A stretch of DNA of 64,000 bases from positions 124,001-188,000 of IMG/VR virus record IMGVR_UViG_3300032242_003291; one strand, given 5' to 3'. Each line of letters begins with the position of its first letter. The first letter of the stretch is position 1. The notes under the pieces were generated by a model. The model ran no database searches. It was not told the DNA's origin and saw only the letters and a list, made by a program, of their open reading frames with translations. Below, one piece after another: positions 1 through 64,000 of this stretch. The translations under genes were made by a program, and so were the position numbers.

Positions 1-367
1 GATTTCTGGTTTTAATATTCCTAAAATGATATTTGAATTTAGTATATTCATCACCTTTTCGTTTATACCCAAATTTTGATATATCAATTCTTTTATCTCC
101 AAAATTTTTAATATTGTGTTTCCCGACACAAGTTCTAGTACAAAAATTAGGTCTATTTAATTTTTCATTTCTTCTTATTTCTGTTAAAGGTTTTTCAAAT
201 TCAATACCGCAGTTTTTACAAACACATTTACCCATTTTGTATTTTTTTGTTTTGATTCCCATATTAATAAATATATGGATATGGGTTAAAAATCGTGGAG
301 ATGATAAAAAATATTAAACTATTTGGTTAATTTAATATTTATCATTATCTTTGTTTAAATTCTTAAT

Positions 368-529
368 ATGAAAAAACTATTATTTTTTTTATTGATTGCT
401 ATGACTTTCAGTAGTTGTATGTATTATCCTTATGGATATTCATATCGTCCTCATTATGGTGGTATATACCGTGGTGGATATCATGGTGGTGGTTCATTCC
501 GTGGATACGGAGGATATAGAAGACATTAG
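368..529 (+). CDS. Small lipoprotein with Gly/Tyr/Arg/His-rich tail (53 aa, below ORF-track cutoff)
   Basis: Hand translation MKKLLFFLLIAMTFSSCMYYPYGYSYRPHYGGIYRGGYHGGGSFRGYGGYRRH; lipobox FSS-C; TATCTTTG promoter box upstream near 348. Confidence 0.7.
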   Translation: MKKLLFFLLIAMTFSSCMYYPYGYSYRPHYGGIYRGGYHGGGSFRGYGGYRRH

Positions 530-569
530 GACACTCAACCTAAACCATTGATTTTAACAATCAATTAAC

Positions 570-577
570 TATTTATA
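570..577 (+). promoter_or_regulatory. TATTTATA motif (putative phage late promoter), representative copy
   Basis: Same motif recurs a short distance upstream of more than 20 genes on the coding strand. Confidence 0.55.
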
Positions 578-635
578 AGAGTATGTAAAATAATTTTTCA
601 TATTTTATATGCAATAAAATTCTAAACAAAAAAAC

Positions 636-1172
636 ATGAAAAAACAATTTAAATTCATTTTAGGAGCTTTGGCATTAATGTTCATTTCGCTTACCTCAAA
701 TGCACAATTTAAAAAAACAGAAAAGTTCTTAGAAGGAACAGTTTCTTATTCAAAAGCTACAGGTGCTGTAAGACAGTACAGTATTAACCCTTCATTCGGT
801 TATTTCTTAACTAATCGTTTTGCAGTAGGTGTTAATGGTGGAATTGGTGAAGATGCTTCAACAAAGAAAACAGTATTAGGTGCTTTCGGAAGATGTTACA
901 TAATGAACATTGGAGATAAATTAAACATTTTCTCTCAATTAAGTGTTTCAAGTAACAAAGCAGAAATTGGTAAAACTAAAACAACAACAACTAACTCAAA
1001 TTTAGGTATTGGTGCAAATTATTTCGTATCTAAGAAAATAGCACTTACTACAACGTTAGCTGGTTTAGTTGATTATAGTGAAGTTCATTCCAAATCTACA
1101 TTCTCAGTAGGATTCAACGGAATTAACAACCCATTAACTACAGCTCAATTTGGTGTTTTATACAAATTTTAA
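636..1172 (+). CDS. Outer-membrane beta-barrel protein, Bacteroidota-type
   Basis: Signal peptide (…SLTSNAQ), alternating amphipathic strands, terminal aromatic motif GVLYKF. Confidence 0.75.
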   Translation: MKKQFKFILGALALMFISLTSNAQFKKTEKFLEGTVSYSKATGAVRQYSINPSFGYFLTNRFAVGVNGGIGEDASTKKTVLGAFGRCYIMNIGDKLNIFSQLSVSSNKAEIGKTKTTTTNSNLGIGANYFVSKKIALTTTLAGLVDYSEVHSKSTFSVGFNGINNPLTTAQFGVLYKF

Positions 1173-1190
1173 TTAAAAAAAATAATACAC

Positions 1191-1222
1191 AAACAACCCT
1201 CACAGAAATGTGGGGGTTTTTT
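1191..1222 (+). terminator. Intrinsic terminator
   Basis: AACCCTCAC…GTGGGGGTT hairpin followed by T-tract. Confidence 0.7.
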
Positions 1223-1251
1223 ATGTAATAAACTTTTACTATATTTGTATC

Positions 1252-1602
1252 ATGAATAGAATTTTAATAGGGTTATTTATTTTTGTAGCCTACACAATAT
1301 CTCAAATTTTTACGTTTTATCAATTACAGGGACACCTGTGGAATAAGTGGATTAAAGAACATCCACTTTTAATGACCATATTTGGACTCCCAATCGGTTA
1401 TGTGGTTATATTAGCCAGTAGACAAATGGTCGAACTGTGGGGAGGACAAACGTGGCCAAACAGGATTATAGGATTTTGTCTTGGGGTCATAGTTTTTAGT
1501 TTTATGTCTTGGTTTATGTTGAAAGAACCAATTACCGTTAAAACATCAGTTTGTCTCTTATTAAGTTTTGTTATTCTTGGGATTCAATTGTTTTGGAAAT
1601 AA
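1252..1602 (+). CDS. Small four-TM membrane protein (SMR/DMT-like topology)
   Basis: Four hydrophobic segments; start moved to ATG 1252 just after TATATTTG promoter box. Confidence 0.6.
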   Translation: MNRILIGLFIFVAYTISQIFTFYQLQGHLWNKWIKEHPLLMTIFGLPIGYVVILASRQMVELWGGQTWPNRIIGFCLGVIVFSFMSWFMLKEPITVKTSVCLLLSFVILGIQLFWK

Positions 1603-1611
1603 AAGGTATTT

Positions 1612-3111
1612 ATGAATATGAAATTCATGGGTATCTTATTAAAGGAGGGTCGTAGAGAAGATTTAAAGAAAAAATATTCAACAAAGTTTAATGAAGAAGA
1701 CTTAGACTTTATTTTGAATATTTCCGATTTGAAAGATTTCAATCACAAGTACACCGATTTTGTATTAAAAAATACAGATGGTGATGGTGAATTGGATACT
1801 AATGAATTAGAACATCTGATAGGTCTCATAAAAGATTTTGACAAGTATCAATCTCAACTCCCTAAAAAAGATATCAATCAATATGTATCCATGAATGAAC
1901 TTGAAAAAGTAATTCTATATATTAGGGGAAAAAACAAAGATAAAGAATTAGAAAAACAAGTAGACAAAATTTATGAAGATGATAAGTTTCTTGTTGTAAA
2001 ACCAAAAACAGAACAAGCATCTTGCAAATATGGTTCAAATACAAAATGGTGTGTTACTCAAAAAGGTGGAGGTCATTTTCAAAGATATACAAGTGGAGAC
2101 CAAGGATTATATTTTATAATCAACAAAACCAATTCTACAAACAAAAATTATTCAAAAGTTGCAATTCATTTTAATGAAGATGGTGATGCAAAATATTGGG
2201 ATTCTCAAGACTCTCCTATGAGTCAAAGAGAAATAGATATACTTAACTACGCCTTTCCTGAAGTGATTGAATCAATCAACAAAGATTACGAAAAACTTAG
2301 AGGAAATGCAACCGATAAAATACTAACGCGAGTTTTTGATACTATTGGTGAAACTTCAGTTGGAAATTCAAATTATTTGAACTCACATTCTGACTTATCA
2401 GTATACATCAGAGGATTCCAAAATAACGATGATTTAGGTTTCGGACATTCAGAGGCTGAAATATCAATATCGTTATGGTCGATGGATGGAAGTAAATCAA
2501 TCGATTTGTATAAAGTTTTTATTACTTATAAATCTAAAGATAAAAAAACATTTACAGCTAGTATAGGATTTGAGGGTAAAGATGAAATTCCTGGTGATGA
2601 TTTTGAAGACCTTGGATTAGAAGAGTGGGGAATTGATGTAACATATAATATTGGTAGAAGTCCAGCAGAAACTGCTGAAGGTGTTAGAAGACACATAGTA
2701 CATAGAGTATTAGACCATATTGTCAACAATCCAAAACTTGTACAAAAAGTTGCTGGAACTTCAAAAGTTTGGAAAGCAAGTTCAGGTGGTTATAAATTCA
2801 GTAAAAATAAAGGATTAATTAAACAATTAATTGATTACTTAGATGCTGGTTATGATAATGGAACTAAATTAGATTTCTTAGAATATGTTGGTAAGCTTAA
2901 GTCTAAAGTTGTGAATGGTAAAAAACTATATTCACACTCAGGTGGTGGTGTGTGGTTACCGTCCGTAAATTGGAGGGGTCAATTTGGAACATTTTTTGCG
3001 GCGGCGAAACAATCAGGAATTATTCAATACAAAAAAGAGGGAAAAAATTTCATAATTAAACCAGGACCAAATTTTGAAGCTTTCAAATCAGGTGAACTTA
3101 AGGCTCTTTAG
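1612..3111 (+). CDS. Hypothetical phage protein (S-x-KYGS-x-T-x-WC family)
   Basis: 499-aa ORF; SCKYGSNTKWCVT motif shared with 35827..36867. Confidence 0.75.
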   Translation: MNMKFMGILLKEGRREDLKKKYSTKFNEEDLDFILNISDLKDFNHKYTDFVLKNTDGDGELDTNELEHLIGLIKDFDKYQSQLPKKDINQYVSMNELEKVILYIRGKNKDKELEKQVDKIYEDDKFLVVKPKTEQASCKYGSNTKWCVTQKGGGHFQRYTSGDQGLYFIINKTNSTNKNYSKVAIHFNEDGDAKYWDSQDSPMSQREIDILNYAFPEVIESINKDYEKLRGNATDKILTRVFDTIGETSVGNSNYLNSHSDLSVYIRGFQNNDDLGFGHSEAEISISLWSMDGSKSIDLYKVFITYKSKDKKTFTASIGFEGKDEIPGDDFEDLGLEEWGIDVTYNIGRSPAETAEGVRRHIVHRVLDHIVNNPKLVQKVAGTSKVWKASSGGYKFSKNKGLIKQLIDYLDAGYDNGTKLDFLEYVGKLKSKVVNGKKLYSHSGGGVWLPSVNWRGQFGTFFAAAKQSGIIQYKKEGKNFIIKPGPNFEAFKSGELKAL

Positions 3112-3343
3112 TCAACTTATTTAAGCACCTGCGAAAGTAAATATGCAAACCAAATAAGAATCCCGCAATACAGTACATAACGAAGTTCGCTCTCCATAAA
3201 CTTCCCGTTAATAATATCAGGGAATATTGTACGGCATCGAATCCAAAAGGATTGAAGAATAGAGCCAGGAACAATGTCATCTCTTTGTAAATCTCCATCC
3301 TCAGTTTCTTTTCTGAAAATTTGTTTTTGAGTCTGTTTATCAC
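3098..3343 (-). CDS. Small membrane protein
   Basis: Two hydrophobic helices; preferred over the overlapping 3117..3353 frame. Confidence 0.5.
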   Translation of the reverse strand: MINRLKNKFSEKKLRMEIYKEMTLFLALFFNPFGFDAVQYSLILLTGSLWRANFVMYCIAGFLFGLHIYFRRCLNKLTKEP

Positions 3344-3428
3344 CGTCGTCCATGTAGGGTTATTTAATCTTTATGCCAATAAAAATTAGCTTTGGTTTGT
3401 TTCAATAAATATCGTATCTTTGTGTTCT

Positions 3429-4046
3429 ATGAAAGTTATATTTTTAGATAATGACGGAGTAATCTGTTTGGTAAATAATTGGGGAGGACGTTCCAAAAAA
3501 TGGGCGAAGTACCGCTCTGCAAATCCTGAATCAAGTAAATTACTCAGCGAAGCCCCTGTTGATGTAAGATTTGATGATTTTGATAACAAAGCAATCAAAA
3601 TCTTAAACGAAATCTTAGAAGAAACAGGTGCCGAAATTGTGGTATCTTCTGATTGGAGATTTCATGCAACCTTAGAAGAATTAGGAGAATATTACACATC
3701 CCAAGGAATCTCAAAAAAACCAATTGGATTTACAAAAAAATTGGGAGAATGTGACCAACCTGAAAACTTTCCTTGGTCTCGCCATTGGGACTTAGAACAG
3801 TCAAGGTCCTTAGAGATACTTCAATACCTTAAAGACCATCCTGAAATCACCAATTGGGTTGCTGTGGATGACTTAAATATGGGAATACCACAAACCCATG
3901 AAACGTGGGGAGAAATGACTATGGATGATTGGGGTTTAACTAATTTTGTACACACACCACTAGGTAGTGAAGGAATTAAACAAACAGGAATAAAAGAAAA
4001 AATATTAAATAAATTAAATGGAGATATCAATAAACGAGATAGTTAA
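3429..4046 (+). CDS. HAD-family phosphatase of the RNA-repair-associated (Swiss-army-knife HAD) type
   Basis: IFLDNDGV motif I, IVVSSDWR motif II, WVAVDD motif IV. Confidence 0.75.
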   Translation: MKVIFLDNDGVICLVNNWGGRSKKWAKYRSANPESSKLLSEAPVDVRFDDFDNKAIKILNEILEETGAEIVVSSDWRFHATLEELGEYYTSQGISKKPIGFTKKLGECDQPENFPWSRHWDLEQSRSLEILQYLKDHPEITNWVAVDDLNMGIPQTHETWGEMTMDDWGLTNFVHTPLGSEGIKQTGIKEKILNKLNGDINKRDS

Positions 4047-4206
4047 GAATAGATATGCAGGAGTTGCTCCTGAAGGATACGTCCTACTTCTTGACAAGAC
4101 AATTCAAGATTTGCAAAATTTTGAAATTTGGAAAGAGTGGAAAAATAATATTCTTGAACTAGATTTAAGAAATAGAATTGAGATGGAAGAAAGTAAAAAA
4201 TCTTAA
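4018..4206 (+). CDS. Hypothetical protein
   Basis: 62-aa ORF coupled to upstream gene. Confidence 0.5.
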   Translation: MEISINEIVKNRYAGVAPEGYVLLLDKTIQDLQNFEIWKEWKNNILELDLRNRIEMEESKKS

Positions 4207-4308
4207 ATTTCAAAACTGGTCAAACTGGTGGTAACCATCTGCAGTGGTGAAAGGAAGTGCACTCCGAGGTATATATCCCACCAGTCCCTGACCTCAATAA
4301 AAACGATT

Positions 4309-4494
4309 ATGAAAAAATTAACAAGAAGCTCATATGGAGCATTAGGTGGTGTTTGTAAAGGTATAAGTGAATTTACAGATATCGATGCAACAATCATCAG
4401 ATTAATGTTTGTTGGATTAATTTTTACTCCATTCCCTAGTGTCATTGCTTATTTAATCTGTTGGGCAATAATTCCAAAAAAATATTATGACTAA
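4309..4494 (+). CDS. pspC: PspC-domain membrane protein
   Basis: MKKLTRS…LGGVCKGISEFTDIDATIIRLMFV…YLICWAIIP matches the PspC pattern; start corrected to ATG 4309. Confidence 0.8.
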   Translation: MKKLTRSSYGALGGVCKGISEFTDIDATIIRLMFVGLIFTPFPSVIAYLICWAIIPKKYYD

Positions 4495-4876
4495 AGTAAC
4501 AAAAAATCCCACCTTATTTGTGGACATAGATGGTACAATTGTTAAGTACCGTAAATTCAGTGAATTAGCAACAGCTATACTAACTCCAATCCAAGACGTA
4601 ATTGATTACGTAAATGACCATTATAATTCAGGTTCTGTGATAATTATTACTACAGCACGTCCTTCGAGTTATGAATTGATGACCAAACAAGAACTTGAAA
4701 CTCTTGGTGTAAAGTATCATCAAATTGTTATGGATTGTGGAAGAGGTACCAGAGTTGTTTTAAACGACATGGACCCTGAAAATCCTATTCAAAGGGCTGT
4801 TGGAATAAACTTTGTAAGAGATGGTGGATTCGAACCGATTGGTGGAATTCCCGACATTAAATCATATGAGTTATAA
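4487..4876 (+). CDS. HAD-superfamily phosphatase (polynucleotide 3'-phosphatase-like)
   Basis: FVDIDGT motif I, IIITTARP motif II, LNDMD motif IV. Confidence 0.7.
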   Translation: MTKVTKNPTLFVDIDGTIVKYRKFSELATAILTPIQDVIDYVNDHYNSGSVIIITTARPSSYELMTKQELETLGVKYHQIVMDCGRGTRVVLNDMDPENPIQRAVGINFVRDGGFEPIGGIPDIKSYEL

Positions 4877-5228
4877 AGTATCCCCAAAAAGACATATAGC
4901 TAAAACAGTTAGTTACAGAATTATTAGCACATTAATTGGATTTTTTGCATTATGGTGGGCAACAGGAGATGTTAAATTTGGAACCGCTTTTGGTTTTATG
5001 GAATTAATATTCAAACCATTTTTATATTATGCACACGAAAGGGCATGGTACAAATGGTTCAAGTTTGGTTTAATTGAAGAAAAAAAACCTAAACTTAAAA
5101 AAGTTCAATCAAATGAGATTGAAACAAAAGTATTAGACCAAGTTCAATCTGAAACATTTAGTGAAGAACCTACTAATTTGAATCAACCAATACAAAAGAA
5201 AGTATTAAGTTATTCTTCCAATAGATAA
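4866..5228 (+). CDS. DUF2061-like membrane protein
   Basis: KRHIAKTVSYRII…YYAHERAW pattern; start at ATG 4866. Confidence 0.65.
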   Translation: MSYKVSPKRHIAKTVSYRIISTLIGFFALWWATGDVKFGTAFGFMELIFKPFLYYAHERAWYKWFKFGLIEEKKPKLKKVQSNEIETKVLDQVQSETFSEEPTNLNQPIQKKVLSYSSNR

Positions 5229-5250
5229 ACCGAGTCATCTCGGTTTTTTT
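5227..5250 (+). terminator. Intrinsic terminator
   Basis: AAACCGAG-TCAT-CTCGGTTT plus T-tract. Confidence 0.75.
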
Positions 5251-5276
5251 ATTTTATATTGTGGTATTTATATGTT

Positions 5277-6587
5277 ATGAGTAAAGACATTAAACATATA
5301 TTCAAATCATTTGATACAATTCTTAATGAGAATAAATCAATGTTGAATGAGGTTGCAGCGTCAAGTACATCTTTATTTGGTGGTGCATCTGTTGTCGTTC
5401 CTGCAGATGGAAGTCATGCAGGTCAATCAGGATGGCAAAGTAACAACGCATGGGACATTAAATCAGACATCGGAACACCAGTATATGCAATTGCCGCAGG
5501 TACTGTTTTAACATTTACTGATTATGGACCAACACCAGTTCATAAAAATGGTAAAACCTTATTTGGTGCTGGATTCACAGTTGATAGTGACAACAATTTA
5601 CCTGACGTATATTATACTCACTTAGGAGATGTAACAGTTAGACCTGGTACTAAAATTGAATGTGGTCAACTTTTGGGATATGTTTTAGACTTTCCAGGTA
5701 GCGATTACGACCACGTACACATAGGTGTTGAAACTGGTCATAACATTAGAGAATTTCTTAATGCTGACGGTTCATTAAAATGCGGTGGAGGAACGATTCT
5801 TGGTCAGTTATCTAATACAAGTTCTGAGACCCCAACAGAAACTCAACCAAACAAAATTAGTACTGACGATTCAGGTGGAGACCCTTTAGTAGGACAGTTA
5901 GTTGCACCTTTATCAAAAATGTTCAAGTCAGGATTAAAAGAAAATAGAATAACTAAAGAAAAATTCTTTATTCAATTTTGTAATGTTTCTGACCCCAAAG
6001 TCAGTAATGGTCAACAAATAAGTGAAGGACAACTCATAGGAAAAACAACAGAGGATGTTGAAGTATCAAAATTAGATAGTTCATATTATAGAATCAATCT
6101 AACTAAAAATGATTATGATTTTGGTAAAAACGTTAAAAATAATCTTGGTATAATAATCATCCCAAAAGATTCAAACGATAAAATTAAAAGCCCTGTATCA
6201 GGAGTTGTTAATAATACAAGATATAACGCATCATGTAATAATCAAATTACAATTGAATGTTATAAGGAGAACGAACCTCAGTATGAACCTGAAAAGAAAA
6301 AATATAAAGGAGAACCTCAATATAGTGACCCTGTAGTTGCGGCACTAGTAGGGGCACCATTCAAACTGTTGAAGAATAAGTACAATAAAGACACTGGTGA
6401 ATTGGAGCAAAAAAGGTGGGGACGACCAGGTGATGGAAGACCTGTTGACCCATGGATTAAAGATGCGGTAACTGCACCATTCAAAAAAATAGGTGATATC
6501 TTTAGAAAAAAACAAAATGAAGAAGAGGAAAAAAGAAAAGTAAAAAAAGTTAATGAAAATATAGATAGAATTAAAAAACTTTTATAA
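5277..6587 (+). CDS. M23 family peptidase-domain protein
   Basis: DIKSDIGTPVYAIAAG, YYTHL and DHVHIGV zinc-site motifs; degenerate second M23-like domain. Confidence 0.75.
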   Translation: MSKDIKHIFKSFDTILNENKSMLNEVAASSTSLFGGASVVVPADGSHAGQSGWQSNNAWDIKSDIGTPVYAIAAGTVLTFTDYGPTPVHKNGKTLFGAGFTVDSDNNLPDVYYTHLGDVTVRPGTKIECGQLLGYVLDFPGSDYDHVHIGVETGHNIREFLNADGSLKCGGGTILGQLSNTSSETPTETQPNKISTDDSGGDPLVGQLVAPLSKMFKSGLKENRITKEKFFIQFCNVSDPKVSNGQQISEGQLIGKTTEDVEVSKLDSSYYRINLTKNDYDFGKNVKNNLGIIIIPKDSNDKIKSPVSGVVNNTRYNASCNNQITIECYKENEPQYEPEKKKYKGEPQYSDPVVAALVGAPFKLLKNKYNKDTGELEQKRWGRPGDGRPVDPWIKDAVTAPFKKIGDIFRKKQNEEEEKRKVKKVNENIDRIKKLL

Positions 6588-6618
6588 TAAAAAACCCACC
6601 GATTGGTGGGTTTATTTT
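6588..6618. terminator. Bidirectional intrinsic terminator
   Basis: AAAAAACCCACC-GATT-GGTGGGTTTATTTTTT between convergent genes. Confidence 0.8.
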
Positions 6619-7242
6619 TTAGATTACTTCAAACAATTCAGTCTGAGATTTTCTTACTTTTTTATAATGTTGAGTTTCGTCAAGCCAATCTCTTTTTCCA
6701 ATCGGACAAACAACAACACTTTCTGTATCAGTCAATCCTAAGATTTCATTATACTTTGTTTTATCAAAACCTTCCATAGGACAAGCATCAATTCCAACAG
6801 TTGACAATGATGTTAATAAGTTACCTAAAGCTAAATAAATTTGTTTTTCAACCCAAGTACCTTTAGTTGCCTCATCCATAGAGTTGACTGCGTATTTCAT
6901 CATACCTTCATACTCAGCTAACATTTCTTTTGGAACTCCTCTTGTTTCAACAATGTTTTGAACAAACGCATCAACATCTCCATCATTAACATTTTTATTT
7001 TTTACAAAAACTAATAATGCGCTTGAATCAGTAATTTGTGTTTGTCCATAAGATGCCTCTTTAAGAGCATTTCTTTTTTCATTATCCATTACAATTAAAA
7101 CTTTATATGGTTGTAAACCAAATGAAGCAGGTGATAATTGGATAATCTCCTTCACTGTAGTTAATTCTTCGTCAGTTAATTGGTATGTAGCGTTAAATTT
7201 TTTGGTCGCATATCTCCAATTTAATTTTTCAATAATATTCAT
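6619..7242 (-). CDS. NAD(P)H nitroreductase (NfsB/NfnB-like)
   Basis: LNWRYATKKF, LSPASFGLQP, IDACPMEGFD motifs. Confidence 0.9.
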   Translation of the reverse strand: MNIIEKLNWRYATKKFNATYQLTDEELTTVKEIIQLSPASFGLQPYKVLIVMDNEKRNALKEASYGQTQITDSSALLVFVKNKNVNDGDVDAFVQNIVETRGVPKEMLAEYEGMMKYAVNSMDEATKGTWVEKQIYLALGNLLTSLSTVGIDACPMEGFDKTKYNEILGLTDTESVVVCPIGKRDWLDETQHYKKVRKSQTELFEVI

Positions 7243-7320
7243 AATTTACTTTTTTATAATGATAATAAAAAACCCCCAAACCGTCAAGTAAGGGGGTTAA
7301 TTTCTTTACAGAGAGTTATA

Positions 7321-7500
7321 TTATTTAACTTCTACTGCTTTTGGAGCTTCAGCTTTTGCTGAGTCTACAGTAACAACTGTAGAATCTTTCTTAGTTGAAT
7401 CTGCAACTACAGCAGTTGAATCAGATTTTACTTCAGTTGATGTTCCGTTTCCGCAAGAGGCTAATGCTACGATTGCGAATAATGCTACGATTTTCTTCAT
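7321..7500 (-). CDS. Small lipoprotein with repeated D-S-T/A motifs (59 aa, below ORF-track cutoff)
   Basis: Hand translation MKKIVALFAIVALASCGNGTSTEVKSDSTAVVADSTKKDSTVVTVDSAKAEAPKAVEVK; lipobox LAS-C. Confidence 0.85.
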   Translation of the reverse strand: MKKIVALFAIVALASCGNGTSTEVKSDSTAVVADSTKKDSTVVTVDSAKAEAPKAVEVK

Positions 7501-7607
7501 GTTTTTTTTCTTTTTTTTGTTAATGTATTAAACGTAATAGATTATAAATATATAAATTTATATCTAATAAGTCAATTTTTATGATATTTTTTTGAAAAAT
7601 TTTTTTG

Positions 7608-7695
7608 CGGAGAGTGCTGGATTTGAACCAGCGGTACCCTTTAGGAGTACGACAGTTTAGCAAACTGTTGGTTTAAGCCACTCACCCAACTCTCC
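7608..7695 (-). tRNA. tRNA-Ser(GCU)
   Basis: Cloverleaf GGAGAGTTGGGTGAGTGG…, anticodon loop TT-GCT-AA, long variable arm, G73. Confidence 0.95.
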
Positions 7696-7765
7696 TTAAA
7701 CTTGTCTCATACAAATAAAAATTCCCCTGAGGATTCAGAGGAATTTTCAACTATTCAATTAATTC

Positions 7766-8230
7766 TTATTTCAAGAATCTTAATTTATATAAGGTTGAAA
7801 AGATTAACTCTTGAACTCCGTCGATTTGATTTTGAATATAAGATTCTTTGACAGCCTTTCTGTTTTTTTCTATATTATCATCCAAATCTTTGAAATAACT
7901 TATTAACTGTTCAGTTGATTTATAATCAACCATTTTAACCGTTTTATATCCTGTAATCAAGTCATGTTTTCCTTGATAACTTTCAACAATACCATCGATT
8001 AACTCAACAATTTCATCATAGTAAGTTCCTAAAGCCATGTGTTCTGCAAACGATGATTGAGATTTTGTTTGCCAATGAAAAATATGGGCCTGACTTCTTG
8101 AATGAAGTAATGTAGCAATCATATCAACAACATCCGCTGTTTCAGTTGTTTCTTCTTCTTTTTTTTCAGCCTCGTTCAAGTGCATCACTTTGAACAACTG
8201 CTCCTTTGTTAATGTTAATTTTTTTTCCAT
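7766..8230 (-). CDS. Ferritin/Dps-like four-helix-bundle protein (phage DUF5856-like)
   Basis: LHSRSQAHIFHWQT, EHMALGTYYDEI…DGIVESYQG, TLYKLRFL; start corrected to 8230. Confidence 0.7.
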   Translation of the reverse strand: MEKKLTLTKEQLFKVMHLNEAEKKEEETTETADVVDMIATLLHSRSQAHIFHWQTKSQSSFAEHMALGTYYDEIVELIDGIVESYQGKHDLITGYKTVKMVDYKSTEQLISYFKDLDDNIEKNRKAVKESYIQNQIDGVQELIFSTLYKLRFLK

Positions 8231-8249
8231 ACATATAAATATATGGACT

Positions 8250-8324
8250 TGGGTGAATAACGGAAATCGTACCCGTGACAACTAAAACCACAATCTAGTG
8301 CTCTACCAACTGAGATATATTCCA
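8250..8324 (-). pseudogene. Degenerate tRNA-His(GUG)
   Basis: Cloverleaf with GTG anticodon, but mismatched pairs 1-72 and 2-71, no G-1, D-stem mismatch, T-loop TACGATT. Confidence 0.7.
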
Positions 8325-8330
8325 ATTTTG

Positions 8331-8402
8331 TGTGACTAGGGAGAATCGAACTCCCACAGAAAGTGCCACAAACTTTCGCCCTACCATTAGGCTATAGCCA
8401 CC
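8331..8402 (-). tRNA. tRNA-His(GUG)
   Basis: G-1 then GTGGCTA/TAGTCAC acceptor, anticodon loop TT-GTG-GC, T-loop TTCGATT; discriminator reads A. Confidence 0.9.
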
Positions 8403-8408
8403 GTGTTG

Positions 8409-8481
8409 AGGTCTTATTAGGATTTGAACCCAAATCTCTTCGTCCGTAGCGAAGCGTACTCATCCATTATACTATAAGACC
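8409..8481 (-). tRNA. tRNA-Arg(ACG)
   Basis: CTTCG-CTACGGA-CGAAG anticodon arm, full cloverleaf. Confidence 0.95.
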
Positions 8482-8485
8482 ATTG

Positions 8486-8556
8486 TTATCCGACCTGGAT
8501 TCGAACCAGAAATGACAGAACCAAAAACTGTAGTGTTACCGTTACACTATCGGACA
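8486..8556 (-). tRNA. tRNA-Gln(UUG)
   Basis: TGTCCGA/TCGGATA acceptor, loop TT-TTG-GT, T-loop TTCGAAT. Confidence 0.93.
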
Positions 8557-8561
8557 ATGTG

Positions 8562-8635
8562 TGGACCCTCACGGGCTCGAACCGTGGACCTAATGATTAT
8601 GAGTCATTTGCTCTAACCTGCTGAGCTAAGGGTCC
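8562..8635 (-). tRNA. tRNA with CAU anticodon, probably Ile2 (lysidine, reads AUA)
   Basis: CT-CAT-AA loop; C4-G69 and C5-G68 pairs typical of TilS substrates; no initiator GGG/CCC stem. Confidence 0.85.
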
Positions 8636-8643
8636 TAAATGGG

Positions 8644-8725
8644 TGGGAGCAACAGGACTCGAACCTGTGAACTCGAAAGAGGGAAGATTTACAGTCTTCT
8701 GCCATTGCCACTAGGCGATGCTCCC
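8644..8725 (-). tRNA. tRNA-Tyr(GUA)
   Basis: CT-GTA-AA loop, long variable arm. Confidence 0.95.
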
Positions 8726-8730
8726 AAAAA

Positions 8731-8858
8731 CAGGAAAGGAGAAGATGGTTCAGTGGACATCTCCTTTTATGATTGGCATTACTTATGGTAGTTTAAACTC
8801 CGACGATGTCTTATTCCAACCACTACCAGGTTTTTACATCATCATTCCCCAATCAACC
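8731..8858 (-). ncRNA. Candidate structured ncRNA between tRNA-Trp and tRNA-Tyr
   Basis: Stems TGATTGG/CCAATCA and TGGTAGT/ACTACCA, crossing GATGATGT/ACATCGTC, 3' hairpin AAAGGAGA/TCTCCTTT. Confidence 0.6.
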
Positions 8859-8863
8859 TTTAG

Positions 8864-8936
8864 CACGCATGTCAGGACTCGAACCTGAAACTCCTAGTTT
8901 TGGAGACTAGTACTCTACCAATTGAGCTACACACGC
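8864..8936 (-). tRNA. tRNA-Trp(CCA)
   Basis: CTAGT-CTCCAAA-ACTAG anticodon arm. Confidence 0.95.
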
Positions 8937-8944
8937 ATTCTTTG

Positions 8945-9016
8945 AGGTCAGTACAGGATTTGAACCTGTGTAAATAGTTTTGCAGACTATCGCCTAAGCC
9001 ACTCGGCCAACTGACC
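8945..9016 (-). tRNA. tRNA-Cys(GCA)
   Basis: ATAGT-CTGCAAA-ACTAT anticodon arm, U73. Confidence 0.95.
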
Positions 9017-9202
9017 ATTTAATGTTTTTTTCTCCTTATATTTTTTACACCTTTTTTTAGGTATTTCAACATAATAGGAACCAAAGACAGAAGTAAAAAC
9101 TCCAACGTAATTCATACCTTTCTCTCTGACATCCTGTAATACCGTACCCTCATAAAGGTGGGGAAAAATATCTATACTGTCTTTTTTTACTACTACTTTC
9201 AT
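8987..9202 (-). CDS. Hypothetical protein (3' end runs into tRNA-Cys)
   Basis: 71-aa ORF with A-rich start context. Confidence 0.5.
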   Translation of the reverse strand: MKVVVKKDSIDIFPHLYEGTVLQDVREKGMNYVGVFTSVFGSYYVEIPKKRCKKYKEKKTLNGQLAEWLRR

Positions 9203-9212
9203 TTTTTTATTT

Positions 9213-9419
9213 TTAATGTGTTCCGTCTACTAATGAAATACCATGTCTCAAACCTGTAATGAAATCTTCAATGTCTTGTTTTTTCTTGAAGTGTTGACCT
9301 ACAACAACTCCAACTTCATTTCCAAAATCACTTATATCACCATAATAACCAATATCTTCTGAACGAGCTACTAATAATTTTCCCGTTTCTTCAACTAAAT
9401 TTTGTATTATTTTTTCCAT
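9213..9419 (-). CDS. Hypothetical protein
   Basis: ORF; start corrected to MEKII. Confidence 0.55.
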   Translation of the reverse strand: MEKIIQNLVEETGKLLVARSEDIGYYGDISDFGNEVGVVVGQHFKKKQDIEDFITGLRHGISLVDGTH

Positions 9420-9426
9420 ATTTTTT

Positions 9427-9660
9427 TCATTTAACCATATCAAAGTTAAGATTATTATCTGACATTAACTCACGAAGTTCATCCCTTATTTCTTGATAAG
9501 CATCATACTTATCCTGTGGTAAATCATCGGACGCATATTTGGTCTTAGCCCTCAAAGATTGGTCCAATTCCCATAATACACTCCAAAATTTAAGACCCTT
9601 TGTTGCCAATTCAAACTCCTGATTATCGTCAGGTAAATTAAATTCAAGTATCGCTCTCAT
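9427..9660 (-). CDS. Hypothetical phage protein (M-x-AILEFNLPDD family)
   Basis: ORF; start corrected to MRAILEF because the longer frame overlaps tRNA-Phe. Confidence 0.7.
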   Translation of the reverse strand: MRAILEFNLPDDNQEFELATKGLKFWSVLWELDQSLRAKTKYASDDLPQDKYDAYQEIRDELRELMSDNNLNFDMVK

Positions 9661-9675
9661 AACACATTTATTTTG

Positions 9676-9748
9676 TGGTGACGGGCGGAATTGAACCGCC
9701 GACACATAGATTTTCAGTCTATTGCTCTACCAACTGAGCTACGTCACC
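9676..9748 (-). tRNA. tRNA-Phe(GAA)
   Basis: ATAGA-CTGAAAA-TCTAT anticodon arm. Confidence 0.95.
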
Positions 9749-9749
9749 A

Positions 9750-9965
9750 TTAATACACTTCAATATCTTTCAAAGGTACATCTTCTCCCTGAGTGTGCCT
9801 ATAAACTGTGTTGAAAAATTCTCCTAACAATCTATAGTCCTCAGGAATCATATGACAAAAATCAAATGCAGGAATTGCATCATGAATTTTACCTTGAACT
9901 ACTTTATCCCTTTTATCATCTGGTTTGTATTCAAACACAACATGACCTCTAAAAACATATTTCAT
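9750..9965 (-). CDS. Hypothetical protein
   Basis: 71-aa ORF between tRNA-Glu and tRNA-Phe. Confidence 0.6.
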   Translation of the reverse strand: MKYVFRGHVVFEYKPDDKRDKVVQGKIHDAIPAFDFCHMIPEDYRLLGEFFNTVYRHTQGEDVPLKDIEVY

Positions 9966-9978
9966 AATCTTTATTTTG

Positions 9979-10050
9979 TACCCCCGACGGGAATCGAACC
10001 CGTCTTTTCAGGATGAAAACCTGATGACCTAACCGATAGTCGACAGGGGC
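9979..10050 (-). tRNA. tRNA-Glu(UUC)
   Basis: TCAGG-TTTTCAT-CCTGA anticodon arm. Confidence 0.95.
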
Positions 10051-10059
10051 ATTGTTTCA

Positions 10060-10067
10060 CAAAGATA
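10060..10067 (-). promoter_or_regulatory. Bacteroidota-type -7 promoter box before tRNA-Glu
   Basis: TATCTTTG on minus strand with TTTG about 19 nt upstream. Confidence 0.7.
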
Positions 10068-10087
10068 CAACCAATATTTCAAATAAC

Positions 10088-10124
10088 AAAAAAACCCCGA
10101 ACTTCATTTCTGTCGTTCAGGGCT
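10088..10124 (-). terminator. Intrinsic terminator of attenuator candidate 1
   Basis: AAGCCCTGAAC…GTTCGGGGTTT stem followed by T-tract. Confidence 0.8.
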
Positions 10125-10152
10125 TCTATATATAACTCTCTTCAGGAATTAA

Positions 10153-10251
10153 CTAATCTTGAGGGTCACCGTCTGAACTACGTAGCATACTCTCATACCA
10201 ACAAGTTTCTTGCTGTGTACTAAATTCTATATGTTGCATTGTAGTTTTCAT
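10153..10251 (-). CDS. Putative leader peptide 1 (32 aa) ahead of the Glu-to-Ser tRNA run
   Basis: MKTTMQHIEFSTQQETCWYESMLRSSDGDPQD; promoter upstream, terminator downstream; codons match downstream tRNAs. Confidence 0.7.
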   Translation of the reverse strand: MKTTMQHIEFSTQQETCWYESMLRSSDGDPQD

Positions 10252-10267
10252 GTTATTATAATTATAT

Positions 10268-10275
10268 CAAAGATA
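10268..10275 (-). promoter_or_regulatory. Bacteroidota-type promoter driving leader 1
   Basis: TTTGACAA…TATCTTTG on minus strand, 16 nt before the leader ATG. Confidence 0.7.
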
Positions 10276-10335
10276 GGGAATATCTTCGAATTGTCAAATA
10301 TTTTTTTATTACAGTATTAAGAATATTTATATTTA

Positions 10336-10764
10336 ATGAAGGATTTACGTGAAATAATTAAAGAAACCTTATTGTTAGAAATTGCTGAGGTAATTGGTAA
10401 AATTCGTTCGAATTATGATGGAGAACCTTATGTGTTTAATATAAAAACAACTCATCATTCTAATCAAAGAGGGAGGGGAAGAAATGACATTGAATTTTAT
10501 GATGAAAGAGAAGTAACAAAAGAAGAATTAATGGAATTTTTGAAATTGCACATTAAAGATATTTTGAACTCAATAAAAAACGATAATATTATTTCAAATA
10601 TACCATTTGTTATGAAAAGTAAAAAATGGTCATTGTCTCTTGCAATCGGACCAAATAATAAAAGAGGTAATGTTTGGGACTTTGTAATTATGACCGTTTT
10701 CAGAGAAGGATATAATCAAAAATTAAAAACAGGAAAATACCAATTTATTTTGGATGTTCAATAG
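10336..10764 (+). CDS. Hypothetical protein
   Basis: 142-aa ORF preceded by TATTTATA. Confidence 0.65.
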   Translation: MKDLREIIKETLLLEIAEVIGKIRSNYDGEPYVFNIKTTHHSNQRGRGRNDIEFYDEREVTKEELMEFLKLHIKDILNSIKNDNIISNIPFVMKSKKWSLSLAIGPNNKRGNVWDFVIMTVFREGYNQKLKTGKYQFILDVQ

Positions 10765-10771
10765 TTAGATG

Positions 10772-10852
10772 TGCCCCAAGAGAGATTCGAACTCTCATGA
10801 CTTACGTCACTGGTTCCTAAGACCAGCGTGTCTACCGTTCCACCATCAGGGC
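10772..10852 (-). tRNA. tRNA-Leu(UAG)
   Basis: CTGGT-CTTAGGA-ACCAG anticodon arm, long variable arm. Confidence 0.95.
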
Positions 10853-10856
10853 ATGT

Positions 10857-10947
10857 ATCACATCAGACAGGCATTCTACTTCCCGCAAGCACGAAATTGT
10901 ATCTTATTTAACCCTACGTTAGCGGTACGGGTACCTGAAGATATGAT
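10857..10947 (-). ncRNA. Candidate rod-like structured RNA between HNH gene and tRNA-Leu
   Basis: Nested stems ATCATATC/GATGTGAT, CAGGTA/TGCCTG, CCCGTA/TGCGGG. Confidence 0.5.
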
Positions 10948-10948
10948 T

Positions 10949-11398
10949 TTATTTTTTTATTTTTTTTCTCCCCCTCCATGTAGGAGTTAATGAATGACAA
11001 TTAGGACAAAGAACTTTTAAGTTAGTAATATCATTATTTTTATTATTACCGTCCATATGGTCAACTTCCATACTAATTGGTTTACCCATCCATTCTGTTA
11101 TACCGCATTCTTCACATTTGTTTCCTCTTTCTTCTTTAACCCATTTTTTGATACTCCATATATGTGCAGTTTCATAATTTCGTTTTTTTCTAAATGTTTC
11201 CCTTGATTTAGTTATTTTTTCTGGATTAGAGTTATGACTATAATCACAATTTAACCACCATTCAGATTTAAGAACACCTTCACTAATTTTTTTCTTTATA
11301 TCTTCCGTTCTTATTCTTGAATTAGCACAAGATTTAGAACAAAATTTACCACTACCAAAAGAACCATCATGTTCTTTTTCGCATTTTAAGCATTTCAT
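10949..11398 (-). CDS. Free-standing HNH endonuclease with N-terminal Cys-rich zinc finger
   Basis: CLKC…FCSKSC N-terminus; CEECG…EVDHMDGNNKNNDITNLKVLCPNCH HNH motif. Confidence 0.9.
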   Translation of the reverse strand: MKCLKCEKEHDGSFGSGKFCSKSCANSRIRTEDIKKKISEGVLKSEWWLNCDYSHNSNPEKITKSRETFRKKRNYETAHIWSIKKWVKEERGNKCEECGITEWMGKPISMEVDHMDGNNKNNDITNLKVLCPNCHSLTPTWRGRKKIKK

Positions 11399-11402
11399 AA
11401 TT

Positions 11403-11439
11403 GAACTATAATTTATTTATTATAAATAGTCAATAGTTC
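11403..11439 (-). promoter_or_regulatory. Hairpin enclosing TATTTATA and covering the HNH translation-initiation region
   Basis: GAACTAT…TATTTATA…ATAGTTC, 3' arm ends 4 nt before ATG. Confidence 0.55.
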
Positions 11440-11455
11440 GATTATAAGTTATTAG

Positions 11456-11527
11456 TAGTCCCACCAAGACTCGAACTTGGAACATTTCATTAGAAGTGAA
11501 AAGTTATATCCCTTTAACTATAGGACC
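11456..11527 (-). tRNA. tRNA-Arg(UCU)
   Basis: TTTCA-CTTCTAA-TGAAA anticodon arm. Confidence 0.95.
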
Positions 11528-11555
11528 AATATATTACAAAGATAAGGAAAAAAAA

Positions 11556-12296
11556 CTATTCGGCAAAACTTTCTTCGTATATTGTATCTGTATCGTTTTC
11601 TTCTGTATTGTAAGTGTGAACTAACTCAATTTCCATATTATTAAAATTAAATATAAATTCACCATCAGAACCTTCATTTATTTCCCACCCACCATAGTAA
11701 TTTTCAAGTTGTCTATAACACCAATCTTCTATGTCTGTTGGTACTCCATCGCTTGTTTCATCAAAACTACTTTCAATATATCCTGAGTCACCAGAACCAT
11801 TATATTTTACTGTCAATATTCCTCCATTAGGTACTTGAATATCTTCAAAAACACCATCTTTCTCCCACTCTTCGAATATTTCCTGACCATCCTCATCCAC
11901 CCAATGATGAGCACTTGAATCACTTTTTGCATAAAATGTCCACCAATGTTTCACAGATATTTCCTGTGTTTTACTGTCTATATCAAATTCAATTCTTTCA
12001 TAATTCAAATCTTGTTCGTTAGGTTCTTTGAATAAATTTTTGTCTTCAATATAATCTCCAATTTTTTTAAGGATTTGTGTTAATCCATTAGGAATTTCAG
12101 CACTGTAGTTGTTTGAAAAATGAGTTTCTTGTTGCCAATTTATATCGGAAAAATTGAAATCAGACCATCCGTCAATATCCAATTCAATACTGCCATCTCT
12201 CATTCCAAGTGATGACAAGTATCTACAGACTCTTCTGAGGTATTGTTTATCCTCAGGGGTTAATATATTAAACGAATTTACATTTCTTTTTTTCAT
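11556..12296 (-). CDS. Acidic protein with C-terminal DUF6878-like domain
   Basis: VKYNGSGDSGYIE…GGWEINEGSDGEF pattern. Confidence 0.6.
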   Translation of the reverse strand: MKKRNVNSFNILTPEDKQYLRRVCRYLSSLGMRDGSIELDIDGWSDFNFSDINWQQETHFSNNYSAEIPNGLTQILKKIGDYIEDKNLFKEPNEQDLNYERIEFDIDSKTQEISVKHWWTFYAKSDSSAHHWVDEDGQEIFEEWEKDGVFEDIQVPNGGILTVKYNGSGDSGYIESSFDETSDGVPTDIEDWCYRQLENYYGGWEINEGSDGEFIFNFNNMEIELVHTYNTEENDTDTIYEESFAE

Positions 12297-12307
12297 ATAA
12301 ATAAATA

Positions 12308-12934
12308 TTACTCAAAATCTTCTTTCCATGAATCCTTATGATAGTTGAATAACTTAAAATCCTTTTCCAATTTTTCATAAACATAATCAGCAATTTCTTG
12401 GTCATAGTATGTTTTCCAACTAGGTCTATCAGATTTGAATTTATTAACTTTAATAAACTTGTTGAAGGATTCAGTTAATATATCCATATTGTCTCTAATT
12501 ATTGATAATGATTTCAAATCAGATTCTAAATGTTCGTATCTAATATAATATTTTGGTGCCATCGGCATTGCTTTTAGTGCATCGTGACATCTTGTATGCC
12601 AATAATTTTTGTTTGGTTTACCCTGAAATGAATCGCTTGTTGGATTATTAATTGGGTCTGAAAAAACAAATTCCAACCATTCTCTGTAATTCAAATCTTT
12701 TGTATGATGAACTTCAAAAAAATGCCAGTGTGAATGTAATGACGTAAGTCTTGAATATGGATTTCTTATGTTTACATATAAATCATAGTCATCTTTTCCT
12801 TTTTCACGTGGCATTGCAATCTCATGTAAATGAGATTCTGAAAAATTTAACAACTTCATCAATTCAAATGTGGCCCTTGATGCAGTTCTTTCAGGTATTA
12901 ACCATATTACTTTGTATTTGTCTGAATAATTCAT
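12308..12934 (-). CDS. Sulfotransferase-family-like protein
   Basis: IPERTASRA, VNIRNPYSRLTS, IRYEHLESDL, YEKLEKDFKLFNY motifs. Confidence 0.65.
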   Translation of the reverse strand: MNYSDKYKVIWLIPERTASRATFELMKLLNFSESHLHEIAMPREKGKDDYDLYVNIRNPYSRLTSLHSHWHFFEVHHTKDLNYREWLEFVFSDPINNPTSDSFQGKPNKNYWHTRCHDALKAMPMAPKYYIRYEHLESDLKSLSIIRDNMDILTESFNKFIKVNKFKSDRPSWKTYYDQEIADYVYEKLEKDFKLFNYHKDSWKEDFE

Positions 12935-13281
12935 TAATCTTCAATTTTTAGTGTTCTTATCATCCATTGAGGTCTTTGGTTTGTTGCAACATTGTTGACC
13001 CATTCTTTTGCAGATGGTATATAATTATTACAATCTTCCTTAACGTGTTGTTCACCAACATATCTAGTATATACTACCTTACCATCAGAATTTTTGAATT
13101 CTGAACCAAATCTTTTTTCCATCTCAAAAATTCCTTCACTATGATGTCTAAACATTCTGTGTAAAGAATCACCAAACCAACCTTTGGTTTCATCCAACCA
13201 TTCGTGTAAATGAATATAGTCTTCAGGTTTTCCACCAAATTTTTTGGCAGATGATTTTGCGTGTACGTTAGGATGTGCCAT
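12934..13281 (-). CDS. DUF6915-like protein
   Basis: MAHPNVHAKSSAKKFGG…HRMFRHHSEG…GEQHVKED pattern. Confidence 0.7.
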   Translation of the reverse strand: MAHPNVHAKSSAKKFGGKPEDYIHLHEWLDETKGWFGDSLHRMFRHHSEGIFEMEKRFGSEFKNSDGKVVYTRYVGEQHVKEDCNNYIPSAKEWVNNVATNQRPQWMIRTLKIED

Positions 13282-13864
13282 TCTTCCAAGAATCTTTATT
13301 GTAGTTTAATAATATAAAATCTTCCTTCAAATAATCATAAACAAATTGGGCTAATTCATCAGTATAAAATGATTGCCAACTTCTTGGGTCAATACTTTTA
13401 TATGAATTATGACGTATGTGGTTATTAAAAATATATTCTAATTCATCATTAAAATTTTCTTTAATGAACCATAAGTTATTTAAGTCTTCCTCTAACGATT
13501 CAAATCTAACAAAATAATTGGGCATTTTATTCTTAAACGCCTTAACTAAAGAAATATACATTTGTGTTGGTAGAACGTATAAATCATCCATTTCAATGGG
13601 TATTTTTTTTCTAACCCATATTTCAAAGGGGACCTTTTTATCAATTATTTTTGTTTCAATCGAAAAGTTATATATAGAAACTAAACGAGAATAGGGATTT
13701 CTAACATTAGCTGTTAGATAGTAATCCATATACTCAGTGTTATCTATGAACTTATGTTGATTGGAATCGGAAAAATTAAAATATTCCACTATTGGTCTAC
13801 AAGAACGAGTTGCCGCTCTCATTGGTAAAAACCAAAATATTTTTAATTTTTTAGAATATGGCAT
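13268..13864 (-). CDS. Sulfotransferase-family-like protein, paralog of 12308..12934
   Basis: LPMRAATRS, NVRNPYSRLVS, VRFESLEEDL motifs. Confidence 0.65.
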   Translation of the reverse strand: MPYSKKLKIFWFLPMRAATRSCRPIVEYFNFSDSNQHKFIDNTEYMDYYLTANVRNPYSRLVSIYNFSIETKIIDKKVPFEIWVRKKIPIEMDDLYVLPTQMYISLVKAFKNKMPNYFVRFESLEEDLNNLWFIKENFNDELEYIFNNHIRHNSYKSIDPRSWQSFYTDELAQFVYDYLKEDFILLNYNKDSWKNGTS

Positions 13865-14097
13865 TATAAAATTTTCTCGTCTTGTTTTTTTCGAGTTTCA
13901 GACTCTTTTACCATTCTAACCCAAGTCAAAATCACATCGATAGGTGCCAACAACCATGACAAAATTACAACCATTAATACGTCCAAACCTGGAGATAAAC
14001 CAATCTGACCATCGTTGTATTCTTTTTTATACTTTACTCCAAGTTGATAAAAACAATAGAGTAAACTGATAATGTAATAACCAATAAAAATATTCAT
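13864..14097 (-). CDS. Small two-TM membrane protein
   Basis: True start MNIFIGYY at 14097; the longer track ORF runs through tRNA genes. Confidence 0.6.
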   Translation of the reverse strand: MNIFIGYYIISLLYCFYQLGVKYKKEYNDGQIGLSPGLDVLMVVILSWLLAPIDVILTWVRMVKESETRKKQDEKIL

Positions 14098-14111
14098 AAT
14101 AAAAATTTTAG

Positions 14112-14184
14112 AGCCTCCTATCGGAATCGAACCAATGACATTATCATTACAAATGATACGCTCTACCTGCTGAGCTAAGGAGGC
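14112..14184 (-). tRNA. tRNA-Thr(UGU)
   Basis: TATCA-TTTGTAA-TGATA anticodon arm. Confidence 0.95.
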
Positions 14185-14189
14185 AAATA

Positions 14190-14294
14190 TTGGAACTTTG
14201 CGGTATTCCAACTGATGGGTCAGTCCCCACACCTCGGTTCGTGAAATGTAAGTTTCCAACCGATGATACTCTTCTGTCTTACACATTAGTATCC
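14190..14294 (-). ncRNA. Candidate pseudoknotted RNA 3' of tRNA-Gly(GCC)
   Basis: GATACT/AGTATC crossed by GTGTAAG/CTTACAT; further stems TCGGTT/AACCGA and TTGGAA/TTCCAA. Confidence 0.6.
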
Positions 14295-14299
14295 AGATG

Positions 14300-14372
14300 A
14301 GCGGAAGACCAGGCTCGAACTGGCCACCCCAACCTTGGCAAGGTTGTGCTCTACCGAATGAGCTACTTCCGC
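14300..14372 (-). tRNA. tRNA-Gly(GCC)
   Basis: CAACC-TTGCCAA-GGTTG anticodon arm. Confidence 0.95.
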
Positions 14373-14378
14373 TTAAGA

Positions 14379-14425
14379 GTGTAGTGGCGGATATCACACC
14401 TGTGGTTACTACACGTTTTATCCAC
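14379..14425 (-). ncRNA. Candidate H-type pseudoknot 3' of tRNA-Gly(UCC)
   Basis: GTGGATA/TATCCGC crossed by GTGTAGT/ACTACAC. Confidence 0.6.
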
Positions 14426-14429
14426 TTTG

Positions 14430-14502
14430 AGCGGGAGACCAGGCTCGAACTGGCCACCTATAGCTTGGAAGGCTATCGCTCTACCGAATGAGCTACTCCC
14501 GC
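14430..14502 (-). tRNA. tRNA-Gly(UCC)
   Basis: TT-TCC-type loop (CTTCCAA) closed by ATAGC/GCTAT; nearly identical body to tRNA-Gly(GCC). Confidence 0.95.
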
Positions 14503-14504
14503 AT

Positions 14505-14612
14505 GTTCCCGTTTTTTCCTCACATTTAGCCCAATCAACAGTGAGACATTGATTGGATTTTGATTATAGAAGCTTACAAGGTTTCCCCATTAAGCCGTTA
14601 CCACGGGCAAAC
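14505..14612 (-). ncRNA. Candidate multi-stem RNA between tRNA-Asp and tRNA-Gly(UCC)
   Basis: Closing CCCGT/ACGGG, GGCTTA/TAAGCT arm with GAAA loop, CCAATCAA/TTGATTGG arm whose loop CTCAC can pair with GTGAG. Confidence 0.55.
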
Positions 14613-14620
14613 TAATTCAG

Positions 14621-14695
14621 CGGACTAGACGGGACTCGAACCCGCGACCCCAAGCGTGACAAGCTCGTATTCTAACCAAGCTGAACTACCAGTCC
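14621..14695 (-). tRNA. tRNA-Asp(GUC)
   Basis: TT-GTC-AC loop, full cloverleaf, G73. Confidence 0.95.
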
Positions 14696-14701
14696 TTTTT
14701 G

Positions 14702-14773
14702 CTCTTTCTGAGAATTACGATATCTCGACCCCATCATTAACAGTGATGTGCTCTGCCTCTGAGCTAAGAAAGA
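14702..14773 (-). tRNA. tRNA-Asn(GUU) with atypical T-loop
   Basis: CATCA-CTGTTAA-TGATG anticodon arm; T-arm GAGAT-ATCGTAA-TTCTC. Confidence 0.85.
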
Positions 14774-14778
14774 ATCTG

Positions 14779-14851
14779 TAGGGAAGACAGGGTTCGAACC
14801 TGCGACCCCTTGGTCCCAAACCAAGTACGCTACCTACTGCGCTACTTCCCT
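14779..14851 (-). tRNA. tRNA-Pro(UGG)
   Basis: CTTGG-TTTGGGA-CCAAG anticodon arm. Confidence 0.95.
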
Positions 14852-14861
14852 ATTGGTTCAA

Positions 14862-14869
14862 CAAAGATA
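14862..14869 (-). promoter_or_regulatory. Bacteroidota-type -7 promoter box before tRNA-Pro
   Basis: TATCTTTG; a TTG 20 nt upstream lies in the terminator loop. Confidence 0.65.
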
Positions 14870-14871
14870 AT

Positions 14872-14905
14872 AAAAAAACCCTGAACTTTCAAGATTCAGG
14901 GTTTT
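14872..14905 (-). terminator. Intrinsic terminator of attenuator candidate 2
   Basis: AAAACCCTGAAT…GTTCAGGGTTTT stem plus T-tract. Confidence 0.85.
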
Positions 14906-14926
14906 AATATTTGGCTTTATTTGTTA

Positions 14927-15022
14927 TTACCATCCACTAGCTTCTGAACTTAAGCATAAGATACCCGTGCCACCGTTAGTCGGCGTGAATCCCAAATCTG
15001 TATCTAAATTCAAATGTCTCAT
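14927..15022 (-). CDS. Putative leader peptide 2 (31 aa) ahead of the Pro-to-Thr tRNA run
   Basis: MRHLNLDTDLGFTPTNGGTGILCLSSEASGW; TATTTATA upstream, terminator downstream; codons match downstream tRNAs. Confidence 0.7.
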   Translation of the reverse strand: MRHLNLDTDLGFTPTNGGTGILCLSSEASGW

Positions 15023-15035
15023 AGTGTAATAATAT

Positions 15036-15043
15036 TATAAATA
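15036..15043 (-). promoter_or_regulatory. TATTTATA motif (putative late promoter) driving leader 2
   Basis: Motif 13 nt before the leader ATG. Confidence 0.55.
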
Positions 15044-15056
15044 TATCCAAAATCAA

Positions 15057-15728
15057 TTAGTTATTCCCTTTTATAAAAATGTTTCCAGGTTTACTCATAT
15101 CGAACCTCATTACAGGACTCACAAAAGTAGTGTAAAGACGATATCTCCCTTTTGGTAAATAATTACCTGTGTAGTCAAAGTAATAGTTATAAATGGTACT
15201 ATTCAAAGTAACTATGGATGTTTTTAAACCTGTTCCGCCAATTTTGATTAATGATTGTTTGTATGTGTCATTGTTCATCGCATTAACAGGGATAAAGATG
15301 GTAACCCACACACTATTATCATTAATCGTTAAATTATTAATAGTTAATGAATCTATATTATGTGATATAACATTAACAGATTTGACTGAGGGTAGTTGTC
15401 CATTATACCAATATTTCAAATTAATATAATTCAAAACATCATTTTTATTTGCATCTGTAATTCCTGTTCCTAAATTGAATCCTAAAAATGGAAATCTTGT
15501 TGAATGTGTTACTGAATCTTTAAGATATTTCACAATTAAGTCTTGTTTTGATTTTGGTTCAATAAAAATGTAAGCAAGATTATTTGATTCTGATGTTATT
15601 GTGGATTTTGTAACCACATCATTCACTTGAATTGTATTGGTTTGATGGGATACGAAAATATCCTGTTTTGAACAAGAAACCACTGACACGGTTATTACCG
15701 CTGCTAAGATGAATTGTTTTAGTTTCAT
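15057..15728 (-). CDS. Lipoprotein of unknown function
   Basis: Signal peptide with lipobox VVS-C. Confidence 0.7.
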   Translation of the reverse strand: MKLKQFILAAVITVSVVSCSKQDIFVSHQTNTIQVNDVVTKSTITSESNNLAYIFIEPKSKQDLIVKYLKDSVTHSTRFPFLGFNLGTGITDANKNDVLNYINLKYWYNGQLPSVKSVNVISHNIDSLTINNLTINDNSVWVTIFIPVNAMNNDTYKQSLIKIGGTGLKTSIVTLNSTIYNYYFDYTGNYLPKGRYRLYTTFVSPVMRFDMSKPGNIFIKGNN

Positions 15729-15732
15729 GGTG

Positions 15733-16008
15733 TTATATGTATTTCTGAATGATTGTTTTTAATACTTCTTCATCTTCAATTGAGATAGAGTAATATACAT
15801 TTGTTAATTTTTGTAAGTTATCTGCAAAGTCGGATTGCATTCTACCAAGACCGTCGGACTTATTTTTTTGGTTTGAATTTAATACTGATGTCGGCAAATG
15901 ACCACTATCAACTAACTCTTCTATTAATTCTTTGATGTCACCTGGTCCACAAGCACTTACATATTCATAAGGTTGGATGTCCATGTCATCGGGTGTAAAA
16001 TCTGGCAT
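15733..16008 (-). CDS. Hypothetical protein
   Basis: 91-aa ORF after a TATCTTTG promoter box. Confidence 0.65.
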   Translation of the reverse strand: MPDFTPDDMDIQPYEYVSACGPGDIKELIEELVDSGHLPTSVLNSNQKNKSDGLGRMQSDFADNLQKLTNVYYSISIEDEEVLKTIIQKYI

Positions 16009-16079
16009 AATTTTTAATTTTGAAACACAAAGATAACATTTAATTTGATTCTACAAAAATTTTGTTGATATTTATTATT

Positions 16080-16190
16080 ATGATAGACAGAAATAAACAG
16101 TGTCTTTTGGGAACAATGACAACGTATGAGAACGTAGATGTATTGAGAAAAAATAATTCTCGAACCAATAAACTATTGCTAAATCTGTAG
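16080..16190 (+). CDS. Short ORF (36 aa) between TATTTAT motif and terminator; possible leader peptide
   Basis: MIDRNKQCLLGTMTTYENVDVLRKNNSRTNKLLLNL. Confidence 0.4.
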   Translation: MIDRNKQCLLGTMTTYENVDVLRKNNSRTNKLLLNL

Positions 16191-16197
16191 TATATCT

Positions 16198-16228
16198 AAA
16201 GGGGTCGATAAATTTGACCCCTTTTTTG
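16198..16228 (+). terminator. Intrinsic terminator
   Basis: AAAGGGGTC…GACCCCTTT plus T-tract. Confidence 0.8.
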
Positions 16229-16270
16229 TTTTATAATCAAAAATAAACTATCTTTGTTAAAATTAAAATT

Positions 16271-16759
16271 ATGAGTGGAGTATTGGTGTTGAATTATGAC
16301 TATACCCCTCTAAATGTAACAACAATTAGGAGGGGATTTGTTCTTGTGGATAAGGGTAGGGCCGAAATTATAAAATCGGACGAAAATCCTATTGTCACAG
16401 GTTACAAAACATACGTACGCCCTGTTATAATCAGATTGTTGAATTATATTAGACATAAATCAAGATTGTTGAGGGCAAATAGAACAAGAATCTACAAACG
16501 CGACCAATACCAATGTGTATATTGCGGTTCAAATAAGGATTTAACCTTAGACCACGTTATGCCCAAATCAAGGGGTGGTGGAAATGATTGGACAAACCTT
16601 GTAACATCTTGTTTCAAATGTAATCTTAAAAAGGGAAATAAGACTCCTGAAGAAGCTAAGATGTATATGAGACATAAACCACATGTCCCAACCATCATGG
16701 GGGATGATGGCAAATTATTAAACGTTTGGAATGATTATCAAAAATCCTTTTTTTCATAA
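16271..16759 (+). CDS. HNH endonuclease (McrA-like family)
   Basis: VLVLNYDYTPL N-terminus; RDQYQCVYCG…LTLDHVMPKSRGG…WTNLVTSCFKCN. Confidence 0.9.
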   Translation: MSGVLVLNYDYTPLNVTTIRRGFVLVDKGRAEIIKSDENPIVTGYKTYVRPVIIRLLNYIRHKSRLLRANRTRIYKRDQYQCVYCGSNKDLTLDHVMPKSRGGGNDWTNLVTSCFKCNLKKGNKTPEEAKMYMRHKPHVPTIMGDDGKLLNVWNDYQKSFFS

Positions 16760-16783
16760 AAATTTTTATTAAATTTAACTAAC

Positions 16784-17056
16784 ATGTCAAACGAAACTAA
16801 ATTAAGAGCGGGATTAGTATTTTCAATTTTAACATCATTATGGTTAACATTGATGTGGAATAATAGTATCATTACCGTCAAAGAACAAAAAAACAAAATT
16901 GATACTCTAACAAACTTATCAGATAGTTTACATGACGAATTATTTAACACAAATGTTGAGGTGGGTCGTTATGAATTAACATTTGACCATTTAAATGAAA
17001 AATATCCCAAAATATCCACAGAGATGGAAAATTGGAAGAATCACGAAACTGAATAA
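16784..17056 (+). CDS. Hypothetical protein with N-terminal TM anchor and coiled coil
   Basis: 90-aa ORF. Confidence 0.65.
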   Translation: MSNETKLRAGLVFSILTSLWLTLMWNNSIITVKEQKNKIDTLTNLSDSLHDELFNTNVEVGRYELTFDHLNEKYPKISTEMENWKNHETE

Positions 17057-17064
17057 TTATTAAT

Positions 17065-17346
17065 ATGCAAGAAAATTACACAAATCCAGAGCAAGTAGGT
17101 GAAGGTGGAAATCCACAAGACCTTGTAAACGCAACATTAATCTTCGCAAGAGCTTTAGGTCTCATCTTCAAAGACGGAGAAGGAATCGTTGTAGACGTTA
17201 AAGGAGACATCAAACTTGATGATGACACAAAAAAAGTTATTGTATTCAAGGGTGAAAACCAAGTTCACATTTATAAATGTGATGAGGATATTCCAGAAGG
17301 AAACGCTGTGAATATGGGACCTGAACCTGAAGAAACACAGGAATAA
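17065..17346 (+). CDS. Hypothetical protein
   Basis: 93-aa acidic ORF in operon. Confidence 0.65.
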   Translation: MQENYTNPEQVGEGGNPQDLVNATLIFARALGLIFKDGEGIVVDVKGDIKLDDDTKKVIVFKGENQVHIYKCDEDIPEGNAVNMGPEPEETQE

Positions 17347-17366
17347 TTTTTTTAAAAATTTTTTAC

Positions 17367-19040
17367 ATGAGGGCATTAGGATTTTCTGTTGGCCATGATA
17401 AGGGCGCAGTTATAATTGAAGATGGCAAGGTTCTTGTTGGTATTACACAAGAAAGATTGACAAGAATAAAGCATGACGGAGCATATCAAGGGGGGAAAAT
17501 TCCTACCGAATCAATAAATTATTGCCTAAATTATTTGGGAATAACTTACAAGGATATCGATGTATTTGTATACAGTACAACAGAAATGATTGATGATGTA
17601 GATGACCAAATTAGAAAATTTTTTAAGTCCGATTTATCAGGTAAAACAACTTTTATACCTCACCATTTAGCACACGCATATTCATCTTTTTTCAGTTCGG
17701 GATTTGATGATGCTGCGGTTATTGTTGCAGACGCATCAGGAAGTATTCTTAACCTTTCAAACAAATTACCTAATTGGTATAAGGACGTTAAAAATGATGG
17801 TATAGATACAGAAGAAGATTGGACTGAAGGAATCTCAATATATAATTTCAAGAAAAATGAATATAATGAAGTTTATAAAAAATGGATAAAATATCCTGTA
17901 CCCTTAGAAACCGAGGATGGTGTGTCCCTTGGGACAATTTATTCTGAGGGTTCTTTACAATTAGTTTATGAATCAAATTTGCATACATGGCCTGCTGGTA
18001 AATTAATGGGATTAGCTTCTTATGCAAATCCTGAAATTGTTGAAGAAGCTCCTCCATTTGTAATTGAAAAAGACGATGATATTTTTATTCCAAATAAAAG
18101 AATTTATCCAAGAGTAGATTGGAGTTGCGATTTTTATTCAAGAGCATGTGTTGCAGGAATATATCAAAGAGAACAAGAAAGGGCAAGTTTAATTTTAGCA
18201 AACATGGCAAAAAAATTAACTAAATCAAATAATGTTTGTGTTGCTGGTGGTTCATTCTTGAATTGCAATTCCAACGAAAAAATATTGAATTCAGGTTTAT
18301 TTGAAGGGTGTTATTTTATTCCACCGTCAGACGACAGTGGAATTCCATTAGGATGTGCATGGTACGGTTATCAAAAATTAATTGATGTTGAACAAACAGA
18401 AATGTTGAGTCCTTATTTAGGTAAAACATATTCGGAGAAAGAAATTATTACAACAATTAATGAAAATCCATATTTGATTTTCGATAGGTATGATGATTTT
18501 AGTTTATTGAGTGAGGATGTATCTTATTGGTTATCTCAAAATAGAGTTATTGGTTGGTTTCAAGATGGTTCAGAAATTGGTCCGAGAGCCTTAGGAAATC
18601 GTTCTATATTAGCATCTCCAATCCATTCATGGATGACTGGACATATTAATTCAGATATTAAAAAAAGGGAATGGTATCGACCATTTGCGCCAGCTGTTTT
18701 ATTTGAACATCAATCAGAAATTTTTGAATCAGACGTATATTCACCTTACATGTTGGTTACTACATCAGTTAAAAAAGAATGGAAAAGCAAAATACCTGCG
18801 GTTACACACATAGATAATTCAGCAAGACATCAATCCGTGACTGAAACAAACAATCCAAAATTTTATTCTTTAATTAAAAATTTTTATAATAAGACTGGAG
18901 TTCCTGTTCTATTGAATACAAGCTTCAATGGTCCGAAAGAACCAATTGTTGAAACTCCTCAGGATGCCATAAATACATTTATGGAAACTGGCTTGGATTT
19001 TTTAGTTATCGGTAATATTTTAATTAAAAAGAAACCATAA
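17367..19040 (+). CDS. Carbamoyltransferase (NodU/CmcH/TobZ family)
   Basis: GHDKGA, QERLTRIKH, HHLAHAYS, EIGPRALGNRSILA, KKREWYRPFAP, VLLNTSFN motifs. Confidence 0.92.
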   Translation: MRALGFSVGHDKGAVIIEDGKVLVGITQERLTRIKHDGAYQGGKIPTESINYCLNYLGITYKDIDVFVYSTTEMIDDVDDQIRKFFKSDLSGKTTFIPHHLAHAYSSFFSSGFDDAAVIVADASGSILNLSNKLPNWYKDVKNDGIDTEEDWTEGISIYNFKKNEYNEVYKKWIKYPVPLETEDGVSLGTIYSEGSLQLVYESNLHTWPAGKLMGLASYANPEIVEEAPPFVIEKDDDIFIPNKRIYPRVDWSCDFYSRACVAGIYQREQERASLILANMAKKLTKSNNVCVAGGSFLNCNSNEKILNSGLFEGCYFIPPSDDSGIPLGCAWYGYQKLIDVEQTEMLSPYLGKTYSEKEIITTINENPYLIFDRYDDFSLLSEDVSYWLSQNRVIGWFQDGSEIGPRALGNRSILASPIHSWMTGHINSDIKKREWYRPFAPAVLFEHQSEIFESDVYSPYMLVTTSVKKEWKSKIPAVTHIDNSARHQSVTETNNPKFYSLIKNFYNKTGVPVLLNTSFNGPKEPIVETPQDAINTFMETGLDFLVIGNILIKKKP

Positions 19041-19090
19041 TATTTTGTTGGTTTTATCAAAAGTCCTTATCTTTGTCAAAATATTAGATT

Positions 19091-19771
19091 ATGACAATAG
19101 GACAAGATTTCCAAAATTACTATGTTAAACACTTAGGTAAAAATTCTTTAGATTTACACAATTTTACAAATCAGATTGAGTCATCCATGACTCCCTACAT
19201 TTTAGAAGAAAGAGAAATGAGGGTTACACAGATGGACATTTTTTCAAGATTAATGCGTGACCGTTTATTGTGGGTTGCAGGTCCTGTAGACGATAGAATG
19301 TCAACAGTGGTCCAAGCTCAATTAATGTTCCTAGACTCCTCAGATAAGTCTGATATTACCATGCACATTGATTCTCCTGGTGGTAGTGTTAAATCAGGTT
19401 TATCTATGGTTGACGTAATGAACTTCATTTCTTGTGACATCAGAACCGTTAACACAGGTATGGCAGCCTCTATGGGCTCAGTTTTACTTGGTGCTGGCAC
19501 TAAAGGTAAACGTAGTTCTCTTAGATTTTCCAAAACAATGTTACACCAAACCTCAGGTGGTGCTGGTGGTAACATTCAGGACGCTCGTATCAATATGATT
19601 GAGTGGGAAAAAACAAATAAAATCTTATTTGAACTTTTAGGTGAATTCTGTAGTAAAACTGCAGAACAAGTTATGAATGATGCTCAAAGAGATTTATGGT
19701 TAAGTGCTGAAGAAGCTTTGGATTATGGAATCATTGATGAAATTGTTAAAACAAAAAAGAAGGGTAAATAA
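19091..19771 (+). CDS. clpP: ATP-dependent Clp protease proteolytic subunit
   Basis: DIFSRLMRDR, IDSPGGSV, GMAASMGSVLL (catalytic Ser), MLHQ, RDLWLSAEEALDYGIID. Confidence 0.95.
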   Translation: MTIGQDFQNYYVKHLGKNSLDLHNFTNQIESSMTPYILEEREMRVTQMDIFSRLMRDRLLWVAGPVDDRMSTVVQAQLMFLDSSDKSDITMHIDSPGGSVKSGLSMVDVMNFISCDIRTVNTGMAASMGSVLLGAGTKGKRSSLRFSKTMLHQTSGGAGGNIQDARINMIEWEKTNKILFELLGEFCSKTAEQVMNDAQRDLWLSAEEALDYGIIDEIVKTKKKGK

Positions 19772-19785
19772 CCCTTCTTTTTTTA
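19758..19785. terminator. Intrinsic terminator after clpP
   Basis: AAGAAGGGT-AAATA-ACCCTTCTT plus T-tract. Confidence 0.7.
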
Positions 19786-19825
19786 GACTTTAGAACACCC
19801 CCTTTTGTTTTTTTTGCCCTTTTTA

Positions 19826-20506
19826 TTAACTAGCTGGTACCGCTGCTGGTGCATTGGCCCCGCTTGGTTTTAATTTTGATACAACTTCACTTGCATTACT
19901 TGTGAACTTACTAAATAAGTTACAAATTGTTTCTTCTAATTGTCCTTCTAAATGTTGAACAAAATCAGCATTTCTTATTGTTGCATTTAATGTGTTTCTA
20001 AGAAAACTATATCCAGCACCTGACATTCCATGAGATTGTAATAGTGACATTTCAACACCCTCAGTTAATGCTTCTGCAACTAATCTAGTTAACGTTTTAC
20101 AATCACCTCTTAAAACTTTGGCTAAATCACCTAAGTTACTTGTAAAAAATGAAATCAAAACATTTTTGAAATATCCGTCCTCAAAACCTAAAGCACTTAA
20201 AATAGAATTTACTAAAGGTTCTCCAATCATTTGAGATAATCCTGAAAATGAATTACCAAAAATAGAACTCAACATATCCCATAAACCTTCATTCAATATT
20301 TTTTGGTCATCCATGATTAACATTTCTCTTAGGATTCCATCTGCAATTTTTCTTTGTTTTCTTCTTGGTAAAGAATTGAAATTTCTGATATTATCCTCGG
20401 ATTCGACAATCATCATGATTCTACTTTTAACTAAACTTTGTTCAATCAAAAGTCTTTCTTTCTTTTCTTTAGCTTCAACTAAAGCTTGTCTTATTTCTTT
20501 TTTCAT
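19826..20506 (-). CDS. Hypothetical, probably virion-associated protein
   Basis: ORF in TATTTAT-led cluster; start corrected to MKKEIRQ. Confidence 0.65.
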   Translation of the reverse strand: MKKEIRQALVEAKEKKERLLIEQSLVKSRIMMIVESEDNIRNFNSLPRRKQRKIADGILREMLIMDDQKILNEGLWDMLSSIFGNSFSGLSQMIGEPLVNSILSALGFEDGYFKNVLISFFTSNLGDLAKVLRGDCKTLTRLVAEALTEGVEMSLLQSHGMSGAGYSFLRNTLNATIRNADFVQHLEGQLEETICNLFSKFTSNASEVVSKLKPSGANAPAAVPAS

Positions 20507-20516
20507 TATTTTTTTA

Positions 20517-21599
20517 TTACTTAAGTTTCCATTTAGCATCATCTCCGTATGGTGAAGGTCCACCAGCACCACCTCTTAATACGTCAATATATCCGTCAAG
20601 ACTTCCACTACCTTCTCCTTTTTTAAGACTTCCTATGAATCCCCATTTTTTATAGTATCTATCTGCACAAGCTTGAACTAATCTCTTAGCTTCATCAAAT
20701 TCTCTATCCGATACTGTTATTGAGTTTCTTCCGTTGTATAAGTTATAGAAACTTAATACATTTTGTCTACAAACTTCGATATTTGGAGTTTGGTCTTTAA
20801 TGATATTATTCAAAATATCAGTTTTTACATTAGCCAAATTTCTTTGTGTTGTATAAACAGTTAAACCTGGTTTAGGAAAAACTTTTTCACTTCCAGGTGC
20901 AATTGTTGATATGAATAATCCAGATGCTGCTTCACGAGGGGTTAAGTTTATTTTATATAAAACTTCATTTTGTTGTCCTGTTTTAACATCAACACCTTTT
21001 ACCCAGTTGTTAATCCAAGCTTCTTGTTCTGGTGTATAATTATCTGTTTTACCTTCTTGAGTTTTTAATCTATATAAATTATATTTTGGATGTTTTTCAT
21101 ATAACTGAGCTAATTCGTCATTAGTTACATTAATATCTTTTCTTTCTTTCCAATTACCTGATTTTTTCTCTAATTCAATGTCGCCAGCATTAGGGTCTGG
21201 TCCTTTTTCAAATAAAGCATCACATTTCCAAGGTTTGTTTTGTGCTACTAATGTTTTAACACCATTTTGATTTCTAACTACGTCAAACGTCATATCATCT
21301 TTCACATAAATTACATCTCCTACTGTAAAATATTTGTTGTTTGAATCATAATCAGCCACTTTAACTAAAACTGTTGGTTTACCTGGTGCACTTTGTAATT
21401 TACCCCCTACAGCAATTCTACATCCTTTTTCTCTTGCCGCTTTTAATAAGTCTACTCCTTTTAATTGGGGAGTTTGTGGAGCATCTTGCTCGTCAATTCT
21501 TTTTTTGGATAATTTAGAATTGAGAGATTCTTTAATTACATTATGTAATTCTAAAATTTGTTCTTTTTCAGATTCACTGATGTTAAAATTTGTTTTCAT
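20517..21599 (-). CDS. Hypothetical, probably virion-associated protein
   Basis: 360-aa ORF with N-terminal ISESEKEQILELH motif. Confidence 0.7.
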   Translation of the reverse strand: MKTNFNISESEKEQILELHNVIKESLNSKLSKKRIDEQDAPQTPQLKGVDLLKAAREKGCRIAVGGKLQSAPGKPTVLVKVADYDSNNKYFTVGDVIYVKDDMTFDVVRNQNGVKTLVAQNKPWKCDALFEKGPDPNAGDIELEKKSGNWKERKDINVTNDELAQLYEKHPKYNLYRLKTQEGKTDNYTPEQEAWINNWVKGVDVKTGQQNEVLYKINLTPREAASGLFISTIAPGSEKVFPKPGLTVYTTQRNLANVKTDILNNIIKDQTPNIEVCRQNVLSFYNLYNGRNSITVSDREFDEAKRLVQACADRYYKKWGFIGSLKKGEGSGSLDGYIDVLRGGAGGPSPYGDDAKWKLK

Positions 21600-21607
21600 A
21601 TCTTATA

Positions 21608-22576
21608 TTATTGTTCTGGTACTTCTTTTGTAGTTGAAGTTGTATTATTAGTTGCATTTGTGGTATTTGTATTGGTTTGATTTACATTTGGTGTTGCATC
21701 TTCCGTTTCTGATGATGAATAATCTTCGTATCCTGTTTTATTTTGATTACAAATTTTATCTACGTCCGCGTCCGTAAATGTTGTAAAACCTTTTTCAGTT
21801 AATGCTGCCTTTGTTTTAGGTCCAAATTTTCCGTCAGTAGATAGTTTTAAACAACCTTGTACTTTTGCTATAACATCAGACTTACATCCATACTGATAAG
21901 TTCCCGTGCATGGTTTATATGATGTTCCACCACCTGTTCCACCACCGTCAGTTTTTTTCTTATCGTCATTTGTTTTTTCAGAAGCAGCTTTACTTGCTCT
22001 GATTGCTGGTCGTAATGGTAAAAAAACGTAATCTCTCCATTCCGAATCACCATCCAAATCTCCATCTAAATCACTAACTAAATCACCATAAGTTTCTTTA
22101 TAGTTATCAACTAATCCACATAAATCTGGAACTGTGGGTATTTGTGAAAAAACACTTTTAATAGCATCTTCATCTGTACCCAGTCCATCCACCGCGGTAT
22201 ATATTGCATCGGATAATTTATCAAATGTGGCATCGTCTAAAGTTTTTTTACCAAGTTCATTTGTGTTTGTTGAACATGCTTTAACTAGTGCTTTGAAATT
22301 ATCTTCTCTTATACTGCTAGATGACATTCCAACAACTAATCCATAAATTCCACCTAAAACTGCTCCAGGTATTGCACCTACACCACCACCAAAAACGGCA
22401 CCAGCTCCAGCACCTACAGATGCTCCGCCAGCAATATCTTTCCAAATATTTGATTGTTCTGATAAATTAACTCCTGCAGATTCAACGTTTTCAGTTAATG
22501 TTTTTTTTGTATCATATCCCATCATTAATTTTGCTTTTTGTAAAGCTTCTTCGGGACTGTATTTAGGATGTACCAT
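21608..22576 (-). CDS. Protein with glycine zipper, annexin-like repeat and peptidoglycan-binding domain
   Basis: GAGAGAVFGGGVGAIPGAVLGG; AVDGLGTDEDAIKSVF; KVQGCLKLSTDGKFGPKTKAAL. Confidence 0.7.
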   Translation of the reverse strand: MVHPKYSPEEALQKAKLMMGYDTKKTLTENVESAGVNLSEQSNIWKDIAGGASVGAGAGAVFGGGVGAIPGAVLGGIYGLVVGMSSSSIREDNFKALVKACSTNTNELGKKTLDDATFDKLSDAIYTAVDGLGTDEDAIKSVFSQIPTVPDLCGLVDNYKETYGDLVSDLDGDLDGDSEWRDYVFLPLRPAIRASKAASEKTNDDKKKTDGGGTGGGTSYKPCTGTYQYGCKSDVIAKVQGCLKLSTDGKFGPKTKAALTEKGFTTFTDADVDKICNQNKTGYEDYSSSETEDATPNVNQTNTNTTNATNNTTSTTKEVPEQ

Positions 22577-22604
22577 ATTATTTTATTTTATAAATATATT
22601 GTTT

Positions 22605-22877
22605 TTACCAAATTTGATTTGCTAATCCTCGATTAAGACCTGTTGACCATTTTTCACCTGCCTTACCAAGCATATTTGCTTTCCCTCTTTTTATTCCGTA
22701 GTTATCTGCCCATTTTGGTACTGATGAAGATGAACTACCACCTGAAGATGATGATGGGGATGATGGAGCCGCTGCGGGAGCCGCAGCTGCTTCCTGCTCT
22801 CCTATTTCACTTTTATCACTTTCATTTTTAGTGTATTTCTCAAAAAAGTTGATTAAAAAATCTATATCTAAATTCAT
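22605..22877 (-). CDS. Hypothetical protein with Ala/Ser-rich linker
   Basis: Start at MNLDIDF, directly after TATTTATA. Confidence 0.6.
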   Translation of the reverse strand: MNLDIDFLINFFEKYTKNESDKSEIGEQEAAAAPAAAPSSPSSSSGGSSSSSVPKWADNYGIKRGKANMLGKAGEKWSTGLNRGLANQIW

Positions 22878-22899
22878 ATGATATAAATATTTTAATATC

Positions 22900-23199
22900 T
22901 TAATAAAACTCAGCCTTAGGTAAAACGTCAGAATTAATTGTGTAGTATTCATTTAAAAACGTAATCAACTCATCTTCATCCAATTCAACCTTTTCTTCTT
23001 CAATTAAATCATCTTCGAATTCTTCATCGAAAAAATCAAAAGATTCTGTTATTAAATCGAACCCATAAGTTTCAACTATAGTATAATCAATATTATCAGT
23101 CCTTAAAACCTCATCATTATCATCTATAGTCCTGAATGATACCTCCAAAATATTTGTATCTGAATTTAAAAAATACGATACGATTTCTTTTATTTCCAT
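22900..23199 (-). CDS. Acidic hypothetical protein
   Basis: 99-aa ORF. Confidence 0.65.
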   Translation of the reverse strand: MEIKEIVSYFLNSDTNILEVSFRTIDDNDEVLRTDNIDYTIVETYGFDLITESFDFFDEEFEDDLIEEEKVELDEDELITFLNEYYTINSDVLPKAEFY

Positions 23200-23295
23200 A
23201 ATAAAACAATTTATAAAGAAATATTACAAAAAGAAGCAAAAGTCATATTTTTTTATTCTTATTTATTATTATACTTAAATTATAAAACTTAACAT

Positions 23296-23877
23296 ATGAG
23301 ATTTAACTCTTTAACGATTGACGACTTTTACGCCAACCCAATGGAAGTTAGAGAATTTGCATTACAACAAGAATTTAAAGTAAGAGGAAATTATCCTGGA
23401 CAAAGAACAGTATCTTTTTTGAATGATTCCATCAAACAAAAAATGAGAGATATACTTTATCCATTTGCTGGTGAGGTTACTTGGTGGGGTGGAGACTATA
23501 CAGGGTCATTCCAATATACAACAGCCTCAGACAGGTCTTGGATACACGCGGACTCAACAACTGATTGGGCGGCAGTTTGTTATTTAACTCCGAATGCACC
23601 CGTAAGTGCTGGAACAGGCATTTTTAGACATAAAAAAACTGGATGGATGAATTACGATTATAAAAGAGAAAACGAACCAGGTTATAATGAATCAGCACCT
23701 CCAGGAAATGAAATGCAAGATTATACTAAATGGGAAATGGTTGATAGAGTTGGTAATATTTTTAATCGTCTAATCATGTACAGAGCAGATAACTATCACG
23801 TATCTTTAGACTATTTTGGTAAGGATATGTACGATGGAAGATTATTCCAAGTATTTTTCTTTAACACAGAACGTTAA
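23296..23877 (+). CDS. 2OG-Fe(II) oxygenase-like protein (phage DUF6445-like)
   Basis: TIDDFYANP, GNYPGQR, WIHADS, GTGIFRHK, NRLIMY…YH…GRLFQVFF. Confidence 0.7.
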   Translation: MRFNSLTIDDFYANPMEVREFALQQEFKVRGNYPGQRTVSFLNDSIKQKMRDILYPFAGEVTWWGGDYTGSFQYTTASDRSWIHADSTTDWAAVCYLTPNAPVSAGTGIFRHKKTGWMNYDYKRENEPGYNESAPPGNEMQDYTKWEMVDRVGNIFNRLIMYRADNYHVSLDYFGKDMYDGRLFQVFFFNTER

Positions 23878-24275
23878 GAATTGGCATCTAATATAAATTG
23901 GGGATTTAAATCTCCAATTATTTCCAAAATACCTTCAATACAATAACAACGAGAGAAAGTACTCGATACAACTCTTTTTCTATTAAATCCAATAATTAAA
24001 GGGTAAAACACATTATTTTTGTAAACATTTTTTGTAAAAATGTTACCAAGATTCATAACAAAGTCGAATGAATCTTCTATGTCACTTTCAAAGTAAGGGA
24101 TTGGGATAAATTCCAAAATACTTTTCAATGGATTTGGATTTCGATAATCTTCTGGTTCAAATAAAGGTTTAATGTGTGTTGATGACATATTCCGAACAAC
24201 AAAATTCCAAAGAAAATATTCATTCTCTTTGGAAATTCTATAAAAATCATCGACTTTAATTTTTTCTCTAACCAT
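23874..24275 (-). CDS. Hypothetical protein
   Basis: 133-aa ORF coupled to the oxygenase gene. Confidence 0.55.
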   Translation of the reverse strand: MVREKIKVDDFYRISKENEYFLWNFVVRNMSSTHIKPLFEPEDYRNPNPLKSILEFIPIPYFESDIEDSFDFVMNLGNIFTKNVYKNNVFYPLIIGFNRKRVVSSTFSRCYCIEGILEIIGDLNPQFILDANS

Positions 24276-24865
24276 TATCTAAGATTTGCACCACATAGCC
24301 ACGTAACTAAAGAAGTTCTTGTTCCTGATGTTAATGGAGTAACTCTATGTAAAACAAATGAAGGGAAGAAACAAATTAATCCATACTCTTTTGGGATTGA
24401 TATAATTGACCCTCCAATATTTAATTCCAAATCACCACCAACATAATCTTTTGGGTCTGATAATTGCAATACTACTGATAATTTTCTATTTGAGATTCCA
24501 GGACCTAAATCAGCATGCCAATCATAATGACCGCCATCCCCATAATAGTTAGTAAACTGTAAAGAATCATGGTAACCCCATATGTCAAAATTCCACATTT
24601 CTTTATTTGCTTGTCTAGCATAATCGGCAATTTTATCATATAACCAATTAGTTTTTTCTTCTTCTGTAATCCAAGAAATCTCACTTTTACGATAATCGCT
24701 TACTTGTGAGTCACTTCCGCCACCTACTTCAGCAAGTTTTTTAGGATAAGAGTTTCCCAATATTTTTATATCTTCTAACTCTTGTGTTGTAAACGCATTA
24801 GTAAAATAATAATAATTAAAGTGATTTACGTTGTTTCTTTCGTGTTCTAAGAAATGTTTTGACAT
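24275..24865 (-). CDS. 2OG-Fe(II) oxygenase (PKHD/prolyl-hydroxylase-like)
   Basis: YDWHAD, RKLSVVLQLSDPKDYVGGDL, FPSFVLHRVTP, RTSLVTW; start corrected to MSKHF. Confidence 0.9.
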   Translation of the reverse strand: MSKHFLEHERNNVNHFNYYYFTNAFTTQELEDIKILGNSYPKKLAEVGGGSDSQVSDYRKSEISWITEEEKTNWLYDKIADYARQANKEMWNFDIWGYHDSLQFTNYYGDGGHYDWHADLGPGISNRKLSVVLQLSDPKDYVGGDLELNIGGSIISIPKEYGLICFFPSFVLHRVTPLTSGTRTSLVTWLCGANLR

Positions 24866-24921
24866 TGTTGTTAATTTAGTTATATTAATAATAAACAAAT
24901 AAAAAAATTATTTCAATATTA

Positions 24922-25974
24922 ATGGGGAAAAAAATAAATGTTTTTGATACTATATTATTTGATGGAGATATCAAATTTTTAAAATTAAGAATTATAGAAT
25001 TTTTTGATGTTGTCGATTACTTTATTGTGTTACCGAACACAGAATACGCTAAACAAATTTTGGATATTGAATGGGAATTTGTTTCCTCACATAAGGATAA
25101 AATAGTTGTAATTAACAATTATATAAACAAATTAGATTTACAAGAATTAATAAAAGAAACAGTAAAAAAATTATATTTAAGTTTTGATGATTTAATCTTT
25201 CTATCCAAGGAAAATGAAATTCCAAACTATAAAAATTTAGTTACAGTAATTGATGAGATAAAATATAATTCTACCATATTAAATCACACAACATTTTATT
25301 GGAATATAGATTATATTCATAATGAATTGTCTCAAGGCTCTTATGTTTTCAATTTTACAAGTATTTTGACTATTTCAGATTTAATCTCAAACTTGTCGTA
25401 CAAAAAAAATTCAAATTCGGAAAAAATTATAAACGGATGGAAATTTGAAAATTTTCATAATCCTGAGGAAAATGAATCTTTTTTTCGTGAAAATTTATTA
25501 CCTTTGATGGATTATAATCCTGCAACTACTTATCAATTATCAAGAAGAGATTTTGAAATACCCGAAAATTTTAATATATTAGGGTACAATAAAATTGGGA
25601 GAGACCATATGAAAAAACACCTATTTTTAGTTGAGTCGCAAAAAAATGTCAACTTAAATGACATTAAAAAGTTATATGACTCTGTCTCAATTGTTACGTT
25701 TTCGGATAATGTGAACGAAATTATTGCTGAAAATATTGGTGATGAAGTTTATAAAAGTGTCCTTTATCTACCTGATAGAAAATTATATGGTGATTTGGGA
25801 TTGAAAGAATTTCAGGATGATTATAAGAAGAATGAAATAAAAAAAATTATATATACCGTATTTCCCTTAGACCAAGATTTAATTAGAATTATTTACAAGG
25901 ATTTCAATGACATCGAAAAAACTTGGGAACAATTGAAGGATGAAAATATCTCAAAAATAATAAACCCCTCATAA
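24922..25974 (+). CDS. Glycosyltransferase family 17-like protein (divergent)
   Basis: FDTILF…LKLRIIEFFDVVDYFIV, DLIFLSKENEIP, NGWKF resemble GT17. Confidence 0.45.
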   Translation: MGKKINVFDTILFDGDIKFLKLRIIEFFDVVDYFIVLPNTEYAKQILDIEWEFVSSHKDKIVVINNYINKLDLQELIKETVKKLYLSFDDLIFLSKENEIPNYKNLVTVIDEIKYNSTILNHTTFYWNIDYIHNELSQGSYVFNFTSILTISDLISNLSYKKNSNSEKIINGWKFENFHNPEENESFFRENLLPLMDYNPATTYQLSRRDFEIPENFNILGYNKIGRDHMKKHLFLVESQKNVNLNDIKKLYDSVSIVTFSDNVNEIIAENIGDEVYKSVLYLPDRKLYGDLGLKEFQDDYKKNEIKKIIYTVFPLDQDLIRIIYKDFNDIEKTWEQLKDENISKIINPS

Positions 25975-25987
25975 GAGGGGTTTTTTT
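25961..25987. terminator. Bidirectional intrinsic terminator
   Basis: AAACCCCTC-ATAA-GAGGGGTTT plus T-tract between convergent genes. Confidence 0.8.
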
Positions 25988-25988
25988 A

Positions 25989-27266
25989 TTAAATTACTTT
26001 CATTCTATTCATCATTTCCATGATTTTGTTTTTCTGATTGACTACCGATTCTTTAATATCTTCATCAAGGTGTGAAAACTCATCATCTCCTGTGTGAGCG
26101 GTGATTTCTTCCCATGATTTGTCTCTTGGGTCAAATTCATCAAAATCAACCTCTAACTCGTCTTCGTCAAAATCATCGTCATCAGTAAAATCTTCTGGTG
26201 AAAAAGCACTAAACTTTTCACCTGGTTTCATACCTCTTGGTTCTCCGTCAGAACCAATAACATAAGCAGCACCTTCATTATATTGACTATGTTGGTAAGG
26301 TCCCGCTTTACCAGGTCCTTCGCTATCGAAATCGTAAGCTGGGTCCATATCACCATAAATTCCTTGAGCCCCTGAAACGTCTTGTTCATCCACTTCATCT
26401 GCAAAGGCTGATTCCATTTTATCCCAACATTCATCACATTCTTCATCCATTTCCTCATAAACAGGGTAACCCGAAATAGGCCCATCACTTTGAAAATTAT
26501 AAGCGTCTTCCACGTTGCTGATATCAAAGTCAGGAGCATTTCCACCCTGTTCATCCATTTCCCCTGTATTCAAATCTTCAAATCCATCATCTTCATTATC
26601 TGAATCTTCAAAGTCATCTTCATTATCGTAATAATTTACATAATCCTCTGATTGTTCTCTCACGTGAAATGCATTCGTTTTATTAGATGCACCTTTAACG
26701 TAATCAAATTCTGCACTTGGGTTTAAATCTTGTTCATCATAGATGTCGTCTAAATGACCTGTTTCTTCATTCATATCACTTTTCCAACCACACTCAGAAC
26801 ATTCTCCTTCATACATTTCACCACCACATTCACAAACATTATGAGATTCGTCGTACTGATGTCTTTTGAATTTACCACTTCTTCTGTGTGATTTTGGACT
26901 GTGTGGGTCGTCAATTCTTGAATATTGTGGGTCACCATCTTCTTCGTGTTCTTCCATAGCACCAACCTCTCCTTTCCAACCACACTCAGTACATTCACCC
27001 TCCATCATCATTGAACCACATTCGTCACAAACTTCTTTAGTTTCTTTAGACTCATTGATTCCAAAGTTAGTATATTTTTTAACCTCACCCTTATTATTTA
27101 CAACCATACCACCTTTGTCTTTTGCAAAATCCTGAACATACAAAGGTTGTTCGTTATTAACTGTTGATTGCATGGTTCTATAACCATTATATAGACTTCT
27201 ATGTTGACTTAAAATGTTTTCTTTCTCATTTGGTGTCACATTTGAAGCTGAAAAATATGCGTTCAT
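25989..27266 (-). CDS. Very acidic protein with tandem Cys4 zinc-ribbon-like repeats
   Basis: CDECG…ECTECGWK and CECGG…ECSECGWK; Asp/Glu-rich. Confidence 0.7.
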   Translation of the reverse strand: MNAYFSASNVTPNEKENILSQHRSLYNGYRTMQSTVNNEQPLYVQDFAKDKGGMVVNNKGEVKKYTNFGINESKETKEVCDECGSMMMEGECTECGWKGEVGAMEEHEEDGDPQYSRIDDPHSPKSHRRSGKFKRHQYDESHNVCECGGEMYEGECSECGWKSDMNEETGHLDDIYDEQDLNPSAEFDYVKGASNKTNAFHVREQSEDYVNYYDNEDDFEDSDNEDDGFEDLNTGEMDEQGGNAPDFDISNVEDAYNFQSDGPISGYPVYEEMDEECDECWDKMESAFADEVDEQDVSGAQGIYGDMDPAYDFDSEGPGKAGPYQHSQYNEGAAYVIGSDGEPRGMKPGEKFSAFSPEDFTDDDDFDEDELEVDFDEFDPRDKSWEEITAHTGDDEFSHLDEDIKESVVNQKNKIMEMMNRMKVI

Positions 27267-27346
27267 AATATTATTTTTCTATAAATACCTAAAAAAGTTT
27301 TAATTTACATTTGACTCACAATAAAATCTATTTTACCTTTGTAATA

Positions 27347-27429
27347 GACAAGTGAGACTCAACATTCATTTTGATAGTATCTTGGTAATTTACTTTCGCC
27401 TTTAATTTTGAGTCCCTTGTCTTTTTTTT
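27347..27429 (+). ncRNA. Candidate small RNA
   Basis: Follows TACCTTTG promoter box; ends pair (GACAAG/CTTGTC, GACTCAA/TTGAGTC); T8 tract. Confidence 0.5.
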
Positions 27430-27464
27430 GCCAATTTCTCAAATTTACCTATCTTTGTAATGTT

Positions 27465-28124
27465 ATGATAAGAATAGACGAAAATATGCTAACAAATGTG
27501 TGGATAACTTCCGACACTCACTTTTCCCACAAAAATATATGTAGGGGAACTACCGCATGGAGAACTCAAGAAGGTGAAATACCTATCTCACAGACTCGTG
27601 ATTTTTCTACGTTAGAAAAGATGAATGCGACAATAGTTAACAACATCAATCAAAGTGTCGGACAAGATGATATATTAATTCACCTTGGTGACTGGTCGTT
27701 TGGTGGATTTGACCAAATACGCGAATTTTGGGATAGACTTATATGTAAAAACATACACTTGGTTTTAGGTAATCACGACCACCACATAGAAAATAACAGA
27801 GATGGGTCTCAAGGGTTATTCAAATCCGTATCTCACTACAATACACTTGAATTAGGTCAATTTAAATTTCGTTTGATGCACTATCCCATAAGTTCTTGGG
27901 ATGGTCTTAATAAGGGTGTAATGCACTTGCACGGTCACTGCCACCTTCCAACACACATGAGGTTCGGTAAGGGTCAGAGAATGGATGTGGGTATGGATGG
28001 TCACCCTGAATTTAGACCTTATAACGTATATCGTGAAGTAGTACCTTTGTTAAGACACAGAGAGAAACTTTCCGAAATGCCAAATGACCACCACGTAGAA
28101 AGATTATTAAATTCTGATAAGTGA
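27465..28124 (+). CDS. Calcineurin-like metallophosphoesterase
   Basis: TSDTHFSH, HLGDWSF, LGNHD, MHYP, HLHGHCH; start corrected to MIRID. Confidence 0.9.
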   Translation: MIRIDENMLTNVWITSDTHFSHKNICRGTTAWRTQEGEIPISQTRDFSTLEKMNATIVNNINQSVGQDDILIHLGDWSFGGFDQIREFWDRLICKNIHLVLGNHDHHIENNRDGSQGLFKSVSHYNTLELGQFKFRLMHYPISSWDGLNKGVMHLHGHCHLPTHMRFGKGQRMDVGMDGHPEFRPYNVYREVVPLLRHREKLSEMPNDHHVERLLNSDK

Positions 28125-28441
28125 TGACAACGGTAGAATTATTTTATAAACCTCCAAAAGATGAATGCTTCGAGGAACTACGAACAATTTGTATTCGCTT
28201 TTGGAGGTCTTTTGATGAGGTCGAGTATGTGGAAGAAAAGATTAATAGAATAAAGGATTTAACAAACGAAAGTTGTAATTTTGTGATGATGATTCAAATG
28301 ATTCATCCTGTAAGTAGAGAGTTAATTGCAAAATTACTATCTTTGGAGACCCGAAATGAAATTAGTATGAGATTACATGGGTGGGGAACAGAAAACGAAT
28401 TTGATTTTTTCAACATTTGGAATATAGATAACAATTTATGA
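28121..28441 (+). CDS. Hypothetical protein
   Basis: 106-aa ORF in operon. Confidence 0.6.
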   Translation: MMTTVELFYKPPKDECFEELRTICIRFWRSFDEVEYVEEKINRIKDLTNESCNFVMMIQMIHPVSRELIAKLLSLETRNEISMRLHGWGTENEFDFFNIWNIDNNL

Positions 28442-28851
28442 GTGGAGTATTATTTTTAGTTAGAGGACTACCTGGTTCAGGTAAGACATCATTCGCCACA
28501 GCGATTTGGAATGAATATGCTGTTTGTGAAGCCGATAAGTTTTTTTATGATAAAGAAGGGAACTATAACTTTGATGGGTCAAAGTTAAAAGAAGCTCACG
28601 AATGGTGTAAAAAAGAAGTGGAAACCAGAATGATTGACCACCAAAACAATGGACAATATTATCCCGAGATAGCAGTTTCAAATACTTTTACTCAAGAATG
28701 GGAAATGGAAGATTATTTCAAATTAGCTGAAAAATATGGATACAAAGTTGTATCTTTGATTATTGAAAATAGACACGGAAATAAAAGTGTTCATGGAGTA
28801 CCTGACGCTAAAATCCAAATTATGAAAGAAAGATTTGAAATTCAATTATAG
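28438..28851 (+). CDS. P-loop polynucleotide-kinase-like protein
   Basis: VRGLPGSGKTS Walker A, EADKFF, VSNTFTQEWE, HGVPD. Confidence 0.85.
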   Translation: MSGVLFLVRGLPGSGKTSFATAIWNEYAVCEADKFFYDKEGNYNFDGSKLKEAHEWCKKEVETRMIDHQNNGQYYPEIAVSNTFTQEWEMEDYFKLAEKYGYKVVSLIIENRHGNKSVHGVPDAKIQIMKERFEIQL

Positions 28852-28852
28852 T

Positions 28853-29086
28853 ATGATAAACCCATTTTGTTACATTGGTGCTCATAATTGGGAGTACCGT
28901 AAAGAGAAACATAAAGTAGAAAACCATCCTTTGGGTAGAGAATACGTCCGAGTTGTGGTTAGAGAATGTAAGTGGTGCGGACATAGAGAACACCACAGTT
29001 TACCGAGAGTAGGTAGAAAATTTACTCTGTGGAGAGACTTTGACAATTTTGGAAAAGACGACACAATAAAATTTGAACAATTATAA
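28853..29086 (+). CDS. Small Cys/His zinc-binding hypothetical protein
   Basis: C-x-IGAHNW…RECKWCGH. Confidence 0.6.
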   Translation: MINPFCYIGAHNWEYRKEKHKVENHPLGREYVRVVVRECKWCGHREHHSLPRVGRKFTLWRDFDNFGKDDTIKFEQL

Positions 29087-29096
29087 AAACAAACAC

Positions 29097-29318
29097 ATGC
29101 AAACATTAGTATTCAACACAACAACTAAAACCGCAAAACTTTACGTAGATAAGGCCGAGGATTCCGAAATTCTTTATACCTTCAATGACGTACCAACAGT
29201 AAAATTTGAAACCGATTTTTATCAAGTGATGCAAATAGACGGAACTTCAGTAGAAGATAAAAGAGTTCCTGTTGCTCGTTTTCCAATTGCAAACACAAAC
29301 ATGTTAATTAAAAAGTGA
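29097..29318 (+). CDS. Hypothetical protein
   Basis: Start at MQTLVF. Confidence 0.6.
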   Translation: MQTLVFNTTTKTAKLYVDKAEDSEILYTFNDVPTVKFETDFYQVMQIDGTSVEDKRVPVARFPIANTNMLIKK

Positions 29319-30397
29319 TAGTAGAATTAGACATATTAAACAAATACATTAGTGAGGGGTTGGTGGTCAAAAATGACCATCCAACTCTTCCTATTTCTAT
29401 CTACAATTATTCTCGTACTTGTCAGTATGAAAATAAGTGGGATGAAATCACTAAAATGTGTCGTGGTCTCATATTAGACCAAGAAGGGAACGTTATTGCC
29501 AAAGGTTTTAACAAATTCTTCAATATGGAAGAACATCAACCAGAAGAAATCCCAAATGATACATTTGAAGTATTTGAAAAATTAGACGGTTCTTTAGGAA
29601 TATTATTTTGGTACCAAGGAGAATGGATATTATCAACTAAAGGGTCATTTACTTCTAGCCAAGCCGTTAGAGCAAAAGAAATCCTAAAAAAATATAATTT
29701 CCAACCAATACCAAAAGGATATACTACTTTGGTTGAAATCATATATCCTGAAAACAGAATTGTTTGTGATTATGTAGGAGAAGAATCTTTGGTTGTTTTA
29801 TCGATGATAAACAATAGCTCAGGAAAAGAATTGGATTACACTTCTTTGTTGTACATCAGCGATGAGACTCGAATGCCAGTCGTTAAAAAATATGACGCTG
29901 TCGAGGATTATAAGACCCTCAAATCATTAATATCTAAAGACCGTGAAGGTTATGTTGTTCGTTTTAGAAATGGTTTTAGAATGAAGATAAAAGGGGAAGA
30001 ATATGTTCGTCTTCATAGAATCTTGACAGGATTTTCAAATGTGGACATATGGGAATATCTAAAAGACGGAAGAAATATTGATGAATTATTGGACAGAGTT
30101 CCTGACGAATTTGATAAATGGGTCAAAACCACAATCAAAGACCTTAGATATGCAAAAATGAGTATTCAAGAAAATGCTGGTAAGTTATACGATAGTTTTA
30201 TAGAAAACTTAACTGGACCGCCACATTATGGTGAATTACCACCAAAAAAAGAAATTGCTGAATGGGTGATGACTCATGAAGAATTTTTAAGACCTATTTT
30301 ATTCAGAATGTTTGATAATAAGGATTCTTCTGAATATATTTGGAAACTAATTAAACCAAAGTATTCAAAGCCGTTTTGGCAAAAGGAGATTGAATGA
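29315..30397 (+). CDS. RNA ligase 1 family (T4 Rnl1-like)
   Basis: IYNYS, CRGLILD, FNKFFN, EKLDGSLG motif I, EIIYP, REGYVVRF…MKIKGEEY. Confidence 0.9.
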   Translation: MIVELDILNKYISEGLVVKNDHPTLPISIYNYSRTCQYENKWDEITKMCRGLILDQEGNVIAKGFNKFFNMEEHQPEEIPNDTFEVFEKLDGSLGILFWYQGEWILSTKGSFTSSQAVRAKEILKKYNFQPIPKGYTTLVEIIYPENRIVCDYVGEESLVVLSMINNSSGKELDYTSLLYISDETRMPVVKKYDAVEDYKTLKSLISKDREGYVVRFRNGFRMKIKGEEYVRLHRILTGFSNVDIWEYLKDGRNIDELLDRVPDEFDKWVKTTIKDLRYAKMSIQENAGKLYDSFIENLTGPPHYGELPPKKEIAEWVMTHEEFLRPILFRMFDNKDSSEYIWKLIKPKYSKPFWQKEIE

Positions 30398-30642
30398 TGA
30401 AAGATAAATTTGATGAAATATTTTACAACACAATACCGCATTCATCTTTCTTATCGAAACATGCCATTGACAGTTGTATGCATCAAGCATATATGTTAGG
30501 AAAACATGAAGACGAGGAACGATATGTCAAACTTAGAAAAGCTTTTTTGGAGCTTTTGGAAAATTGGGGTGATTATGGTAATTACAATTCAGGAAGAAAT
30601 CAAATGGAAGAAGACTGGAAAAAACAAGGAGGATTAATATGA
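30394..30642 (+). CDS. Hypothetical protein
   Basis: 82-aa ORF in operon. Confidence 0.55.
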   Translation: MMKDKFDEIFYNTIPHSSFLSKHAIDSCMHQAYMLGKHEDEERYVKLRKAFLELLENWGDYGNYNSGRNQMEEDWKKQGGLI

Positions 30643-30827
30643 AAAAATGGTTTATAGCACAAAATGGTTTTTATCGTATTCACGGTAAGATTTGGATTAT
30701 TCCATGTATTAGTATTTGGTACGATAAAGAGTATTTTTTAGAAACAGGTGTTACATCACCCGCAATTGGTTTACATTTCGCATGGCTACATTATACCTAT
30801 GGTTTAACAATACAAAAAGGATATTAA
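30639..30827 (+). CDS. Hypothetical protein
   Basis: 62-aa ORF in operon. Confidence 0.55.
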   Translation: MKKWFIAQNGFYRIHGKIWIIPCISIWYDKEYFLETGVTSPAIGLHFAWLHYTYGLTIQKGY

Positions 30828-30828
30828 T

Positions 30829-31890
30829 ATGAATAATTTAGACGCAAGATATCAAGCACTAATCGAAGACATTTTACATTGTGGTGTTGAGAAAAAAGAT
30901 AGAACAGGTACTGGTACTATATCGGTATTTGGTAGACAAATTCGTCACAAAATGAGTGAAGGATTTCCATTACTTACAACTAAGAAAATGGCTTGGAAAA
31001 GTATTGTGACTGAATTATTATGGTTCCTTCGTGGGAATACCAATATCAAATACCTTGTTGATAATGGTTGTCACATATGGGATGGTGATGCTTATAAGAA
31101 TTACAAAACCAAAACTGAATTATTGGTTGGACATGGATTTCACGGAACATTATTAGCACAAGAAGAGTTTATCAACAAAGTTAAAACCGATAATGAGTTT
31201 GCTGAACGATGGGGTGATTTAGGGCCAATCTATGGTAAGCAATGGAGAAAATGGAAATATCAAGAGAATGAATGGTATGATGGTCACACACATTATCCTG
31301 AAATATCCACATCAATTGACCAAATTTCAAATTTAGTACAACAATTAAAAACAAATCCAGATAGCAGACGTTTAATGGTTAGTGCTTGGAATGTGGCTGA
31401 ATTAGGTCAAACGATTTTACCACCTTGCCATTATGGGTTTCAAATTTATACAAGAGAGTTAAGTTGGGAAGAACGAACTGAATTATTAGATACAACAAAC
31501 GGACCTTGGAATGGTATTGGTGAAATCACAATACAAATGGATAAACAAAATATTCCTGTGCGAGCAATATCTTTAATGTGGAATCAGCGTTCAGTAGATA
31601 CGTTCTTAGGATTACCATTCAATTTGGCATCATATGGTTTGTTATTAGAAATCCTTGCAAAGGAAGTTGATATGATTCCCGATGAATTGATTTGTAATTT
31701 AGGTGATGTACATTTATATTCAAATCATATTGAACAAGCAAAAGAACAAGTTGAAAGAACGTCATTTGAGTTACCTACATTAGAAATATTGAATACCGAA
31801 GTAGATGATATTGCTCACTATGAAATAGAAGACTTTGTAATTAAAAATTATCAATCACACCCTCCAATAAAGGCACCTTTAAGTAACTAA
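30829..31890 (+). CDS. thyA: Thymidylate synthase
   Basis: DRTGTGT, FPLLTTKK, ELLWFLRG, DSRRLMVSAWN, LPPCH, QRSVD…GLPFNLASY, GDVHLYSNH. Confidence 0.97.
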   Translation: MNNLDARYQALIEDILHCGVEKKDRTGTGTISVFGRQIRHKMSEGFPLLTTKKMAWKSIVTELLWFLRGNTNIKYLVDNGCHIWDGDAYKNYKTKTELLVGHGFHGTLLAQEEFINKVKTDNEFAERWGDLGPIYGKQWRKWKYQENEWYDGHTHYPEISTSIDQISNLVQQLKTNPDSRRLMVSAWNVAELGQTILPPCHYGFQIYTRELSWEERTELLDTTNGPWNGIGEITIQMDKQNIPVRAISLMWNQRSVDTFLGLPFNLASYGLLLEILAKEVDMIPDELICNLGDVHLYSNHIEQAKEQVERTSFELPTLEILNTEVDDIAHYEIEDFVIKNYQSHPPIKAPLSN

Positions 31891-31891
31891 A

Positions 31892-32074
31892 ATGGATATA
31901 GAAGAAAAAAAATTGTCCGATTTTCTTAGGTCTGAACAATTCAAAGAATCTTTTAGAAAAAGAGTTGAAGAAGAGACGTGGGGTAAAGGTAGACCAATGG
32001 TTTATCTTGACGATGATGGTTGGATTGTAAAACATTGGAAAGATGGTACAATTGAAAAAATTAAAAGGGCTTAA
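31892..32074 (+). CDS. Hypothetical protein
   Basis: 60-aa ORF after thyA. Confidence 0.6.
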   Translation: MDIEEKKLSDFLRSEQFKESFRKRVEEETWGKGRPMVYLDDDGWIVKHWKDGTIEKIKRA

Positions 32075-32676
32075 GCAAACACAATATAAAATTGATTTAT
32101 TTTCATTGCAAATTTATCCATCAAACTATTAACTCTACTCATATCTTCAAAATCAAGGTCTTTTGATTCCATGTACTTCATAAGTCCTTGAATCATTTTG
32201 AATTTAGATTCGTCTGCCATTTCTAAAACTTCTTGAAATGCTTCATTATCTTCTTCATCTTCACCATAATATCTATCTATCCATTCTTTTCCCGAATATA
32301 AAAACGGTGCAGCCTGAAACATATTTATAACGCTAGACTCTCTAAGTTTTAATAAATATTTTTTGAAAAATTTGTAATCAAAATTCTCAAATACATCAGG
32401 ATTTTTTTGGAAATAATCATACTCTTTTGAACCAGTTTGTTCTTTAATATTTTCTTTTGGTGCAAGTTTCCAAGCATCTGTTGAAGATATAAGTGCAAGT
32501 CCGCTCCCGTTATCCCATTTAACGTTAATTAGAACGTCATCAGCGGATTCGAATGGGTCTCTACCTATTCTTGTAACAGTTCCATGAGTACCTGGAGGAA
32601 CTCCTGTTTCACCTTCCATATGGAAGCAGATTATTCTATCACCTACGTTAACTTTTGGATTTAATGGACCTTTCAT
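32071..32676 (-). CDS. DUF4314-like domain fused to a DUF5049-like helical domain
   Basis: VPPGTHGTV…VKWDNGSGLALI and LRESSVINMF patterns; start corrected. Confidence 0.55.
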   Translation of the reverse strand: MKGPLNPKVNVGDRIICFHMEGETGVPPGTHGTVTRIGRDPFESADDVLINVKWDNGSGLALISSTDAWKLAPKENIKEQTGSKEYDYFQKNPDVFENFDYKFFKKYLLKLRESSVINMFQAAPFLYSGKEWIDRYYGEDEEDNEAFQEVLEMADESKFKMIQGLMKYMESKDLDFEDMSRVNSLMDKFAMKINQFYIVFA

Positions 32677-32710
32677 ACTAATAAATATATTGAGTATATT
32701 TATAATCAAT

Positions 32711-33334
32711 ATGGAATTTCTAATTAGCGAATCACAGCTTAGAGTAATCTTAATGGAACAGGATGAGTCAAAACTAAGTGACTACATGAAACAGTTACGT
32801 TCATTTACTGTTGATATAGTAAATAAGGTAATTAAGAACTACGGAATTAATGTAAAAATGTTATTGACGTGGGGTACATCAGTTGGTGGTATGATGATGC
32901 CATTGGATGTTTATCTCAGAAGTGGAAAATTTGATTTGAATGACCAACAAAGAGCTCTTGTTTTGGCTGGAGTTGCATTTGCAATATTCTTTGAAAACAA
33001 AAGAGGCTTTGTTTCAATTTTGAAAAAAATTAAAGAGGAAGGTTTACAAGAAACCTTTCGAACTGCATTTGATAAAGCACAAAATTTAAAAATATCGTTT
33101 GAAAAATTTTTAGACTCCGTAAGAGTCACATCAAGTTCTATTTTAGATACCGTAGCATATAGTTTTTTAATTCCAATAATAACTGACATATATTCAATGG
33201 CACATAATACGTCAAGTATAAAAGAAGCTGCACAAATGATTGCAACTCGATTAGTTGCATCTGGTGTAGTAATTGTTAGTAAAGAAATTTTGGAAAATGT
33301 TCTCAAAAAAATTGTTAAAAGGCTTCGAGATTAA
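32711..33334 (+). CDS. Hypothetical protein with N-terminal ISESQL motif
   Basis: Start MEFLISESQL after TATTTAT-like motif. Confidence 0.65.
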   Translation: MEFLISESQLRVILMEQDESKLSDYMKQLRSFTVDIVNKVIKNYGINVKMLLTWGTSVGGMMMPLDVYLRSGKFDLNDQQRALVLAGVAFAIFFENKRGFVSILKKIKEEGLQETFRTAFDKAQNLKISFEKFLDSVRVTSSSILDTVAYSFLIPIITDIYSMAHNTSSIKEAAQMIATRLVASGVVIVSKEILENVLKKIVKRLRD

Positions 33335-34061
33335 ACATTTCAGGTTCTAAGTCATACTCGCCACCATAACTGTGATTCACTTCCATACCATCAAACTTAC
33401 CTATATAATATATTACTTTATAGTATAAATCATCAATACTTGTAATATCCATTTCATCACCCATAACTTCATAGATTACGTTATTAATTGAATCATTAAA
33501 ATAATCATTATCGACCATAAAATTGAATATGGTTCCTGAGGTATCTCCCGCTAATTTCATATTAGGTTTTACATATTCTCCGTCCAATGAAAAATTTGAT
33601 ATATCAACAATGAATTGAAAATCAATGTAGATATCTTCTTGTACGTAAAACTTTTCCGAAGGTCTCCAAAAAATATTAAACTTTAATTGACCAAGATTGG
33701 TTTTTAATTCTATACTATCATATTTTTTTCTAATTGTAGAGATAACTTTTTTTTGTTTTTCTTTGCTAACAAAAACTTGCGCAACAGGTTCTTTACCATC
33801 AACTAATATTTTTTCTGAATATGAAAAAGAAGTGCCTATGTATTTCCAAATATTATTTAGTATTTCAAAAATATGTCCGCTGAACACAGCAGTTGAGTAC
33901 GATTGACCTTTTTTAGGTAAAACAACATTCACAATAATATTATAAGACCACCCTTCTTTATCTGATTCGATAGAGATAAAATGATATTCAAAACCATCCT
34001 TTTCAAATGAATGGTTCATCAATACTTTTTTAACAATTTTTAATCCTGCTCTAACATCCAT
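33315..34061 (-). CDS. Hypothetical protein
   Basis: 248-aa ORF. Confidence 0.7.
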   Translation of the reverse strand: MDVRAGLKIVKKVLMNHSFEKDGFEYHFISIESDKEGWSYNIIVNVVLPKKGQSYSTAVFSGHIFEILNNIWKYIGTSFSYSEKILVDGKEPVAQVFVSKEKQKKVISTIRKKYDSIELKTNLGQLKFNIFWRPSEKFYVQEDIYIDFQFIVDISNFSLDGEYVKPNMKLAGDTSGTIFNFMVDNDYFNDSINNVIYEVMGDEMDITSIDDLYYKVIYYIGKFDGMEVNHSYGGEYDLEPEMFNLEAF

Positions 34062-35050
34062 TATTTTTGAATAATTTGTTGTATAACCTTTTCGGCATCT
34101 TTAGGGTTCATCTTATGTTTGTGTTTGTTGTTTGCAAACCAATTTCTAACTAAGGTTTCAAAATCAACTTTTTCACCTTTGGCTCTTCTTTTGAATCCAG
34201 CTCTTTGAGCATCCAATTCATGTGGTTGTGTGTAGTATTTAACAGGGTTTTTTGGTTCTTTTTTTGGAAACTCATAACCTTGTTCATTTTGTTTCATGTG
34301 TTCTAATTCATGACGTATAACCTCATTTAACTCTCCTGTTAATTCTTGCAATATTGAATACTTTGCATCAGGATTTGAAATGATTGTAATATATAATAAG
34401 TCATCGTCACGATAATAATCGGCATCAACATCAATACCTTCAATATTTTTGTCTCCCTGTAAATCTAAGAAAATAGAAAAATCTGTAAGTCCTTTGAAAC
34501 TATATTCCATTTCATCAGGACGTAAATCTTCTGGTAAACCAAATTCACCCTGTCTTTGATATTTGAATAATGATATGATGTCTTTAACTATTTGACGAGT
34601 AATTCCATCATATTTTCCTTCAACTAGTAATCCTTCATTTAATTTCATAGGTTCTACTTCATTTACTACTTTAGTAAGTATTCCGTCAGGTAGTGAAAAA
34701 TATTTTAATAAATTTGATACTTTTTGTTTTAAAACCCAAGCCAAGTTATAATATCCCATGTCGTCATATGTTTTTATTTCAGTTTCACGACCAAAATGGG
34801 CTCTTAATATTGAATTAAACTTATCCGATTCTTTGTTAGTTGGTAAAATATATGCGGTAAACTGAACAAATGGTTTGGATGTTCCCATGTCAAGATAATG
34901 TTTCACACCAGTTAACTTTATTTTAATATTTGTTGGTGTTGCAAACTTACCATCACCATCAATGTCAAGATAATTTAATTCAAACACATGGTCTTTCAAA
35001 TATTTGTTGGCGGAAACAATTCCCTGTCTTATTTCATCAAGTTCGTTCAT
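34061..35050 (-). CDS. Putative zincin-like metallopeptidase-domain protein
   Basis: HELEH motif followed by YYTQPHELDA. Confidence 0.55.
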   Translation of the reverse strand: MNELDEIRQGIVSANKYLKDHVFELNYLDIDGDGKFATPTNIKIKLTGVKHYLDMGTSKPFVQFTAYILPTNKESDKFNSILRAHFGRETEIKTYDDMGYYNLAWVLKQKVSNLLKYFSLPDGILTKVVNEVEPMKLNEGLLVEGKYDGITRQIVKDIISLFKYQRQGEFGLPEDLRPDEMEYSFKGLTDFSIFLDLQGDKNIEGIDVDADYYRDDDLLYITIISNPDAKYSILQELTGELNEVIRHELEHMKQNEQGYEFPKKEPKNPVKYYTQPHELDAQRAGFKRRAKGEKVDFETLVRNWFANNKHKHKMNPKDAEKVIQQIIQK

Positions 35051-35152
35051 TAATTATAAATACCACTTGTCTTGTATAATTATTATTTGTATATTTGTCA
35101 TATAATATAAAAGGTTCTAATCTTTTTTGATACGAACGCCTATTTATATAAT

Positions 35153-35656
35153 ATGTCGTTAAAAGAAGAAATACTAAAACTTAAAGAAAAAGGATATTCT
35201 TATCAACAGATTCAAAAATCTCTGGGATGTAGTAAATCAACAATATCGTATCATTTAGGTGATAATCAAAAAGAAAGGGCTTACAATAGGGTTAAAAAAC
35301 AGAGAAAATTAAATCCTTGGTTGCATAAGACGGAAAAGTTCTTACAAGAATATGAGGGTAAGAAAATAACTTATAATCGAAGAGGTGATTTTGATAGGAA
35401 AAAATTAAAAGAATATTTATCGTCAGTAGATAAATGTTATTTGACGGGCAGACCAATTGATATTAATAATTTTAATACATATGAGTTTGACCATATAACT
35501 CCAAGATTGTTAGGTGGTAAAAGTTCTTTTGATAATTTAGGGATTGCTCGTCCCGAAGCAAATAGAGCAAAAAACGATTTAACCGTTGATGAATTTATTG
35601 AACTTTGTAAAGATGTTTTAGTAAATTTTGGTTATATTGTTAATAAAAAAATATAG
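35153..35656 (+). CDS. HNH endonuclease with N-terminal helix-turn-helix
   Basis: GYSYQQIQKSLGCSKSTISYHL; CYLTG…EFDHITPRLLGG…NLGIARPEANRAK. Confidence 0.85.
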   Translation: MSLKEEILKLKEKGYSYQQIQKSLGCSKSTISYHLGDNQKERAYNRVKKQRKLNPWLHKTEKFLQEYEGKKITYNRRGDFDRKKLKEYLSSVDKCYLTGRPIDINNFNTYEFDHITPRLLGGKSSFDNLGIARPEANRAKNDLTVDEFIELCKDVLVNFGYIVNKKI

Positions 35657-35739
35657 AGAGTTGGCCGAGTGGTTGATGGCACCGCTCTTGAAAAGCGGCA
35701 AGTGTAACAGCTTCTGGGGTTCGAATCCCTAACTCTCTG
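35655..35739 (+). tRNA. tRNA-Ser(UGA)
   Basis: CCGCT-CTTGAAA-AGCGG anticodon arm, long variable arm; first bases overlap the HNH stop codon. Confidence 0.95.
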
Positions 35740-35826
35740 CAAAAATCATAAACATTCAGTACAAATACTGAGTGTTTTTTTTTGACACAAACTTTTATTT
35801 TACTTATATTTTGTAAAAAGAATATT

Positions 35827-36867
35827 ATGTCCCGTTTAGATGAATTGAAGAAACAATATCCCGAATTAAATGTCTCAGTTTTTGATATGATGACAAGATT
35901 AGATACTTCGAAAACTTACAAGTATCTTCCATTGATGTGTAAAATATTTGGTCAAAAATTTAATCCAAAAAAATTCTGGTCTAATAAAGAAGATTATTCA
36001 TCAGGTATGTTGGAAATACAAGCTATGATGATGAATAAAGGAATTTCAACTGATGGTTTGATTGATGGTCAGATGTATTATATGGCAAATTACGTTGCAG
36101 AACATTTTAGTACTGACACCTATAATACCTTAAAAGAATTTATGGATTATATGGATAAAGGTCAAATTGAAAATAAAGATGTATCAGCATATAAGGATAT
36201 CGATGACGTAAGAGGTGCCGTAACATTAGCATCAATGAAAGAATTAACCAAAGACCTTGAGGGTCAAGTTGTGAAAGAATTTGAAGATGAAAAATGGGTT
36301 GCTGTAAGACCATTAACTTTCTCAGCATCCGCAAAATACGGTTCATCAACAAGATGGTGCACAACTTACCAAAGAGAAAAACAATATTTTGAAAAATATT
36401 GGAGGAGAGGCATTTTGGTTTATTTCATTAACAAACAAACAGGATACAAATTTGCTGGTTATAAAGGAATAGATGGAGACAATGATTTTAGTTTTTGGAA
36501 TGCTGAAGATTCAAGAATTGATTATCTTGACGTTGATGCTGACGATTACTTATTCCCAATTGTTAGAAAAATTTTCAAATCAGAACAAACAAATAAAAAT
36601 TTATGTTCTGATGAAATTCAAGAACAAGTTCATGAAGAATGTTTACACTCATATGATAAAATGAGAATTGATAGATTATATGAACCAGATGAAACAGTCC
36701 CAATTGATGAACAAGCAATCCAACAACCAGCTGAACCTGAACCAGCATCCTTTGCAGAACTGTTACGTGAAATATCTACGCATATGGAACAAGTTCAAGT
36801 TGAAACACAAGTTAGAGAATTAAGACCTGATGTAGTATATGATAATGTTCCAACTATGAGAGCTTAA
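35827..36867 (+). CDS. Hypothetical phage protein (S-x-KYGS-x-T-x-WC family)
   Basis: SAKYGSSTRWCTT, LVYFINK motifs shared with 1612..3111; start corrected. Confidence 0.75.
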   Translation: MSRLDELKKQYPELNVSVFDMMTRLDTSKTYKYLPLMCKIFGQKFNPKKFWSNKEDYSSGMLEIQAMMMNKGISTDGLIDGQMYYMANYVAEHFSTDTYNTLKEFMDYMDKGQIENKDVSAYKDIDDVRGAVTLASMKELTKDLEGQVVKEFEDEKWVAVRPLTFSASAKYGSSTRWCTTYQREKQYFEKYWRRGILVYFINKQTGYKFAGYKGIDGDNDFSFWNAEDSRIDYLDVDADDYLFPIVRKIFKSEQTNKNLCSDEIQEQVHEECLHSYDKMRIDRLYEPDETVPIDEQAIQQPAEPEPASFAELLREISTHMEQVQVETQVRELRPDVVYDNVPTMRA

Positions 36868-36871
36868 AATA

Positions 36872-36898
36872 TAGACCCACCCTCACGGTGGGTTTTTT
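36872..36898 (+). terminator. Intrinsic terminator
   Basis: GACCCACC-CTCAC-GGTGGGTT plus T-tract. Confidence 0.75.
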
Positions 36899-36926
36899 AT
36901 TACAAATAACAAAGTATTTATATTGA

Positions 36927-37697
36927 ATGGATAATAGACTACAGGAAATATTTGAAAGATACAACGTTACTGAAAAGAATAACTCTACAGGTAACTTGAA
37001 AAAACTTGAGAAGACAATATCTGAACTGCAAAAGTTGGATAAGGTATTACTATTAACATGCTCTAACAGATATAATTGGGACCCGAATGATATGGATATA
37101 CCAAAATCTACAATTCTTGCTATGGTCATCAATGAATATCTAAATGAAAAATCGGTTTTAATTGATGTTCCTGAATTACACATTACTCCTTGTGAAGGAA
37201 ACGTATCAAGAAAAGATGGGAACTCTTGTGGATTAATGAAAGCCAAATTAAAAGACAAAGATAAAAATCCAACAGGATATCATAGATGTTGGGCAAGTTT
37301 GAACGACAAGGATGATGAACTTTGGAAAATATCCAAAGAGTTATTTGAATCAAATGCGGTTATCTTTTTTACTTCTGTAAGGTGGGGTCAAGCCAGTATG
37401 TTCTATCAAAAATTAATTGAAAGATTGACTTGGATTGAAAATAGACACGAAACTTTGGGTGAATCCAACATTATTGAAAATATCCAAAGTGGATTTATTT
37501 GTACAGGTCAAAACTGGAAGGGTATGGATGTTGTAGATACTCAGAAAAGAGTACATACTTTTTATGGTTTCAAACCTAATGATTCATTTTATTGGAACTG
37601 GCAGTTTACAAACAAGATTACAGATGAGTCTCAAAAATCATATCAGGAAGCATTTCCTACGTTTGTGAAAAAATTTGACTTAAATAATTTATATTAG
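36927..37697 (+). CDS. Flavodoxin-fold NAD(P)H-dependent FMN reductase / iron-sulfur flavoprotein-like
   Basis: VLLLTCSNR, HITPCEGNVS…C, ESNAVIFFTSVRWG. Confidence 0.7.
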   Translation: MDNRLQEIFERYNVTEKNNSTGNLKKLEKTISELQKLDKVLLLTCSNRYNWDPNDMDIPKSTILAMVINEYLNEKSVLIDVPELHITPCEGNVSRKDGNSCGLMKAKLKDKDKNPTGYHRCWASLNDKDDELWKISKELFESNAVIFFTSVRWGQASMFYQKLIERLTWIENRHETLGESNIIENIQSGFICTGQNWKGMDVVDTQKRVHTFYGFKPNDSFYWNWQFTNKITDESQKSYQEAFPTFVKKFDLNNLY

Positions 37698-37991
37698 GTC
37701 GAGTTTTTCTTTATCTTTGAATGAAGGTCTTTTGTTCCAATGAACTTTTATTTTATTATTGATAGAAAAAATTTTGAAGAAGTCAGCAATATCTGACTCA
37801 GTTTGTTTTAATGTACTCTTCAAAGTATCATGTGGCTCAATATTAATAAAAACATGATATATTGGAGGTTGGTAACTTCCTTTCAAAACATCCATTACTT
37901 CCATACGAATAGGCATATCTGAACTAACTTTTGGTAACAAGACTGAGTTCAAATAATTACTTAAATATTCTTTAATTCTATTCAGGTTCAT
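37689..37991 (-). CDS. Hypothetical protein
   Basis: IKEYLSNYL motif; paralogous to adjacent gene. Confidence 0.6.
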   Translation of the reverse strand: MNLNRIKEYLSNYLNSVLLPKVSSDMPIRMEVMDVLKGSYQPPIYHVFINIEPHDTLKSTLKQTESDIADFFKIFSINNKIKVHWNKRPSFKDKEKLDLI

Positions 37992-38292
37992 AAATTGGTT
38001 GTGTTCTTTTATTCCAAGCGATTGTATATAATTTTTTAAGACCAATCATATTCAAAAATCTACCTATGTCAGTATTAATATGTGGTATAATACTTCCGTG
38101 TGACCAATCGGGGTCCATATCTAAAAAAACAACCATTTCACTTGGGGAAAATTCTTTACGTTTGATATCATAAACTTTTACTGTAATTGGTTCATCTTCA
38201 TCACCAACCAATTCTTGATTAATTTTTGGTGTTATAACATCATCGAGATATACTTGTAGATATTTTTTTATTTTTTCTAATTCCATTACCAA
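37978..38292 (-). CDS. Hypothetical protein
   Basis: IKKYLQVYL motif; paralogous to adjacent gene. Confidence 0.6.
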   Translation of the reverse strand: MVMELEKIKKYLQVYLDDVITPKINQELVGDEDEPITVKVYDIKRKEFSPSEMVVFLDMDPDWSHGSIIPHINTDIGRFLNMIGLKKLYTIAWNKRTQPIYEPE

Positions 38293-38831
38293 GAATTTGA
38301 AGATGACAATCCCATCTGTTTAGAATATCTAGCAACATGACATGACCAATATCCTGCAGTTGTCCTATCCGTTTTTTGAGAGCAATTTCGGCTTTCATTA
38401 ATCATTGTGTTAGAGTTTCCAAAAGTAACTTTTTTAACCCCACCTGTTTTGCTCTTAGTATAAACCGCAAATTTATTAGAACGTCTTGGACTTTTGGATT
38501 CAGTTAAAACATCTTCTTTAGTTTCATAGATGTAAGGTGCATCCAAATAAACATATTCTTTACCCACCTTAATTTTAATACCTAAATCGGATTCAATCAT
38601 TAATCTATCTTCTTCATTTAGGTCAATTTTACCTTCATTAAATAATTCTCTCACTTCATTAACCAAATCAAAATATCCCTCAGAGTAGACTCTGAATGCA
38701 TTATTTTTTAAAGATAATCCATTATCAATGTGGTATTTTAATACGTCAGAAACGTTCACATTTTCCTTCAAAATAAGGGACCTATCAATATGTTTCTGTA
38801 AAGATTCTTTAATTAAATCACGTAAACCCAT
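38286..38831 (-). CDS. Hypothetical phage protein
   Basis: 181-aa ORF after TATTTAT; C-terminal KKVTFG…AGYWSC. Confidence 0.7.
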   Translation of the reverse strand: MGLRDLIKESLQKHIDRSLILKENVNVSDVLKYHIDNGLSLKNNAFRVYSEGYFDLVNEVRELFNEGKIDLNEEDRLMIESDLGIKIKVGKEYVYLDAPYIYETKEDVLTESKSPRRSNKFAVYTKSKTGGVKKVTFGNSNTMINESRNCSQKTDRTTAGYWSCHVARYSKQMGLSSSNSW

Positions 38832-38854
38832 AAGACTATTTTATAATAAATACT

Positions 38855-39478
38855 CTAATCTTTTTTAAGTTTAATCTTCCAATAAACCCCCCCTCCAATA
38901 TAAGGTCTGAATTCGCCAGAAGTACCATCTATAGTCCTATTCGTCGCACCAAGATTAATTTGATATAGGTGGTCTTGTTTAGTTTTGAGTATCAATCCCA
39001 AGCCGACTGAGTTAACCCAATCCTCTTTGCTTACAGCTCCGTTGATACCGAAGAAAACTTGGTTTCTAATTGGAGGTGGGGGTGGCGGTGTTTCTCTTAC
39101 AATCTTTGGTTTGATAGTTGCTGAGAACTTTCTATCTACAATTTTGTTTTGATTTACCGTTTCATTCAAATAAACAAAACCTTGATTATTGGATAATTTT
39201 AGTGTGTCTTTTGTTGTAGTGAAAACCATGTAATCTTTAAGGATTGCTGCGGTATCAACACTTTGTATTGTCGTTACGTAGATTGTTGTATCTTTTATGA
39301 TTGTTTCACCAGGTAAATAAACTGGTACCTCCATTGGAATTGTATCGTGTAGTAATTCAGGTTTAGACGGTACTTCTTGAAAGACAATTTCCTTCTTTGG
39401 TTTTTTTATGTATAGGAATACACATAATCCTAATAGGATTAAAATAATAAAATGTCTTACGTCTAAAATCTTTTTCAT
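38855..39478 (-). CDS. Membrane-anchored exported protein
   Basis: N-terminal TM, D-T-I/T/A motifs, beta-rich C-terminus ending YWKIKL. Confidence 0.7.
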   Translation of the reverse strand: MKKILDVRHFIILILLGLCVFLYIKKPKKEIVFQEVPSKPELLHDTIPMEVPVYLPGETIIKDTTIYVTTIQSVDTAAILKDYMVFTTTKDTLKLSNNQGFVYLNETVNQNKIVDRKFSATIKPKIVRETPPPPPPIRNQVFFGINGAVSKEDWVNSVGLGLILKTKQDHLYQINLGATNRTIDGTSGEFRPYIGGGVYWKIKLKKD

Positions 39479-39479
39479 A

Positions 39480-40922
39480 TTATAATATTACTCTTGAACC
39501 AATCAGGAAGTTATGCAAGATTGGTGAACCTTTCTGAGTTGAACTCGAAAGTTTATAGTTGAAACTAAATCCAAATCTTTTACTTATTTTATAGTCAAAT
39601 GAACTACCAAGTAGGAATGAAAAATTTCTATTTACTAAAGTCTGTCCTGTTTTTGGGTTCCATGCTATCGGAGAATTCATAAGAAATACTTGTGGAGATA
39701 TTGTTAGTTTATTACTGTATTGATAAGGCTTAGTCCAAAACGCAACTGCGGATGTACTCATATTGTAGTCAAAGTTTTTAGAAGAATTTACTAAGAACAA
39801 ATTAATCACACTAAGGTTGTAACCAAATGTTCCGTATTTTGGGTGCGGTTTGATATATGTATATCCCATTAAATTCATATAGTTACCACTTAGGTATGCA
39901 AATGCTGTTGAATAAGAATGTATCGCATTTAATTTACCACCTTCGAAATCCATTTTTGTATATCCACCACCAACAACGAATTGTTGTAGGTTACTATAAA
40001 TCATTGAAGTTAAACTCCAACTTTCATTACCAATTGCTGATGACTTACTAATACCCATAGTAATTGCAGCGGAATATTTTCCATCTGCACCTTGACCTGT
40101 TGTTAAATCAGATGCCAACAACATTGGATTTGGATTTACTTGTTTTTTCTTCTCTTCTTTCTTTTTGTCATCCTTTTTTTCTTCTTTTTTCTCTTCCTTT
40201 TTTTCTTCTTTTTTCTCTTCCTTTTTTTCTTCAGATTTTTTTTCTTCTTTCTTTTCCTCGGTTTTAGATTCTTCCTTTTTTTCTTCAGATTTACTTTCAG
40301 ATTTAGATTCTGATTTAGATTCTGATTTAGATTCTGATTTGTTTTCAGATGAACTATTTTCAGATTTACTCTCAGTTTTTGTTTCGGTTTTACTTTCGGA
40401 TGACGATGACGAAGATGACGATGATGATGACGATGATGATGACGAAGAACTACTACTAGAACTTGTAGAAGAATTATTTCCTGATGGTGGAGGAGGTGGT
40501 GTTGAACTTGCTGATGAACTTGCAGCACTTGACGCTGAACTACTTGCCGCACTTGAAGCAGACGAACTTGCGGCACTTGACGCTGAACTTGCAGCTGCGG
40601 CTGCGGCTGAACTCGCAGCATTAGAAGCGGCGTTTGACGCTGCTTGAGTTACCACGGCAGTTACAACAGTATTTACAACACAAGGAGTTGTTAAAACACT
40701 ATTAACCCAAGTTTGAAACGTTCCGTTATTGATGTCGGCTAAAGTAACAACTCTTGATTTACCTCGTATTACAGCCACCGTACTATTCATACCAAATGGA
40801 ATAGTTACGACATAAACCTTATTATCACAAGGGTCAATATAAGTTTGAGTAATAGTTTGCCCCTCCACTTTTTTAATGGAAAATAACATTATTATTAACA
40901 GGAGGGGAAACCATTTCTTCAT
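39480..40922 (-). CDS. Exported protein with long low-complexity stalk and C-terminal beta-barrel-like domain
   Basis: Signal peptide; Ala/Ser, poly-Pro, poly-Ser and KEEK tracts; amphipathic strands at C-terminus. Confidence 0.75.
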   Translation of the reverse strand: MKKWFPLLLIIMLFSIKKVEGQTITQTYIDPCDNKVYVVTIPFGMNSTVAVIRGKSRVVTLADINNGTFQTWVNSVLTTPCVVNTVVTAVVTQAASNAASNAASSAAAAAASSASSAASSSASSAASSSASSAASSSASSTPPPPPSGNNSSTSSSSSSSSSSSSSSSSSSSSSSESKTETKTESKSENSSSENKSESKSESKSESKSESKSEEKKEESKTEEKKEEKKSEEKKEEKKEEKKEEKKEEKKDDKKKEEKKKQVNPNPMLLASDLTTGQGADGKYSAAITMGISKSSAIGNESWSLTSMIYSNLQQFVVGGGYTKMDFEGGKLNAIHSYSTAFAYLSGNYMNLMGYTYIKPHPKYGTFGYNLSVINLFLVNSSKNFDYNMSTSAVAFWTKPYQYSNKLTISPQVFLMNSPIAWNPKTGQTLVNRNFSFLLGSSFDYKISKRFGFSFNYKLSSSTQKGSPILHNFLIGSRVIL

Positions 40923-41647
40923 TATTTAGCGAATATTCCTTTTTTCACCATTTTACCTAAGATATTTGCACATGCAATATCCAAAGATTTTTTAGTTGCA
41001 ATACTGATTGTGGATTGATTAAATTTAACAGGGTCTACAGTTGCATCAGACAAGAAAGTTAATTCTCTTGTTGTTTTTGCCTCACCTAATCCAGATGCTG
41101 CAATGATTGTACCATTTTCAGCATCTGTGAATCTAACTTGTAAACCAATACGAGTTACCATTAAATTTTTAACACCATCTTTTAGGTTCACAGTTTCATC
41201 TTCTGAAACAGAATAGTCATAACATTCTATTTCAACAAAGTAGTGAGCTAATTTAATCTTACCTCTACCATCTAATTTGTTTTCAGATATTCCAGCTTGT
41301 GATGCTTGGAATTGTTTTACCATTCTGTTCTTAATTTCTGTTTTGTCTTCAGTAAATTCAAAACGATTCAAGTTATCAAGATATTCAAGTACAATATTTG
41401 TAACACCTAAACCTACTCTTTTTTCTTTCAATTCAGGATACATTTCATACATCTCATCATTGATTCCACATTTCAAAAGTTGGATATTTTTCTTTGGTCC
41501 ATTATAATCCAAGAATTGTGATATATCACTTTTAGTTTCAAACGACGCTTTGTAATCTTCTGTTTTAGTTTTACCAATTGTTTGTGCCGATACAATTGTT
41601 GTTGTCCCTAAAAATAATAGTGACAACAAACTTAATTTTTTTATCAT
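40922..41647 (-). CDS. CsgG-like (curli secretion channel family) protein
   Basis: Signal peptide; GLGVTNIVLEYLDNLNRFEF, IGLQVRFTDAENGTII pattern. Confidence 0.65.
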   Translation of the reverse strand: MIKKLSLLSLLFLGTTTIVSAQTIGKTKTEDYKASFETKSDISQFLDYNGPKKNIQLLKCGINDEMYEMYPELKEKRVGLGVTNIVLEYLDNLNRFEFTEDKTEIKNRMVKQFQASQAGISENKLDGRGKIKLAHYFVEIECYDYSVSEDETVNLKDGVKNLMVTRIGLQVRFTDAENGTIIAASGLGEAKTTRELTFLSDATVDPVKFNQSTISIATKKSLDIACANILGKMVKKGIFAK

Positions 41648-41650
41648 AGA

Positions 41651-42019
41651 TTAAATTTTGTTGAAGTCAGTAATCGCCAATAGACTACCATTATTATCAT
41701 ACACCGCAATTCTATAAGCCGAACTTGGTAAAGCTGACGTATAAAGTTTTAGTATATTGTCACCAGATTGTAGGTCTGATGTAGATTTTGAAACAACTCT
41801 GTTTGTAATGTCCGTAATTTTAACGGTTACAGTTTGTGCCGCTTGAGTTTTTACATTCATTGAAACTTCAGTCGTTACAAATGACGTTTGTAATTTAATA
41901 CCCACCGAACTTGTAATTGCTAAGTTGGGGTCAATTTGAGCTGGGTTTGACGCAATAGGTACATTCTTAGTACAACCTACGAGTACAAATAAACCAATTA
42001 AAAAAGATAGTTTTTTCAT
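41651..42019 (-). CDS. Lipoprotein with T9SS-CTD/FlgD-like Ig domain
   Basis: Lipobox LVG-C; VKITDITNRVV…GDNILKLYTSALPSSAYRI. Confidence 0.6.
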   Translation of the reverse strand: MKKLSFLIGLFVLVGCTKNVPIASNPAQIDPNLAITSSVGIKLQTSFVTTEVSMNVKTQAAQTVTVKITDITNRVVSKSTSDLQSGDNILKLYTSALPSSAYRIAVYDNNGSLLAITDFNKI

Positions 42020-42020
42020 T

Positions 42021-42380
42021 TTATTTGATTGTTATTTTAGTTTTATTTATTTGATTATTATTGTTATCCATTAACACCACATCCAAATAAGTTTGAGTCA
42101 ATGTTTTTGTATATATGTTTAAGGTGTTTACACCTACTTTACCAGTGAATTTTTCCCTGCTCACAACTTGATTTTGAATTGTATCAACCATGGTTAATGT
42201 ATATAATCCACTCATCTGAAGGGTAAAATTAATTGTATCACCATTTGATACAGTATTCATCGAGTTATCAAAAAAACTTGATTTGTTAGGCTTAAATTCT
42301 ACAGGTGCATTTAATACTTTTTTACAAGAAATCATAAAAATAGCACAACACAATATTATAATTTTGATACGATTCATCAT
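42021..42380 (-). CDS. Lipoprotein with Ig-like domain, paralogous to 41651..42019
   Basis: Lipobox MIS-C; TLTMVDTIQNQVV…GVNTLNIYTKTL. Confidence 0.6.
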   Translation of the reverse strand: MMNRIKIIILCCAIFMISCKKVLNAPVEFKPNKSSFFDNSMNTVSNGDTINFTLQMSGLYTLTMVDTIQNQVVSREKFTGKVGVNTLNIYTKTLTQTYLDVVLMDNNNNQINKTKITIK

Positions 42381-44272
42381 ATTAATTTAATTTTAAGTTG
42401 TGTTCCATTTTGATTAACAGCGTCAGTAGCATTTACCGATATCAAACCAAATACATTATTTAGTTTTGTTAGTGTTTTGAAACTTATTTTATATGATGTT
42501 TTATTATCCAAAGTTGTGGTACCATCAGTAATCAAAGAACCGACATTTATATACGTTCCTTTATCAGTTCCAAAATTTGATGGATTACCATTTGTTGTGA
42601 ACTTAACCGTTGAAAATTTCAACAAACTATTATCATAGTTTATCATAAATTGTGTACCAACGACCTGTTGTAATGATGGATTCAATGTTATTGTTACAAC
42701 AACAGAATCACCAATTAATTCTGATACAATTGTCGATTGTATTTCATTACTAACACCCATCGTTTTAACCGACATTGTTGTTAGATTATTAGATTTTGGT
42801 GTTGTTGAATGTGATAGATTTACATCTCCCTTCCAAGCCACCGATAAATTTAATGAATCAGTCGATTTACCTGTGTTTATGTCGAATGAATATGTTGAAC
42901 TCAATGGATTAATAAATGTATTCCAATTGGATTTCCCAATACTATCATATCTTGTTTGAGGGATTAATCTCACCGTCTTATTTAGATTGAATGTGTCCAC
43001 TAAAGTCTTCGTACCTGTCAAATTTTGTAATAAAGCGAAACAATCTGCCTCATTAAAAATACCATCATTATTTATATCTGCATTTTGATATTGAATTCCG
43101 TATGTAAATGATGAACCGTTTTGATTTCCAAATAATCCTTGATTTGAATATTCTTGAAACGCCATATACACATCAGAAACTGTTACAATACTATTATAAA
43201 GAGTTGTTAAGTTGTTTGTTGTTGTAAGTGTAATTGATTGTGTTTTGTACACCATATTAGAACTGAATGATACATTACAAGAGAATGCATAATTATTATA
43301 TCCTGCATTTCTTATACTAGAATTGTATAAAGAAGTACCATCCAAAACTTTTGCTAATGTTGATGGAACAGTATATTGAGCCCATGTACCGTCACTTGTT
43401 CTAAACGTCACAGGACCACTATATACATCCAATATTGAGACACTATTAACTGAGGATGGTGTTGTATTCCCGAATTGTCTCATATCAATATAGAGTGTTG
43501 TAACCCCATTGAAAAAATTAACATAACTCCACTCTACTTGTCCTGAAGTAATTTTACCGTTATAACCGTTAGATATTTTTGTACTATCTAAACTTGTTGT
43601 TATATCAATCAAACCTGCAGTACTTAATGGCGAACTAATTGAAAATGTTGTTGGTGTTATACTAGTATTAAAATTAAAATTTGCTACCGCTTTTTTAGTT
43701 GGTGTAGATGGTGATATTGAATAACACTCGTCTGATTGAAGGCTGTATGTGGATTGTGAAGGTCTTTTCCAAATTACATATAGTCCCCAACCTCCTCCTA
43801 CTTGTTGAAATCTTGCCTTCAAAGCGTAAGCACGACCAGCAACTAAATTAATAGTTCCATAACGATAACCACCAAATCCATGTACTCCATAAAATGATGT
43901 TATAACAACACCATCTAATAAAAAATCAACAGCATCATCACCATCTATTGCAAATGTATATGTACCTGTTTCTTTTGGAACAAACCATCCAGTTGTTTGG
44001 ATTCCAAAATAATTCGCACCATTTGGAACACCTGTGAAAAATGTTTGACTATAATACAATGCATTTGATGCTGTTGTTGTTCCAGATTTATAAATGATAG
44101 TACCCGTTGATGTGTTAAATAGATTTACAAAATCAGCATCATTATTTGGATATGTATTTCTAAAACTACTTGCGTTAGTATTATAGATGGTATAATTCAA
44201 ATAACCCACTCCCGACTGGGAGTAGGTTATTGAAAATATTATTAAAAATAAAAACGTTAATAGTTTTTTCAT
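42377..44272 (-). CDS. Exported PA14 + dockerin-like + cohesin-like protein
   Basis: Signal peptide; GWFVPKETGTYTFAIDGDD (PA14); ADINNDGIFNEAD (EF-hand/dockerin); GTQFMINYDNSLLKF (cohesin). Confidence 0.75.
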   Translation of the reverse strand: MKKLLTFLFLIIFSITYSQSGVGYLNYTIYNTNASSFRNTYPNNDADFVNLFNTSTGTIIYKSGTTTASNALYYSQTFFTGVPNGANYFGIQTTGWFVPKETGTYTFAIDGDDAVDFLLDGVVITSFYGVHGFGGYRYGTINLVAGRAYALKARFQQVGGGWGLYVIWKRPSQSTYSLQSDECYSISPSTPTKKAVANFNFNTSITPTTFSISSPLSTAGLIDITTSLDSTKISNGYNGKITSGQVEWSYVNFFNGVTTLYIDMRQFGNTTPSSVNSVSILDVYSGPVTFRTSDGTWAQYTVPSTLAKVLDGTSLYNSSIRNAGYNNYAFSCNVSFSSNMVYKTQSITLTTTNNLTTLYNSIVTVSDVYMAFQEYSNQGLFGNQNGSSFTYGIQYQNADINNDGIFNEADCFALLQNLTGTKTLVDTFNLNKTVRLIPQTRYDSIGKSNWNTFINPLSSTYSFDINTGKSTDSLNLSVAWKGDVNLSHSTTPKSNNLTTMSVKTMGVSNEIQSTIVSELIGDSVVVTITLNPSLQQVVGTQFMINYDNSLLKFSTVKFTTNGNPSNFGTDKGTYINVGSLITDGTTTLDNKTSYKISFKTLTKLNNVFGLISVNATDAVNQNGTQLKIKLI

Positions 44273-45903
44273 TATTCTACAGTCAAATTAACTTTATTAC
44301 CATTACCGTCAATCGCGTCAGATAAGACAGTATAAAATAAACCAGTTGTGTTAGTTAATTTTGTTTTAGGTGTGAAAATTAATGTGTACGGTGTACCTGT
44401 TTTAATTCTTGCTGTTTTTGTTTGGTCTAATGAACCAAATGTGATTCGGTTCTCGTTATTCGTTGAGAAATTAGTAATACTTGGTCCTGCGTCAAACGTT
44501 ACGTTATCTAACGTTAATAAAGTGTTATCGTATTGTAATATAACTTGTAGTCCCGCTAAATTATCTTTTGTTAATGTACCTGTTAATATAACTTTTCCTT
44601 GACCATTAATTGTTGAGGCCAAACTTAAAGTTGCGTTCTGAGATGATGGTGGTTGTGTGTTTCCAAAAGTTGCAATTCTGTCTGTACTACCAACCGATAA
44701 ACCAGTAACTGAATTTGCAACTAACGCAGGATTTGTTGAATTTGAATAATCCAAATCACCTGAATATGCATATGCAAAATCATCAGTTTGAGATGCAGAT
44801 GTTATTGTAATTGTATGGTCTGTTAAAATACCTGTATACCAAGAAGTTAATTTACCTGAAAGGAAACCTATTTGACTTGTAGTTGATGATGGTACTCTTG
44901 TTTTAGAAGTAACATCAATTCCCATAACGTTTGCAAACAAATAATATGCATCGTTATTGTCAAAAACGGTATCAGCAATTGTTACGTGACCTATTGCCTT
45001 TTCTAATGTTGGATACTGAAAATAGTTTGTTGTACCATTCAATCCCACTGAAGAAACTTGTAAAAACGCTTTGTAAGCATCAGACACAGTAATAATATTA
45101 TTCAAATAACTTTTACCTGTTGTTGGAAAAATGTAAACACCAAATTTATCTCCTATTTTTGGAGTTGTGAATGTTGCAATACCTTGTGCATTAAAATTTG
45201 CGGTTGCAATCGGTGCTACACTCCAATTTGTTGTGCCATCAATATTAAGTGGTTGTAATTGTGCTTTCAAATTTACAATACTTGTATCTGTTGATGGATA
45301 TGTAATTCTAACACTGTAAGCGGCAATACCACCTGTTACCGTACCCAAAGATAAAGTACTTTGAGTTGTTGTAACATCTGTAATATTAACACCTGAATTA
45401 TCAACGCCATATGCCATATCTAATTTATGAATATTTGTATAATCTGATTTAGATAATACAACATACTTTTGTGTTGCAATTACACCATCTACCGCAGCAT
45501 CAGTTCTTTGAACTGTTAACTGTGCAACATTCCAATCAGCATTTGATTGATAACTCCAAGGTGTTGCACCATACTGCTTATAAAGATTTTTAACGTCATA
45601 ATTTGCGTTTGCGTTAAAAATATAATTGTTCCAACTTGTAAAATAAGTTTGAACAGAATTACCTTGAGTAAATGTTGTACTGTTATTAATAAATGACAAC
45701 GCCTTATTATTGTATTGGTATCTCAACCAAAAATAACGAGGTAATGTCGTTCCTTTTGAAACGGTATATTTTACTGTAAGTGTATCACCAACCTTATATG
45801 GTCCTGTTTGTACTATGGATTGGTCCACAATTAACTGAGCATTAGATTGTAAACAAACAAAGGAGAATACTAATACTCCTAAAAATTTTGTTATTTTTTT
45901 CAT
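44272..45903 (-). CDS. Exported cohesin-like / dockerin-like protein
   Basis: Start corrected to MKKITKF; LRYQYNNKALSF and AGLQVILQYDNTLLTL cohesin-like ends; ITVSDAYKAF…DNNDAYYLF dockerin-like segment. Confidence 0.7.
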   Translation of the reverse strand: MKKITKFLGVLVFSFVCLQSNAQLIVDQSIVQTGPYKVGDTLTVKYTVSKGTTLPRYFWLRYQYNNKALSFINNSTTFTQGNSVQTYFTSWNNYIFNANANYDVKNLYKQYGATPWSYQSNADWNVAQLTVQRTDAAVDGVIATQKYVVLSKSDYTNIHKLDMAYGVDNSGVNITDVTTTQSTLSLGTVTGGIAAYSVRITYPSTDTSIVNLKAQLQPLNIDGTTNWSVAPIATANFNAQGIATFTTPKIGDKFGVYIFPTTGKSYLNNIITVSDAYKAFLQVSSVGLNGTTNYFQYPTLEKAIGHVTIADTVFDNNDAYYLFANVMGIDVTSKTRVPSSTTSQIGFLSGKLTSWYTGILTDHTITITSASQTDDFAYAYSGDLDYSNSTNPALVANSVTGLSVGSTDRIATFGNTQPPSSQNATLSLASTINGQGKVILTGTLTKDNLAGLQVILQYDNTLLTLDNVTFDAGPSITNFSTNNENRITFGSLDQTKTARIKTGTPYTLIFTPKTKLTNTTGLFYTVLSDAIDGNGNKVNLTVE

Positions 45904-46029
45904 TTTTTTTCTTATTTTAAGAATGGTGTTAAAATCATGCTGAACCCAAAGAAAAGAATCATTAATCCAAATGACACAATTCCGCATGTCAACACAAATT
46001 TTACAATTTCTTGAGTCTTTGTCATAAAA

Positions 46030-46260
46030 TTATTTTTTAGGTGTTTCATACCAAATGTTATCAGGACTATCTTTGAACGTTCCGTCAAATTTCCATTCTA
46101 TTTTATTTATGATGTCTTGTCCTCTTTGCTCTTGTCCAGTTGCTTGCAAATACACACAAAACAATTCAAAACATAATGCCGATACTACCCATAAACAGCA
46201 TAGTTTTACGAAGCTTAACATTATTTGGTCGCTTAGTTTGTCTAAATTTATTGTTTTCAT
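46030..46260 (-). CDS. Small membrane protein
   Basis: Single TM segment, in operon. Confidence 0.55.
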   Translation of the reverse strand: MKTINLDKLSDQIMLSFVKLCCLWVVSALCFELFCVYLQATGQEQRGQDIINKIEWKFDGTFKDSPDNIWYETPKK

Positions 46261-46273
46261 AGTTTTAGTTTTT

Positions 46274-46843
46274 TTATCCTACATTTTCTCTTAATAGTCC
46301 ACATACTAAACATTCTTCATGTCCGTCGTGGTCTGAATCGCCCCAAACGTGGTGACAATTTCTATGGTCAAAATATTCGTCGATAATTCCGTCTCCATCA
46401 TTATCAATACCATCAGCAATACCATCACCATCTTCATCAATTTCTACACCAACTTTTTGTGTAACAGTTTCTGTAGTAGTAACAATTGGTAACGATACTT
46501 GTGGTTGTACTGTAGGTGCAGGAGCATTAACAGGTTCTCCACCTAAGGTACTAGATAATGAAACTCCGTCCTCTTCGTCCATTTTTTGAACCAACATTTT
46601 ATCCTTGTCTTGGTCACTAAACCAGTAATCAATAATTTTACCGTAACTTCCGATGAAAGCTCCTAATAGTAACAATAACAATTCTTTCCATTCTCCAGCC
46701 ATTGGTGATTTAGCTAAAATTGCGGCAAATATTGCAAGAATAGTCCCGAAGAATGTAAATAATACAATGGCCGTAATAAACCATCTTCTTTTCATAACCG
46801 AAAAGAGTAAATCTTTGAATCCCGTGCTTGGTTGGTTTTCCAT
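46274..46843 (-). CDS. Two-TM protein with Ca-binding DxDxDG repeats and Cys/His tail
   Basis: DEDGDGIADGIDNDGDGIIDE; CHHVWGDSDHDGHEECLVC. Confidence 0.7.
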   Translation of the reverse strand: MENQPSTGFKDLLFSVMKRRWFITAIVLFTFFGTILAIFAAILAKSPMAGEWKELLLLLLGAFIGSYGKIIDYWFSDQDKDKMLVQKMDEEDGVSLSSTLGGEPVNAPAPTVQPQVSLPIVTTTETVTQKVGVEIDEDGDGIADGIDNDGDGIIDEYFDHRNCHHVWGDSDHDGHEECLVCGLLRENVG

Positions 46844-46860
46844 AGTTTAATCTTTTGTTT

Positions 46861-47187
46861 TTACCATTGAGCTGGTTTTTCCTTAAACTCATCACCATCT
46901 TTCTTTTTGGGAGTAGGTGATGGTTGTGCTGGTTTTACAGCTTCTTTTTCTTTTATAACAACAGTTTTACTTCCACCAGCAGCTTGCTGCTGTTGAGAGT
47001 TGTTGATAACAATACTCGGTTGAGCTTGTTGTACAGGTTTTTCCTCTTCTTTATGGCCACCACCTAATAATGTTGCTAACCATACACCACCGCCTGCAAC
47101 CGCAGTAGTTAGAGTTCCGATAATTGTTTTTTTTAGACCTGACCATGTTCCGTCATTATGGTCTTTTACTTCTGTTTCTTCTGACAT
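46861..47187 (-). CDS. Single-TM protein with Gln/Pro-rich tail
   Basis: 108-aa ORF in operon. Confidence 0.65.
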   Translation of the reverse strand: MSEETEVKDHNDGTWSGLKKTIIGTLTTAVAGGGVWLATLLGGGHKEEEKPVQQAQPSIVINNSQQQQAAGGSKTVVIKEKEAVKPAQPSPTPKKKDGDEFKEKPAQW

Positions 47188-47209
47188 TTTTTTGTTTTTT
47201 TATTTTTTT

Positions 47210-47701
47210 TTATTTTGTATCAAATAATTTATCCACCAATTTTTCACATGCCTTTTTGATTGCATTACTTAACGATTGTTGGTTAAATTGACCACCATTG
47301 TCTACGGCAAGAGTCGACATAGAAATTTCTGAAGATTCTTCTTCGACAATGACTTCTTTTATTTTTTTATTATCAATTTTTAGAATTCCCTTGAGTCTAA
47401 TAACGACAGACTCTTCGTTTTTGTGGAAAACGGAAATGTTGGACTTTGTTTTAAGAACATCCAAATATACAATCTCAACTGAAACCTTTGTTTTAGATTC
47501 AGGATTTAAGTCATAATCTTTTTCTTGTAAAAATTCTTCTAAAATGTTACGAATACCAAACTCAAGGTTTCTATTTCCTGCAAGATTACCTATTTGAATC
47601 TTGTTGGAAACAGACTCCACGTAAATGTCTTTAGTTGTAATAAAGTTCGTCGGTATTACACATAATATGAGCAATAAAACGACTAGGATGAGCTTGTTCA
47701 T
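47210..47701 (-). CDS. Exported protein with LptE/CsgG-like alpha-beta fold
   Basis: Signal/TM; FGIRNILEEFLQ…LSNAIKKACEKLV; start corrected to MNKLIL. Confidence 0.5.
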   Translation of the reverse strand: MNKLILVVLLLILCVIPTNFITTKDIYVESVSNKIQIGNLAGNRNLEFGIRNILEEFLQEKDYDLNPESKTKVSVEIVYLDVLKTKSNISVFHKNEESVVIRLKGILKIDNKKIKEVIVEEESSEISMSTLAVDNGGQFNQQSLSNAIKKACEKLVDKLFDTK

Positions 47702-47785
47702 TCTATTAGTATCTTGGTATATATAAATACTACTCACTTGGAATATCACAACAAAACAGAACTATTTATTGTAAAATAAATTACT

Positions 47786-48655
47786 ATGTTATTAAAAAAT
47801 GGGTCTCAAGGAGAAGACGTAAAACAACTCCAAATCAAATTGGGTGTTGACCCAGTAGGTAAATTTGGTCCCAAAACTGAAGCAGCAGTAAAAGCTTGGC
47901 AATCCGAACATGGTTTAACCGCAGATGGAATTGTTGGTCCCAAAACTTGGGCTGTAATTATGGGTATTAATGACCAAGTAACAGAACAAGTAAGTGCACC
48001 AGTAAGTGCCCCTATTGTAATCACAGAACCAGCACCAATTAAAAGTATTGGTGGATTAAAATTAGAAAATCTAAAGGGTCATATTCCTGACTCTGTAATC
48101 GCACAAATCCCTGACACCGCATCAAAATTTGAACTTAATACTCCGTTGAGATTAGCACACTTTTTAGCACAATGTGGTCATGAATCAGGTGGATTCAAGT
48201 TAGTTCAAGAAAATCTTAACTATGGTGCTAAAGGTTTATTAGGTTTATTTGGGAAGTATTTCAAAGATGCTGGTAAAGCTGCTTTATATGAAAGAAAACC
48301 TGAAAAAATTGCAAATTTAATTTATGGTGGTCGTATGGGTAATGGCTCCGAACCAACAGGAGAAGGATGGAAATATCACGGACGTGGATTTATCCAATTA
48401 ACAGGAAAAGATAACTATTCAGCTTTTTCTAAATCAATAGGAGAAGATTGTGTGTCAAATCCTGATTTGGTGGCAACAAAATATCCGTTAGCGTCAGCTG
48501 CGTGGTTTTTCAATAAAAATGGATTACATAAAATAGCTGATGGAGGTTCAAGTGAAGCGGTTGTAACACAAATTACTAAAAGAGTTAATGGAGGAACAAT
48601 TGGATTACCTGACAGGATTAAACATTTCAAAGAATTTTACAATTTATTGGCTTAA
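47786..48655 (+). CDS. Endolysin: peptidoglycan-binding domain plus GH19 catalytic domain
   Basis: LKNGSQGEDVKQLQIKL…DGIVGPKT; LRLAHFLAQCGHESGGF…ENLNY…YHGRGFIQLTGKDNY. Confidence 0.92.
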   Translation: MLLKNGSQGEDVKQLQIKLGVDPVGKFGPKTEAAVKAWQSEHGLTADGIVGPKTWAVIMGINDQVTEQVSAPVSAPIVITEPAPIKSIGGLKLENLKGHIPDSVIAQIPDTASKFELNTPLRLAHFLAQCGHESGGFKLVQENLNYGAKGLLGLFGKYFKDAGKAALYERKPEKIANLIYGGRMGNGSEPTGEGWKYHGRGFIQLTGKDNYSAFSKSIGEDCVSNPDLVATKYPLASAAWFFNKNGLHKIADGGSSEAVVTQITKRVNGGTIGLPDRIKHFKEFYNLLA

Positions 48656-48693
48656 ATCCATATAAATTCAGTATCTTCGAAAAAAATATTTTT

Positions 48694-48927
48694 ATGTTAA
48701 TACAAATGAAAATTAAAGACGTAGTAAAAGATTTTGAGTGGGTAATTCGTGTGTTGGAATCTGCAGAAACTAAAACTCAAATGGAATGTGTTATGAATTG
48801 TTTTAATTTGTGGGAAACGAAATATAATACAGGTAGTTTTTCAGGAACAGAATCAAATGTTATTAAACGATTAAAAGGAAATTTTTGGGCATTATTCAAA
48901 AATAAATCACTCAAATTAATTAAATAA
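48694..48927 (+). CDS. Hypothetical protein
   Basis: 77-aa ORF. Confidence 0.55.
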   Translation: MLIQMKIKDVVKDFEWVIRVLESAETKTQMECVMNCFNLWETKYNTGSFSGTESNVIKRLKGNFWALFKNKSLKLIK

Positions 48928-49025
48928 TTAGTGTTCCTAATATCAGGATTTGTATATTTTTTTATTTTTAACTATATTTATATGGTACATCGCTCGAAAG
49001 AGTGTTCTCATATATCCCTTTCCAA

Positions 49026-49064
49026 AAGACCCGCGAAATTTATTTTGTCGGGTCTTATTTTTTT
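49026..49064 (+). terminator. Intrinsic terminator
   Basis: AAGACCCG…CGGGTCTT plus T-tract. Confidence 0.7.
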
Positions 49065-49166
49065 ATTATATTTGCAATATGTTGAGTAAAATTATAGGTA
49101 TTCTATTGATTATTATAGGTCTTGGAATCACATATTATATTTTCAAAAGACCAACAGAATAACATT

Positions 49167-49769
49167 ATGGAAGTAAAATTTGCGGATAGTTTTTGGAAAA
49201 GTCTAAAAACTTTATCAAGACACCAAACTTGGTGGTATAAAACCTATGAATTTTTTCGTAGAGATTTACCATATTTTTTAGAGAATATTTGGTTCTTTAG
49301 AAAAGAATTATATGCATTTCGTTCTTGGGATTATTCGTTCAATCTTGATTTATTTCGTCGTTCTTTAGAAAAGACCGTAGATACAATTGAAAATTACGGT
49401 CATGAGGTTGATGATTCGAGAATGAAAAAAGTTGAAAAAATGAAACGAGCAATTCAACTAATTAAGAATATCCGTAGTGATGAATATATTAGTCAGGCAG
49501 AATCAGAATTAGGAAAAATAAAAAATTCTGACTGGTTATGGACTGATAGGGAAGACACTGAAGAAGAGAGTATACACAATAGAAAAGTATTCAACAGAGC
49601 TAGAGAAATTCAAGATAATGAGTGGAAAGAATTATGGTCAATAATTCACGGACAAGATGTAAATGAATATCGTAAATTATACGATGCTCAGACTGAAGAA
49701 GAAAAAGGAGAACGAGAACTTTGGAACGAATGGTTTGATGGTTCGGGAATGAAATCATGGTGGGATTAA
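49167..49769 (+). CDS. Hypothetical helical protein
   Basis: Start corrected to MEVKFADSF. Confidence 0.7.
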   Translation: MEVKFADSFWKSLKTLSRHQTWWYKTYEFFRRDLPYFLENIWFFRKELYAFRSWDYSFNLDLFRRSLEKTVDTIENYGHEVDDSRMKKVEKMKRAIQLIKNIRSDEYISQAESELGKIKNSDWLWTDREDTEEESIHNRKVFNRAREIQDNEWKELWSIIHGQDVNEYRKLYDAQTEEEKGERELWNEWFDGSGMKSWWD

Positions 49770-49782
49770 AAAAAATTATTAT

Positions 49783-49935
49783 ATGTGGAAAGTTTATCTA
49801 TTAATGGCAACAGTTGTCGGAATAATATCGTACTTTTGGGTTCGAGGAATTGATTATATGAAAAAAAATCATCCTGATTATAAAGGTGATGATTTTTTGA
49901 ATTGGGATGACGAAGACACAGATTGGTTAAGTTAA
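49783..49935 (+). CDS. Small membrane protein (50 aa, below ORF-track cutoff)
   Basis: MWKVYLLMATVVGIISYFWVRGIDYMKKNHPDYKGDDFLNWDDEDTDWLS fills an intergenic gap. Confidence 0.6.
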   Translation: MWKVYLLMATVVGIISYFWVRGIDYMKKNHPDYKGDDFLNWDDEDTDWLS

Positions 49936-49946
49936 AAAACTATTTT

Positions 49947-50627
49947 ATGAAAATTACTTTTATCAGTGACACGCACAACAAACACAACCACCTAACAAGT
50001 AAGGGGATGGGCAATATATTGGGTAGTGGTGACGTTCTTGTACACGCTGGTGATTGTACCAGTATGGGTAAAAGTCATGAAATCACTAACTTCTTGAATT
50101 GGTTTGGTATGACCGATTTCAAACACAAAATCTTTATTGCGGGAAACCATGATTTCGGTTTTGAGATGCACACTGACATTGCAGAAGAGTTCAAAGAAAG
50201 AGGTATCATTTATCTTTTTGATAGTGAAGTTGTAATTGACGGTGTAAAGTTTTATGGTAGTCCTTGGCAACCTGAATTTTATGACTGGGCATTCAATTTA
50301 CCAAGAGGAGAAAAACTTGCTGAGAAGTGGGCTAAAATTCCTGGTAACACTGACATCTTAATTACTCACGGTCCAGCACACGGAATGTTAGATTGGACTC
50401 TAAGTGGACAAAGAGTTGGTTGTGAAGATTTATTTCACAGAATTATGGAAGTTCAACCAAAAATTCATGTTTGTGGTCATATCCATTGTGCGTACGGACA
50501 AAAAAATTTCAATGATGTTGAATTTTTAAACGCATCTGTATTAAATGAAAGATACGAACACGAAAACAAACCAATCAAATTGGAGTTCGATGTAAACGAC
50601 AAGAAAATTGTTGAATATTACGATTAA
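49947..50627 (+). CDS. Calcineurin-like metallophosphoesterase (MPPED-like)
   Basis: ISDTH, VHAGD, IAGNHD, YGSPWQP, ILITHGP, HVCGHIH. Confidence 0.9.
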   Translation: MKITFISDTHNKHNHLTSKGMGNILGSGDVLVHAGDCTSMGKSHEITNFLNWFGMTDFKHKIFIAGNHDFGFEMHTDIAEEFKERGIIYLFDSEVVIDGVKFYGSPWQPEFYDWAFNLPRGEKLAEKWAKIPGNTDILITHGPAHGMLDWTLSGQRVGCEDLFHRIMEVQPKIHVCGHIHCAYGQKNFNDVEFLNASVLNERYEHENKPIKLEFDVNDKKIVEYYD

Positions 50628-50637
50628 ATCAAAAATT

Positions 50638-50946
50638 ATGAAAAAGACTTGGGATAAAGACGTTCTTATTTGTGAATGTCATTCAGACGAACATCAAATG
50701 TTGTTGTTCTATAATGAAGAAGAATATACTAATGGTCAAAAATATAATATGTGTTATGCACACGTACACTTAACAACATATAAATCCTTTTGGAAACGAT
50801 TGATACACGGAGTAAAATATATCTTTGGATACAAGTCACAATATGGGGCATGGGACGAATTTATGTTCAACCCCCAAGACGCCGATAAGCTCCAAGAGCT
50901 TGTGGATTATCTTAAAAAACAAAAAAATGAAGAAACTGTATCTTGA
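50638..50946 (+). CDS. Hypothetical protein
   Basis: ICECHSDEH motif; start corrected. Confidence 0.65.
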   Translation: MKKTWDKDVLICECHSDEHQMLLFYNEEEYTNGQKYNMCYAHVHLTTYKSFWKRLIHGVKYIFGYKSQYGAWDEFMFNPQDADKLQELVDYLKKQKNEETVS

Positions 50947-51268
50947 CGATATCAGAATCCCAAAAACCGAAGGGTGGGACATCGTTAGAACTTACGAAGA
51001 ATTCGTAGATTGGATTAAAAAAAATGGATTACCAAATGAAGTGTCTTTCGACCATGATTTAGCTGAAATCCATTATGACCCATCAACTTGGACTGAAAAT
51101 TTCAAGTATTACGAAAAAACTGGATATGATGCTGCAAAATGGATGTGTGGTTATTGTGTGGAAAATGGTTTACCTTTACCTGAATTTAACTGTCACTCAG
51201 CAAATCCTGTAGGAAGAGAAAATATATTGGCAATCTTAAACAGTCATAAAGAAAGACTTAATTATTAG
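50927..51268 (+). CDS. Cyclic-phosphate-processing receiver-like domain protein
   Basis: LYLDDIR, VSFDHDL, TGYDAAKW, HSANPVG; start corrected to MKKLYLD. Confidence 0.8.
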   Translation: MKKLYLDDIRIPKTEGWDIVRTYEEFVDWIKKNGLPNEVSFDHDLAEIHYDPSTWTENFKYYEKTGYDAAKWMCGYCVENGLPLPEFNCHSANPVGRENILAILNSHKERLNY

Positions 51269-51307
51269 AAGGTGAGAGAAATCTCACCTTTTTTAATATT
51301 TATTGAC

Positions 51308-51958
51308 ATGCCAACAGCTCAAAGTCAATTTTCAAGACTACCGAAAAAACAGTTAGTATTTATTGCTGAGAAATTAGTTGATGAAGATTTCCCTATTGGA
51401 AATCCTTACGATGATGATTTTGATAAGGCGACCGTAATACTTGAAACAGTTTCAAAATATTTTAGTATTGAGGTTGTTAGTGAAGATGTTGAATTCTTTG
51501 CAAAATTCTTAGAAATTAATGATGATTTAATTGCAGATTTGTTTGCTAACAATAAGGAACAAATGAGAAATAAAGAACTAATAGAACAATTAGTGATTCC
51601 TTTTGCAAAAACTTATAATTTGCTTTATGATGTGTGGGGTACTTGTAATTATACAGATTATAAACAACAAGAATTTGATTCTTATGACAAGAATTGGGTT
51701 AAAGAATCTGCACACCAACAAATGACTGATGGTGATTGGAACACGTGGGATGGTCAAGATAGAAGAGAAAGCGAGTATGATAATTATGAAGAAAGTAATT
51801 GGGAATTTAATAGTGTATATGAGGTTGAAGATAAACCTGTTCAAGAAACTTTACTTAGTAAACTTGTTCTTGAAAACACCTCAGATTTAATTAATTCCTT
51901 AGATAGAACAACTTTAATGAAGTTAAGAAACTTAATCAATCAGAAACTTTCTTCTTAG
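51308..51958 (+). CDS. Acidic hypothetical protein
   Basis: Start MPTAQ after TATTTAT. Confidence 0.7.
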   Translation: MPTAQSQFSRLPKKQLVFIAEKLVDEDFPIGNPYDDDFDKATVILETVSKYFSIEVVSEDVEFFAKFLEINDDLIADLFANNKEQMRNKELIEQLVIPFAKTYNLLYDVWGTCNYTDYKQQEFDSYDKNWVKESAHQQMTDGDWNTWDGQDRRESEYDNYEESNWEFNSVYEVEDKPVQETLLSKLVLENTSDLINSLDRTTLMKLRNLINQKLSS

Positions 51959-52175
51959 ATTCCTTTCTTGCATCCTTAGCTAACTCACCCAAACTTTTCT
52001 TTTTACCCTTATTCCACGGATTGAAATGTTTCTTCCATTTATATTCCACTTCTACGGGTCCTTTTGTCGTTATTTTTGAGTTATATTTCCAAATTGATAT
52101 ACACTCATCATCTTCATAAACAACCTCCCATTTGGTCGGTTTTACGACTTGTGTTTGATTTACTATTACTGACAT
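51936..52175 (-). CDS. Hypothetical protein
   Basis: 79-aa ORF. Confidence 0.55.
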   Translation of the reverse strand: MSVIVNQTQVVKPTKWEVVYEDDECISIWKYNSKITTKGPVEVEYKWKKHFNPWNKGKKKSLGELAKDARKESKKKVSD

Positions 52176-52193
52176 GATGTAAATATATAAAAA

Positions 52194-53444
52194 TTATTGA
52201 AGTAATCCTTTACAAAACTCAGAATTTTTTTTTCTTCTACAAGAATTGTATTGTAATAATTTTTGGAATGATTTTTCAGTACCGTTTTTAACTGTAAAGA
52301 AACCATAACCTCCTTCAATTTCTTCATTTTTTGTTGGGGCAACGGAAATACCACCGATACCGTAACCTAAGAGCATACTATTTTTGGCACTATCTGTGTT
52401 AGATTTAACTTGTATTGGAACCCAATATTTTTCTTGATTAAACCAAGGTTGATACATATTAACCAACATATCAATACTAAATACTTGGTCAACTCTATTA
52501 CCAGGTGATGAAAAGTCTACAATATCATTATCAGTAATTGCACCTCCTGAAAAAAGTTTCAACAAACCTTTTATGTTGGCTTCAACTCTATCTCCTTTTT
52601 CACTACTTTTGAGTAATCTATTTTTAATATTCAAGAAATCCTTATTATATTCTCTCAAAATTTCATAATCAGCCTGACTTAACGTTGGAATTTTAACATT
52701 AAATTCTTTTTCAATTATTTTTAGATTTTCAACTTTTTTAGAATCTAATAAATCACCAATAGGAACTTGTTTAAAAAATGAATTAACCTTTTCTTCTGAG
52801 GTAACACCTTTTAATTTATTATGATAGTCTGCTTCACCAATGAGTCTAAACCAATTGGAGTAATGAGTATCCAATTTATTCATAACACTCCATTCACCAT
52901 TTTTTTCAATAAATCCTGGATAACTTTCTGGGTCGTTATTTAAACGATTTAGAATGTCTTCAATTTCTGAATCAATTGTAGTTTCCACACCATTTGGAAA
53001 AGTAATTTTTTTTGTTAAAGAATCTGATGATAAATTATTTTTTAGTTTTTCTAAATCTTTTACATTTCTTTTAACCCATTCAGGACTTGGAGTACCAATT
53101 TTTGTGTTTAAATCTTCTCTACTTTTAAATAAATGTTTTTTTCCTGATTTAATCAAACTAATATAAGTTTCAATCCCTTTTTTAATAATTGTTTTACCCA
53201 AAGGAGTTCTTGAATCCAAATTATGTAATAAAGTTTTTTTCAACTTTTCATTTTTAAAAAAATCTTTTCCTGCATCCTTTTGTTTCTGTGTGAGCTGTTT
53301 GTTGAAAACAATTTTTCCTTTTAAATCATTAATAAAATTATTAGTCCCTTCATATCCTTCCAATGATTTATTTAGTTCCTCATCTGAAATGTCCAAGCTT
53401 TCAATTAAAGGGCCTCTTAGGTGTTTTAAAATCAAATCTCTCAT
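52194..53444 (-). CDS. Hypothetical protein with possible C-terminal PD-(D/E)xK nuclease-like motif
   Basis: RVDQVFSIDMLV…PIQVKS; start corrected to MRDLIL. Confidence 0.55.
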   Translation of the reverse strand: MRDLILKHLRGPLIESLDISDEELNKSLEGYEGTNNFINDLKGKIVFNKQLTQKQKDAGKDFFKNEKLKKTLLHNLDSRTPLGKTIIKKGIETYISLIKSGKKHLFKSREDLNTKIGTPSPEWVKRNVKDLEKLKNNLSSDSLTKKITFPNGVETTIDSEIEDILNRLNNDPESYPGFIEKNGEWSVMNKLDTHYSNWFRLIGEADYHNKLKGVTSEEKVNSFFKQVPIGDLLDSKKVENLKIIEKEFNVKIPTLSQADYEILREYNKDFLNIKNRLLKSSEKGDRVEANIKGLLKLFSGGAITDNDIVDFSSPGNRVDQVFSIDMLVNMYQPWFNQEKYWVPIQVKSNTDSAKNSMLLGYGIGGISVAPTKNEEIEGGYGFFTVKNGTEKSFQKLLQYNSCRRKKNSEFCKGLLQ

Positions 53445-53467
53445 ACCTTTATAAATACCCACCATAA

Positions 53468-53495
53468 ATAAAAATCCCCACCTTGTGAGTGGGGA
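53468..53495 (-). terminator. Intrinsic terminator, identical copy at 54396-54423
   Basis: AAAAATCCCCACCTTGTGAGTGGGGACT occurs twice. Confidence 0.75.
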
Positions 53496-53513
53496 CTTAA
53501 ATTATATTATTTT

Positions 53514-53912
53514 TTAGTCATAATCAAAGTCATACAATCCTTGACCTATATGTTCATAACAACCATCTTGAGTTTCCTCTAAATTATTTGGAGTCCCCGT
53601 AACATTTACAAACATTAATTTAGGATATTCACATAAATTAATATCACTAAAGTCAGCATATTCACAATCAAGGAATGAAAGATACTTAATATTTTCAGTT
53701 AGATTAGAAAGTACCCTTTTAATTTGTCTAGAACTTTTACGTTTTAACCCAATATGTGTATCAGAATGTTCATGTTCCAAGTCACCAAATTGATTTCTGG
53801 CTGTGGTATTAAATTCAAAATCATTATCATTATATTGTTCTTTAACTACTTTTTTAACTAATCTTACTAAATCAGACTCAGTTAATCTTATTATTTTTTT
53901 TTTGGTTGTCAT
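53514..53912 (-). CDS. Hypothetical protein with IRLTESDL N-terminal motif
   Basis: KKIIRLTESDLVRLVKKVVKEQ. Confidence 0.7.
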   Translation of the reverse strand: MTTKKKIIRLTESDLVRLVKKVVKEQYNDNDFEFNTTARNQFGDLEHEHSDTHIGLKRKSSRQIKRVLSNLTENIKYLSFLDCEYADFSDINLCEYPKLMFVNVTGTPNNLEETQDGCYEHIGQGLYDFDYD

Positions 53913-53938
53913 AAATCTAATGTTAAATATAAATTGAA

Positions 53939-54361
53939 TTATTTCCTAACTCTGATGCCTTTTGGCTTTTTAGCATAGACATCGTACATTTTCTTTGTTT
54001 GCATACACCATTTTGTATCGCAATTATTGATAAATTTCATGAAACTATCATAATCATTAGGACCAAAAGTTTTTTCTTCAGAATAGTTTGTTGGTTCTTT
54101 TACTCTTATATCACTTGAGTCATACCAATCTTCACCTGCTGATGCAAATGGACCATTTTTAGGTTCTCTTGTTGGAGCTTTTGGTGGAAATTTTTCCATG
54201 TAGGCATCGAATTTATCCAAATCAATTTTTCCGTCAGTTCCCTTTAATTTTTCAAGTTCATGAGGATTGTCCCATTGCTCATCAATTGATTGTTCTTTAA
54301 CTACTCTTTTAACCAATCTTACTAAGTCAGATTCAGTTAATCTTACTATTTTCTTTGACAT
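53939..54361 (-). CDS. Hypothetical protein with VRLTESDL N-terminal motif
   Basis: MSKKIVRLTESDLVRLVKRVVKEQ; start corrected. Confidence 0.7.
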   Translation of the reverse strand: MSKKIVRLTESDLVRLVKRVVKEQSIDEQWDNPHELEKLKGTDGKIDLDKFDAYMEKFPPKAPTREPKNGPFASAGEDWYDSSDIRVKEPTNYSEEKTFGPNDYDSFMKFINNCDTKWCMQTKKMYDVYAKKPKGIRVRK

Positions 54362-54431
54362 CTTATTATTTTTATTATAAATATCCACCATAATCAAAAA
54401 TCCCCACCTTGTGAGTGGGGACTAGTTCCTT

Positions 54432-54719
54432 TTATCCTTCGGACTCTGTTTCGGCAGGTTCTGCTGTTTCAGTTGGTGCTGATTTAGGATTTTTTCCAAA
54501 GATTTTGTCGATAGAAGATAAACCCAAACAACCAAATGCCAACATTGCAACAGCATCTACTAATTCTTTTGATGGAGCTACCTCCATTTTAGTGAAACTA
54601 TTTTGATACATTGTTACACAAAGTGCAACTGTACATAATAGTCCACACAGACGTTTCATAGAAATTGTGCCGTGTTCATCCGAGAATAAACTCTTGATAG
54701 CGCTTAGAAATTTGTTCAT
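54432..54719 (-). CDS. Two-TM protein, possible holin
   Basis: Two hydrophobic helices, charged C-terminus, TATTTATA upstream. Confidence 0.45.
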   Translation of the reverse strand: MNKFLSAIKSLFSDEHGTISMKRLCGLLCTVALCVTMYQNSFTKMEVAPSKELVDAVAMLAFGCLGLSSIDKIFGKNPKSAPTETAEPAETESEG

Positions 54720-54750
54720 AATTAGGTAATTTACTAACTATAAATATCCG

Positions 54751-55752
54751 TTAAGGTATAATAGTCATGACTAACGTACTTGCATTTCCTCCTGAACCCC
54801 AACTCCAAGTGTATGTTCCACCACTTAATCCCAAACCTGAAATTGTGTTATTTGCGTAGGTTGCACTTCCACTAATAGTTGTGTTCGAAGTATATCCTGA
54901 AGGAACATATAATGTTCTTCCACTACCACCTGGAAGAATTCCGAATGTAGAACCAGAAGTTGACGTTACTGGAGTTCCTCCCGTACCAAAGCTTGTAGGA
55001 TAAGTAATTGTTCCTTGATATTGGTCTATAGTTACATTTGGTCCAATAGCCCAAATTGCTTGGTTTGCTTGGAATCCAGCCCCTATATTAAGGTTTGCAA
55101 CGAACGACAATGCTCCTAAATTAAATTTACCCGAACCATTCCATACAACGTTAGGTCCTTGTTGTGAAACTGTCACTGTAAAGTCACCAGTTGCACCTGA
55201 TGTAGGAGTTGGTGTAGGTGTTGCAGAAATTGGTGTTCCTGTTGGCGTTTGAGTATGTGTAACACTTGGAGTTGGTGTATTAGTTTGTGTAACACTTGGT
55301 GTCGGTGTTGGTACAACAGGACTAGCCGTTGGTGTTGACGTAACCGATAATGTAGCTGTTGGCGTTGGTGTTATTGAATTAAAAGATGTCCAATATCCAT
55401 TCGCAGCTAACCATGCCGAAGCATCTGATGTATTTGTAAATGGAGGAAATCCAATTCTTGGAGGAATTGAGTTACATAAATCTAAAAAAGATTGGTCTGT
55501 AAGTGCTGAACTTCTCCAAAATCCTAAATAAGCTGGTGTTGATGGTTCACCATTATGACCACCTGTTGGGTCAGTATGAGCTATGACGTAACCATTAGTT
55601 TCATCTGGTCCACCCCACCACTGAACACCTCCGTAGTTATCACTGTATTGTGTTGCAATATCACTAATTGCAATATCTCCGACTTGAGATGTTCCTGAAA
55701 TAGGTGCTCCTGTATTATATGCGAATATTTTTTGAATTGGTACTATAGCCAT
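54751..55752 (-). CDS. Fibre/decoration-like protein: shared N-domain, Pro/Thr linker, beta-rich C-domain
   Basis: N-domain AYNTG…GVQWWGGPD…LGFWRS; TPTPT repeats. Confidence 0.7.
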   Translation of the reverse strand: MAIVPIQKIFAYNTGAPISGTSQVGDIAISDIATQYSDNYGGVQWWGGPDETNGYVIAHTDPTGGHNGEPSTPAYLGFWRSSALTDQSFLDLCNSIPPRIGFPPFTNTSDASAWLAANGYWTSFNSITPTPTATLSVTSTPTASPVVPTPTPSVTQTNTPTPSVTHTQTPTGTPISATPTPTPTSGATGDFTVTVSQQGPNVVWNGSGKFNLGALSFVANLNIGAGFQANQAIWAIGPNVTIDQYQGTITYPTSFGTGGTPVTSTSGSTFGILPGGSGRTLYVPSGYTSNTTISGSATYANNTISGLGLSGGTYTWSWGSGGNASTLVMTIIP

Positions 55753-55817
55753 GGTATTTTACTTATTAAACAATAAATATATAAAAAAAGGAGATTTTTT
55801 AGGTCTCCTTTTTAATT

Positions 55818-56540
55818 TTATACTAATCTTTCTATTGTAATCATGTTGTTATTGTAACTCACACCGATTATCACTGATATTCTCCATGAAATACCACTGC
55901 CTGTGTCCATGATTAACCATTGGTCAGTGTAACCAGCACGACTAAAATTATTACTTGGTGCGAGGTAAGTTGGTGTTGTTGTGACTGACACTGGTGTTGC
56001 CCCATCAATAAATCCCGTACCAACTCCTCCAGCAGTATAAACGCCACTTCCATAAACACTATATGAACCCGTTACAGTTGATACTTGTAAACTACGATTA
56101 CCTGATGTTGGTATTCTGGCTTTGAGATTTCCTAACGTTACATCTACACCAGCATTTACTAAACCACTAGCCTTTGTTAAAAGCTCCGCACCAACTCCTG
56201 TAGGTGCTTTACTCAAATCAATATAAACACCTCTTGCATTCCCACCTTGTTCAAAAAATCTTAACCTATTTTGATATGCATCAATTGTTGTTCCACCACT
56301 TAATGTACTATTGGGTGGTTTTGCAAGATTTATTTCTCCACCCTCATCTCCTGTTGCATTTGTGGAAATTAAGTATCTACCCCTAATATCGTTAGTAGTA
56401 GTTATTCCTGATAATGACCCAAGTAATGAGTCTATTGAAACTTTGTAAGTTTGTGTTAACCCTGCATTATCAATAACGACATAAACACCTGTGGTGTCTC
56501 CTGTAAATGTTGCTAATGCACTTATTTTTGTATTTGCCAT
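55818..56540 (-). CDS. Fibre-like protein, MANTKISAL family
   Basis: N-terminus shared with 56542..57036; Gly/Thr-rich. Confidence 0.65.
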   Translation of the reverse strand: MANTKISALATFTGDTTGVYVVIDNAGLTQTYKVSIDSLLGSLSGITTTNDIRGRYLISTNATGDEGGEINLAKPPNSTLSGGTTIDAYQNRLRFFEQGGNARGVYIDLSKAPTGVGAELLTKASGLVNAGVDVTLGNLKARIPTSGNRSLQVSTVTGSYSVYGSGVYTAGGVGTGFIDGATPVSVTTTPTYLAPSNNFSRAGYTDQWLIMDTGSGISWRISVIIGVSYNNNMITIERLV

Positions 56541-56541
56541 T

Positions 56542-57036
56542 TTAACTTATTTTAGTATATCCGTAATAAACTTCCTGAGATGCACCACTGTTATTTGTTA
56601 TTCCGAATGTAAAGGTATTTGTATTCGAAACTGCTGGTGACGAATTACTAATAGTTCCCGCAGTTCCAATTATTTGACTTGGTATTGATGTTAATACCAA
56701 AGCGTTTCCCGCAGCATAATACCAACCATATTGTACACCTATTACAGGTACGTTTAAGTTTGATAGTGTTACTGTTGCATTCCAATTAACAATACCGTTT
56801 GGAATGTTTCCATTCACCCACATAACATATGATTGACCTCCAGTGACTGTAAAACTAACTGTATTTGCACCTGTGGTCAAAGTCCAACTTCCTGTTACAG
56901 TTGTAACCGCTGCACCTAATAAGGTCTCTTTAGTAACTTTATAAGTTTGGGTCAGTCCACTATTATCCATTACAAGATAAGCACCTGTGGTGTTTCCTGT
57001 GTATAGTGGTAATGCACTTATTTTTGTATTTGCCAT
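56542..57036 (-). CDS. Fibre-like protein, MANTKISAL family
   Basis: N-terminal ~40 aa paralogous to 55818..56540. Confidence 0.65.
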   Translation of the reverse strand: MANTKISALPLYTGNTTGAYLVMDNSGLTQTYKVTKETLLGAAVTTVTGSWTLTTGANTVSFTVTGGQSYVMWVNGNIPNGIVNWNATVTLSNLNVPVIGVQYGWYYAAGNALVLTSIPSQIIGTAGTISNSSPAVSNTNTFTFGITNNSGASQEVYYGYTKIS

Positions 57037-57047
57037 TTTATTCTATT

Positions 57048-59213
57048 TTATATTACATCTATTTCAATATTATCGTTATTTTCCGCTGTGGCTATTGAAC
57101 TATCTTCAAATAACAAGAAGTATGGTGGTGGTGTAACAGACGGTGTTGGAGTGTTTGTAGTTGTTACTGTAGGAGTTACTGTTTTGGTTGGAGTTACTGA
57201 TGGAGTATTTGTAGTTGTTGGAGTAGGTGTTATTTCCACAAATCTTGGTGCCAAGTAATTGTATTGTTGTGTTATTTCAGCAAGGCTTAATTGTCTATTG
57301 TAGAAAAACATGTTGGCAACATGTCCCCAAGGTTGAGCAACAACATCATTATTACCCCATCCCCAATGTCTAGTTCCACCTGCACCTTCATTGATTGTAC
57401 TTCCCACTTGTGTACCATTTAGGTAGAATGTTTGAGATGTATTTGTTCCAACTACTGCTAACTGAACCCAAACACTTGCGGAAGATGAAATATCATATGT
57501 TGAACTTACAAATCCTGTCGCCCAATATCCTAATGTACTTGTTCCATTAGGGATAGTAATTGGTGTGATTTTAGGAGGGCCGCTCGTGTAAAGTAATGTT
57601 CTAAATCCAGCGGTGCTTGGCATCAATCTTGCCCAAGTAATATATGTGTATCCTGAATTCGGTAATGTAGGTCCTGTTGCGTTGTAATTAACTCTATTAG
57701 TTCCTGTTGTACAATCAAAACATTTTATACCATTTAGAACGGTGTAAGTAGCACCTATTAATGTATGATTATATCCACTTGTTATATCGTATACTGTTGT
57801 TCCTGTACCAGGGTAACTTGAACTATTGTATGCGTCAAGTTGAATAACCAATCCTGAAGTTACAATATTTGCAGTAGGTGTTACAGTTGGTGTTTGGCTT
57901 GCAGTAATACTTGGCGTTGGAGTAGGACTTGGAGTTCCTGCAGCAAATACAATTGAATTACCTACTAATTTTGTTAATGGTGAAGTCGCATCACTTATCC
58001 CACCAGGAAATGCATTTATACTTACAAGTGTTGAACTACCAACTTGTCTTGCCGCTACTAAAGGGGCTGAGTTGGAGCTGTACGATGCATAGAGTGTTGA
58101 CCCAGCAACTAACGTTGGAGAAGCGTTTGTTAAAGTAAATCCAACTGTAGTTCCAATACCATTTGTTATTGTGGATGGAGTATTCACGGTGAAATTACCA
58201 CCATCATTAGATTGAGAATTAGTAACGTTAAATGCAGTTGTACCTGTGAAGTTATATCCTGATGGATACAAATTCCATAAGAATACTCCTGAAACTAAAT
58301 TACCACCTCCATTAACATAACTTGTAAGTGCGGTTGCCAAAGTTGCAGTTCCTGTCTGACCACCATTAGTCCATAATAATACAACATCATAGTTGGCTTT
58401 GGTGATATTACCACTACCTGTATATGTTGTACCAATTGTTACCGCTGAATAAGTGATAGGATGTCCTGTCGTACTTAAATAAGTTGATAAATAACCTCCA
58501 ATAGCAGGAGCTCCACCATCACCTAAGACTAAGACCTTAATTGGTACAAGATTCGTTGGTGTCACAGTTGGAGTATTTGTTGGTGTTGAAGTTTGGCTAG
58601 CAGTTACACTCGGGCTCGGTGTCACAGTTTGAGTAATTGTAGGTGTCTGAGTAATTGTAGGTGTTTGAGTTAACGTTGGCGTTTGTGTTGTAGTCGGTGT
58701 TGGTGTCTGAGTAATTGTAGGTGTTTGAGTTAACGTTGGCGTTTGTGTTGTAGTCGGTGTCACAGTTGGCGTAGATGTGACTTGTGGTGTTGCAGTTTGA
58801 GTAACTGTTGGAGTTGGTGTTGGTAAATTAAAACTTGTGTAATAACCATTACTTTGCAACCAATTTTCCGCATCTGCAGTTGTTGCAAATGGAGGTTGCC
58901 CGTTCTTAGCTCCAATATAATTTGCTAAATCTAAAAAAGATTGGTCGGTGTGATATTTTGACCTCCAAAACCCAACAGAACCTGTTCCTACAACCCCTGG
59001 AGGAACTGGTTGACCTGAAGGTCTTGCATTTCCAACTACATAACCTAAATAATCAGTTTCTAACGGTCCACCCCACCATTTCAATCCAGCATAATCAGAA
59101 CTATAATCTGTATTAATATCACCAACAGCAACATCACCATATTCTGTTGTTCCTGAAATTGGTGATAAACTTGGATTATATGCGAAGGGTCTTGTAGTTC
59201 CTGTTACTGACAT
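57048..59213 (-). CDS. Fibre/decoration-like protein with Pro/Thr linkers and LamG-like domain
   Basis: Shared N-domain; TPTxT repeats; GLVIQLDA…YPGTGTT…WVQLAVV…FYLNG…FYNRQLSLAEITQQY. Confidence 0.75.
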   Translation of the reverse strand: MSVTGTTRPFAYNPSLSPISGTTEYGDVAVGDINTDYSSDYAGLKWWGGPLETDYLGYVVGNARPSGQPVPPGVVGTGSVGFWRSKYHTDQSFLDLANYIGAKNGQPPFATTADAENWLQSNGYYTSFNLPTPTPTVTQTATPQVTSTPTVTPTTTQTPTLTQTPTITQTPTPTTTQTPTLTQTPTITQTPTITQTVTPSPSVTASQTSTPTNTPTVTPTNLVPIKVLVLGDGGAPAIGGYLSTYLSTTGHPITYSAVTIGTTYTGSGNITKANYDVVLLWTNGGQTGTATLATALTSYVNGGGNLVSGVFLWNLYPSGYNFTGTTAFNVTNSQSNDGGNFTVNTPSTITNGIGTTVGFTLTNASPTLVAGSTLYASYSSNSAPLVAARQVGSSTLVSINAFPGGISDATSPLTKLVGNSIVFAAGTPSPTPTPSITASQTPTVTPTANIVTSGLVIQLDAYNSSSYPGTGTTVYDITSGYNHTLIGATYTVLNGIKCFDCTTGTNRVNYNATGPTLPNSGYTYITWARLMPSTAGFRTLLYTSGPPKITPITIPNGTSTLGYWATGFVSSTYDISSSASVWVQLAVVGTNTSQTFYLNGTQVGSTINEGAGGTRHWGWGNNDVVAQPWGHVANMFFYNRQLSLAEITQQYNYLAPRFVEITPTPTTTNTPSVTPTKTVTPTVTTTNTPTPSVTPPPYFLLFEDSSIATAENNDNIEIDVI
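58642..58760. repeat. Tandem 60-nt direct repeat encoding a 20-aa Pro/Thr linker unit
   Basis: ggtgtctgagtaattgtaggtgtttgagttaacgttggcgtttgtgttgtagtcggtgt at 58642 and 58702. Confidence 0.9.
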
Positions 59214-59308
59214 GACAATAGATTGAATTTTATTTTAATAACAATAAATACTTTACAAATAAAAAAACCCTCCGATAATGGAGGGCTTAATTTTTTTTCT
59301 TTGGTGGA

Positions 59309-59476
59309 TTACAATGCCGCTTGTTCTGCTGCAAGTGCTGCGTCAGCCGCAACTTGTGCGTCTTGAATCGCTAACAACTGTAAGTCAGCCGCAACTTGTG
59401 CGTCTTGAATTGCTAATAATTGTAAATTAGCTGCAACTTCTGCGTCTTGTATCGCCAATAATTCCTCGTCTGTCAT
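59309..59476 (-). CDS. 55-aa protein made of 14-aa tandem repeats (below ORF-track cutoff)
   Basis: MTDEELLAIQDAEVAANLQLLAIQDAQVAADLQLLAIQDAQVAADAALAAEQAAL; TATTTAT upstream, terminator downstream. Confidence 0.75.
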   Translation of the reverse strand: MTDEELLAIQDAEVAANLQLLAIQDAQVAADLQLLAIQDAQVAADAALAAEQAAL

Positions 59477-59500
59477 AGTAATAGATTTGATAATAAATAT

Positions 59501-60172
59501 CTAAATTAAATCAAATAGAATAATTTCTGATTCTATGTTTGGATTAATTTTTATTTCTGATTCTTCAATAAAACTAAGTCCATCACCTTCAATAAGGGAT
59601 AAATCATTTATTGTTGTTTCACCAGAAATAACATATAAATAATATTTGCGAGAATTATTAATCTCAAATGTGAAATCTTCTGTGAATATTCCTGATAATA
59701 ATTTGGCATCTTGTTTGATTGGTAATTTTTCTGTAACATCACAAAACTTATTAAGTTTGTCTTCTCTTGTAAATTGATACCATTCGTGAATTGGTTCTGT
59801 ATCAAAAACGTTTGGTTCAATCCATAACTGTAAATAACGATTTGGTTTGTCAGATGCATTTCCTTCGGTATGTTTTATACTTGTACCTGTACTCATTCTT
59901 TGAACTGCTCCAGCTGGAATATCTAAAATGTTTCCGTGACTATCTGTGTGTCTACAAACTCCTTCAACAACATAACCGAATATTTCCATATTCTTATGTT
60001 CATGAATTGGAACATGACCTCCTGGTTGAACTCTATCATCATTAATTGTTTGAAGATGACCAAAGTTCATATAGTTTGGGTCAAAATAACCAGGAAAACT
60101 AAATGTTCTATATGAATTAATCCAATCTGCTCTCGGATTTCCTCGAGTATGTGCAGGTCTGTAGATTACCAT
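59501..60172 (-). CDS. Pirin family protein (YhhW-like)
   Basis: RTFSF…MNFGHLQTINDD…HEHKNMEI…HTDSHGN…VQRMSTGTSIKHTE…LQLWIEP. Confidence 0.92.
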   Translation of the reverse strand: MVIYRPAHTRGNPRADWINSYRTFSFPGYFDPNYMNFGHLQTINDDRVQPGGHVPIHEHKNMEIFGYVVEGVCRHTDSHGNILDIPAGAVQRMSTGTSIKHTEGNASDKPNRYLQLWIEPNVFDTEPIHEWYQFTREDKLNKFCDVTEKLPIKQDAKLLSGIFTEDFTFEINNSRKYYLYVISGETTINDLSLIEGDGLSFIEESEIKINPNIESEIILFDLI

Positions 60173-60183
60173 GTTATCTTAAA

Positions 60184-61404
60184 TTAACACCAATCTACTT
60201 TATTAATTAATGGTGTGATAAATGTAAATTTAGCTGGAAAATTGAATGTTCCAGGTAAGTTTAATCCGTTATTGTTATTTTGTTGTGTGAAAGAACTATC
60301 AATCCCATCAACCGATGTTACAAAGAATTGACTTCCGTTAAAAGCAATTTTCGCCAATCCACTTGGATAGGTACTACCCGCACCCCACTGTACCAAAGCA
60401 ATATAACCATTGTAATTTTCAGGTGCACCAACAGCATTAAATGCATTATTTATTTCTGTTGTGTCATTCAATTGTCCATAAACACCGTGATACAAGTTGT
60501 TAATTTGATTTGTCACGGTAAATCCTGTAGTACCATTAGGTGAACCATATTGTGCTTGACCCGCACTGTTGAGATAATTCAACATTGACGAATTTATTGT
60601 AAATGAATAACCTGAAGGATATATTTCTTGGTAAATGTTTGTCACATCCGAAACATTGAAATCACCTGATGCAAAAGATGTTACACATAAAGAACCTGGA
60701 ACAGCATTTCCATATACATAATCCGAAGTAACTTCTCCACCATTAGAATCAAATGCATCATTTGTAAATGAATATGTCACACTATTACTTCCTTGTGTTA
60801 ACGTTAAATTTCCATAATTTCCAAGTAATTGACTAAAATTGCTTGCGTTATTTGAACCTGCTAAATTGTTATTATTAATATAAAGTTGAGTCATAGTCAC
60901 TCCGCTATTAGTAAACTGCCCAACATCATTTGGATTTGGGTCTCCTTGACCAGCAGCATGATTTGGGAATGTTATTTGACCGTTAAATCCTGCATCATTG
61001 TAAATGTCGGCAAAACGCCAGTAACCATACGTATTCCAAAAACCATTTAGGGTTAACCAACTGCTAGCATCGGTTGCTGCCGAAAATGTTTGAGGGTTAT
61101 TATACAATATTGACACTTCTTGAGCCAATCCAATAAATTCATTATCATCAGTAGTATTTGTTTGGAAAAATCCAACTGATGCGGTTACTCCAGATAAATC
61201 GGTTGGTTGAGTATTCCCTGATACAGGAACTCCAATTATATATCCGTTATTTTGGTCAGGGCTCATCCAAAAAGGAACTCCCCCTGGGTTTAGACTATAT
61301 TCTTGGTAGCTTCTTCCTACCGCTAAATTTCCTATTTGAGCTGTTCCCGTAATCGGTGAACCTGTATTATACGCTAAAGGTGCTGATACTATTGGTTGAG
61401 ACAT
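60184..61404 (-). CDS. Fibre/decoration-like protein with shared N-domain and distinct C-region
   Basis: AYNTGSPITGTAQIGNLAV…WMSPD…VGFFQT N-domain; Asn/Gly/Thr-rich. Confidence 0.7.
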   Translation of the reverse strand: MSQPIVSAPLAYNTGSPITGTAQIGNLAVGRSYQEYSLNPGGVPFWMSPDQNNGYIIGVPVSGNTQPTDLSGVTASVGFFQTNTTDDNEFIGLAQEVSILYNNPQTFSAATDASSWLTLNGFWNTYGYWRFADIYNDAGFNGQITFPNHAAGQGDPNPNDVGQFTNSGVTMTQLYINNNNLAGSNNASNFSQLLGNYGNLTLTQGSNSVTYSFTNDAFDSNGGEVTSDYVYGNAVPGSLCVTSFASGDFNVSDVTNIYQEIYPSGYSFTINSSMLNYLNSAGQAQYGSPNGTTGFTVTNQINNLYHGVYGQLNDTTEINNAFNAVGAPENYNGYIALVQWGAGSTYPSGLAKIAFNGSQFFVTSVDGIDSSFTQQNNNNGLNLPGTFNFPAKFTFITPLINKVDWC

Positions 61405-61437
61405 TTTTCTTTTTTCTTATAAATAGTTAGATAGCAC

Positions 61438-61466
61438 AAAAAAAAAGGAGACACCGTCGTGTCTCC
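61438..61466 (-). terminator. Intrinsic terminator
   Basis: GGAGACAC-GACG-GTGTCTCC plus T-tract. Confidence 0.85.
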
Positions 61467-61584
61467 CCGAGTGTCCCCGTCAGGACAAAGTTGTGAGATT
61501 TTTGAGATGGCTGGGTAAATCATCAACACCCATGAAGTCGGACAAACTTCTGTTTTAGTTCTAATCCAAAACATCCAAAATGAC

Positions 61585-61737
61585 CTAGTGTTTTTGTCTA
61601 ATTAAGGTCAGACAAAGGAAACTATCCATTAAGACCTCCCGTGTTTCATTCAACTTTTTTCTAATTTGTAGCGCGGAGAAGAAAAGTGTTAGGGCGAGTA
61701 TGGGGAACCACCACTGAAAAAACATTCCGCTGTCCAT
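61585..61737 (-). CDS. Possible 50-aa hydrophobic peptide on a structured transcript
   Basis: MDSGMFFQWWFPILALTLFFSALQIRKKLNETREVLMDSFLCLTLIRQKH directly after TATCTTTG; atypical G/C-ending codons. Confidence 0.3.
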   Translation of the reverse strand: MDSGMFFQWWFPILALTLFFSALQIRKKLNETREVLMDSFLCLTLIRQKH

Positions 61738-61828
61738 TTCTTTTCAAAGATAAGATAAGTCTTTCAACTTGTCAAATTCTTTTGGCGAAAATTCCGAAAT
61801 AAAACGTCTTTATTCCGAAGGACTTTCG

Positions 61829-61920
61829 TGGTTGGGAGTGGAATCGAACCACTGGCACACCGCTTTCACACAGCTGCTCTACCTATGTTAAGTCACCTTA
61901 ACAACTGAGCTACCTCAACC
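61829..61920 (-). ncRNA. tRNA-like RNA (Phe-like GAA) with extra D-loop hairpin and 6-nt anticodon loop
   Basis: GGTTGAG/CCCAACC acceptor, GCTC/GAGC D-stem, TGTTAAG-GTGA-CTTAACA insert, AGTGG-TTCGATT-CCACT T-arm. Confidence 0.75.
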
Positions 61921-62064
61921 ATAATATTTCTAAGAACTATTATCGAGATTTCAAACCATTTGGTGTAGTAAACTTGTTACTCTCACTTCAGGTACATTTT
62001 TATTGTCCTCCCGATTTCTATACAAAGATAAGAACTTTTTTACAAACCGTCAAATCTTTTTTTC

Positions 62065-62112
62065 TGAGTTTGGATACCGAGTATCTTTCATCACCTATAA
62101 GTTCCAAACTCA
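62065..62112 (-). ncRNA. Candidate short hairpin RNA after a host-type promoter
   Basis: Perfect 10-bp TGAGTTTGGA/TCCAAACTCA stem; TATCTTTG box at 62116-62123. Confidence 0.4.
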
Positions 62113-62134
62113 TTACAAAGATATAAAAAACTTT

Positions 62135-62389
62135 TTAATTAAACAACATCCATCCCAACTTATTTTGTTCTTGATATTGAGAATAAGTACATTTACGTAA
62201 AGACTTATAATCAGGTCTTAATTTTACATGTTCAGGATATTTCTTTTCAGATTCAATCCTTTCTTTCATGATACGTTTATATGCTTCTTTCTTACTCGAA
62301 GCCCATACATCGTTAAAACCACCACCAATCCAATTGAATAAATAAAGATATTCTCCTGTTGGACTTCTGAAAAGTTTTTCTTTTGTCAT
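62135..62389 (-). CDS. Hypothetical protein
   Basis: 84-aa ORF after TATCTTTG box at 62411-62418. Confidence 0.7.
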   Translation of the reverse strand: MTKEKLFRSPTGEYLYLFNWIGGGFNDVWASSKKEAYKRIMKERIESEKKYPEHVKLRPDYKSLRKCTYSQYQEQNKLGWMLFN

Positions 62390-62588
62390 ATTGTTTCTCT
62401 ATTTGTTTCACAAAGATAAGAACTATTTCTGAATCCACCAAACTTTTTTTTAAGTACAGGGTGGGAATTTTTCCAGTCTCCCACCCCGTGGCTTTTGAGT
62501 ATTTTAGAATCAGAATACAAATATAGAAAGTATTTTTTACATCACCAAATTTTTTTTGAAAGATAGTATTTATTAAAAAATCTAATAC

Positions 62589-62717
62589 ATGGCAAAAGCA
62601 AAATCGTCAGGAGAATCAAGAAAGGTAACTTTCGGTAAAAGAAAAACAGGAGCAGCTAAAAAGACTTACAACAAACATTCTCCAAGACCAAAAGCTTACA
62701 AAGGTCAAGGAAGATAA
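62589..62717 (+). CDS. 42-aa very basic peptide ending YKGQGR (below ORF-track cutoff)
   Basis: MAKAKSSGESRKVTFGKRKTGAAKKTYNKHSPRPKAYKGQGR; TATTTAT upstream. Confidence 0.75.
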   Translation: MAKAKSSGESRKVTFGKRKTGAAKKTYNKHSPRPKAYKGQGR

Positions 62718-62753
62718 TCTTCAAAACACAAATTAATTTGCTATATTTTTATC

Positions 62754-63041
62754 ATGTTAGATAAGAAAAGGAGAATCTTTCGCCTGATTGAAAATTATAT
62801 CAACGATTATCAGGGTAACGCTGTACAAACTTTGTATGGTAAAGGAGCTCATATCAAAATTCATAACATAAATTTTTCAGTAACTCAAAAATCAATTTTG
62901 ATGAAGGCCGTTATTATCTTAGGTGAATTAATCAACGAAGAAGTAATGGATAGGACTCTTGCTGATATACTAATTAACGACGCAATGACCTATTTTTATC
63001 CCGAATGTTCCGTAAAAACTTATATTAGATTTGATGTATAA
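62754..63041 (+). CDS. Hypothetical protein
   Basis: 95-aa ORF. Confidence 0.6.
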   Translation: MLDKKRRIFRLIENYINDYQGNAVQTLYGKGAHIKIHNINFSVTQKSILMKAVIILGELINEEVMDRTLADILINDAMTYFYPECSVKTYIRFDV

Positions 63042-63079
63042 TTTTTGGTGAATTCACACAAAAATAATATCTTTGTATT

Positions 63080-63556
63080 ATGAAAAGAATATTATACATT
63101 TTAATACCGTTACTATTTTTATCTTTTACAAAACCATTTTATATCCGTTATAAAGTTTTGTTCACATTAGAAAATTTCACAATATCGGGTAAAAAAGTGG
63201 AAAATATTAAACCAATTTTATATGAAGTTTTAGATAACACTACAGATGATTTATCGTTTAGTTTACATAGTAAAATTTCAGACATCAAAAGTAGTAAGAA
63301 AGCAAATTGTATTGGTTATACCAAATATTATAATTCTAAATTAATCGAGAAGTTGAAAGAAAAAGGGATTGGAAATATCACAATTTCACATGCTAGAGTT
63401 AAAATATTATTGTTTGGTGTTAATATTCACGTATTTAATTCAAACTCTTGGAAAGACCACGACGTATCTGTTGTAAAAAATAACACGACAGGAGATGTCT
63501 ATTATGTAGACCCAAGTCTGTCTGAGGTATTTGGAGATATAATTGTTAAACAGTGA
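63080..63556 (+). CDS. Exported protein, possible transglutaminase-like (Cys-His-Asp) fold
   Basis: Signal peptide; NCIGY…DHD…YYVDPS. Confidence 0.45.
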   Translation: MKRILYILIPLLFLSFTKPFYIRYKVLFTLENFTISGKKVENIKPILYEVLDNTTDDLSFSLHSKISDIKSSKKANCIGYTKYYNSKLIEKLKEKGIGNITISHARVKILLFGVNIHVFNSNSWKDHDVSVVKNNTTGDVYYVDPSLSEVFGDIIVKQ

Positions 63557-64000
63557 TATTGACAGGATAACCAGGGTATCCATCTCCTTCTTTGAAGGCA
63601 ACTGCATTTCTCACAACACTATATAAAGTTCCTTTACCAGTAAAATAACCCGATAATGCATCTGTGAAATTTTGCATAATTTTTTCTTTTGGTAATCCAA
63701 CACTGTTAAAATCATAGTTGTCTCTTACAGTTACAGATGTTTTGTCTGGGGACACTTTGATTGCTGGTGGGTCAACTTCCCCTAACGTATACATAAACTC
63801 ACCCGCTAAACCAGGGTCGAATAGACTTCCTTGACCCGATGATTTCAAATTTTGGCTTTCTTTTTCAGAACCAGTGGCTGTCATTGCTGTTGGTAAATTT
63901 CCAGCACCTATTGACTTCCAAAGAGGATAAGTTAATCCTTTTTTAGCATTTGCTATTGCAACGCTTTTAAGAAATTCTTGTTCTTTTCTTGTTAAATCGG
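63546..64000 (-). CDS. Hypothetical protein, 5' end outside window
   Basis: Frame of track ORF 63546..63884 stays open to the window edge. Confidence 0.65.
   Translation of the reverse strand, partial: DLTRKEQEFLKSVAIANAKKGLTYPLWKSIGAGNLPTAMTATGSEKESQNLKSSGQGSLFDPGLAGEFMYTLGEVDPPAIKVSPDKTSVTVRDNYDFNSVGLPKEKIMQNFTDALSGYFTGKGTLYSVVRNAVAFKEGDGYPGYPVNITV

What the first reader, a model, noticed from the sequence alone, without database searches (positions are those of the whole stretch)
14190..14425. A covarying pseudoknot follows both tRNA-Gly genes: candidate tRNA 3'-trailer element
Seen: 4-5 nt after each Gly discriminator begins an H-type pseudoknot. Copy A: P1 GTGGATA/TATCCGC, P2 GTGTAGT/ACTACAC. 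Copy B: P1 GATACT/AGTATC, P2 GTGTAAG/CTTACAT. They share GGATA…GTGTA…ACAG…TATC, and the P2 differences are compensatory (GT/AC versus AG/CT). Copy B adds TCGGTT/AACCGA and two more hairpins. Known: HDV-like theta ribozymes occupy this position in gut phages and cut tRNA 3' trailers. These copies have HDV-like P1/P2 crossing but lack recognisable P1.1 and J4/2 catalytic elements. Inference: a different ribozyme, a processing signal or an exonuclease roadblock.
Basis: partly seen in the sequence, partly recalled or inferred. Interest (0 to 1): 0.75.

Follow-up and report, generated by a model that had tools for sequence, protein, structure and literature searches.

The report
Phage tRNA-array pseudoknot RNA family
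The spacer after the first tRNA-Gly gene is one copy of an uncatalogued, phage-only RNA of about 50 bases that folds into a pseudoknot (a different one from that first proposed, and not HDV-like) and carries a loop built to pair with a second copy; its job is unknown, but it is a well-supported new structured RNA.

Summary
Comparison with 62 related phage contigs (42 distinct sequences) changes the picture for copy A. P2 is real (100% paired, two covarying pairs). Instead the 5' tail pairs with a bulge (H1, 4 bp), which still gives a pseudoknot with P2, and a 4-bp hairpin (H3) stacks on P2. The 7-base loop of H3 always holds a 6-base self-complementary word (seven different words), which points to a kissing dimer. 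The new fold is 99.9% paired, with 109 doubly changed cells. The family is absent from Rfam and from 185,579 prokaryote genomes. It is single-copy here and not tied to tRNA-Gly or to tRNA 3' ends: some copies lie next to a promoter or stand alone. It occupies a "tRNA slot": A-rich leader, G1, 7-bp stem, then U and C as after the arrays' tRNA genes. It has no HDV-like, pistol or tRNA model match. Copy B is a separate, rarer 115-base structured spacer. Function is inferred only: most likely a small RNA cut out by tRNA-processing enzymes that acts as a dimer.

The parts
14430..14502 (-). tRNA-Gly(UCC); discriminator U at 14430, no CCA encoded
   Evidence: ARAGORN, Rfam, sequence
14426..14429 (-). 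C74-like C, then the AAA spacer/5' tail of element A
   Evidence: AAA invariant or nearly so in A1. C follows the discriminator in 98.6% of tRNA genes of these arrays
14422..14425 (-). H1 5' strand (GUGG)
   Evidence: Pairs with 14402-14405. 100% paired, five pair types at the second pair
14415..14421 (-). L1, A-rich linker (AUAAAAC); A at -2 and -4 from P2 invariant
14408..14414 (-).
   Evidence: 7 bp, 100% paired in 42 sequences, two pairs with changes on both sides
14402..14405 (-). H1 3' strand (CCAC), inside the 7-nt bulge between P2 and H3
14397..14400 (-). H3 5' strand (GGUG)
   Evidence: Three of four pairs covary
14390..14396 (-). H3 loop: U plus the self-complementary word GAUAUC (14390-14395)
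   Evidence: Loop positions complementary in 99.2% of cells, seven different palindromes
14386..14389 (-). H3 3' strand (CGCC), directly abutting P2
14379..14385 (-). P2 3' strand
14373..14378 (-). U (42/42) and C (40/42) after P2, then a 4-nt spacer to the next tRNA
14300..14372 (-). tRNA-Gly(GCC); discriminator U at 14300
14288..14293 (-). B: P1 5' strand GAUACU (pairs with 14265-14270)
   Evidence: Present. Invariant in both lineages, so untested
14278..14284 (-). B: P2 5' strand GUGUAAG (pairs with 14246-14252)
   Evidence: In the second lineage the outer pair is lost
14265..14270 (-). B: P1 3' strand AGUAUC
14258..14263 (-). B: third helix 5' strand UCGGUU (pairs with 14234-14239)
   Evidence: Two pairs changed on both sides and one wobble change in the L023/L095 lineage
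14246..14252 (-). B: P2 3' strand CUUACAU
14234..14239 (-). B: third helix 3' strand AACCGA
14215..14230 (-). B: hairpin GUGGG...CCCAU
   Evidence: Inner pair G:C becomes U:A in the second lineage; loop varies
14189..14212 (-). B: 8-bp hairpin, stem invariant, loop variable
14112..14184 (-). tRNA-Thr(UGU) that ends spacer B

Best explanation
Spacer A is a member of a conserved, phage-only family of RNAs about 50 nt long. Shown: a 7-bp stem (P2) carries a 4-bp hairpin (H3) stacked directly on it. The 7-nt bulge between them pairs with the 5' tail (H1), which makes a pseudoknot. The A-rich linker L1 must run along P2. The H3 loop is one free base plus a 6-nt self-complementary word. Inferred: two molecules join loop to loop (a kissing dimer). 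The unit sits in the array like a tRNA gene, with an A-rich leader, G at +1, a 7-bp stem and then U and C. It is therefore most likely cut out of the precursor by the host's tRNA-processing enzymes, or made from its own promoter in other phages. It would persist as a compact, nuclease-resistant small RNA that acts in trans as a dimer on a partner not yet known. A protein that handles tRNA acceptor ends is one guess. It is not an HDV-like ribozyme and not a tRNA-Gly-specific trailer. Spacer B is a different, rarer structured spacer RNA.
For: Family: an unbiased scan anchored on the tRNA-Gly 3' end gave 10 distinct A-like spacers. A motif scan gave 62 contigs, all true members, with 42 distinct sequences. 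Fold: 99.9% of cells paired, 10 pairs and 109 cells changed on both sides, covariation 0.405 against 0.133 in shuffles (0/500) and at most 0.10 when slid. There are 14 G-U cells and one A-C cell, so the tRNA strand is the RNA strand. Loop palindrome: the three position pairs are complementary in 99.2% of cells, with up to 4 pair types. The inner two pairs cannot form within one 7-nt loop. Specificity: model R1 scores members 64-81 bits with nothing in between. There is one copy in the 317-kb genome, no Rfam hit at E<=10, and 5 chance hits but no member in 596 Gb of prokaryote genomes. tRNA-slot features: C follows the discriminator in 504 of 511 tRNA genes, and the element has U 42/42 and C 40/42 after P2, and UCCA in 14/42. 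Its leader has A at -2 and -4, like the tRNA leaders. Independence from tRNA 3' ends: in four loci it follows a Bacteroidota-type promoter box, in others no tRNA is adjacent and a U run follows. Transcription: metatranscriptome contigs match A and B exactly, while the flanking ORF DNA has about zero depth.
Against: No experiment and no read ends: the RNA contigs break at graph branch points, so the termini are unknown. Dimerisation is inferred from sequence alone, and the complex predictor does not accept RNA-only jobs. The motif scan fixed several P2 and junction bases, so their invariance is partly by construction. The H3 loop does not look like a T loop, and tRNA models do not match. Invariant A's in L1 may reflect triplex packing rather than an RNase P leader. 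No partner is known. The phage has no CCA-adding enzyme, RtcB or Ro60 gene.
Confidence: 0.45

Rival explanations
1. A new class of self-cleaving ribozyme that cuts at its own 5' edge and so trims the upstream tRNA's 3' trailer, doing the job theta ribozymes do in gut Bacteroidota phages.
For: Small, highly conserved, pseudoknotted, and phage-only. Its 5' edge lies 1-2 nt after the upstream tRNA's discriminator in nearly all tRNA-linked copies. Promoter motifs suggest a Bacteroidota host, as for most theta ribozymes, and theta ribozymes are also about 40% not tRNA-linked. The phage lacks its own tRNA-end repair enzymes, which is neutral.
Against: No match to any Rfam ribozyme model at E<=10. 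There are no unpaired bases between H3 and P2, where HDV-like and pistol ribozymes keep catalytic or scissile bases. The conserved unpaired bases are almost all A's, which is typical of packing rather than an active site. A self-complementary loop is not a feature of known small self-cleavers. Most tRNA junctions in the same arrays are 3-7 nt with no such element, so tRNA ends mature without it.
Confidence: 0.12
2. A cis-acting part of the tRNA precursor: a stable fold that blocks exonucleases, insulates the two near-identical tRNA-Gly genes from mispairing, or offers an entry site for a processing nuclease.
For: It lies inside tRNA arrays in most loci, between the 87%-identical Gly genes here. 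It has a compact pseudoknot with an A-rich linker, and an A-rich single strand just 5' of the fold.
Against: Copies directly after a promoter, copies with no tRNA on either side, and copies followed by a U run have nothing to insulate or trim. A cis role does not explain the self-complementary loop, which is kept through seven different words. There is only one copy per array.
Confidence: 0.2
3. The reader's fold (P1 GUGGAUA/UAUCCGC crossing P2, HDV-like topology) is the functional structure of copy A.
For: Both helices exist in the window copy. 7/7 crossing helices occur in 0.1% of shuffles. The minimum-energy fold uses this P1.
Against: P1 pairs in 69% of cells. One pair holds in 7 of 42 sequences, and three others are broken in 9-22 sequences. 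Sequences with other loop palindromes lose the 3' strand while the 5' strand stays the same. Only one base separates P1 and P2 3' strands, leaving no room for P1.1, P4 or J4/2. P2+H3 alone is already -10.6 kcal/mol, against -5.8 for P1.
Confidence: 0.03
4. The conserved feature acts at the DNA level (a protein-binding palindrome or recombination site in tRNA arrays), not as RNA.
For: 6-bp palindromes are typical protein sites, and the element has varied neighbours, as if it moved between arrays.
Against: The palindrome's sequence is free as long as it stays self-complementary, so a sequence-specific protein is unlikely. There are 14 G-U cells against one A-C cell, and the crossing helices H1 and P2 covary. 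It is always co-oriented with the flanking tRNAs, and it is present in RNA libraries.
Confidence: 0.04

Closest known systems
Theta (minimal HDV-like) ribozymes next to phage tRNA genes (Kienbeck et al. 2024, PMC10879173)
   Same: About 50-60 nt, in phage genomes, often starting within a nucleotide or two of a tRNA 3' end that lacks CCA. Hosts are mostly Bacteroidota, and some copies are not tRNA-linked.
   Different: Theta units have P1, P2, P3 (ACC/GGU), a CC/GG P1.1, L4 and a J4/2 starting with the catalytic C. Here there is no P3/L3, no P1.1 and no bases between H3 and P2. The 5' helix is 4 bp and pairs with a bulge. There is no Rfam HDV-type hit.
Phage T4 RNAC and RNAD, small stable RNAs of unknown function
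   Same: Small phage RNAs of unknown function (PMC9697503). From my own knowledge they are encoded in the T4 tRNA region and released by processing of the tRNA precursor.
   Different: They are more than 100 nt with no sequence relation. No pseudoknot plus self-complementary loop has been described for them, as far as I know.
Kissing-loop dimerisation hairpins (HIV-1 DIS; ColE1 RNA I/II) - from established knowledge
   Same: A hairpin loop carrying a 6-nt self-complementary word with one or a few unpaired flanking bases. The word varies but stays self-complementary.
   Different: The setting differs: a 50-nt phage RNA with a pseudoknot, not a retroviral leader or plasmid antisense RNA. Dimerisation here is inferred, not shown.
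tRNA acceptor/T-arm minihelices and tRNA-like processing handles (mascRNA, viral TLS) - from established knowledge
   Same: A 7-bp stem starting G:C, a hairpin with a 7-nt loop stacked on its 3' strand with no linker, then U and C (UCCA in a third). It has an A-rich leader and a position in the array equivalent to a tRNA gene.
   Different: The H3 stem is 4 bp rather than 5. The loop is not a T loop, and there are no D or anticodon arms. An extra pseudoknot joins the leader to the bulge. tRNA models do not detect it.
Pistol ribozyme (topology only; from established knowledge)
   Same: The order of strands matches: pseudoknot 5' strand, A-rich linker, P2, pseudoknot 3' strand, hairpin, P2.
   Different: There is no P1 hairpin around the 5' pseudoknot strand, no G-U scissile dinucleotide between the hairpin and P2, and no hit to the Rfam model.

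Membership tests
HDV-like / theta ribozyme | Nested double pseudoknot: P1 and P2 crossing, plus P3-L3 and P1.1 | tested here: not met
There is no CC/GG P1.1 and no conserved P3.
HDV-like / theta ribozyme | Catalytic C opening J4/2 between P4 and the 3' strand of P2 | tested here: not met
H3 abuts the P2 3' strand with 0 nt.
HDV-like / theta ribozyme | Match to curated covariance models | tested here: not met
   No HDV-type family at E<=10 in 8.5 kb or in the 256-nt region.
HDV-like / theta ribozyme | Mg-dependent self-scission at the 5' edge | not testable with these tools
   Needs in vitro transcription and a cleavage assay.
Pistol ribozyme | P1 hairpin loop forming the pseudoknot; G-U cleavage site between P3 and P2; model match | tested here: not met
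   The 5' pseudoknot strand is a free tail, there are no bases between H3 and P2, and there is no Rfam hit.
tRNA / tRNA-like minihelix | 7-bp acceptor-type stem with G1:C72 followed by a discriminator and C74 | tested here: met
   P2 is 7 bp in 42/42, with the outer G:C invariant, then U 42/42 and C 40/42. C74 is present in 98.6% of the arrays' tRNA genes.
tRNA / tRNA-like minihelix | T arm (5 bp, T-loop consensus) and D/anticodon arms; detection by tRNA models | tested here: not met
   H3 is 4 bp and its loop is a palindrome, not UUCRANY. There are no other arms. ARAGORN and Rfam tRNA do not call it.
Kissing-loop dimerisation hairpin | Loop word that varies yet stays self-complementary | tested here: met
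   Seven perfect 6-nt palindromes, with the three loop position pairs 99.2% complementary.
Kissing-loop dimerisation hairpin | Dimer formed in solution | not testable with these tools
Needs native gels or SEC-MALS.
The A-type RNA family defined here (model R1) | Score in the family range | tested here: met
   Window copy A scores 79.2 bits, against 64-81 bits for members.
The A-type RNA family defined here (model R1), applied to copy B | Score in the family range | tested here: not met
   Best score over spacer B is 0 bits with filters off.

The most novel reading that the evidence does not exclude
A new kind of phage small RNA: a pseudoknotted mimic of the tRNA acceptor end that is produced by the tRNA-processing machinery, pairs with itself through a kissing loop, and as a two-headed dimer captures or misleads a host enzyme or defence protein that works on tRNA 3' ends. 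Alternatively, it is a new self-cleaving ribozyme class that needs dimerisation.
Probability: 0.2. Interest if true: 0.85.

Novelty: categorically new. Interest (0 to 1): 0.66.

Why it matters
Natural small RNAs that are built to dimerise are rare. Phage tRNA arrays are usually read as nothing but tRNA genes. Here one array slot holds a strongly covarying non-tRNA fold found only in phages, and the neighbouring slots hold further structured spacers. That makes these arrays a place to look for new RNA functions such as anti-defence decoys, processing devices or ribozymes. It also gives a compact, well-defined 50-nt target for structure and biochemistry. And it shows that a plausible HDV-like reading of a single sequence can be overturned by comparison with relatives.

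Tried and rejected
(1) Rfam at the gathering threshold and at E<=10, on 8.5 kb and on the 256-nt region: only tRNAs and noise.
(2) Threading an HDV/theta descriptor with my own script: too permissive, with no enrichment of the catalytic C over A/G/U controls, so it was uninformative and dropped.
(3) Treating B as a diverged copy of A: model R1 gives 0 bits or less. A short H1-like pairing in B is compensated in L023 but broken in L095.
(4) More B relatives: a viral scan found only L020. The metagenome scan found 10 relevant contigs in two lineages. MAFFT misaligned P2 of B, so the pairs were compared by eye.
(5) RNA ends from metatranscriptomes: only assembled contigs were available, and their ends are graph breaks.
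(7) Sigma-70 promoter and terminator scans near free-standing copies: nothing. Bacteroidota-type boxes fit instead.
(8) A generic survey of palindromic hairpin loops in 118 spacers: 43 against 35.7 +/- 5 in shuffles, not significant.
(9) Neighbouring genes (sulfotransferase-like, DUFs, HNH) and genome-wide searches for CCA-adding enzyme, RtcB, Ro60 and RNA ligase gave no functional link.
(10) Literature searches found no description of such an element.

Full report
WHERE WE ARE. The window is bases 124001-188000 of a 317-kb IMG/VR virus record, estimated complete. It is seen in freshwater metagenomes. Eighteen tRNA genes lie on the minus strand between 7607 and 14851. tRNA-Gly(UCC) ends with discriminator U at 14430. 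Spacer A (14429..14373, 57 nt) runs straight into tRNA-Gly(GCC). Spacer B (14299..14185, 115 nt) runs into tRNA-Thr. Neither Gly gene encodes CCA.

THE OBSERVATION. In A, two crossing 7-bp helices arise in 0.1% of dinucleotide shuffles. In B, a 6/6 crossing pair arises in 8.7% of shuffles. No Rfam family other than tRNA matches either spacer, even at E<=10 on a 256-nt search.

RELATIVES. A scan of viral contigs for the 3' end of this tRNA-Gly is blind to what follows it. It returned 43 loci, and their spacers fall into recurring classes. Ten distinct spacers resemble A. A second scan used a degenerate motif that fixes parts of P2 and the junction but leaves H1's 5' strand, the inner H1 bases and all of H3 free. 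It returned 62 contigs, all genuine, with 42 distinct sequences. The same motif found 5 chance matches and no member in 596 Gb of prokaryote genomes.

Two of its pairs change on both sides, with two U-G intermediates. His P1 is paired in only 69% of cells. Its second pair holds in 7 of 42 sequences.

The data fit another fold:
- H1: GNNG at 14425-14422 pairs with CNNC at 14405-14402.
- H3: 14400-14397 pairs with 14389-14386, closing a 7-nt loop.
- Overall: 99.9% of cells paired, 10 pairs and 109 cells changed on both sides, and a covariation score of 0.405. Shuffles give 0.133 (0 of 500 reach the observed score) and slid partners give at most 0.10.

H1 crosses P2, so A is still a pseudoknot. 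Geometrically it is a long hairpin (P2 plus H3) whose 7-nt bulge pairs with the 5' tail. The A-rich linker L1 has to run the length of P2. There are fourteen G-U cells against one A-C cell, and the element always has the orientation of the flanking tRNAs. Both facts place the structure on the tRNA strand.

THE LOOP. The H3 loop is one base plus a 6-nt word that is self-complementary in 41 of 42 sequences. Seven different words occur: GAUAUC, GGUACC, CCUAGG, UCUAGA, GACGUC, GCUAGC and CUUAAG. The middle position pair shows four pair types and is never broken. The stem register is offset by one base from the palindrome, so this is not simply a longer hairpin. The inner two pairs cannot form inside a 7-nt loop. 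Selection for self-complementarity as such is best explained by loop-loop pairing of two molecules. This is an inference; no tool here could test it. A second spacer class in related phages also carries UGUACA, GUCGAC or GUAC in a hairpin loop.

CONTEXT. The family is tight: 64-81 bits with model R1 and nothing between that and noise. It is single-copy in this genome. Upstream neighbours are tRNA-Asp, Asn, Gly, Ile, Glu, Lys or unrecognised tRNA-like 3' ends. Downstream neighbours are Gly, Met, Thr, Ser, Glu, Leu, Cys or Gln.

Four loci have the element directly after a TAnnTTTG box. TTTG-N17-21-TAnnTTTG promoters, the Bacteroidota type, are enriched in the window: 18 against 5.5 expected. Other copies have no tRNA beside them and are followed by a U run. 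So the element is not a device of tRNA-Gly 3' ends.

It does look like an occupant of a tRNA slot:
- In 511 distinct tRNA genes of these loci the base after the discriminator is C in 98.6%, while full CCA is encoded in 9%.
- After P2 the element has U in 42/42, C in 40/42 and UCCA in 14/42.
- P2 is always 7 bp and starts G:C, and H3 abuts it as a T arm abuts an acceptor stem.
- L1 has A at -2 and -4, the commonest letters in the arrays' tRNA leaders.

Against full mimicry, H3 has 4 bp, its loop is not a T loop, and tRNA models do not see it.

EXPRESSION. Contigs from four metatranscriptomes match A (54 nt, no mismatch) and B (100 nt, no mismatch; 181 nt, 3 mismatches). Flanking ORF DNA has about zero depth. 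This supports transcription but says nothing about ends.

SPACER B. Only two lineages were found in viral and metagenome collections. P1 and P2 of B do not vary, apart from loss of one outer P2 pair, so they are neither supported nor refuted. The helix UCGGUU/AACCGA becomes AUGAUU/AAUCGU, with two double changes and one wobble. One hairpin swaps G:C for U:A. The last hairpin keeps its stem and varies its loop. B shares a 5' stretch of about 19 of 28 bases with A by eye, but scores 0 bits or less with R1. I treat it as a separate structured spacer, possibly a distant derivative.

COMPARISON WITH KNOWN SYSTEMS. Theta ribozymes are delimited as P1, J1/2, P2, ACC, U, CC, L3, GGU, P1', GG, L4, C-led J4/2 and P2'. 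They self-cleave in vitro next to phage tRNAs. The A family lacks P3/L3, P1.1, L4 and J4/2. Its strand order resembles a pistol ribozyme without P1 and without a scissile dinucleotide. T4 RNAC and RNAD are a precedent for small phage RNAs of unknown function. Literature searches found no description of this motif.

VERDICT. There is a real, covarying pseudoknot, but with a different partner helix, and A and B are not two copies of one thing. Function is not established. My best reading, at about 0.45, is an excised or independently transcribed, compact small RNA that dimerises and acts in trans. A cis-acting processing or stability role (0.2) and a new ribozyme (0.12) remain open.

Noticed in passing
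window 14503-14619 (-), between tRNA-Asp and tRNA-Gly(UCC): A third structured spacer (117 nt) has relatives in L005, L010, L038 and L045. Its closing helix has 3-4 compensated pairs. It also has an inner hairpin whose loop (CUCAC) can pair with GUGAG downstream; relatives show UUCAC/GUGAA and GUCAAC/GUUGAC, read by eye.
   Followed up: partly
window 8727-8862 (-), between tRNA-Trp and tRNA-Tyr: A 136-nt spacer belongs to a cluster of nine related spacers in other phages. The shared blocks suggest another conserved RNA.
   Followed up: no
all held loci; window tRNA genes: Across 511 distinct phage tRNA genes the base after the discriminator is C in 98.6%, yet CCA is encoded in only 9%. This 'C74 only' rule hints at a particular 3'-end or RNase P requirement in the host.
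   Followed up: partly
window, e.g. 10060-10090(-), 11537-11567(-), 16028-16057(-), 62023-62054(-); TATCTTTG also just upstream of tRNA-Pro near 14865: Bacteroidota-type promoter boxes (TTTG-N17-21-TAnnTTTG, mostly TATCTTTG) are three-fold enriched. The host is probably a freshwater Bacteroidota.
   Followed up: partly
window 8255-8322 (-): Rfam calls a weak tRNA (36.6 bits) that ARAGORN does not report. It may be a degenerate or unusual tRNA next to tRNA-His.
   Followed up: no
window 10949-11398 (-): An HNH endonuclease ORF sits inside the tRNA array. Sulfotransferase-like and DUF6915/DUF6878 ORFs separate the array's two halves.
   Followed up: no
L003, L005, L016, L024, L096, L101, L111-L117 (class 3); L005, L018, L019, L026-L029, L032, L044 (class 4): Two further spacer classes follow tRNAs in related phages. 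One has a hairpin loop carrying UGUACA, GUCGAC or GUAC. The other has a small pseudoknot and a hairpin with a conserved UGAUGAR loop. Neither is in the window genome.
   Followed up: partly
L046, L047, L054-L057, L061, L064, L075, L078-L081, L090 and others: In another phage clade the A-type element lies just upstream of a conserved protein of about 90 aa. The protein is 37-100% identical among 19 loci and has no Pfam match. Sometimes a tRNA-Met or a small lipoprotein ORF lies between them. The protein is absent from the window genome.
   Followed up: partly
window 13864-14457 (-) and 14297-14491 (+): Two mechanical ORFs (197 and 64 aa) run through the tRNA genes and both spacers and are almost certainly not genes. 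A short membrane-like ORF seems to start at the ATG near 14095, after tRNA-Thr.
   Followed up: no

What the first reader, a model, noticed from the sequence alone, without database searches (positions are those of the whole stretch)
14872..15043. Leader 2 encodes the Pro/Asn/Asp/Gly/Thr set of the run behind it and is under the late motif
Seen: codons 5-20 read N L D T D L G F T P T N G G T G, with both Gly isoacceptor classes (GGA; GGT/GGC); P14-N16-G17-G18-T19 follows the gene order Pro, Asn, (Asp), Gly, Gly, Thr. AAGTTCAG (to 14944) can form 8 bp with CTGAATCTT of the terminator using one bulge. AGA at codon 2 matches tRNA-Arg(UCU) further downstream. Leu codons are TTA/TTG, not read by the local Leu(UAG). 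Leader 1 has a host-type promoter and leader 2 a TATTTATA motif, implying different timing.
Basis: partly seen in the sequence, partly recalled or inferred. Interest (0 to 1): 0.88.

Follow-up and report, generated by a model that had tools for sequence, protein, structure and literature searches.

The report
Leader-peptide attenuator guarding phage tRNA genes
A 31-codon mini-gene and a transcription stop signal sit in front of six phage tRNA genes, the mini-gene is built from codons read by those same tRNAs, and dozens of related phages share this design, which suggests that these phages make more of their own tRNAs when a ribosome stalls for lack of them.

Summary
On the minus strand there is a 31-codon ORF (15022..14927). 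An intrinsic terminator (14905..14875) follows it and lies about 20 nt before tRNA-Pro, Asn, Asp, Gly, Gly and Thr.

Taken alone, the window's leader is only weakly non-random (joint P about 0.03). It does, however, belong to a large family. I found 44 distinct leaders in uncultured phages of Bacteroidota-type hosts, each placed before a tRNA run.

- **tRNA sampling:** The leaders sample nearly every tRNA of their own run (often 10/10 or 14/14) and not those of other runs.
- **Position of the matching codons:** They peak at 80-93% at codons 13-20, against 37% expected. They fall to background where RNA helices begin.
- **Leader content follows gene content:** Leaders gain or lose codons in step with tRNA genes gained or lost in the run.
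- **Three competing helices:** Region 1 pairs with region 2, region 2 with region 3 (antiterminator), and region 3 with region 4 (terminator). Swap tests support the first two helices; covariation and modules with unrelated terminators support the 2:3 helix.

This is the architecture of a classical trp/his-type attenuator, here applied to tRNA genes and reading many amino acids at once. Literature, Rfam and cultured-phage searches found no description of it.

Two side claims failed. Codon order matching gene order is chance, and the promoter-timing inference is not conserved. Nothing has been tested experimentally.

The parts
15036..15043 (-). TATTTATA motif, a candidate promoter element for the leader transcript, 13 nt before the ATG
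   Evidence: The motif occurs 24 times in the window against 11 expected, mostly 4-20 nt before ORF starts. TATTTAT lies 5-15 nt before the ATG in 29 of 44 leaders. When it is active during infection is unknown.
15029..15056 (-). Sigma-70-like match TTGATT-16-TATTAT overlapping the motif. Its -10 ends 6 nt before the ATG, so it would give a near-leaderless mRNA.
   Evidence: Found by the consensus scan and conserved in L002, L004 and L006. Its relevance in a Bacteroidota-type host is uncertain.
14927..15022 (-). Leader ORF, 31 codons plus stop
   Evidence: An ORF of the same length is conserved in L002, L004 and L006 despite many substitutions and compensating in-frame indels. The other two frames are open in 0 and 1 of 44 leaders. 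No Shine-Dalgarno sequence is expected, because only 3% of the window's ORFs have one.
15004..15014 (-). Region 1 (TTTGAATTTAG, codons 3-7), complementary to region 2; the anti-antiterminator strand
   Evidence: The minimum-free-energy fold of the whole leader pairs it with region 2 (-36.3 kcal/mol, z -2.4). Across the family, the duplex with a leader's own region 2 averages -10.14, against -7.38 +/- 0.38 when partners are swapped.
14963..15010 (-). Sensing window, codons 5-20, where 13 of 16 codons are read by the six tRNAs behind it
   Evidence: Codons 7-24 give 12 of 18 cognate against the leader's own run, and 2 of 18 against the window's other run. The family profile peaks at codons 13-20.
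14943..14953 (-). Region 2 (TTAAGTTCAGA), a partial copy of the terminator's 3' arm; the antiterminator strand
   Evidence: The element starts at nt 71-77 from the ATG in most leaders and at 80-90 in seven. The bases 5' of its core covary with the terminator loop: 43 of 50 Watson-Crick pairs against 29.2 +/- 2.2.
14868..14905 (-). Intrinsic terminator (regions 3 and 4). The 5' arm is 14905..14894, the loop 14893..14887 and the 3' arm 14886..14875, followed by a T-rich tail: seven T's at 14878..14872, of which the first four also close the stem. CTGAATCTT (14899..14891) is the partner of region 2.
14862..14892 (-). Candidate host-type promoter overlapping the terminator. The -33 TTG sits in the terminator loop (14892..14890), followed by a 20-nt spacer and the -7 element TATCTTTG (14869..14862).
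   Evidence: TTTG-N19-21-TAnnTTTG occurs 16 times in the window against 3.1 expected. This site lacks the first T of TTTG. The -7 element is conserved in L002 and in several other class-P members, and is absent in L004 and L020.
14778..14851 (-). tRNA-Pro(tgg), first gene of the run
14701..14773 (-). tRNA-Asn(gtt)
14620..14695 (-). tRNA-Asp(gtc)
14429..14502 (-). tRNA-Gly(tcc)
14299..14372 (-). tRNA-Gly(gcc)
14111..14184 (-). tRNA-Thr(tgt), last gene of the run
10060..10298 (-). Paralogous module ('leader 1'). It comprises a host-type promoter (10298..10268), a 32-codon ORF (10251..10153), the region 2 core GTTCAG (10178..10173), a terminator (10122..10088) and a second host-type promoter (10090..10060). 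It precedes tRNA-Glu (10050) and the run Glu, Phe, Cys, Trp, Tyr, Met, Gln, Arg(acg), His, Ser(gct).
   Evidence: All 10 tRNAs are sampled (P=9e-4). Codons 7-24 give 14 of 18 cognate against its own run and 2 of 18 against the Pro run.

Best explanation
This is a ribosome-mediated transcription attenuator of the classical trp/his/thr design, placed in front of a phage tRNA gene run.

**Proposed sequence of events**
1. Transcription starts just upstream of the ATG.
2. A ribosome translates the 31-codon leader.
3. Codons 5-20 are a sampler of the codons read by the six tRNAs encoded downstream (Pro, Asn, Asp, both Gly classes, Thr).

**If all of those charged tRNAs are plentiful:** the ribosome runs on over region 2 (14953..14943) to the stop codon. 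Region 3 is then left free to pair with region 4, the terminator forms, and transcription stops about 20 nt before tRNA-Pro.

**If any one of them is scarce:** the ribosome stalls inside the sampler. Its leading edge stays short of region 2, and region 1 is covered or unwound. Region 2 therefore pairs with region 3 as soon as region 3 is made. The terminator cannot form, and RNA polymerase reads through into the tRNA genes.

**If there is no translation:** regions 1 and 2 pair with each other and the terminator forms.

**Net effect:** an OR-gate with negative feedback, holding supply of the phage's own tRNAs to demand. A weak host-type promoter overlapping the terminator probably adds an unregulated basal level in this phage.

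**Shown in silico:** the ORF, the codon-to-tRNA match and its position, the three competing helices, their covariation, and the conservation of the design across many phages.

**Inferred:** that the ORF is translated, that stalling occurs, that read-through changes, and what depletes the tRNAs in an infected cell.
For: **Anatomy in the window.**

**A family exists.** A viral-contig scan with the terminator pattern gave 58 modules of terminator plus tRNA run. 55 of them have a short ORF, and these give 44 distinct peptides in roughly a dozen unrelated-looking classes.

**Leaders match their own runs.**
- Overall, 713 of 1327 leader codons are cognate, against 478.6 expected.
- Nearly all tRNAs of a run are sampled, for example 14/14, 14/14, 10/10 and 8/8. 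P is below 1e-3 to below 5e-5 against real-ORF segments.
- Specificity holds across runs. The window's Pro-run leader matches its own run at 12 of 18 codons and the Glu run at 2 of 18, and the reverse holds for leader 1.
- Over 7 classes the own-run score is 6.50. The 1854 derangements average 3.20 with a maximum of 4.87.

**Leader content follows gene content.**
- V, K and I appear where Val, Lys and Ile tRNAs are present.
- R is absent where Arg(acg) is absent.
- N appears three times where an Asn tRNA has joined the run.
- E is absent where the run lacks Glu.

**The match reaches isoacceptor level.**
- The Leu/Arg leader uses TTA, CTT/CTA and AGA before Leu(taa), Leu(tag) and Arg(tct).
- The leader at L226 matches 8 of 8 isoacceptors.
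- Synonymous choice favours strict-wobble codons, 197 of 256 against 151.8 expected.

**The matching codons sit where the model needs them.**
- They reach 80-93% at codons 13-20, which is 6-12 codons before region 2.
- They are at background at codons 2-4 and from 4 codons before region 2 onward.

**The competing helices are supported.**
- For helix 2:3, the extension positions give 43 of 50 Watson-Crick pairs against 29.2 +/- 2.2 (0 of 5000 permutations).
- A leader's own terminator arm gives a mean helix of 7.20 bp, against 6.26 +/- 0.14 when arms are swapped.
- CTGAAC/GTTCAG changes to CCGAAC/GTTCGG in a compensatory way.
- Four modules with unrelated terminators each carry a matching region 2.
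- For helix 1:2, the own-partner duplex averages -10.14 kcal/mol, against -7.38 swapped and -6.31 shuffled.

**Translation is plausible.** The reading frame is kept open only in the ATG frame.

**Some runs depend on read-through.** In several relatives the first tRNA starts 8-14 nt after the terminator, which leaves no room for a separate promoter.
Against: - There is no experimental evidence for translation, stalling or regulated read-through.
- The window's leader is statistically weak on its own.
- Its antiterminator is weaker than in relatives. A G.U pair or a bulge is needed, and the truncated fold is no better than shuffles (z = 0.17).
- A candidate host-type promoter (TATCTTTG, 14869..14862) lies between the terminator and tRNA-Pro. 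A full TTTG-N19-21-TAnnTTTG promoter follows the terminator in 15 of 43 modules. Read-through therefore cannot be the only route to the tRNAs.
- L002 has Asp codons in its leader but no tRNA-Asp in the run.
- A ribosome stalled late in the sampler leaves region 1 exposed behind it, so the role of helix 1:2 during a stall is unclear.
- The leaders are related to one another through shared terminator sequences, so the P values overstate independence.
- Run boundaries (a 1500-nt gap rule, truncated loci) and the choice of ORF start were mine.
- The host is unknown, and transcription-translation coupling in it is assumed.
Confidence: 0.75

Rival explanations
1. The leader does sense tRNA supply through translation, but its output is something other than read-through into the tRNAs. 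Possible outputs are occlusion or activation of the promoter that overlaps the terminator, release of the terminated leader RNA as a trans-acting small RNA, or the peptide itself acting as a signal.
For: A host-type promoter overlaps or follows the terminator in the window and in 15 of 43 modules. In the window type, the -33 element lies in the terminator loop. Terminated attenuator RNAs can act in trans in other bacteria (rnTrpL, PMC6614838, seen).
Against: Several modules leave only 8-14 nt between the terminator and the first tRNA, with no promoter. The conserved antiterminator helix only makes sense if termination itself is the regulated step. No target of a trans-acting RNA is evident.
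Confidence: 0.12
2. This is an independent small-protein gene with its own terminator. The peptide has a function of its own, and the tRNAs are transcribed separately.
For: The peptide is conserved within its class, for example the P-T-T-P-N-G-D stretch and the S-E-A-S-G-W tail. A promoter-like element follows the terminator.
Against: Peptides of different classes share nothing except the stretches that form RNA regions 1 and 2. Composition tracks the downstream tRNA set and changes with it. Enrichment is confined to a window set by RNA geometry. PHROGs gave no family, and Pfam was not run on this peptide.
Confidence: 0.06
3. This is a non-coding element, either a small RNA gene or simply the insulating terminator of the upstream gene. 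The ORF and its codon content would then be accidental.
For: There is no Shine-Dalgarno sequence. The same terminator family also ends ordinary protein genes before tRNAs in 3 of 58 modules (L013, L040, L063). The window's leader is weak on its own.
Against: The ATG frame is open in all leaders, while the other frames are open in 0 and 1 of 44. The product of the shuffle probabilities over 11 classes is about 10^-7.6. Shine-Dalgarno motifs are absent genome-wide, at 3% of ORFs. The codon match, its position and its covariation with gene content argue against accident.
Confidence: 0.04

Closest known systems
Leader-peptide transcription attenuators of amino-acid biosynthesis operons (trpL, hisL, thrL, leuL, ilv leaders, pheL of enterobacteria)
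   Same: A short translated ORF carries regulatory codons. Three mutually exclusive helices (1:2, 2:3 antiterminator, 3:4 intrinsic terminator) are present. The sensed quantity is the ribosome's position, which is set by charged-tRNA supply. The regulatory codons sit just upstream of region 2.
   Different: The regulated genes are tRNA genes of a phage rather than biosynthetic enzymes. The leader does not repeat one or two amino acids. It samples 5 to about 16 different tRNA species, usually once to a few times each, so it behaves as an OR-gate. The product of the regulated genes is the sensed molecule itself, which gives direct feedback. The host is of Bacteroidota type and uses no Shine-Dalgarno sequence.
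pheST (pheM leader) attenuator of E. coli
   Same: It is a leader-peptide attenuator that controls a component of the translation apparatus rather than amino-acid synthesis (from established knowledge).
   Different: It controls an aminoacyl-tRNA synthetase, uses a single amino acid (Phe), and is cellular rather than viral.
T-box riboswitches
   Same: They couple tRNA status to a choice between terminator and antiterminator, upstream of genes of the translation system.
   Different: T-boxes bind uncharged tRNA directly, through a specifier codon and the T-box sequence, without translation. They read one tRNA each. No T-box match was found here, and a conserved ORF is present.
Rfam Thr_leader (RF00506)
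   Same: There is a weak full-length match to 14870..14968(-), covering the region 2, terminator and Thr-rich part.
   Different: The score is 24.1 bits against a gathering score of 55, with E = 0.27. This is a resemblance of architecture, not membership.
tRNA gene clusters of cultured phages (T4, T5, KVP40 and others)
   Same: They have runs of tRNA genes interspersed with small ORFs and homing endonuclease genes.
   Different: To my knowledge no leader-peptide control has been described for them. blastn of three modules against 50,697 GenBank phage records found nothing.

Membership tests
Ribosome-mediated (leader-peptide) transcription attenuators | A short ORF lies immediately upstream of the regulated genes, with its frame conserved | tested here: met
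   The ORF runs 15022..14927. An ORF is present in 55 of 55 leader modules. The alternative frames are open in 0 and 1 of 44.
Ribosome-mediated (leader-peptide) transcription attenuators | Regulatory codons are enriched for the amino acids or tRNAs whose supply is sensed | tested here: met
   In the window, 13 of 16 codons in the 5-20 stretch are cognate. In the family, the middle of the ORF is 68% cognate against 37% expected, peaking at 80-93% at codons 13-20. A multi-amino-acid sampler replaces the usual repeated single codon.
Ribosome-mediated (leader-peptide) transcription attenuators | An intrinsic terminator lies between the leader ORF and the regulated genes | tested here: met
   The hairpin at 14905..14875 is followed by a T-run, and tRNA-Pro starts at 14851.
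Ribosome-mediated (leader-peptide) transcription attenuators | An antiterminator helix excludes the terminator and is supported by covariation | tested here: met
   43 of 50 pairs against 29.2 +/- 2.2; unrelated terminators each with a matching region 2. In the window itself the helix is weak, at 6 bp including a G.U pair or 8 bp with a bulge.
Ribosome-mediated (leader-peptide) transcription attenuators | An upstream strand within the ORF (region 1) pairs with the antiterminator strand | tested here: met
   The minimum-free-energy fold shows it. The duplex with a leader's own partner averages -10.14 kcal/mol, against -7.38 +/- 0.38 with swapped partners.
Ribosome-mediated (leader-peptide) transcription attenuators | Read-through responds to charged-tRNA supply and requires translation of the leader | not testable with these tools
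   This needs reporters, in vitro coupled transcription-translation, or transcript mapping in infected cells.
Ribosome-mediated (leader-peptide) transcription attenuators | The regulated genes act in synthesis or charging of the sensed amino acid (the usual scope of the family) | tested here: not met
   The downstream genes are tRNA genes. This is why I file it as a new variant.
Rfam Thr_leader RF00506 | The score reaches the family's gathering threshold | tested here: not met
   24.1 bits against 55, with E = 0.27.
T-box riboswitch | Specifier loop and T-box sequence, as matched by the Rfam model | tested here: not met
   There was no T-box match at E <= 1 in 9900..15200.
Small phage protein families (PHROGs) | A profile match of the peptide | tested here: not met
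   No PHROG family matched at E <= 0.01.

The most novel reading that the evidence does not exclude
Many uncultured phages of Bacteroidota-type hosts, jumbo phages included, place a 'codon-sampler' leader peptide attenuator in front of each block of their tRNA genes. Each leader carries one or a few codons for every tRNA in its block. A shortage of any one of those tRNAs stalls the ribosome and opens the terminator, and the whole block is then transcribed until supply is restored. The shortage could arise from tRNA-cleaving host defences, from phage-induced decay of host tRNAs, or from a mismatch in codon usage. This would be the first case of tRNA genes controlled by leader-peptide attenuation. 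It would also be the first attenuator that reads out up to fourteen or more tRNA species at once, and a built-in sensor for translational stress in a virus.
Probability: 0.65. Interest if true: 0.93.

Novelty: new variant of a known kind. Interest (0 to 1): 0.9.

Why it matters
Why phages carry tRNA genes, and how they use them, is an open and active question. The current ideas are codon-usage compensation, replacement of degraded host tRNAs, and escape from tRNA-cleaving defences.

A regulator that reads tRNA supply codon by codon and responds by transcribing the matching tRNA genes would show that these phages treat tRNA shortage as a signal. It would make the question directly testable, because each leader states in its own sequence which tRNAs it monitors.

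It would also extend the textbook attenuation mechanism to a new target (tRNA genes), a new logic (a multi-input OR-gate with direct product feedback) and a new setting (viruses of hosts that lack Shine-Dalgarno sequences).

The modules are compact, at about 150 nt. They could serve as natural, programmable sensors of the availability of individual tRNAs.

Tried and rejected
- **Gene-order collinearity.** The longest common subsequence against shuffled gene order is not significant (P = 0.51 for this leader, P = 0.46 over 8 classes). I rejected this as chance.
- **AGA at codon 2 and the TTG/TTA Leu codons as sensing codons.** They lie in regions 1 and 2, where cognate codons are at background. 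They are better explained by RNA pairing.
- **Different timing of leader 1 and leader 2 inferred from promoter type.** The same leader class uses either promoter type in different phages, so there is no support for this.
- **Known RNA families.** Rfam gave only tRNAs and one sub-threshold Thr_leader match.
- **Known protein families.** The peptide has no PHROG. Most large proteins of the window have no PHROG or Pfam match, so the phage could not be placed by annotation.
- **Cultured relatives.** megablast of the region, tblastn of the upstream 223-aa protein, and blastn of three modules against GenBank phages found nothing beyond tRNA matches.
- **Bacterial genomes.** The first 120 terminator-pattern hits held one true module (L226, on a 375-kb contig binned as a Bacteroidota MAG). 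They also held three unrelated alphaproteobacterial terminator-tRNA pairs.
- **RNAalifold on 20 class-P leaders.** It returns only the terminator, which is invariant because my search pattern fixed it. Evidence for the terminator therefore had to come from modules with other terminators.
- **Literature.** Six full-text searches found no description of leader peptides before tRNA genes.
- **Not run.** I did not use the count of structure pairs, and made the covariation counts in scripts instead.

Full report
**What is there**

The finding lies on the minus strand.
- A 31-codon ORF runs from 15022 to 14927 and ends in TAA TAA.
- 21 nt after the stop comes a strong intrinsic terminator: stem 14905..14875, 12 pairs, then a T-run.
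- tRNA-Pro(tgg) begins at 14851. It is followed by Asn(gtt), Asp(gtc), Gly(tcc), Gly(gcc) and Thr(tgt), all on the same strand.
- TATTTATA lies at 15043..15036, 13 nt before the ATG.
- The window comes from a 317-kb IMG/VR contig with 32% G+C. Most of its large proteins match no PHROG or Pfam family.

**The host type**
- The Bacteroidota promoter consensus TTTG-N19-21-TAnnTTTG occurs 16 times against 3.1 expected, mostly in front of ORFs.
- Shine-Dalgarno motifs are essentially absent before ORFs (3% against 8% at random positions), and upstream regions are A-rich.
- The lack of a ribosome-binding site before the leader ORF therefore says nothing against its translation.

**Close relatives**
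- Three other viral contigs carry the same module (L002, L004, L006).
- The promoter region, the first 30 nt of the ORF and the terminator are nearly identical. The middle of the ORF has diverged, yet the ORF is again 31 codons long.
- In those relatives, 19-21 of the 31 codons encode Asn, Thr, Gly, Pro or Asp.
- The strand AAGTTCAG of the window reads AGATTCAG in the relatives, which pairs perfectly with CTGAATCT of the terminator.

**The second leader in the window**
- Upstream of tRNA-Glu (10050) there is a paralogous module. It has a host-type promoter, a 32-codon ORF (10251..10153), GTTCAG at the same distance from the ATG (nt 74), and a terminator of the same family.
- Its codons 5-24 contain every one of the ten amino acids whose tRNAs follow: Glu, Phe, Cys, Trp, Tyr, Met, Gln, Arg, His and Ser.
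- In L002 and L006 the run has gained Val, Lys and Ile tRNAs, and the leader has gained Val, Lys and Ile codons at positions that hold other residues in the window.

**The family**
- A scan of IMG/VR with the terminator pattern gave 117 stretches. 58 of them have a tRNA within 200 nt downstream.
- Three of those 58 are ordinary ends of protein genes. The other 55 have a short ORF that ends 20-40 nt before the terminator, and these give 44 distinct peptides.
- The peptides fall into about a dozen classes that do not resemble one another. Each class stands before a different kind of tRNA run.
- One class precedes Leu(taa)-Arg(tct)-Leu(tag). It is made largely of TTA, CTT/CTA and AGA codons.
- A module on a 375-kb contig binned as a Bacteroidota MAG (L226) precedes His, two Ser, Tyr and four Leu tRNAs. 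Its middle consists only of Leu, Ser, His and Tyr codons, which sample seven of the eight isoacceptors. A CTC codon in the tail covers the eighth, Leu(gag).

**Statistics of the match**
- Over all leaders, 713 of 1327 codons are cognate to the run behind them, against 478.6 expected from the window's codon usage.
- Almost every tRNA of a run is sampled at least once.
- Against random segments of the window's real ORFs, the probability of the observed coverage is 9e-4 for the window's leader 1. It is below 5e-5 for the L006 and L024 leaders. The joint probability is below 5e-5 for several others.
- The window's leader 2 is weak when taken alone: coverage P = 0.24, cognate count P = 0.08, joint P = 0.034.
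- Specificity is clear. Codons 7-24 of leader 2 match 12 of 18 against its own run and 2 of 18 against the Glu run. Leader 1 matches 14 of 18 against its own run and 2 of 18 against the Pro run.
- Over seven classes, the own-run score of 6.50 exceeds all 1854 derangements, which have a maximum of 4.87.
- Within a class, leader content follows gene content. There is no Arg codon where Arg(acg) is missing (L009). There are three Asn codons where an Asn tRNA has joined the run (L048). There is no Glu codon where the run starts at Val (L119).
- Synonymous codon choice favours codons read by strict wobble, 197 of 256 against 151.8 expected.

**Where the matching codons sit**
- Aligned on the GTTCAG core, the cognate fraction is 0.80-0.93 from 12 to 6 codons upstream. 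It drops to background from 4 codons upstream onward.
- Counted from the ATG, it is at background at codons 2-4, rises from codon 5 and peaks at codons 13-20.
- This is the window in which a stalled ribosome would leave the next RNA element free.

**RNA structure**
- The full leader folds with nt 9-19 of the ORF paired to the strand containing AAGTTCAG, and with the terminator formed (-36.3 kcal/mol, z = -2.4).
- Without the terminator's 3' arm, AAGTTCAG pairs with the 5' arm. This fold is no better than shuffles in the window and is stronger in L002.
- Across the family, the antiterminator strand starts at nt 71-77 in most leaders and at 80-90 in seven.
- The bases just 5' of GTTCAG covary with the first loop bases of the terminator. 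The observed pairings are AG with CT, AT with AT, GT with AC, and AGA with TCT.
- That gives 43 of 50 Watson-Crick pairs against 29.2 +/- 2.2 with permuted partners (0 of 5000). The mean helix is 7.20 bp with a leader's own arm against 6.26 +/- 0.14 with swapped arms.
- Leaders whose terminator arm is CCGAAC have GTTCGG as region 2.
- Four modules with unrelated terminators each carry a region 2 that copies their own 3' arm: GGATTTAG, GGTTTGGG, GGGGTG and GTCTCGA.
- The start of each ORF is specifically complementary to its own region 2: -10.14 kcal/mol against -7.38 +/- 0.38 for other leaders' region 2 and -6.31 for shuffles.
- The ATG frame is kept open while the other two frames are closed in 44 and 43 of 44 leaders.

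**Mechanism**

These are the parts of a classical attenuator.
- I infer that a ribosome stalled in the sampler lets region 2 pair with region 3, so transcription reads through into the tRNAs.
- A ribosome that runs to the stop covers region 2, so the terminator forms.
- An untranslated leader terminates through the 1:2 pairing.
- Because the sampler holds codons for every tRNA in the block, shortage of any one of them would open the gate. Because the gate releases those same tRNAs, the loop is self-limiting.
- All functional steps are inferred. None has been measured.

**Complications**
- A candidate host-type promoter overlaps the terminator in the window (TTG in the loop, 20 nt, then TATCTTTG at 14869..14862).
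- 15 of 43 modules have a full host-type promoter between the terminator and the first tRNA. Many runs therefore also have an unregulated route.
- In other modules the tRNA starts 8-14 nt after the terminator, and read-through is the only visible route.
- L002 keeps Asp codons although its run lacks tRNA-Asp.
- The modules share ancestry, so the P values are not those of independent samples.

**Side claims**
- Codon order does not follow gene order beyond chance.
- TATTTATA is a real upstream motif, but its timing is unknown. The same leader class uses it in some phages and a host-type promoter in others.
- tRNA-Leu(UAA) exists in relatives, but in the next run, behind a protein gene and its own promoter. 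In some lineages it sits behind a dedicated Leu/Arg leader.

**Comparison and novelty**
- The design matches the trp, his, thr and leu attenuators in every structural feature I could test. It differs in what it controls and in reading many tRNAs at once.
- Rfam gives only a sub-threshold Thr_leader match and no T-box.
- No cultured phage in GenBank carries a similar module.
- Six full-text literature searches found no description.
- I rate it a new variant of a known kind, of high interest.

Noticed in passing
window 10068-10083 (-); also L024, L103, L088, L045 and others, just before the first tRNA: A conserved motif GTTCTTTGA(A/C)ATATTGG lies between the terminator and the first tRNA in 18 of 43 modules. 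In some it sits inside the spacer of the host-type promoter. Its function is unknown; it could be a processing signal or a binding site.
   Followed up: partly
window 7716-7749 (-), before tRNA-Ser(gct) at 7695: This is a second terminator placed directly before a tRNA, but here it ends an ordinary 171-codon ORF (7766..8281). The same gene end plus terminator plus tRNA-Ile/Ser arrangement recurs in L011, L017, L019, L022, L036 and L073. It has no leader ORF.
   Followed up: partly
window 548-576, 16045-16075, 32352-32381, 32681-32709, 35391-35420: A two-part motif TTGAY-N17-19-TATTTAT occurs 5 times against 0.4 expected. This suggests that TATTTAT may be the downstream element of a sigma-70-like promoter class distinct from the host TTTG/TAnnTTTG type. 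Several leaders in other phages have TTGACA-N17-TATTTA.
   Followed up: partly
window 10949-11398 (-) and 16271-16759 (+): HNH homing-endonuclease genes are interspersed in and beside the tRNA region (PHROG matches).
   Followed up: no
window 17367-19040 (+): A 557-aa NodU/CmcH-like carbamoyltransferase (PHROG 1601, E = 9e-106) is an auxiliary metabolic gene in this jumbo phage.
   Followed up: no
window 14503-14619 and 14185-14298 (-): There are spacers of 117 and 114 nt inside the tRNA run, between Asp and Gly(tcc) and between Gly(gcc) and Thr. The second spacer keeps its length in L002. No Rfam match was found and the content is unknown.
   Followed up: no
window 13864-14457 (-): This mechanical 197-codon GTG ORF overlaps three tRNA genes and contains stops when trimmed, so it is almost certainly not a gene.
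   Followed up: partly
L226 (JAVTWD010000016.1, 375-kb contig, positions 264001-272000): A contig binned as a Bacteroidota MAG carries a leader module and a run of eight tRNAs. It may be a jumbo phage placed in a bacterial bin.
   Followed up: no
A2 columns 146/164 (terminator stem) versus region 2: In 15 of 20 class-P terminators one stem pair is U.G (GTTCGGGG as the 3' arm). Region 2 always offers A at that position (GTTCAG). The antiterminator therefore makes the better pair there, which may be kinetic tuning.
   Followed up: no
window 14911-14940 (-): The last codons of the leader (GGATGG or GGTTGG) and the conserved AAGCCAAA after the stop can form a small hairpin with the stop codon in its loop. 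This is conserved across class-P leaders. The role is unknown; it may be a pause signal or a stabiliser of the antiterminator.
   Followed up: no

Follow-up and report, generated by a model that had tools for sequence, protein, structure and literature searches.

A 317-kb freshwater phage genome carries a conserved block of eleven genes whose products are predicted from sequence to go to the host cell envelope rather than to the virus particle, suggesting that the phage remodels the surface of the cell it infects. Two of the products are modular proteins that combine a predicted lectin head with a dockerin-like loop and a cohesin-like domain, and a homologue in a sister clade of phages ends in a type IX secretion system (T9SS) type A sorting domain. 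The observation made in the initial sequence-only reading, a run of tightly packed genes encoding exported proteins and divergent from an endolysin, is confirmed. The interpretation attached to it, a late operon in which a CsgG-like pore may supply an export route for a glycan-binding surface assembly, is only partly supported. The block occupies positions 38855–47729 on the minus strand of the window (the full 64,000-nt stretch analyzed here, positions 124,001 to 188,000 of IMG/VR record IMGVR_UViG_3300032242_003291) and the features discussed are as follows.

47722–47729 (−), TATTTATA, promoter-like motif 20 nt upstream of g1
47210–47701 (−), g1, 163-aa predicted exported protein with an LptE/LpoB/CsgG-type fold, paralogue of g9
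46861–47187 (−), g2, 108-aa single-pass inner-membrane protein with a Pro/Gln/Lys-rich C-terminal tail
46274–46843 (−), g3, 189-aa two-helix membrane protein (holin-like topology) whose C-terminal tail carries DxDxDG acidic repeats and a Cys/His cluster
46030–46260 (−), g4, 76-aa membrane anchor, a detached N-terminal piece of the ancestral g4+g1 protein
44272–45903 (−), g5, 543-aa signal-peptide protein with a dockerin-like loop and a C-terminal cohesin-like domain, paralogue of g6
42377–44272 (−), g6, 631-aa signal-peptide protein with a PA14 head, beta-sandwich, dockerin-like region and cohesin
43703–44221 (−), g6 PA14 lectin domain (residues 18–190)
42998–43216 (−), g6 dockerin-like helical region (residues 353–425), with one canonical D-x-N-x-D-G-x-x-N-x-x-D calcium loop (D399–D410)
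42380–42757 (−), g6 C-terminal cohesin domain (residues 506–631)
42021–42380 (−), g7, 119-aa lipoprotein (invariant Cys19) with a small beta-sandwich, paralogue of g8
41651–42019 (−), g8, 122-aa lipoprotein (invariant Cys16), a DUF3244/T9SS-CTD-like beta-sandwich
40922–41647 (−), g9, 241-aa signal-peptide protein with a predicted CsgG/LptE/PelC fold, the most conserved member of the module
39480–40922 (−), g10, signal peptide, two-Cys N-domain of about 70 aa, Ala/Ser then Lys/Glu low-complexity stalk of about 170 aa and a predicted C-terminal outer-membrane beta-barrel (255–480)
38855–39478 (−), g11, 207-aa N-terminally anchored protein with a poly-Pro hinge, a lineage-specific addition
54432–54719 (−), gene x, 95-aa two-helix membrane protein with a charged tail (holin-like), inside the module in relatives and displaced 7 kb here
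47786–48655 (+), endolysin (PG_binding_1 + GH19), divergent neighbour that travels with the module

The gaps between the eleven genes run from −4 to 23 nt, with the exception of about 126 nt before g5, for which the ORF opens at 45987 but relatives start at the Met of MKK. All eleven products have an N-terminal hydrophobic segment by eye, in the form of a signal peptide, lipobox or membrane anchor. Under a strict hydropathy rule 9 of 11 pass, compared to 41 of 383 genes genome-wide, and this is the only run of three or more in the genome. Only g7 and g8 have a clear, invariant lipobox Cys, while g9 has a cleavable signal but no Cys. The co-directional block continues for three more genes (38831–37689) that have no export signal. 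The endolysin is identified by Pfam (PG_binding_1 and Glyco_hydro_19) and PHROG (2.6e-66). Of the 95 copies of TATTTATA in the genome, 36 lie 5–50 nt before a start codon, where 2.8% is expected, an enrichment of about 13-fold. The same ATATTTATA precedes gene x and the first module gene in three related loci (L005, L097 and L090; related loci are numbered with the prefix L). While the motif behaves like a promoter, it could not be linked to structural genes, and the proposed ‘late’ timing of the operon is not supported.

Among the domain assignments, only PA14 in g6 passes a curated HMM cut-off (Pfam 1.1e-10, 41.9 bits against a cut-off of 24), and the remainder rest on predicted structure or sub-threshold HMM hits. 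In the AF2 model of g6 (pLDDT 85.6), the PA14 head matches the sugar-bound PA14 of MpIBP and the Flo and Epa adhesins (Z up to 16.5), and its DD motif aligns with the PA14 of RsgI3. The C-terminal cohesin fold superposes on type I cohesins (Z 14–14.5, rmsd 2.1 Å over about 123 residues), though the Cohesin HMM reaches only 22.9 bits in g6 and 21.4 bits in g5 (window 44281–44571) against a cut-off of 24.1; 10 of 35 relatives match. The dockerin-like call is weaker (Pfam Dockerin_1 E 0.078 in g6, with 4 of 35 relatives below 0.01), but this is the most conserved region of the protein, with D367, F372, D410 and G420 invariant, and the head is the least conserved. In relatives the head may instead be a C-type lectin (Lectin_C) or LCCL domain. 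g5 is 25–30% identical to g6 over the C-terminal half. For g8, DUF3244 (1e-4) and Por_Secre_tail (2.4e-3) both fall below threshold, with 31 and 15 of 34 relatives matching, respectively, but it is the best Por_Secre_tail hit in the whole genome.

The g9 protein resembles CsgG/LpoB clusters in a protein atlas (score 0.94), and its AF2 model (pLDDT 67) returned CsgG chains as the top structural matches (Foldseek E 2.5e-6), with structural comparison (VIA) giving Z 10.5–11.7 for CsgG, 10 for PelC and 9 for LptE. More than 5173 homologues were identified. Atlas look-alikes of g1 carry Lipoprotein_16/LptE/LpoB/CsgG, and hhalign of the g1 family against the g9 family gives 96% (E 4e-9). In relatives L001, L004, L005 and L097, g1 is the C-terminal part of a 216-aa protein fused to g4. 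The g10 barrel resembles Phenol_MetA_deg and autotransporter-type barrels (atlas structure TM 0.8) and is 58% identical in L006, and the same architecture occurs in the sister clade. No family hit was obtained for g2, which is conserved in both clades (88 homologues among the loci), or for g11, found only in the window and L003. The sister clade has a short form of g3 (about 115–130 aa) without the acidic tail.

The gene set is conserved as a unit, with shuffled order, in thousands of metagenomic sequences from large phage contigs, including IMG/VR, JGI and ENA contigs of 250–434 kb. The sequence-only reading did not recognize that the endolysin and holin-like genes travel with the module, that gene x is a displaced twelfth member, or that g11 is lineage-specific. 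In the sister clade, the first large protein has both Cohesin (36.8 bits) and Por_Secre_tail (44.5 bits) above cut-off and is homologous to g5/g6 (hhalign 92%). In total, 81 loci have this fused CTD and no g7/g8, while about 10 loci are CTD-less and have g7/g8 directly downstream, exactly where the CTD would be. Further, 65 sister loci pair one CTD-bearing with one CTD-less large protein, both with signal peptides. It should be noted that this pattern reflects one evolutionary transition and not many independent ones, and that g7 and g8 are not significantly similar to the fused CTD (hhalign E 0.01, probability 4%). A T9SS-bearing Bacteroidota host is consistent with the sorting domain, the lack of a Shine-Dalgarno signal in the genome, and a relative that was binned with a Bacteroidetes MAG.

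The closest bacterial counterparts are structural look-alikes in AlphaFold DB clusters named ‘T9SS type A sorting domain-containing protein’ or ‘Cohesin domain-containing protein’. These have a signal peptide and the same order of modules (lectin or other head, beta-sandwich, dockerin-like, cohesin), but are T9SS cargo, themselves of unknown function, in which the aligned part stops about 90 residues before the C-terminus. The g5 and g6 proteins end right after the cohesin, with no CTD, and are encoded by a phage in a fixed set with lipoproteins, CsgG-fold proteins and a barrel. Compared to the cohesin-dockerin pairs of clostridial cellulosomes, the cohesin fold and the single canonical calcium loop followed by a helix are shared, but both modules sit in one protein, the first dockerin repeat is degenerate, no enzymes are attached, the host is Gram-negative and binding is inferred only; a complex prediction for g6C+g5C+g7+g8 returned an ipSAE of 0.12. 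The csgG genes of pelagimyophages and OM43 phage Melnitz (PMC9004378, PMC7029224) likewise encode a CsgG-fold envelope protein without curli subunits, of unknown purpose and discussed in connection with lysis. Those genes are recognizable as csgG by sequence and come with csgF, while g9 and g1 match no CsgG HMM, lack the lipid anchor, show no membrane hairpins and come with cohesin/lectin proteins and a separate barrel. In the LptE-LptD and PelC-PelB export pairs the fold is shared with g9 and g1 (Z 8–10), and g9 directly adjoins and overlaps the gene for the g10 barrel, but this barrel is small (12-strand-type look-alikes) and g9 is not a lipoprotein. The PA14 adhesins (Marinomonas MpIBP and yeast Flo/Epa) share the fold (Z 15–16.5), the DD motif and a head at the tip of a modular exported protein; here the protein is made by a virus in the infected cell. 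The superinfection-exclusion and receptor-masking proteins of phages (T5 Llp, phi80 Cor, T4 Imm/Sp) are also phage-made exported or lipidated proteins that act at the host envelope, but are single small proteins that block one protein receptor and not a module of ten or more genes with lectin heads, and the analogy is functional inference only.

Several alternative roles need to be weighed, of which lysis or egress is a serious rival, though on balance unlikely. In this view, g3 and x, and perhaps g2, would be holin/antiholin, while inner-membrane-anchored g4+g1, periplasmic g9 and the tethered g10 barrel would form an envelope-spanning complex that breaches the outer membrane once the endolysin has cut the wall, doing the job of spanins, which are rarely identified in Bacteroidota phages. 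The endolysin flanks the module here and in most complete loci of both clades, on either side and in either orientation, and lies within 10 kb in 54 of 90 loci, many of which are truncated. Gene x often sits next to it (L059 and L087), the small membrane proteins are interleaved with the periplasmic and outer-membrane parts, and no recognized holin or spanin was seen among the genes scanned near the module. This linkage fits a lysis role equally well, but such a role does not explain two large lectin/cohesin proteins, one with a T9SS CTD in the sister clade, or the variable heads. Additionally, the module proteins have no holin or spanin family hits, a beta-barrel and LptE-fold domains have no known membrane-fusing activity, and in L004 and L005 no endolysin lies within 10 kb. 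Interference with the host T9SS is also unlikely but possible, with g7 and g8 as lipid-anchored CTD mimics that engage the shuttle or translocon and block secretion and gliding, for example to stop display of phage receptors; Flavobacterium phage resistance often maps to gliding/T9SS genes. The sub-threshold CTD/DUF3244 similarity, the invariant lipobox and the occurrence of g7/g8 only where the cargo has lost its CTD are compatible with this, but homology to a real CTD is not significant and the tight coupling to g5 and g6 suggests that they work with those proteins rather than alone.

The CsgG-type pore of the sequence-only reading, an export route independent of the host T9SS for the CTD-less large proteins, is doubtful and rests on analogy. 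In its favor are the CsgG structural matches of g9, the csgG genes of other phages (PMC9004378) and the missing CTD of g5 and g6. Conversely, no CsgG HMM match occurs in the genome even at E 10, g9 has no lipobox Cys, and its hairpin tip is short, polar and rich in charged residues, no longer than in g1. PelC and LptE score nearly as well as CsgG, a CsgG channel passes unfolded peptides and not 60-kDa folded multidomain proteins, and the sister clade keeps g9, g1 and g10 although its cargo has a T9SS CTD. Least likely are virion adhesins such as tail-fibre or head-decoration proteins. Lectin and Ig-like domains are common on virions (PMC7824862) and the variable heads resemble receptor-binding diversity, but signal peptides are conserved on 77 of 81 and 80 of 82 large proteins, g7 and g8 have lipoboxes, the sister clade has a T9SS CTD, there are no PHROG structural hits, and such proteins leave the cytoplasm, where virions assemble.

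The explanation favored here, with moderate confidence, is a conserved cell-envelope module of a jumbo phage that infects a T9SS-bearing (Bacteroidota) freshwater bacterium. What the analysis establishes, from sequence and predicted structure, is the architecture of two Sec-exported modular proteins (g5 and g6) with a variable N-terminal lectin head, a conserved dockerin-like calcium loop and a C-terminal cohesin; their co-inheritance with two beta-sandwich lipoproteins, two paralogous periplasmic CsgG/LptE-fold proteins, a barrel on a long disordered stalk and small inner-membrane proteins (g2, g3, g4 and x); and the genuine T9SS sorting domain on one, but not the second, large protein of the sister clade. 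Expression, localization, binding and biological purpose, including the aggregation, shielding or exclusion proposed in the sequence-only reading, are inferred. It is likewise an inference that the ancestral system sends a cohesin/dockerin lectin to the cell surface through the host T9SS, joined by its CTD-less partner through cohesin-dockerin contacts, and that in this clade the covalent CTD was lost and g7 and g8 took its place as membrane anchors or adaptors. However, g7 and g8 lack an obvious acidic surface-export motif after the lipidated Cys and may face the periplasm, and without a CTD there is no demonstrated way for g5 and g6 to cross the outer membrane, such that they could act in the periplasm. 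The CsgG/LptE-fold proteins, which share a fold with partners of outer-membrane conduits, may work as periplasmic partners of the g10 barrel, as LptE does with LptD and PelC with PelB. The net effect would be a glycan-binding protein layer on the infected cell, made alongside the lysis genes, that either masks surface glycan receptors, allowing for superinfection exclusion and protection of progeny from adsorbing to debris, or makes the cell sticky.

Bases 124001-188000 belong to a single 317,259-bp virus record with 33% G+C that is rated complete, and 19 tRNA genes occur within this window alone. The genes lack Shine-Dalgarno sequences, with GGAG before 7 of 299 starts and A-rich upstream regions, as in Bacteroidota and their phages. 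Near-identical DNA is found only in freshwater, lake, and aquatic metagenomes. The features of the window discussed here are as follows.

47701-38855, minus strand: eleven ORFs (g1-g11) with gaps of -4 to 23 nt, except for about 126 nt before g5; g5 starts at the Met at 45903, as its relatives do
47210-47701, minus strand: g1, a predicted LptE-like domain behind a new hydrophobic leader
46030-46260, minus strand: g4, a membrane helix that is fused to g1 in relatives
40136-40647: Ala/Ser and Lys/Glu low-complexity stalk of g10, which creates long spurious ORFs in two other frames (160-161 aa) that are not genes
38831-37689, co-directional with g1-g11: three further genes without export signals
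54432-54719: gene x, a 95-aa two-helix membrane protein with an acidic tail and a possible holin
7607-14851, minus strand: array of 18 tRNA genes
35655-35740: one tRNA-Ser, next to an HNH endonuclease gene at 35153-35656
5277-6587: a 436-aa protein with M23-type metallopeptidase/endolysin-like PHROG hits, following a TATTTATA motif
21608-22576: a 322-aa protein with weak hits to an endolysin PHROG and to three PHROGs of unknown function, following a TATTTATA motif
59501-60172: a pirin-like cupin protein near the module
49947-50627: a metallophosphoesterase near the module, which is also a neighbor of the module in the sister-clade locus L008

The observation made by the sequence-only reading, a compact block of genes for exported proteins, is confirmed. 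Every product begins with a signal peptide, lipobox, or membrane helix, and under a strict hydropathy rule 9 of 11 pass, against 41 of 383 genes genome-wide, making this the only run of 3 or more in the genome. The export-signal block ends at g11 even if the transcript does not. Among the three genes that follow, the 104-aa and 118-aa products look like paralogues of each other, while a relative's 145-aa protein matches both the 181-aa product (40% identity) and a 160-aa product encoded elsewhere in the genome (61%), such that those two may be related. The divergent neighbor is an endolysin (PG_binding_1 + GH19; PHROG endolysin 2.6e-66). The TATTTATA motif lies 20 nt before g1, and 36 of its 95 genome copies sit 5-50 nt before a start codon, against 2.8% expected, with the sense orientation preferred 36 to 13. 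The same ATATTTATA precedes the first module gene in several relatives, and the motif behaves like a phage promoter. PHROG and Pfam scans of motif-bearing and neighboring genes, aimed at classifying the motif as 'late', as the sequence-only reading had labeled the operon, or at finding structural genes nearby, were uninformative. Sigma-70 promoter and terminator scans were no better than shuffles, and no RNA sequencing run was listed for this phage. Sister-clade modules and their endolysins (L008 7042-7313; 6460 and 7303 in the locus L017) are preceded by a different A-rich motif (TAAATAACAAAAA) and not by ATATTTATA.

Of the domains called in the two large proteins, g5 and g6, only PA14 (PF07691) in g6 passes a curated cut-off (41.9 bits against 24). 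With a 35-sequence alignment the g6 model reached a pLDDT of 85.6, and residues 18-190 of this model superpose on sugar-bound PA14 lectins and yeast adhesins at Z 16.5, with the DD motif aligning to that of the RsgI3 PA14. Residues 506-631 have the nine-strand jelly-roll beta-sandwich of cohesins in the model, with Z 14-14.5 and rmsd 2.1-2.5 A to many type I cohesins. The Cohesin model (PF00963) scores 22.9 bits for g6 and 21.4 bits for g5, just under the cut-off of 24.1, and matches 10 of 35 relatives (best 2.4e-6). The dockerin call (type I, PF00404) is weaker, at E 0.078 for g6 with 4 of 35 relatives below 0.01; one canonical D-x-N-x-D-G-x-x-N-x-x-D loop (D399-D410) is present, the first repeat is degenerate and keeps only the helix, and no dockerin appeared among the top structural matches. 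This dockerin-like region is nevertheless the best conserved part of the protein, while the PA14 head is the least conserved and is swapped for C-type lectin or LCCL domains in relatives. A complex prediction for the C-terminal parts of g6 and g5 with g7 and g8 gave no answer and counts neither for nor against binding.

The g7 and g8 products are paralogous lipoproteins with an invariant Cys. Below threshold, g8 hits DUF3244 (PF11589; 1e-4, 22.6 bits against a cut-off of 25) and the T9SS type A sorting domain Por_Secre_tail (PF18962; 2.4e-3, 18.6-19.4 bits against a cut-off of 27), as well as TIGR04183 (E 0.017), and it is the best Por_Secre_tail match in the whole genome. Of 34 relatives, 31 match DUF3244 at E<0.01 (best 1.5e-5) and 15 score below 0.01 for Por_Secre_tail. 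Neither protein fits the placement of a sorting domain at the extreme C-terminus of a Sec-exported cargo protein, as both are separate lipoproteins with leaders of their own, though they occupy the position directly after the cargo genes. In the distant relative L098 (large protein 30% identical to g6) the g7/g8-like lipoprotein (3408-3746) has acidic residues right after the lipidated Cys (C-E-K-D), which resembles the Bacteroidota signal for surface-exposed lipoproteins and is lacking in g7 and g8 of the window.

The model of g9 (pLDDT 67) has a CsgG/LptE-type alpha/beta fold and matches CsgG first (Foldseek E 2.5e-6, prob 1.0; Z 10.5-11.7), with PelC (Z 10), LptE (Z 9), and FlgT close behind, and protein-language-model features point to the same clan. 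The g1 product belongs to the same superfamily and is homologous to g9 (hhalign 96%, E 4e-9). However, no match to the CsgG family model (PF03783) was found for g9 with hmmscan at E<=1 or in a whole-genome search at E<=10, none of the 120 listed homologues carries a Pfam domain, and no other curli family turned up in the Pfam scans of the cluster. g9 has an Ala-Gln type cleavage site with no Cys in the leader, and, judged on the sequence and a monomer model only, the tip of its long hairpin (146-163) is short, rich in charged residues, and no longer than in the 163-aa g1. A CsgG-like fold is therefore accepted, but the CsgG pore of the sequence-only reading is not. The C-terminal 225 residues of g10 look like a small outer-membrane barrel (predicted structure, TM 0.8 to 12-strand-type families, Phenol_MetA_deg and Autotransporter barrels), preceded by a two-Cys N-domain and a 170-residue low-complexity stalk, although there was no Pfam hit and a whole-genome search with the Phage_OMP model (PF24653) found nothing.

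Among deposited phages megablast found no similarity and tblastn gave only a 92-residue PA14 hit, while PHROGs, NCBIfam, and PADLOC gave nothing usable on the cluster. PDB sequence searches for g1, g9, and the g8 profile gave only chance hits, and NCBI cluster names gave no organism or product names. The proteins have thousands of metagenomic homologues, with more than 1750 for g6 on contigs up to 323 kb (1291 representative clusters), more than 5173 for g9 at 79-92% identity among the top 120, and more than 3020 for g8. Close relatives keep the set in another order, with g4+g1 as one fused 216-aa protein followed by g5, g6, g7, g8, g2, g3, x, g9, and g10, and with unrelated flanks. In this window, g2-g4 have moved upstream, the g4+g1 gene is split, and gene x lies 7 kb away behind the same ATATTTATA motif. 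The split falls right after the conserved '...NIWY' motif of what is a 216-218-aa protein in relatives (membrane helix, then the LptE-like domain), g1 has gained a new hydrophobic leader, and g2 and g3 lie between the two halves. g11 occurs only in the nearest relative. The module is therefore conserved as a unit, the absence of which had been named beforehand as grounds for refutation.

A search of bacterial genomes with the g9 alignment identified a g9 homologue (56% identical) on a 254-kb contig binned in a Bacteroidetes MAG, though MAG labels are weak host evidence, as short contigs carrying g9 homologues (L007, L009) are binned into MAGs labeled Thiobacillus and Micavibrio and are probably mis-binned phage fragments. 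On this contig, of the sister clade, the module reads: endolysin, small lipoprotein, a 642-aa protein, g2, g3, g9, a g10-like barrel protein, a second dockerin-bearing protein, another barrel, and a g1-like protein. The 642-aa protein (L008 7313-9241) is homologous to g5/g6 over the dockerin-like and cohesin parts (hhalign 92%) and has a signal peptide, Cohesin (36.8 bits), and a terminal Por_Secre_tail (44.5 bits against a cut-off of 27, residues 561-639), both domains above cut-off. Eighty more IMG/VR loci of this clade were labeled with iterated HMM searches, and all 81 have the fused C-terminal domain (CTD) while none has a g7/g8-like gene. The loci of the window's clade, about ten including L097 and L098, have CTD-less large proteins followed directly by g7/g8-like lipoproteins. 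In 65 sister loci one CTD-bearing large protein is paired with one CTD-less large protein, and both have signal peptides. A shape search of the ESM Atlas finds only viral clusters, which carry either Lectin_C/LCCL/Cohesin or Por_Secre_tail/Cohesin/Dockerin_1, with Por_Secre_tail in 72-98% of members, whereas the bacterial look-alikes in AlphaFold DB are T9SS cargo whose aligned part stops about 90 residues before the end.

Two conclusions follow. These proteins leave the cytoplasm, so they are not virion parts, and the hosts have a T9SS, which is restricted to Bacteroidota (PMC11611037). It should be noted that the fused/detached contrast is one evolutionary transition, and that g7 and g8 are not significantly similar to the fused CTDs (hhalign prob 4%), so a recent gene fission is not shown. 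The 'detached CTD' of the sequence-only reading therefore rests on position, phyletic complementarity, and sub-threshold similarity, not on demonstrated homology.

Collectively, the analysis establishes an exported, co-inherited set with lectin, cohesin-fold, dockerin-like, CsgG/LptE-fold, and predicted barrel parts, with T9SS targeting in the sister clade, and the interpretation offered by the sequence-only reading is supported in part. The parts are well characterized, but the purpose of the module is inferred, as are sugar binding by the PA14 head and binding between cohesin and dockerin-like modules. In the inferred mechanism, the CTD-bearing protein would be displayed by the host T9SS and joined by its CTD-less partner through cohesin-dockerin contacts, g7 and g8 would replace the covalent CTD in this clade as anchors or adaptors, and g9 and g1 would assist the g10 barrel as LptE and PelC assist their barrels. 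The result would be a glycan-binding layer that masks receptors or makes the cell adhesive, and the variable heads on a conserved assembly core fit a target that varies between host strains.

Part of the block (g2, g3, x, and perhaps g9, g10, and g1) may instead be lysis machinery. The endolysin lies within 10 kb in 54 of 90 loci, many of which are truncated, and on either side of the module, while g3 and x have holin-like topology and x often abuts the endolysin, though neither has a holin family hit. This possibility does not explain the lectin/cohesin cargo. A CsgG-pore export route and jamming of the T9SS by g7 and g8 were also considered, and the virion-protein (adhesin) and chance-cluster readings were rejected on the signal peptides, the T9SS CTD, and the synteny. 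A more far-reaching possibility, which is not excluded but is considered unlikely, is that a widespread clade of freshwater jumbo phages has turned a T9SS-secreted cohesin/dockerin lectin into a split system, in which the sorting domain is supplied as stand-alone, lipid-anchored CTD-like proteins (g7, g8) that either act in trans as adaptors to carry or anchor CTD-less cargo at the host surface or act as decoys that seize the host T9SS. Together with the phage-made CsgG/LptE-fold proteins and a stalked barrel, this would be the first virus-encoded cohesin-dockerin surface assembly and the first viral manipulation of type IX secretion.

Phages place single proteins in the host envelope, such as exclusion lipoproteins and, in marine myophages, csgG. 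Phage csgG/csgF without curli subunits are described for pelagimyophages and phage Melnitz, with unknown function (PMC9004378), and those genes are recognizable as CsgG by sequence, while g9 and g1 are not. A review of jumbo-phage adaptations mentions virion lectins but no cohesin, dockerin, PA14, or lipoprotein modules (PMC7824862), and no paper describing phage T9SS cargo, phage cohesins, or phage cohesin-dockerin pairs was found in the library searched. The module described here is a proposed form of phage-encoded envelope remodeling that is common in nature and apparently undescribed, in which a block of ten or more genes, conserved in thousands of metagenomic sequences from large freshwater phages, encodes predicted sugar-binding proteins with cohesin and dockerin-like modules that carry a genuine type IX secretion signal in the sister clade. 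That would mean that viruses of Bacteroidota use the T9SS of the host to dress the infected cell, with consequences for phage adsorption, cell aggregation, and particle attachment in lakes. The module would also offer a natural experiment on what a T9SS sorting domain does when it is detached from its cargo.
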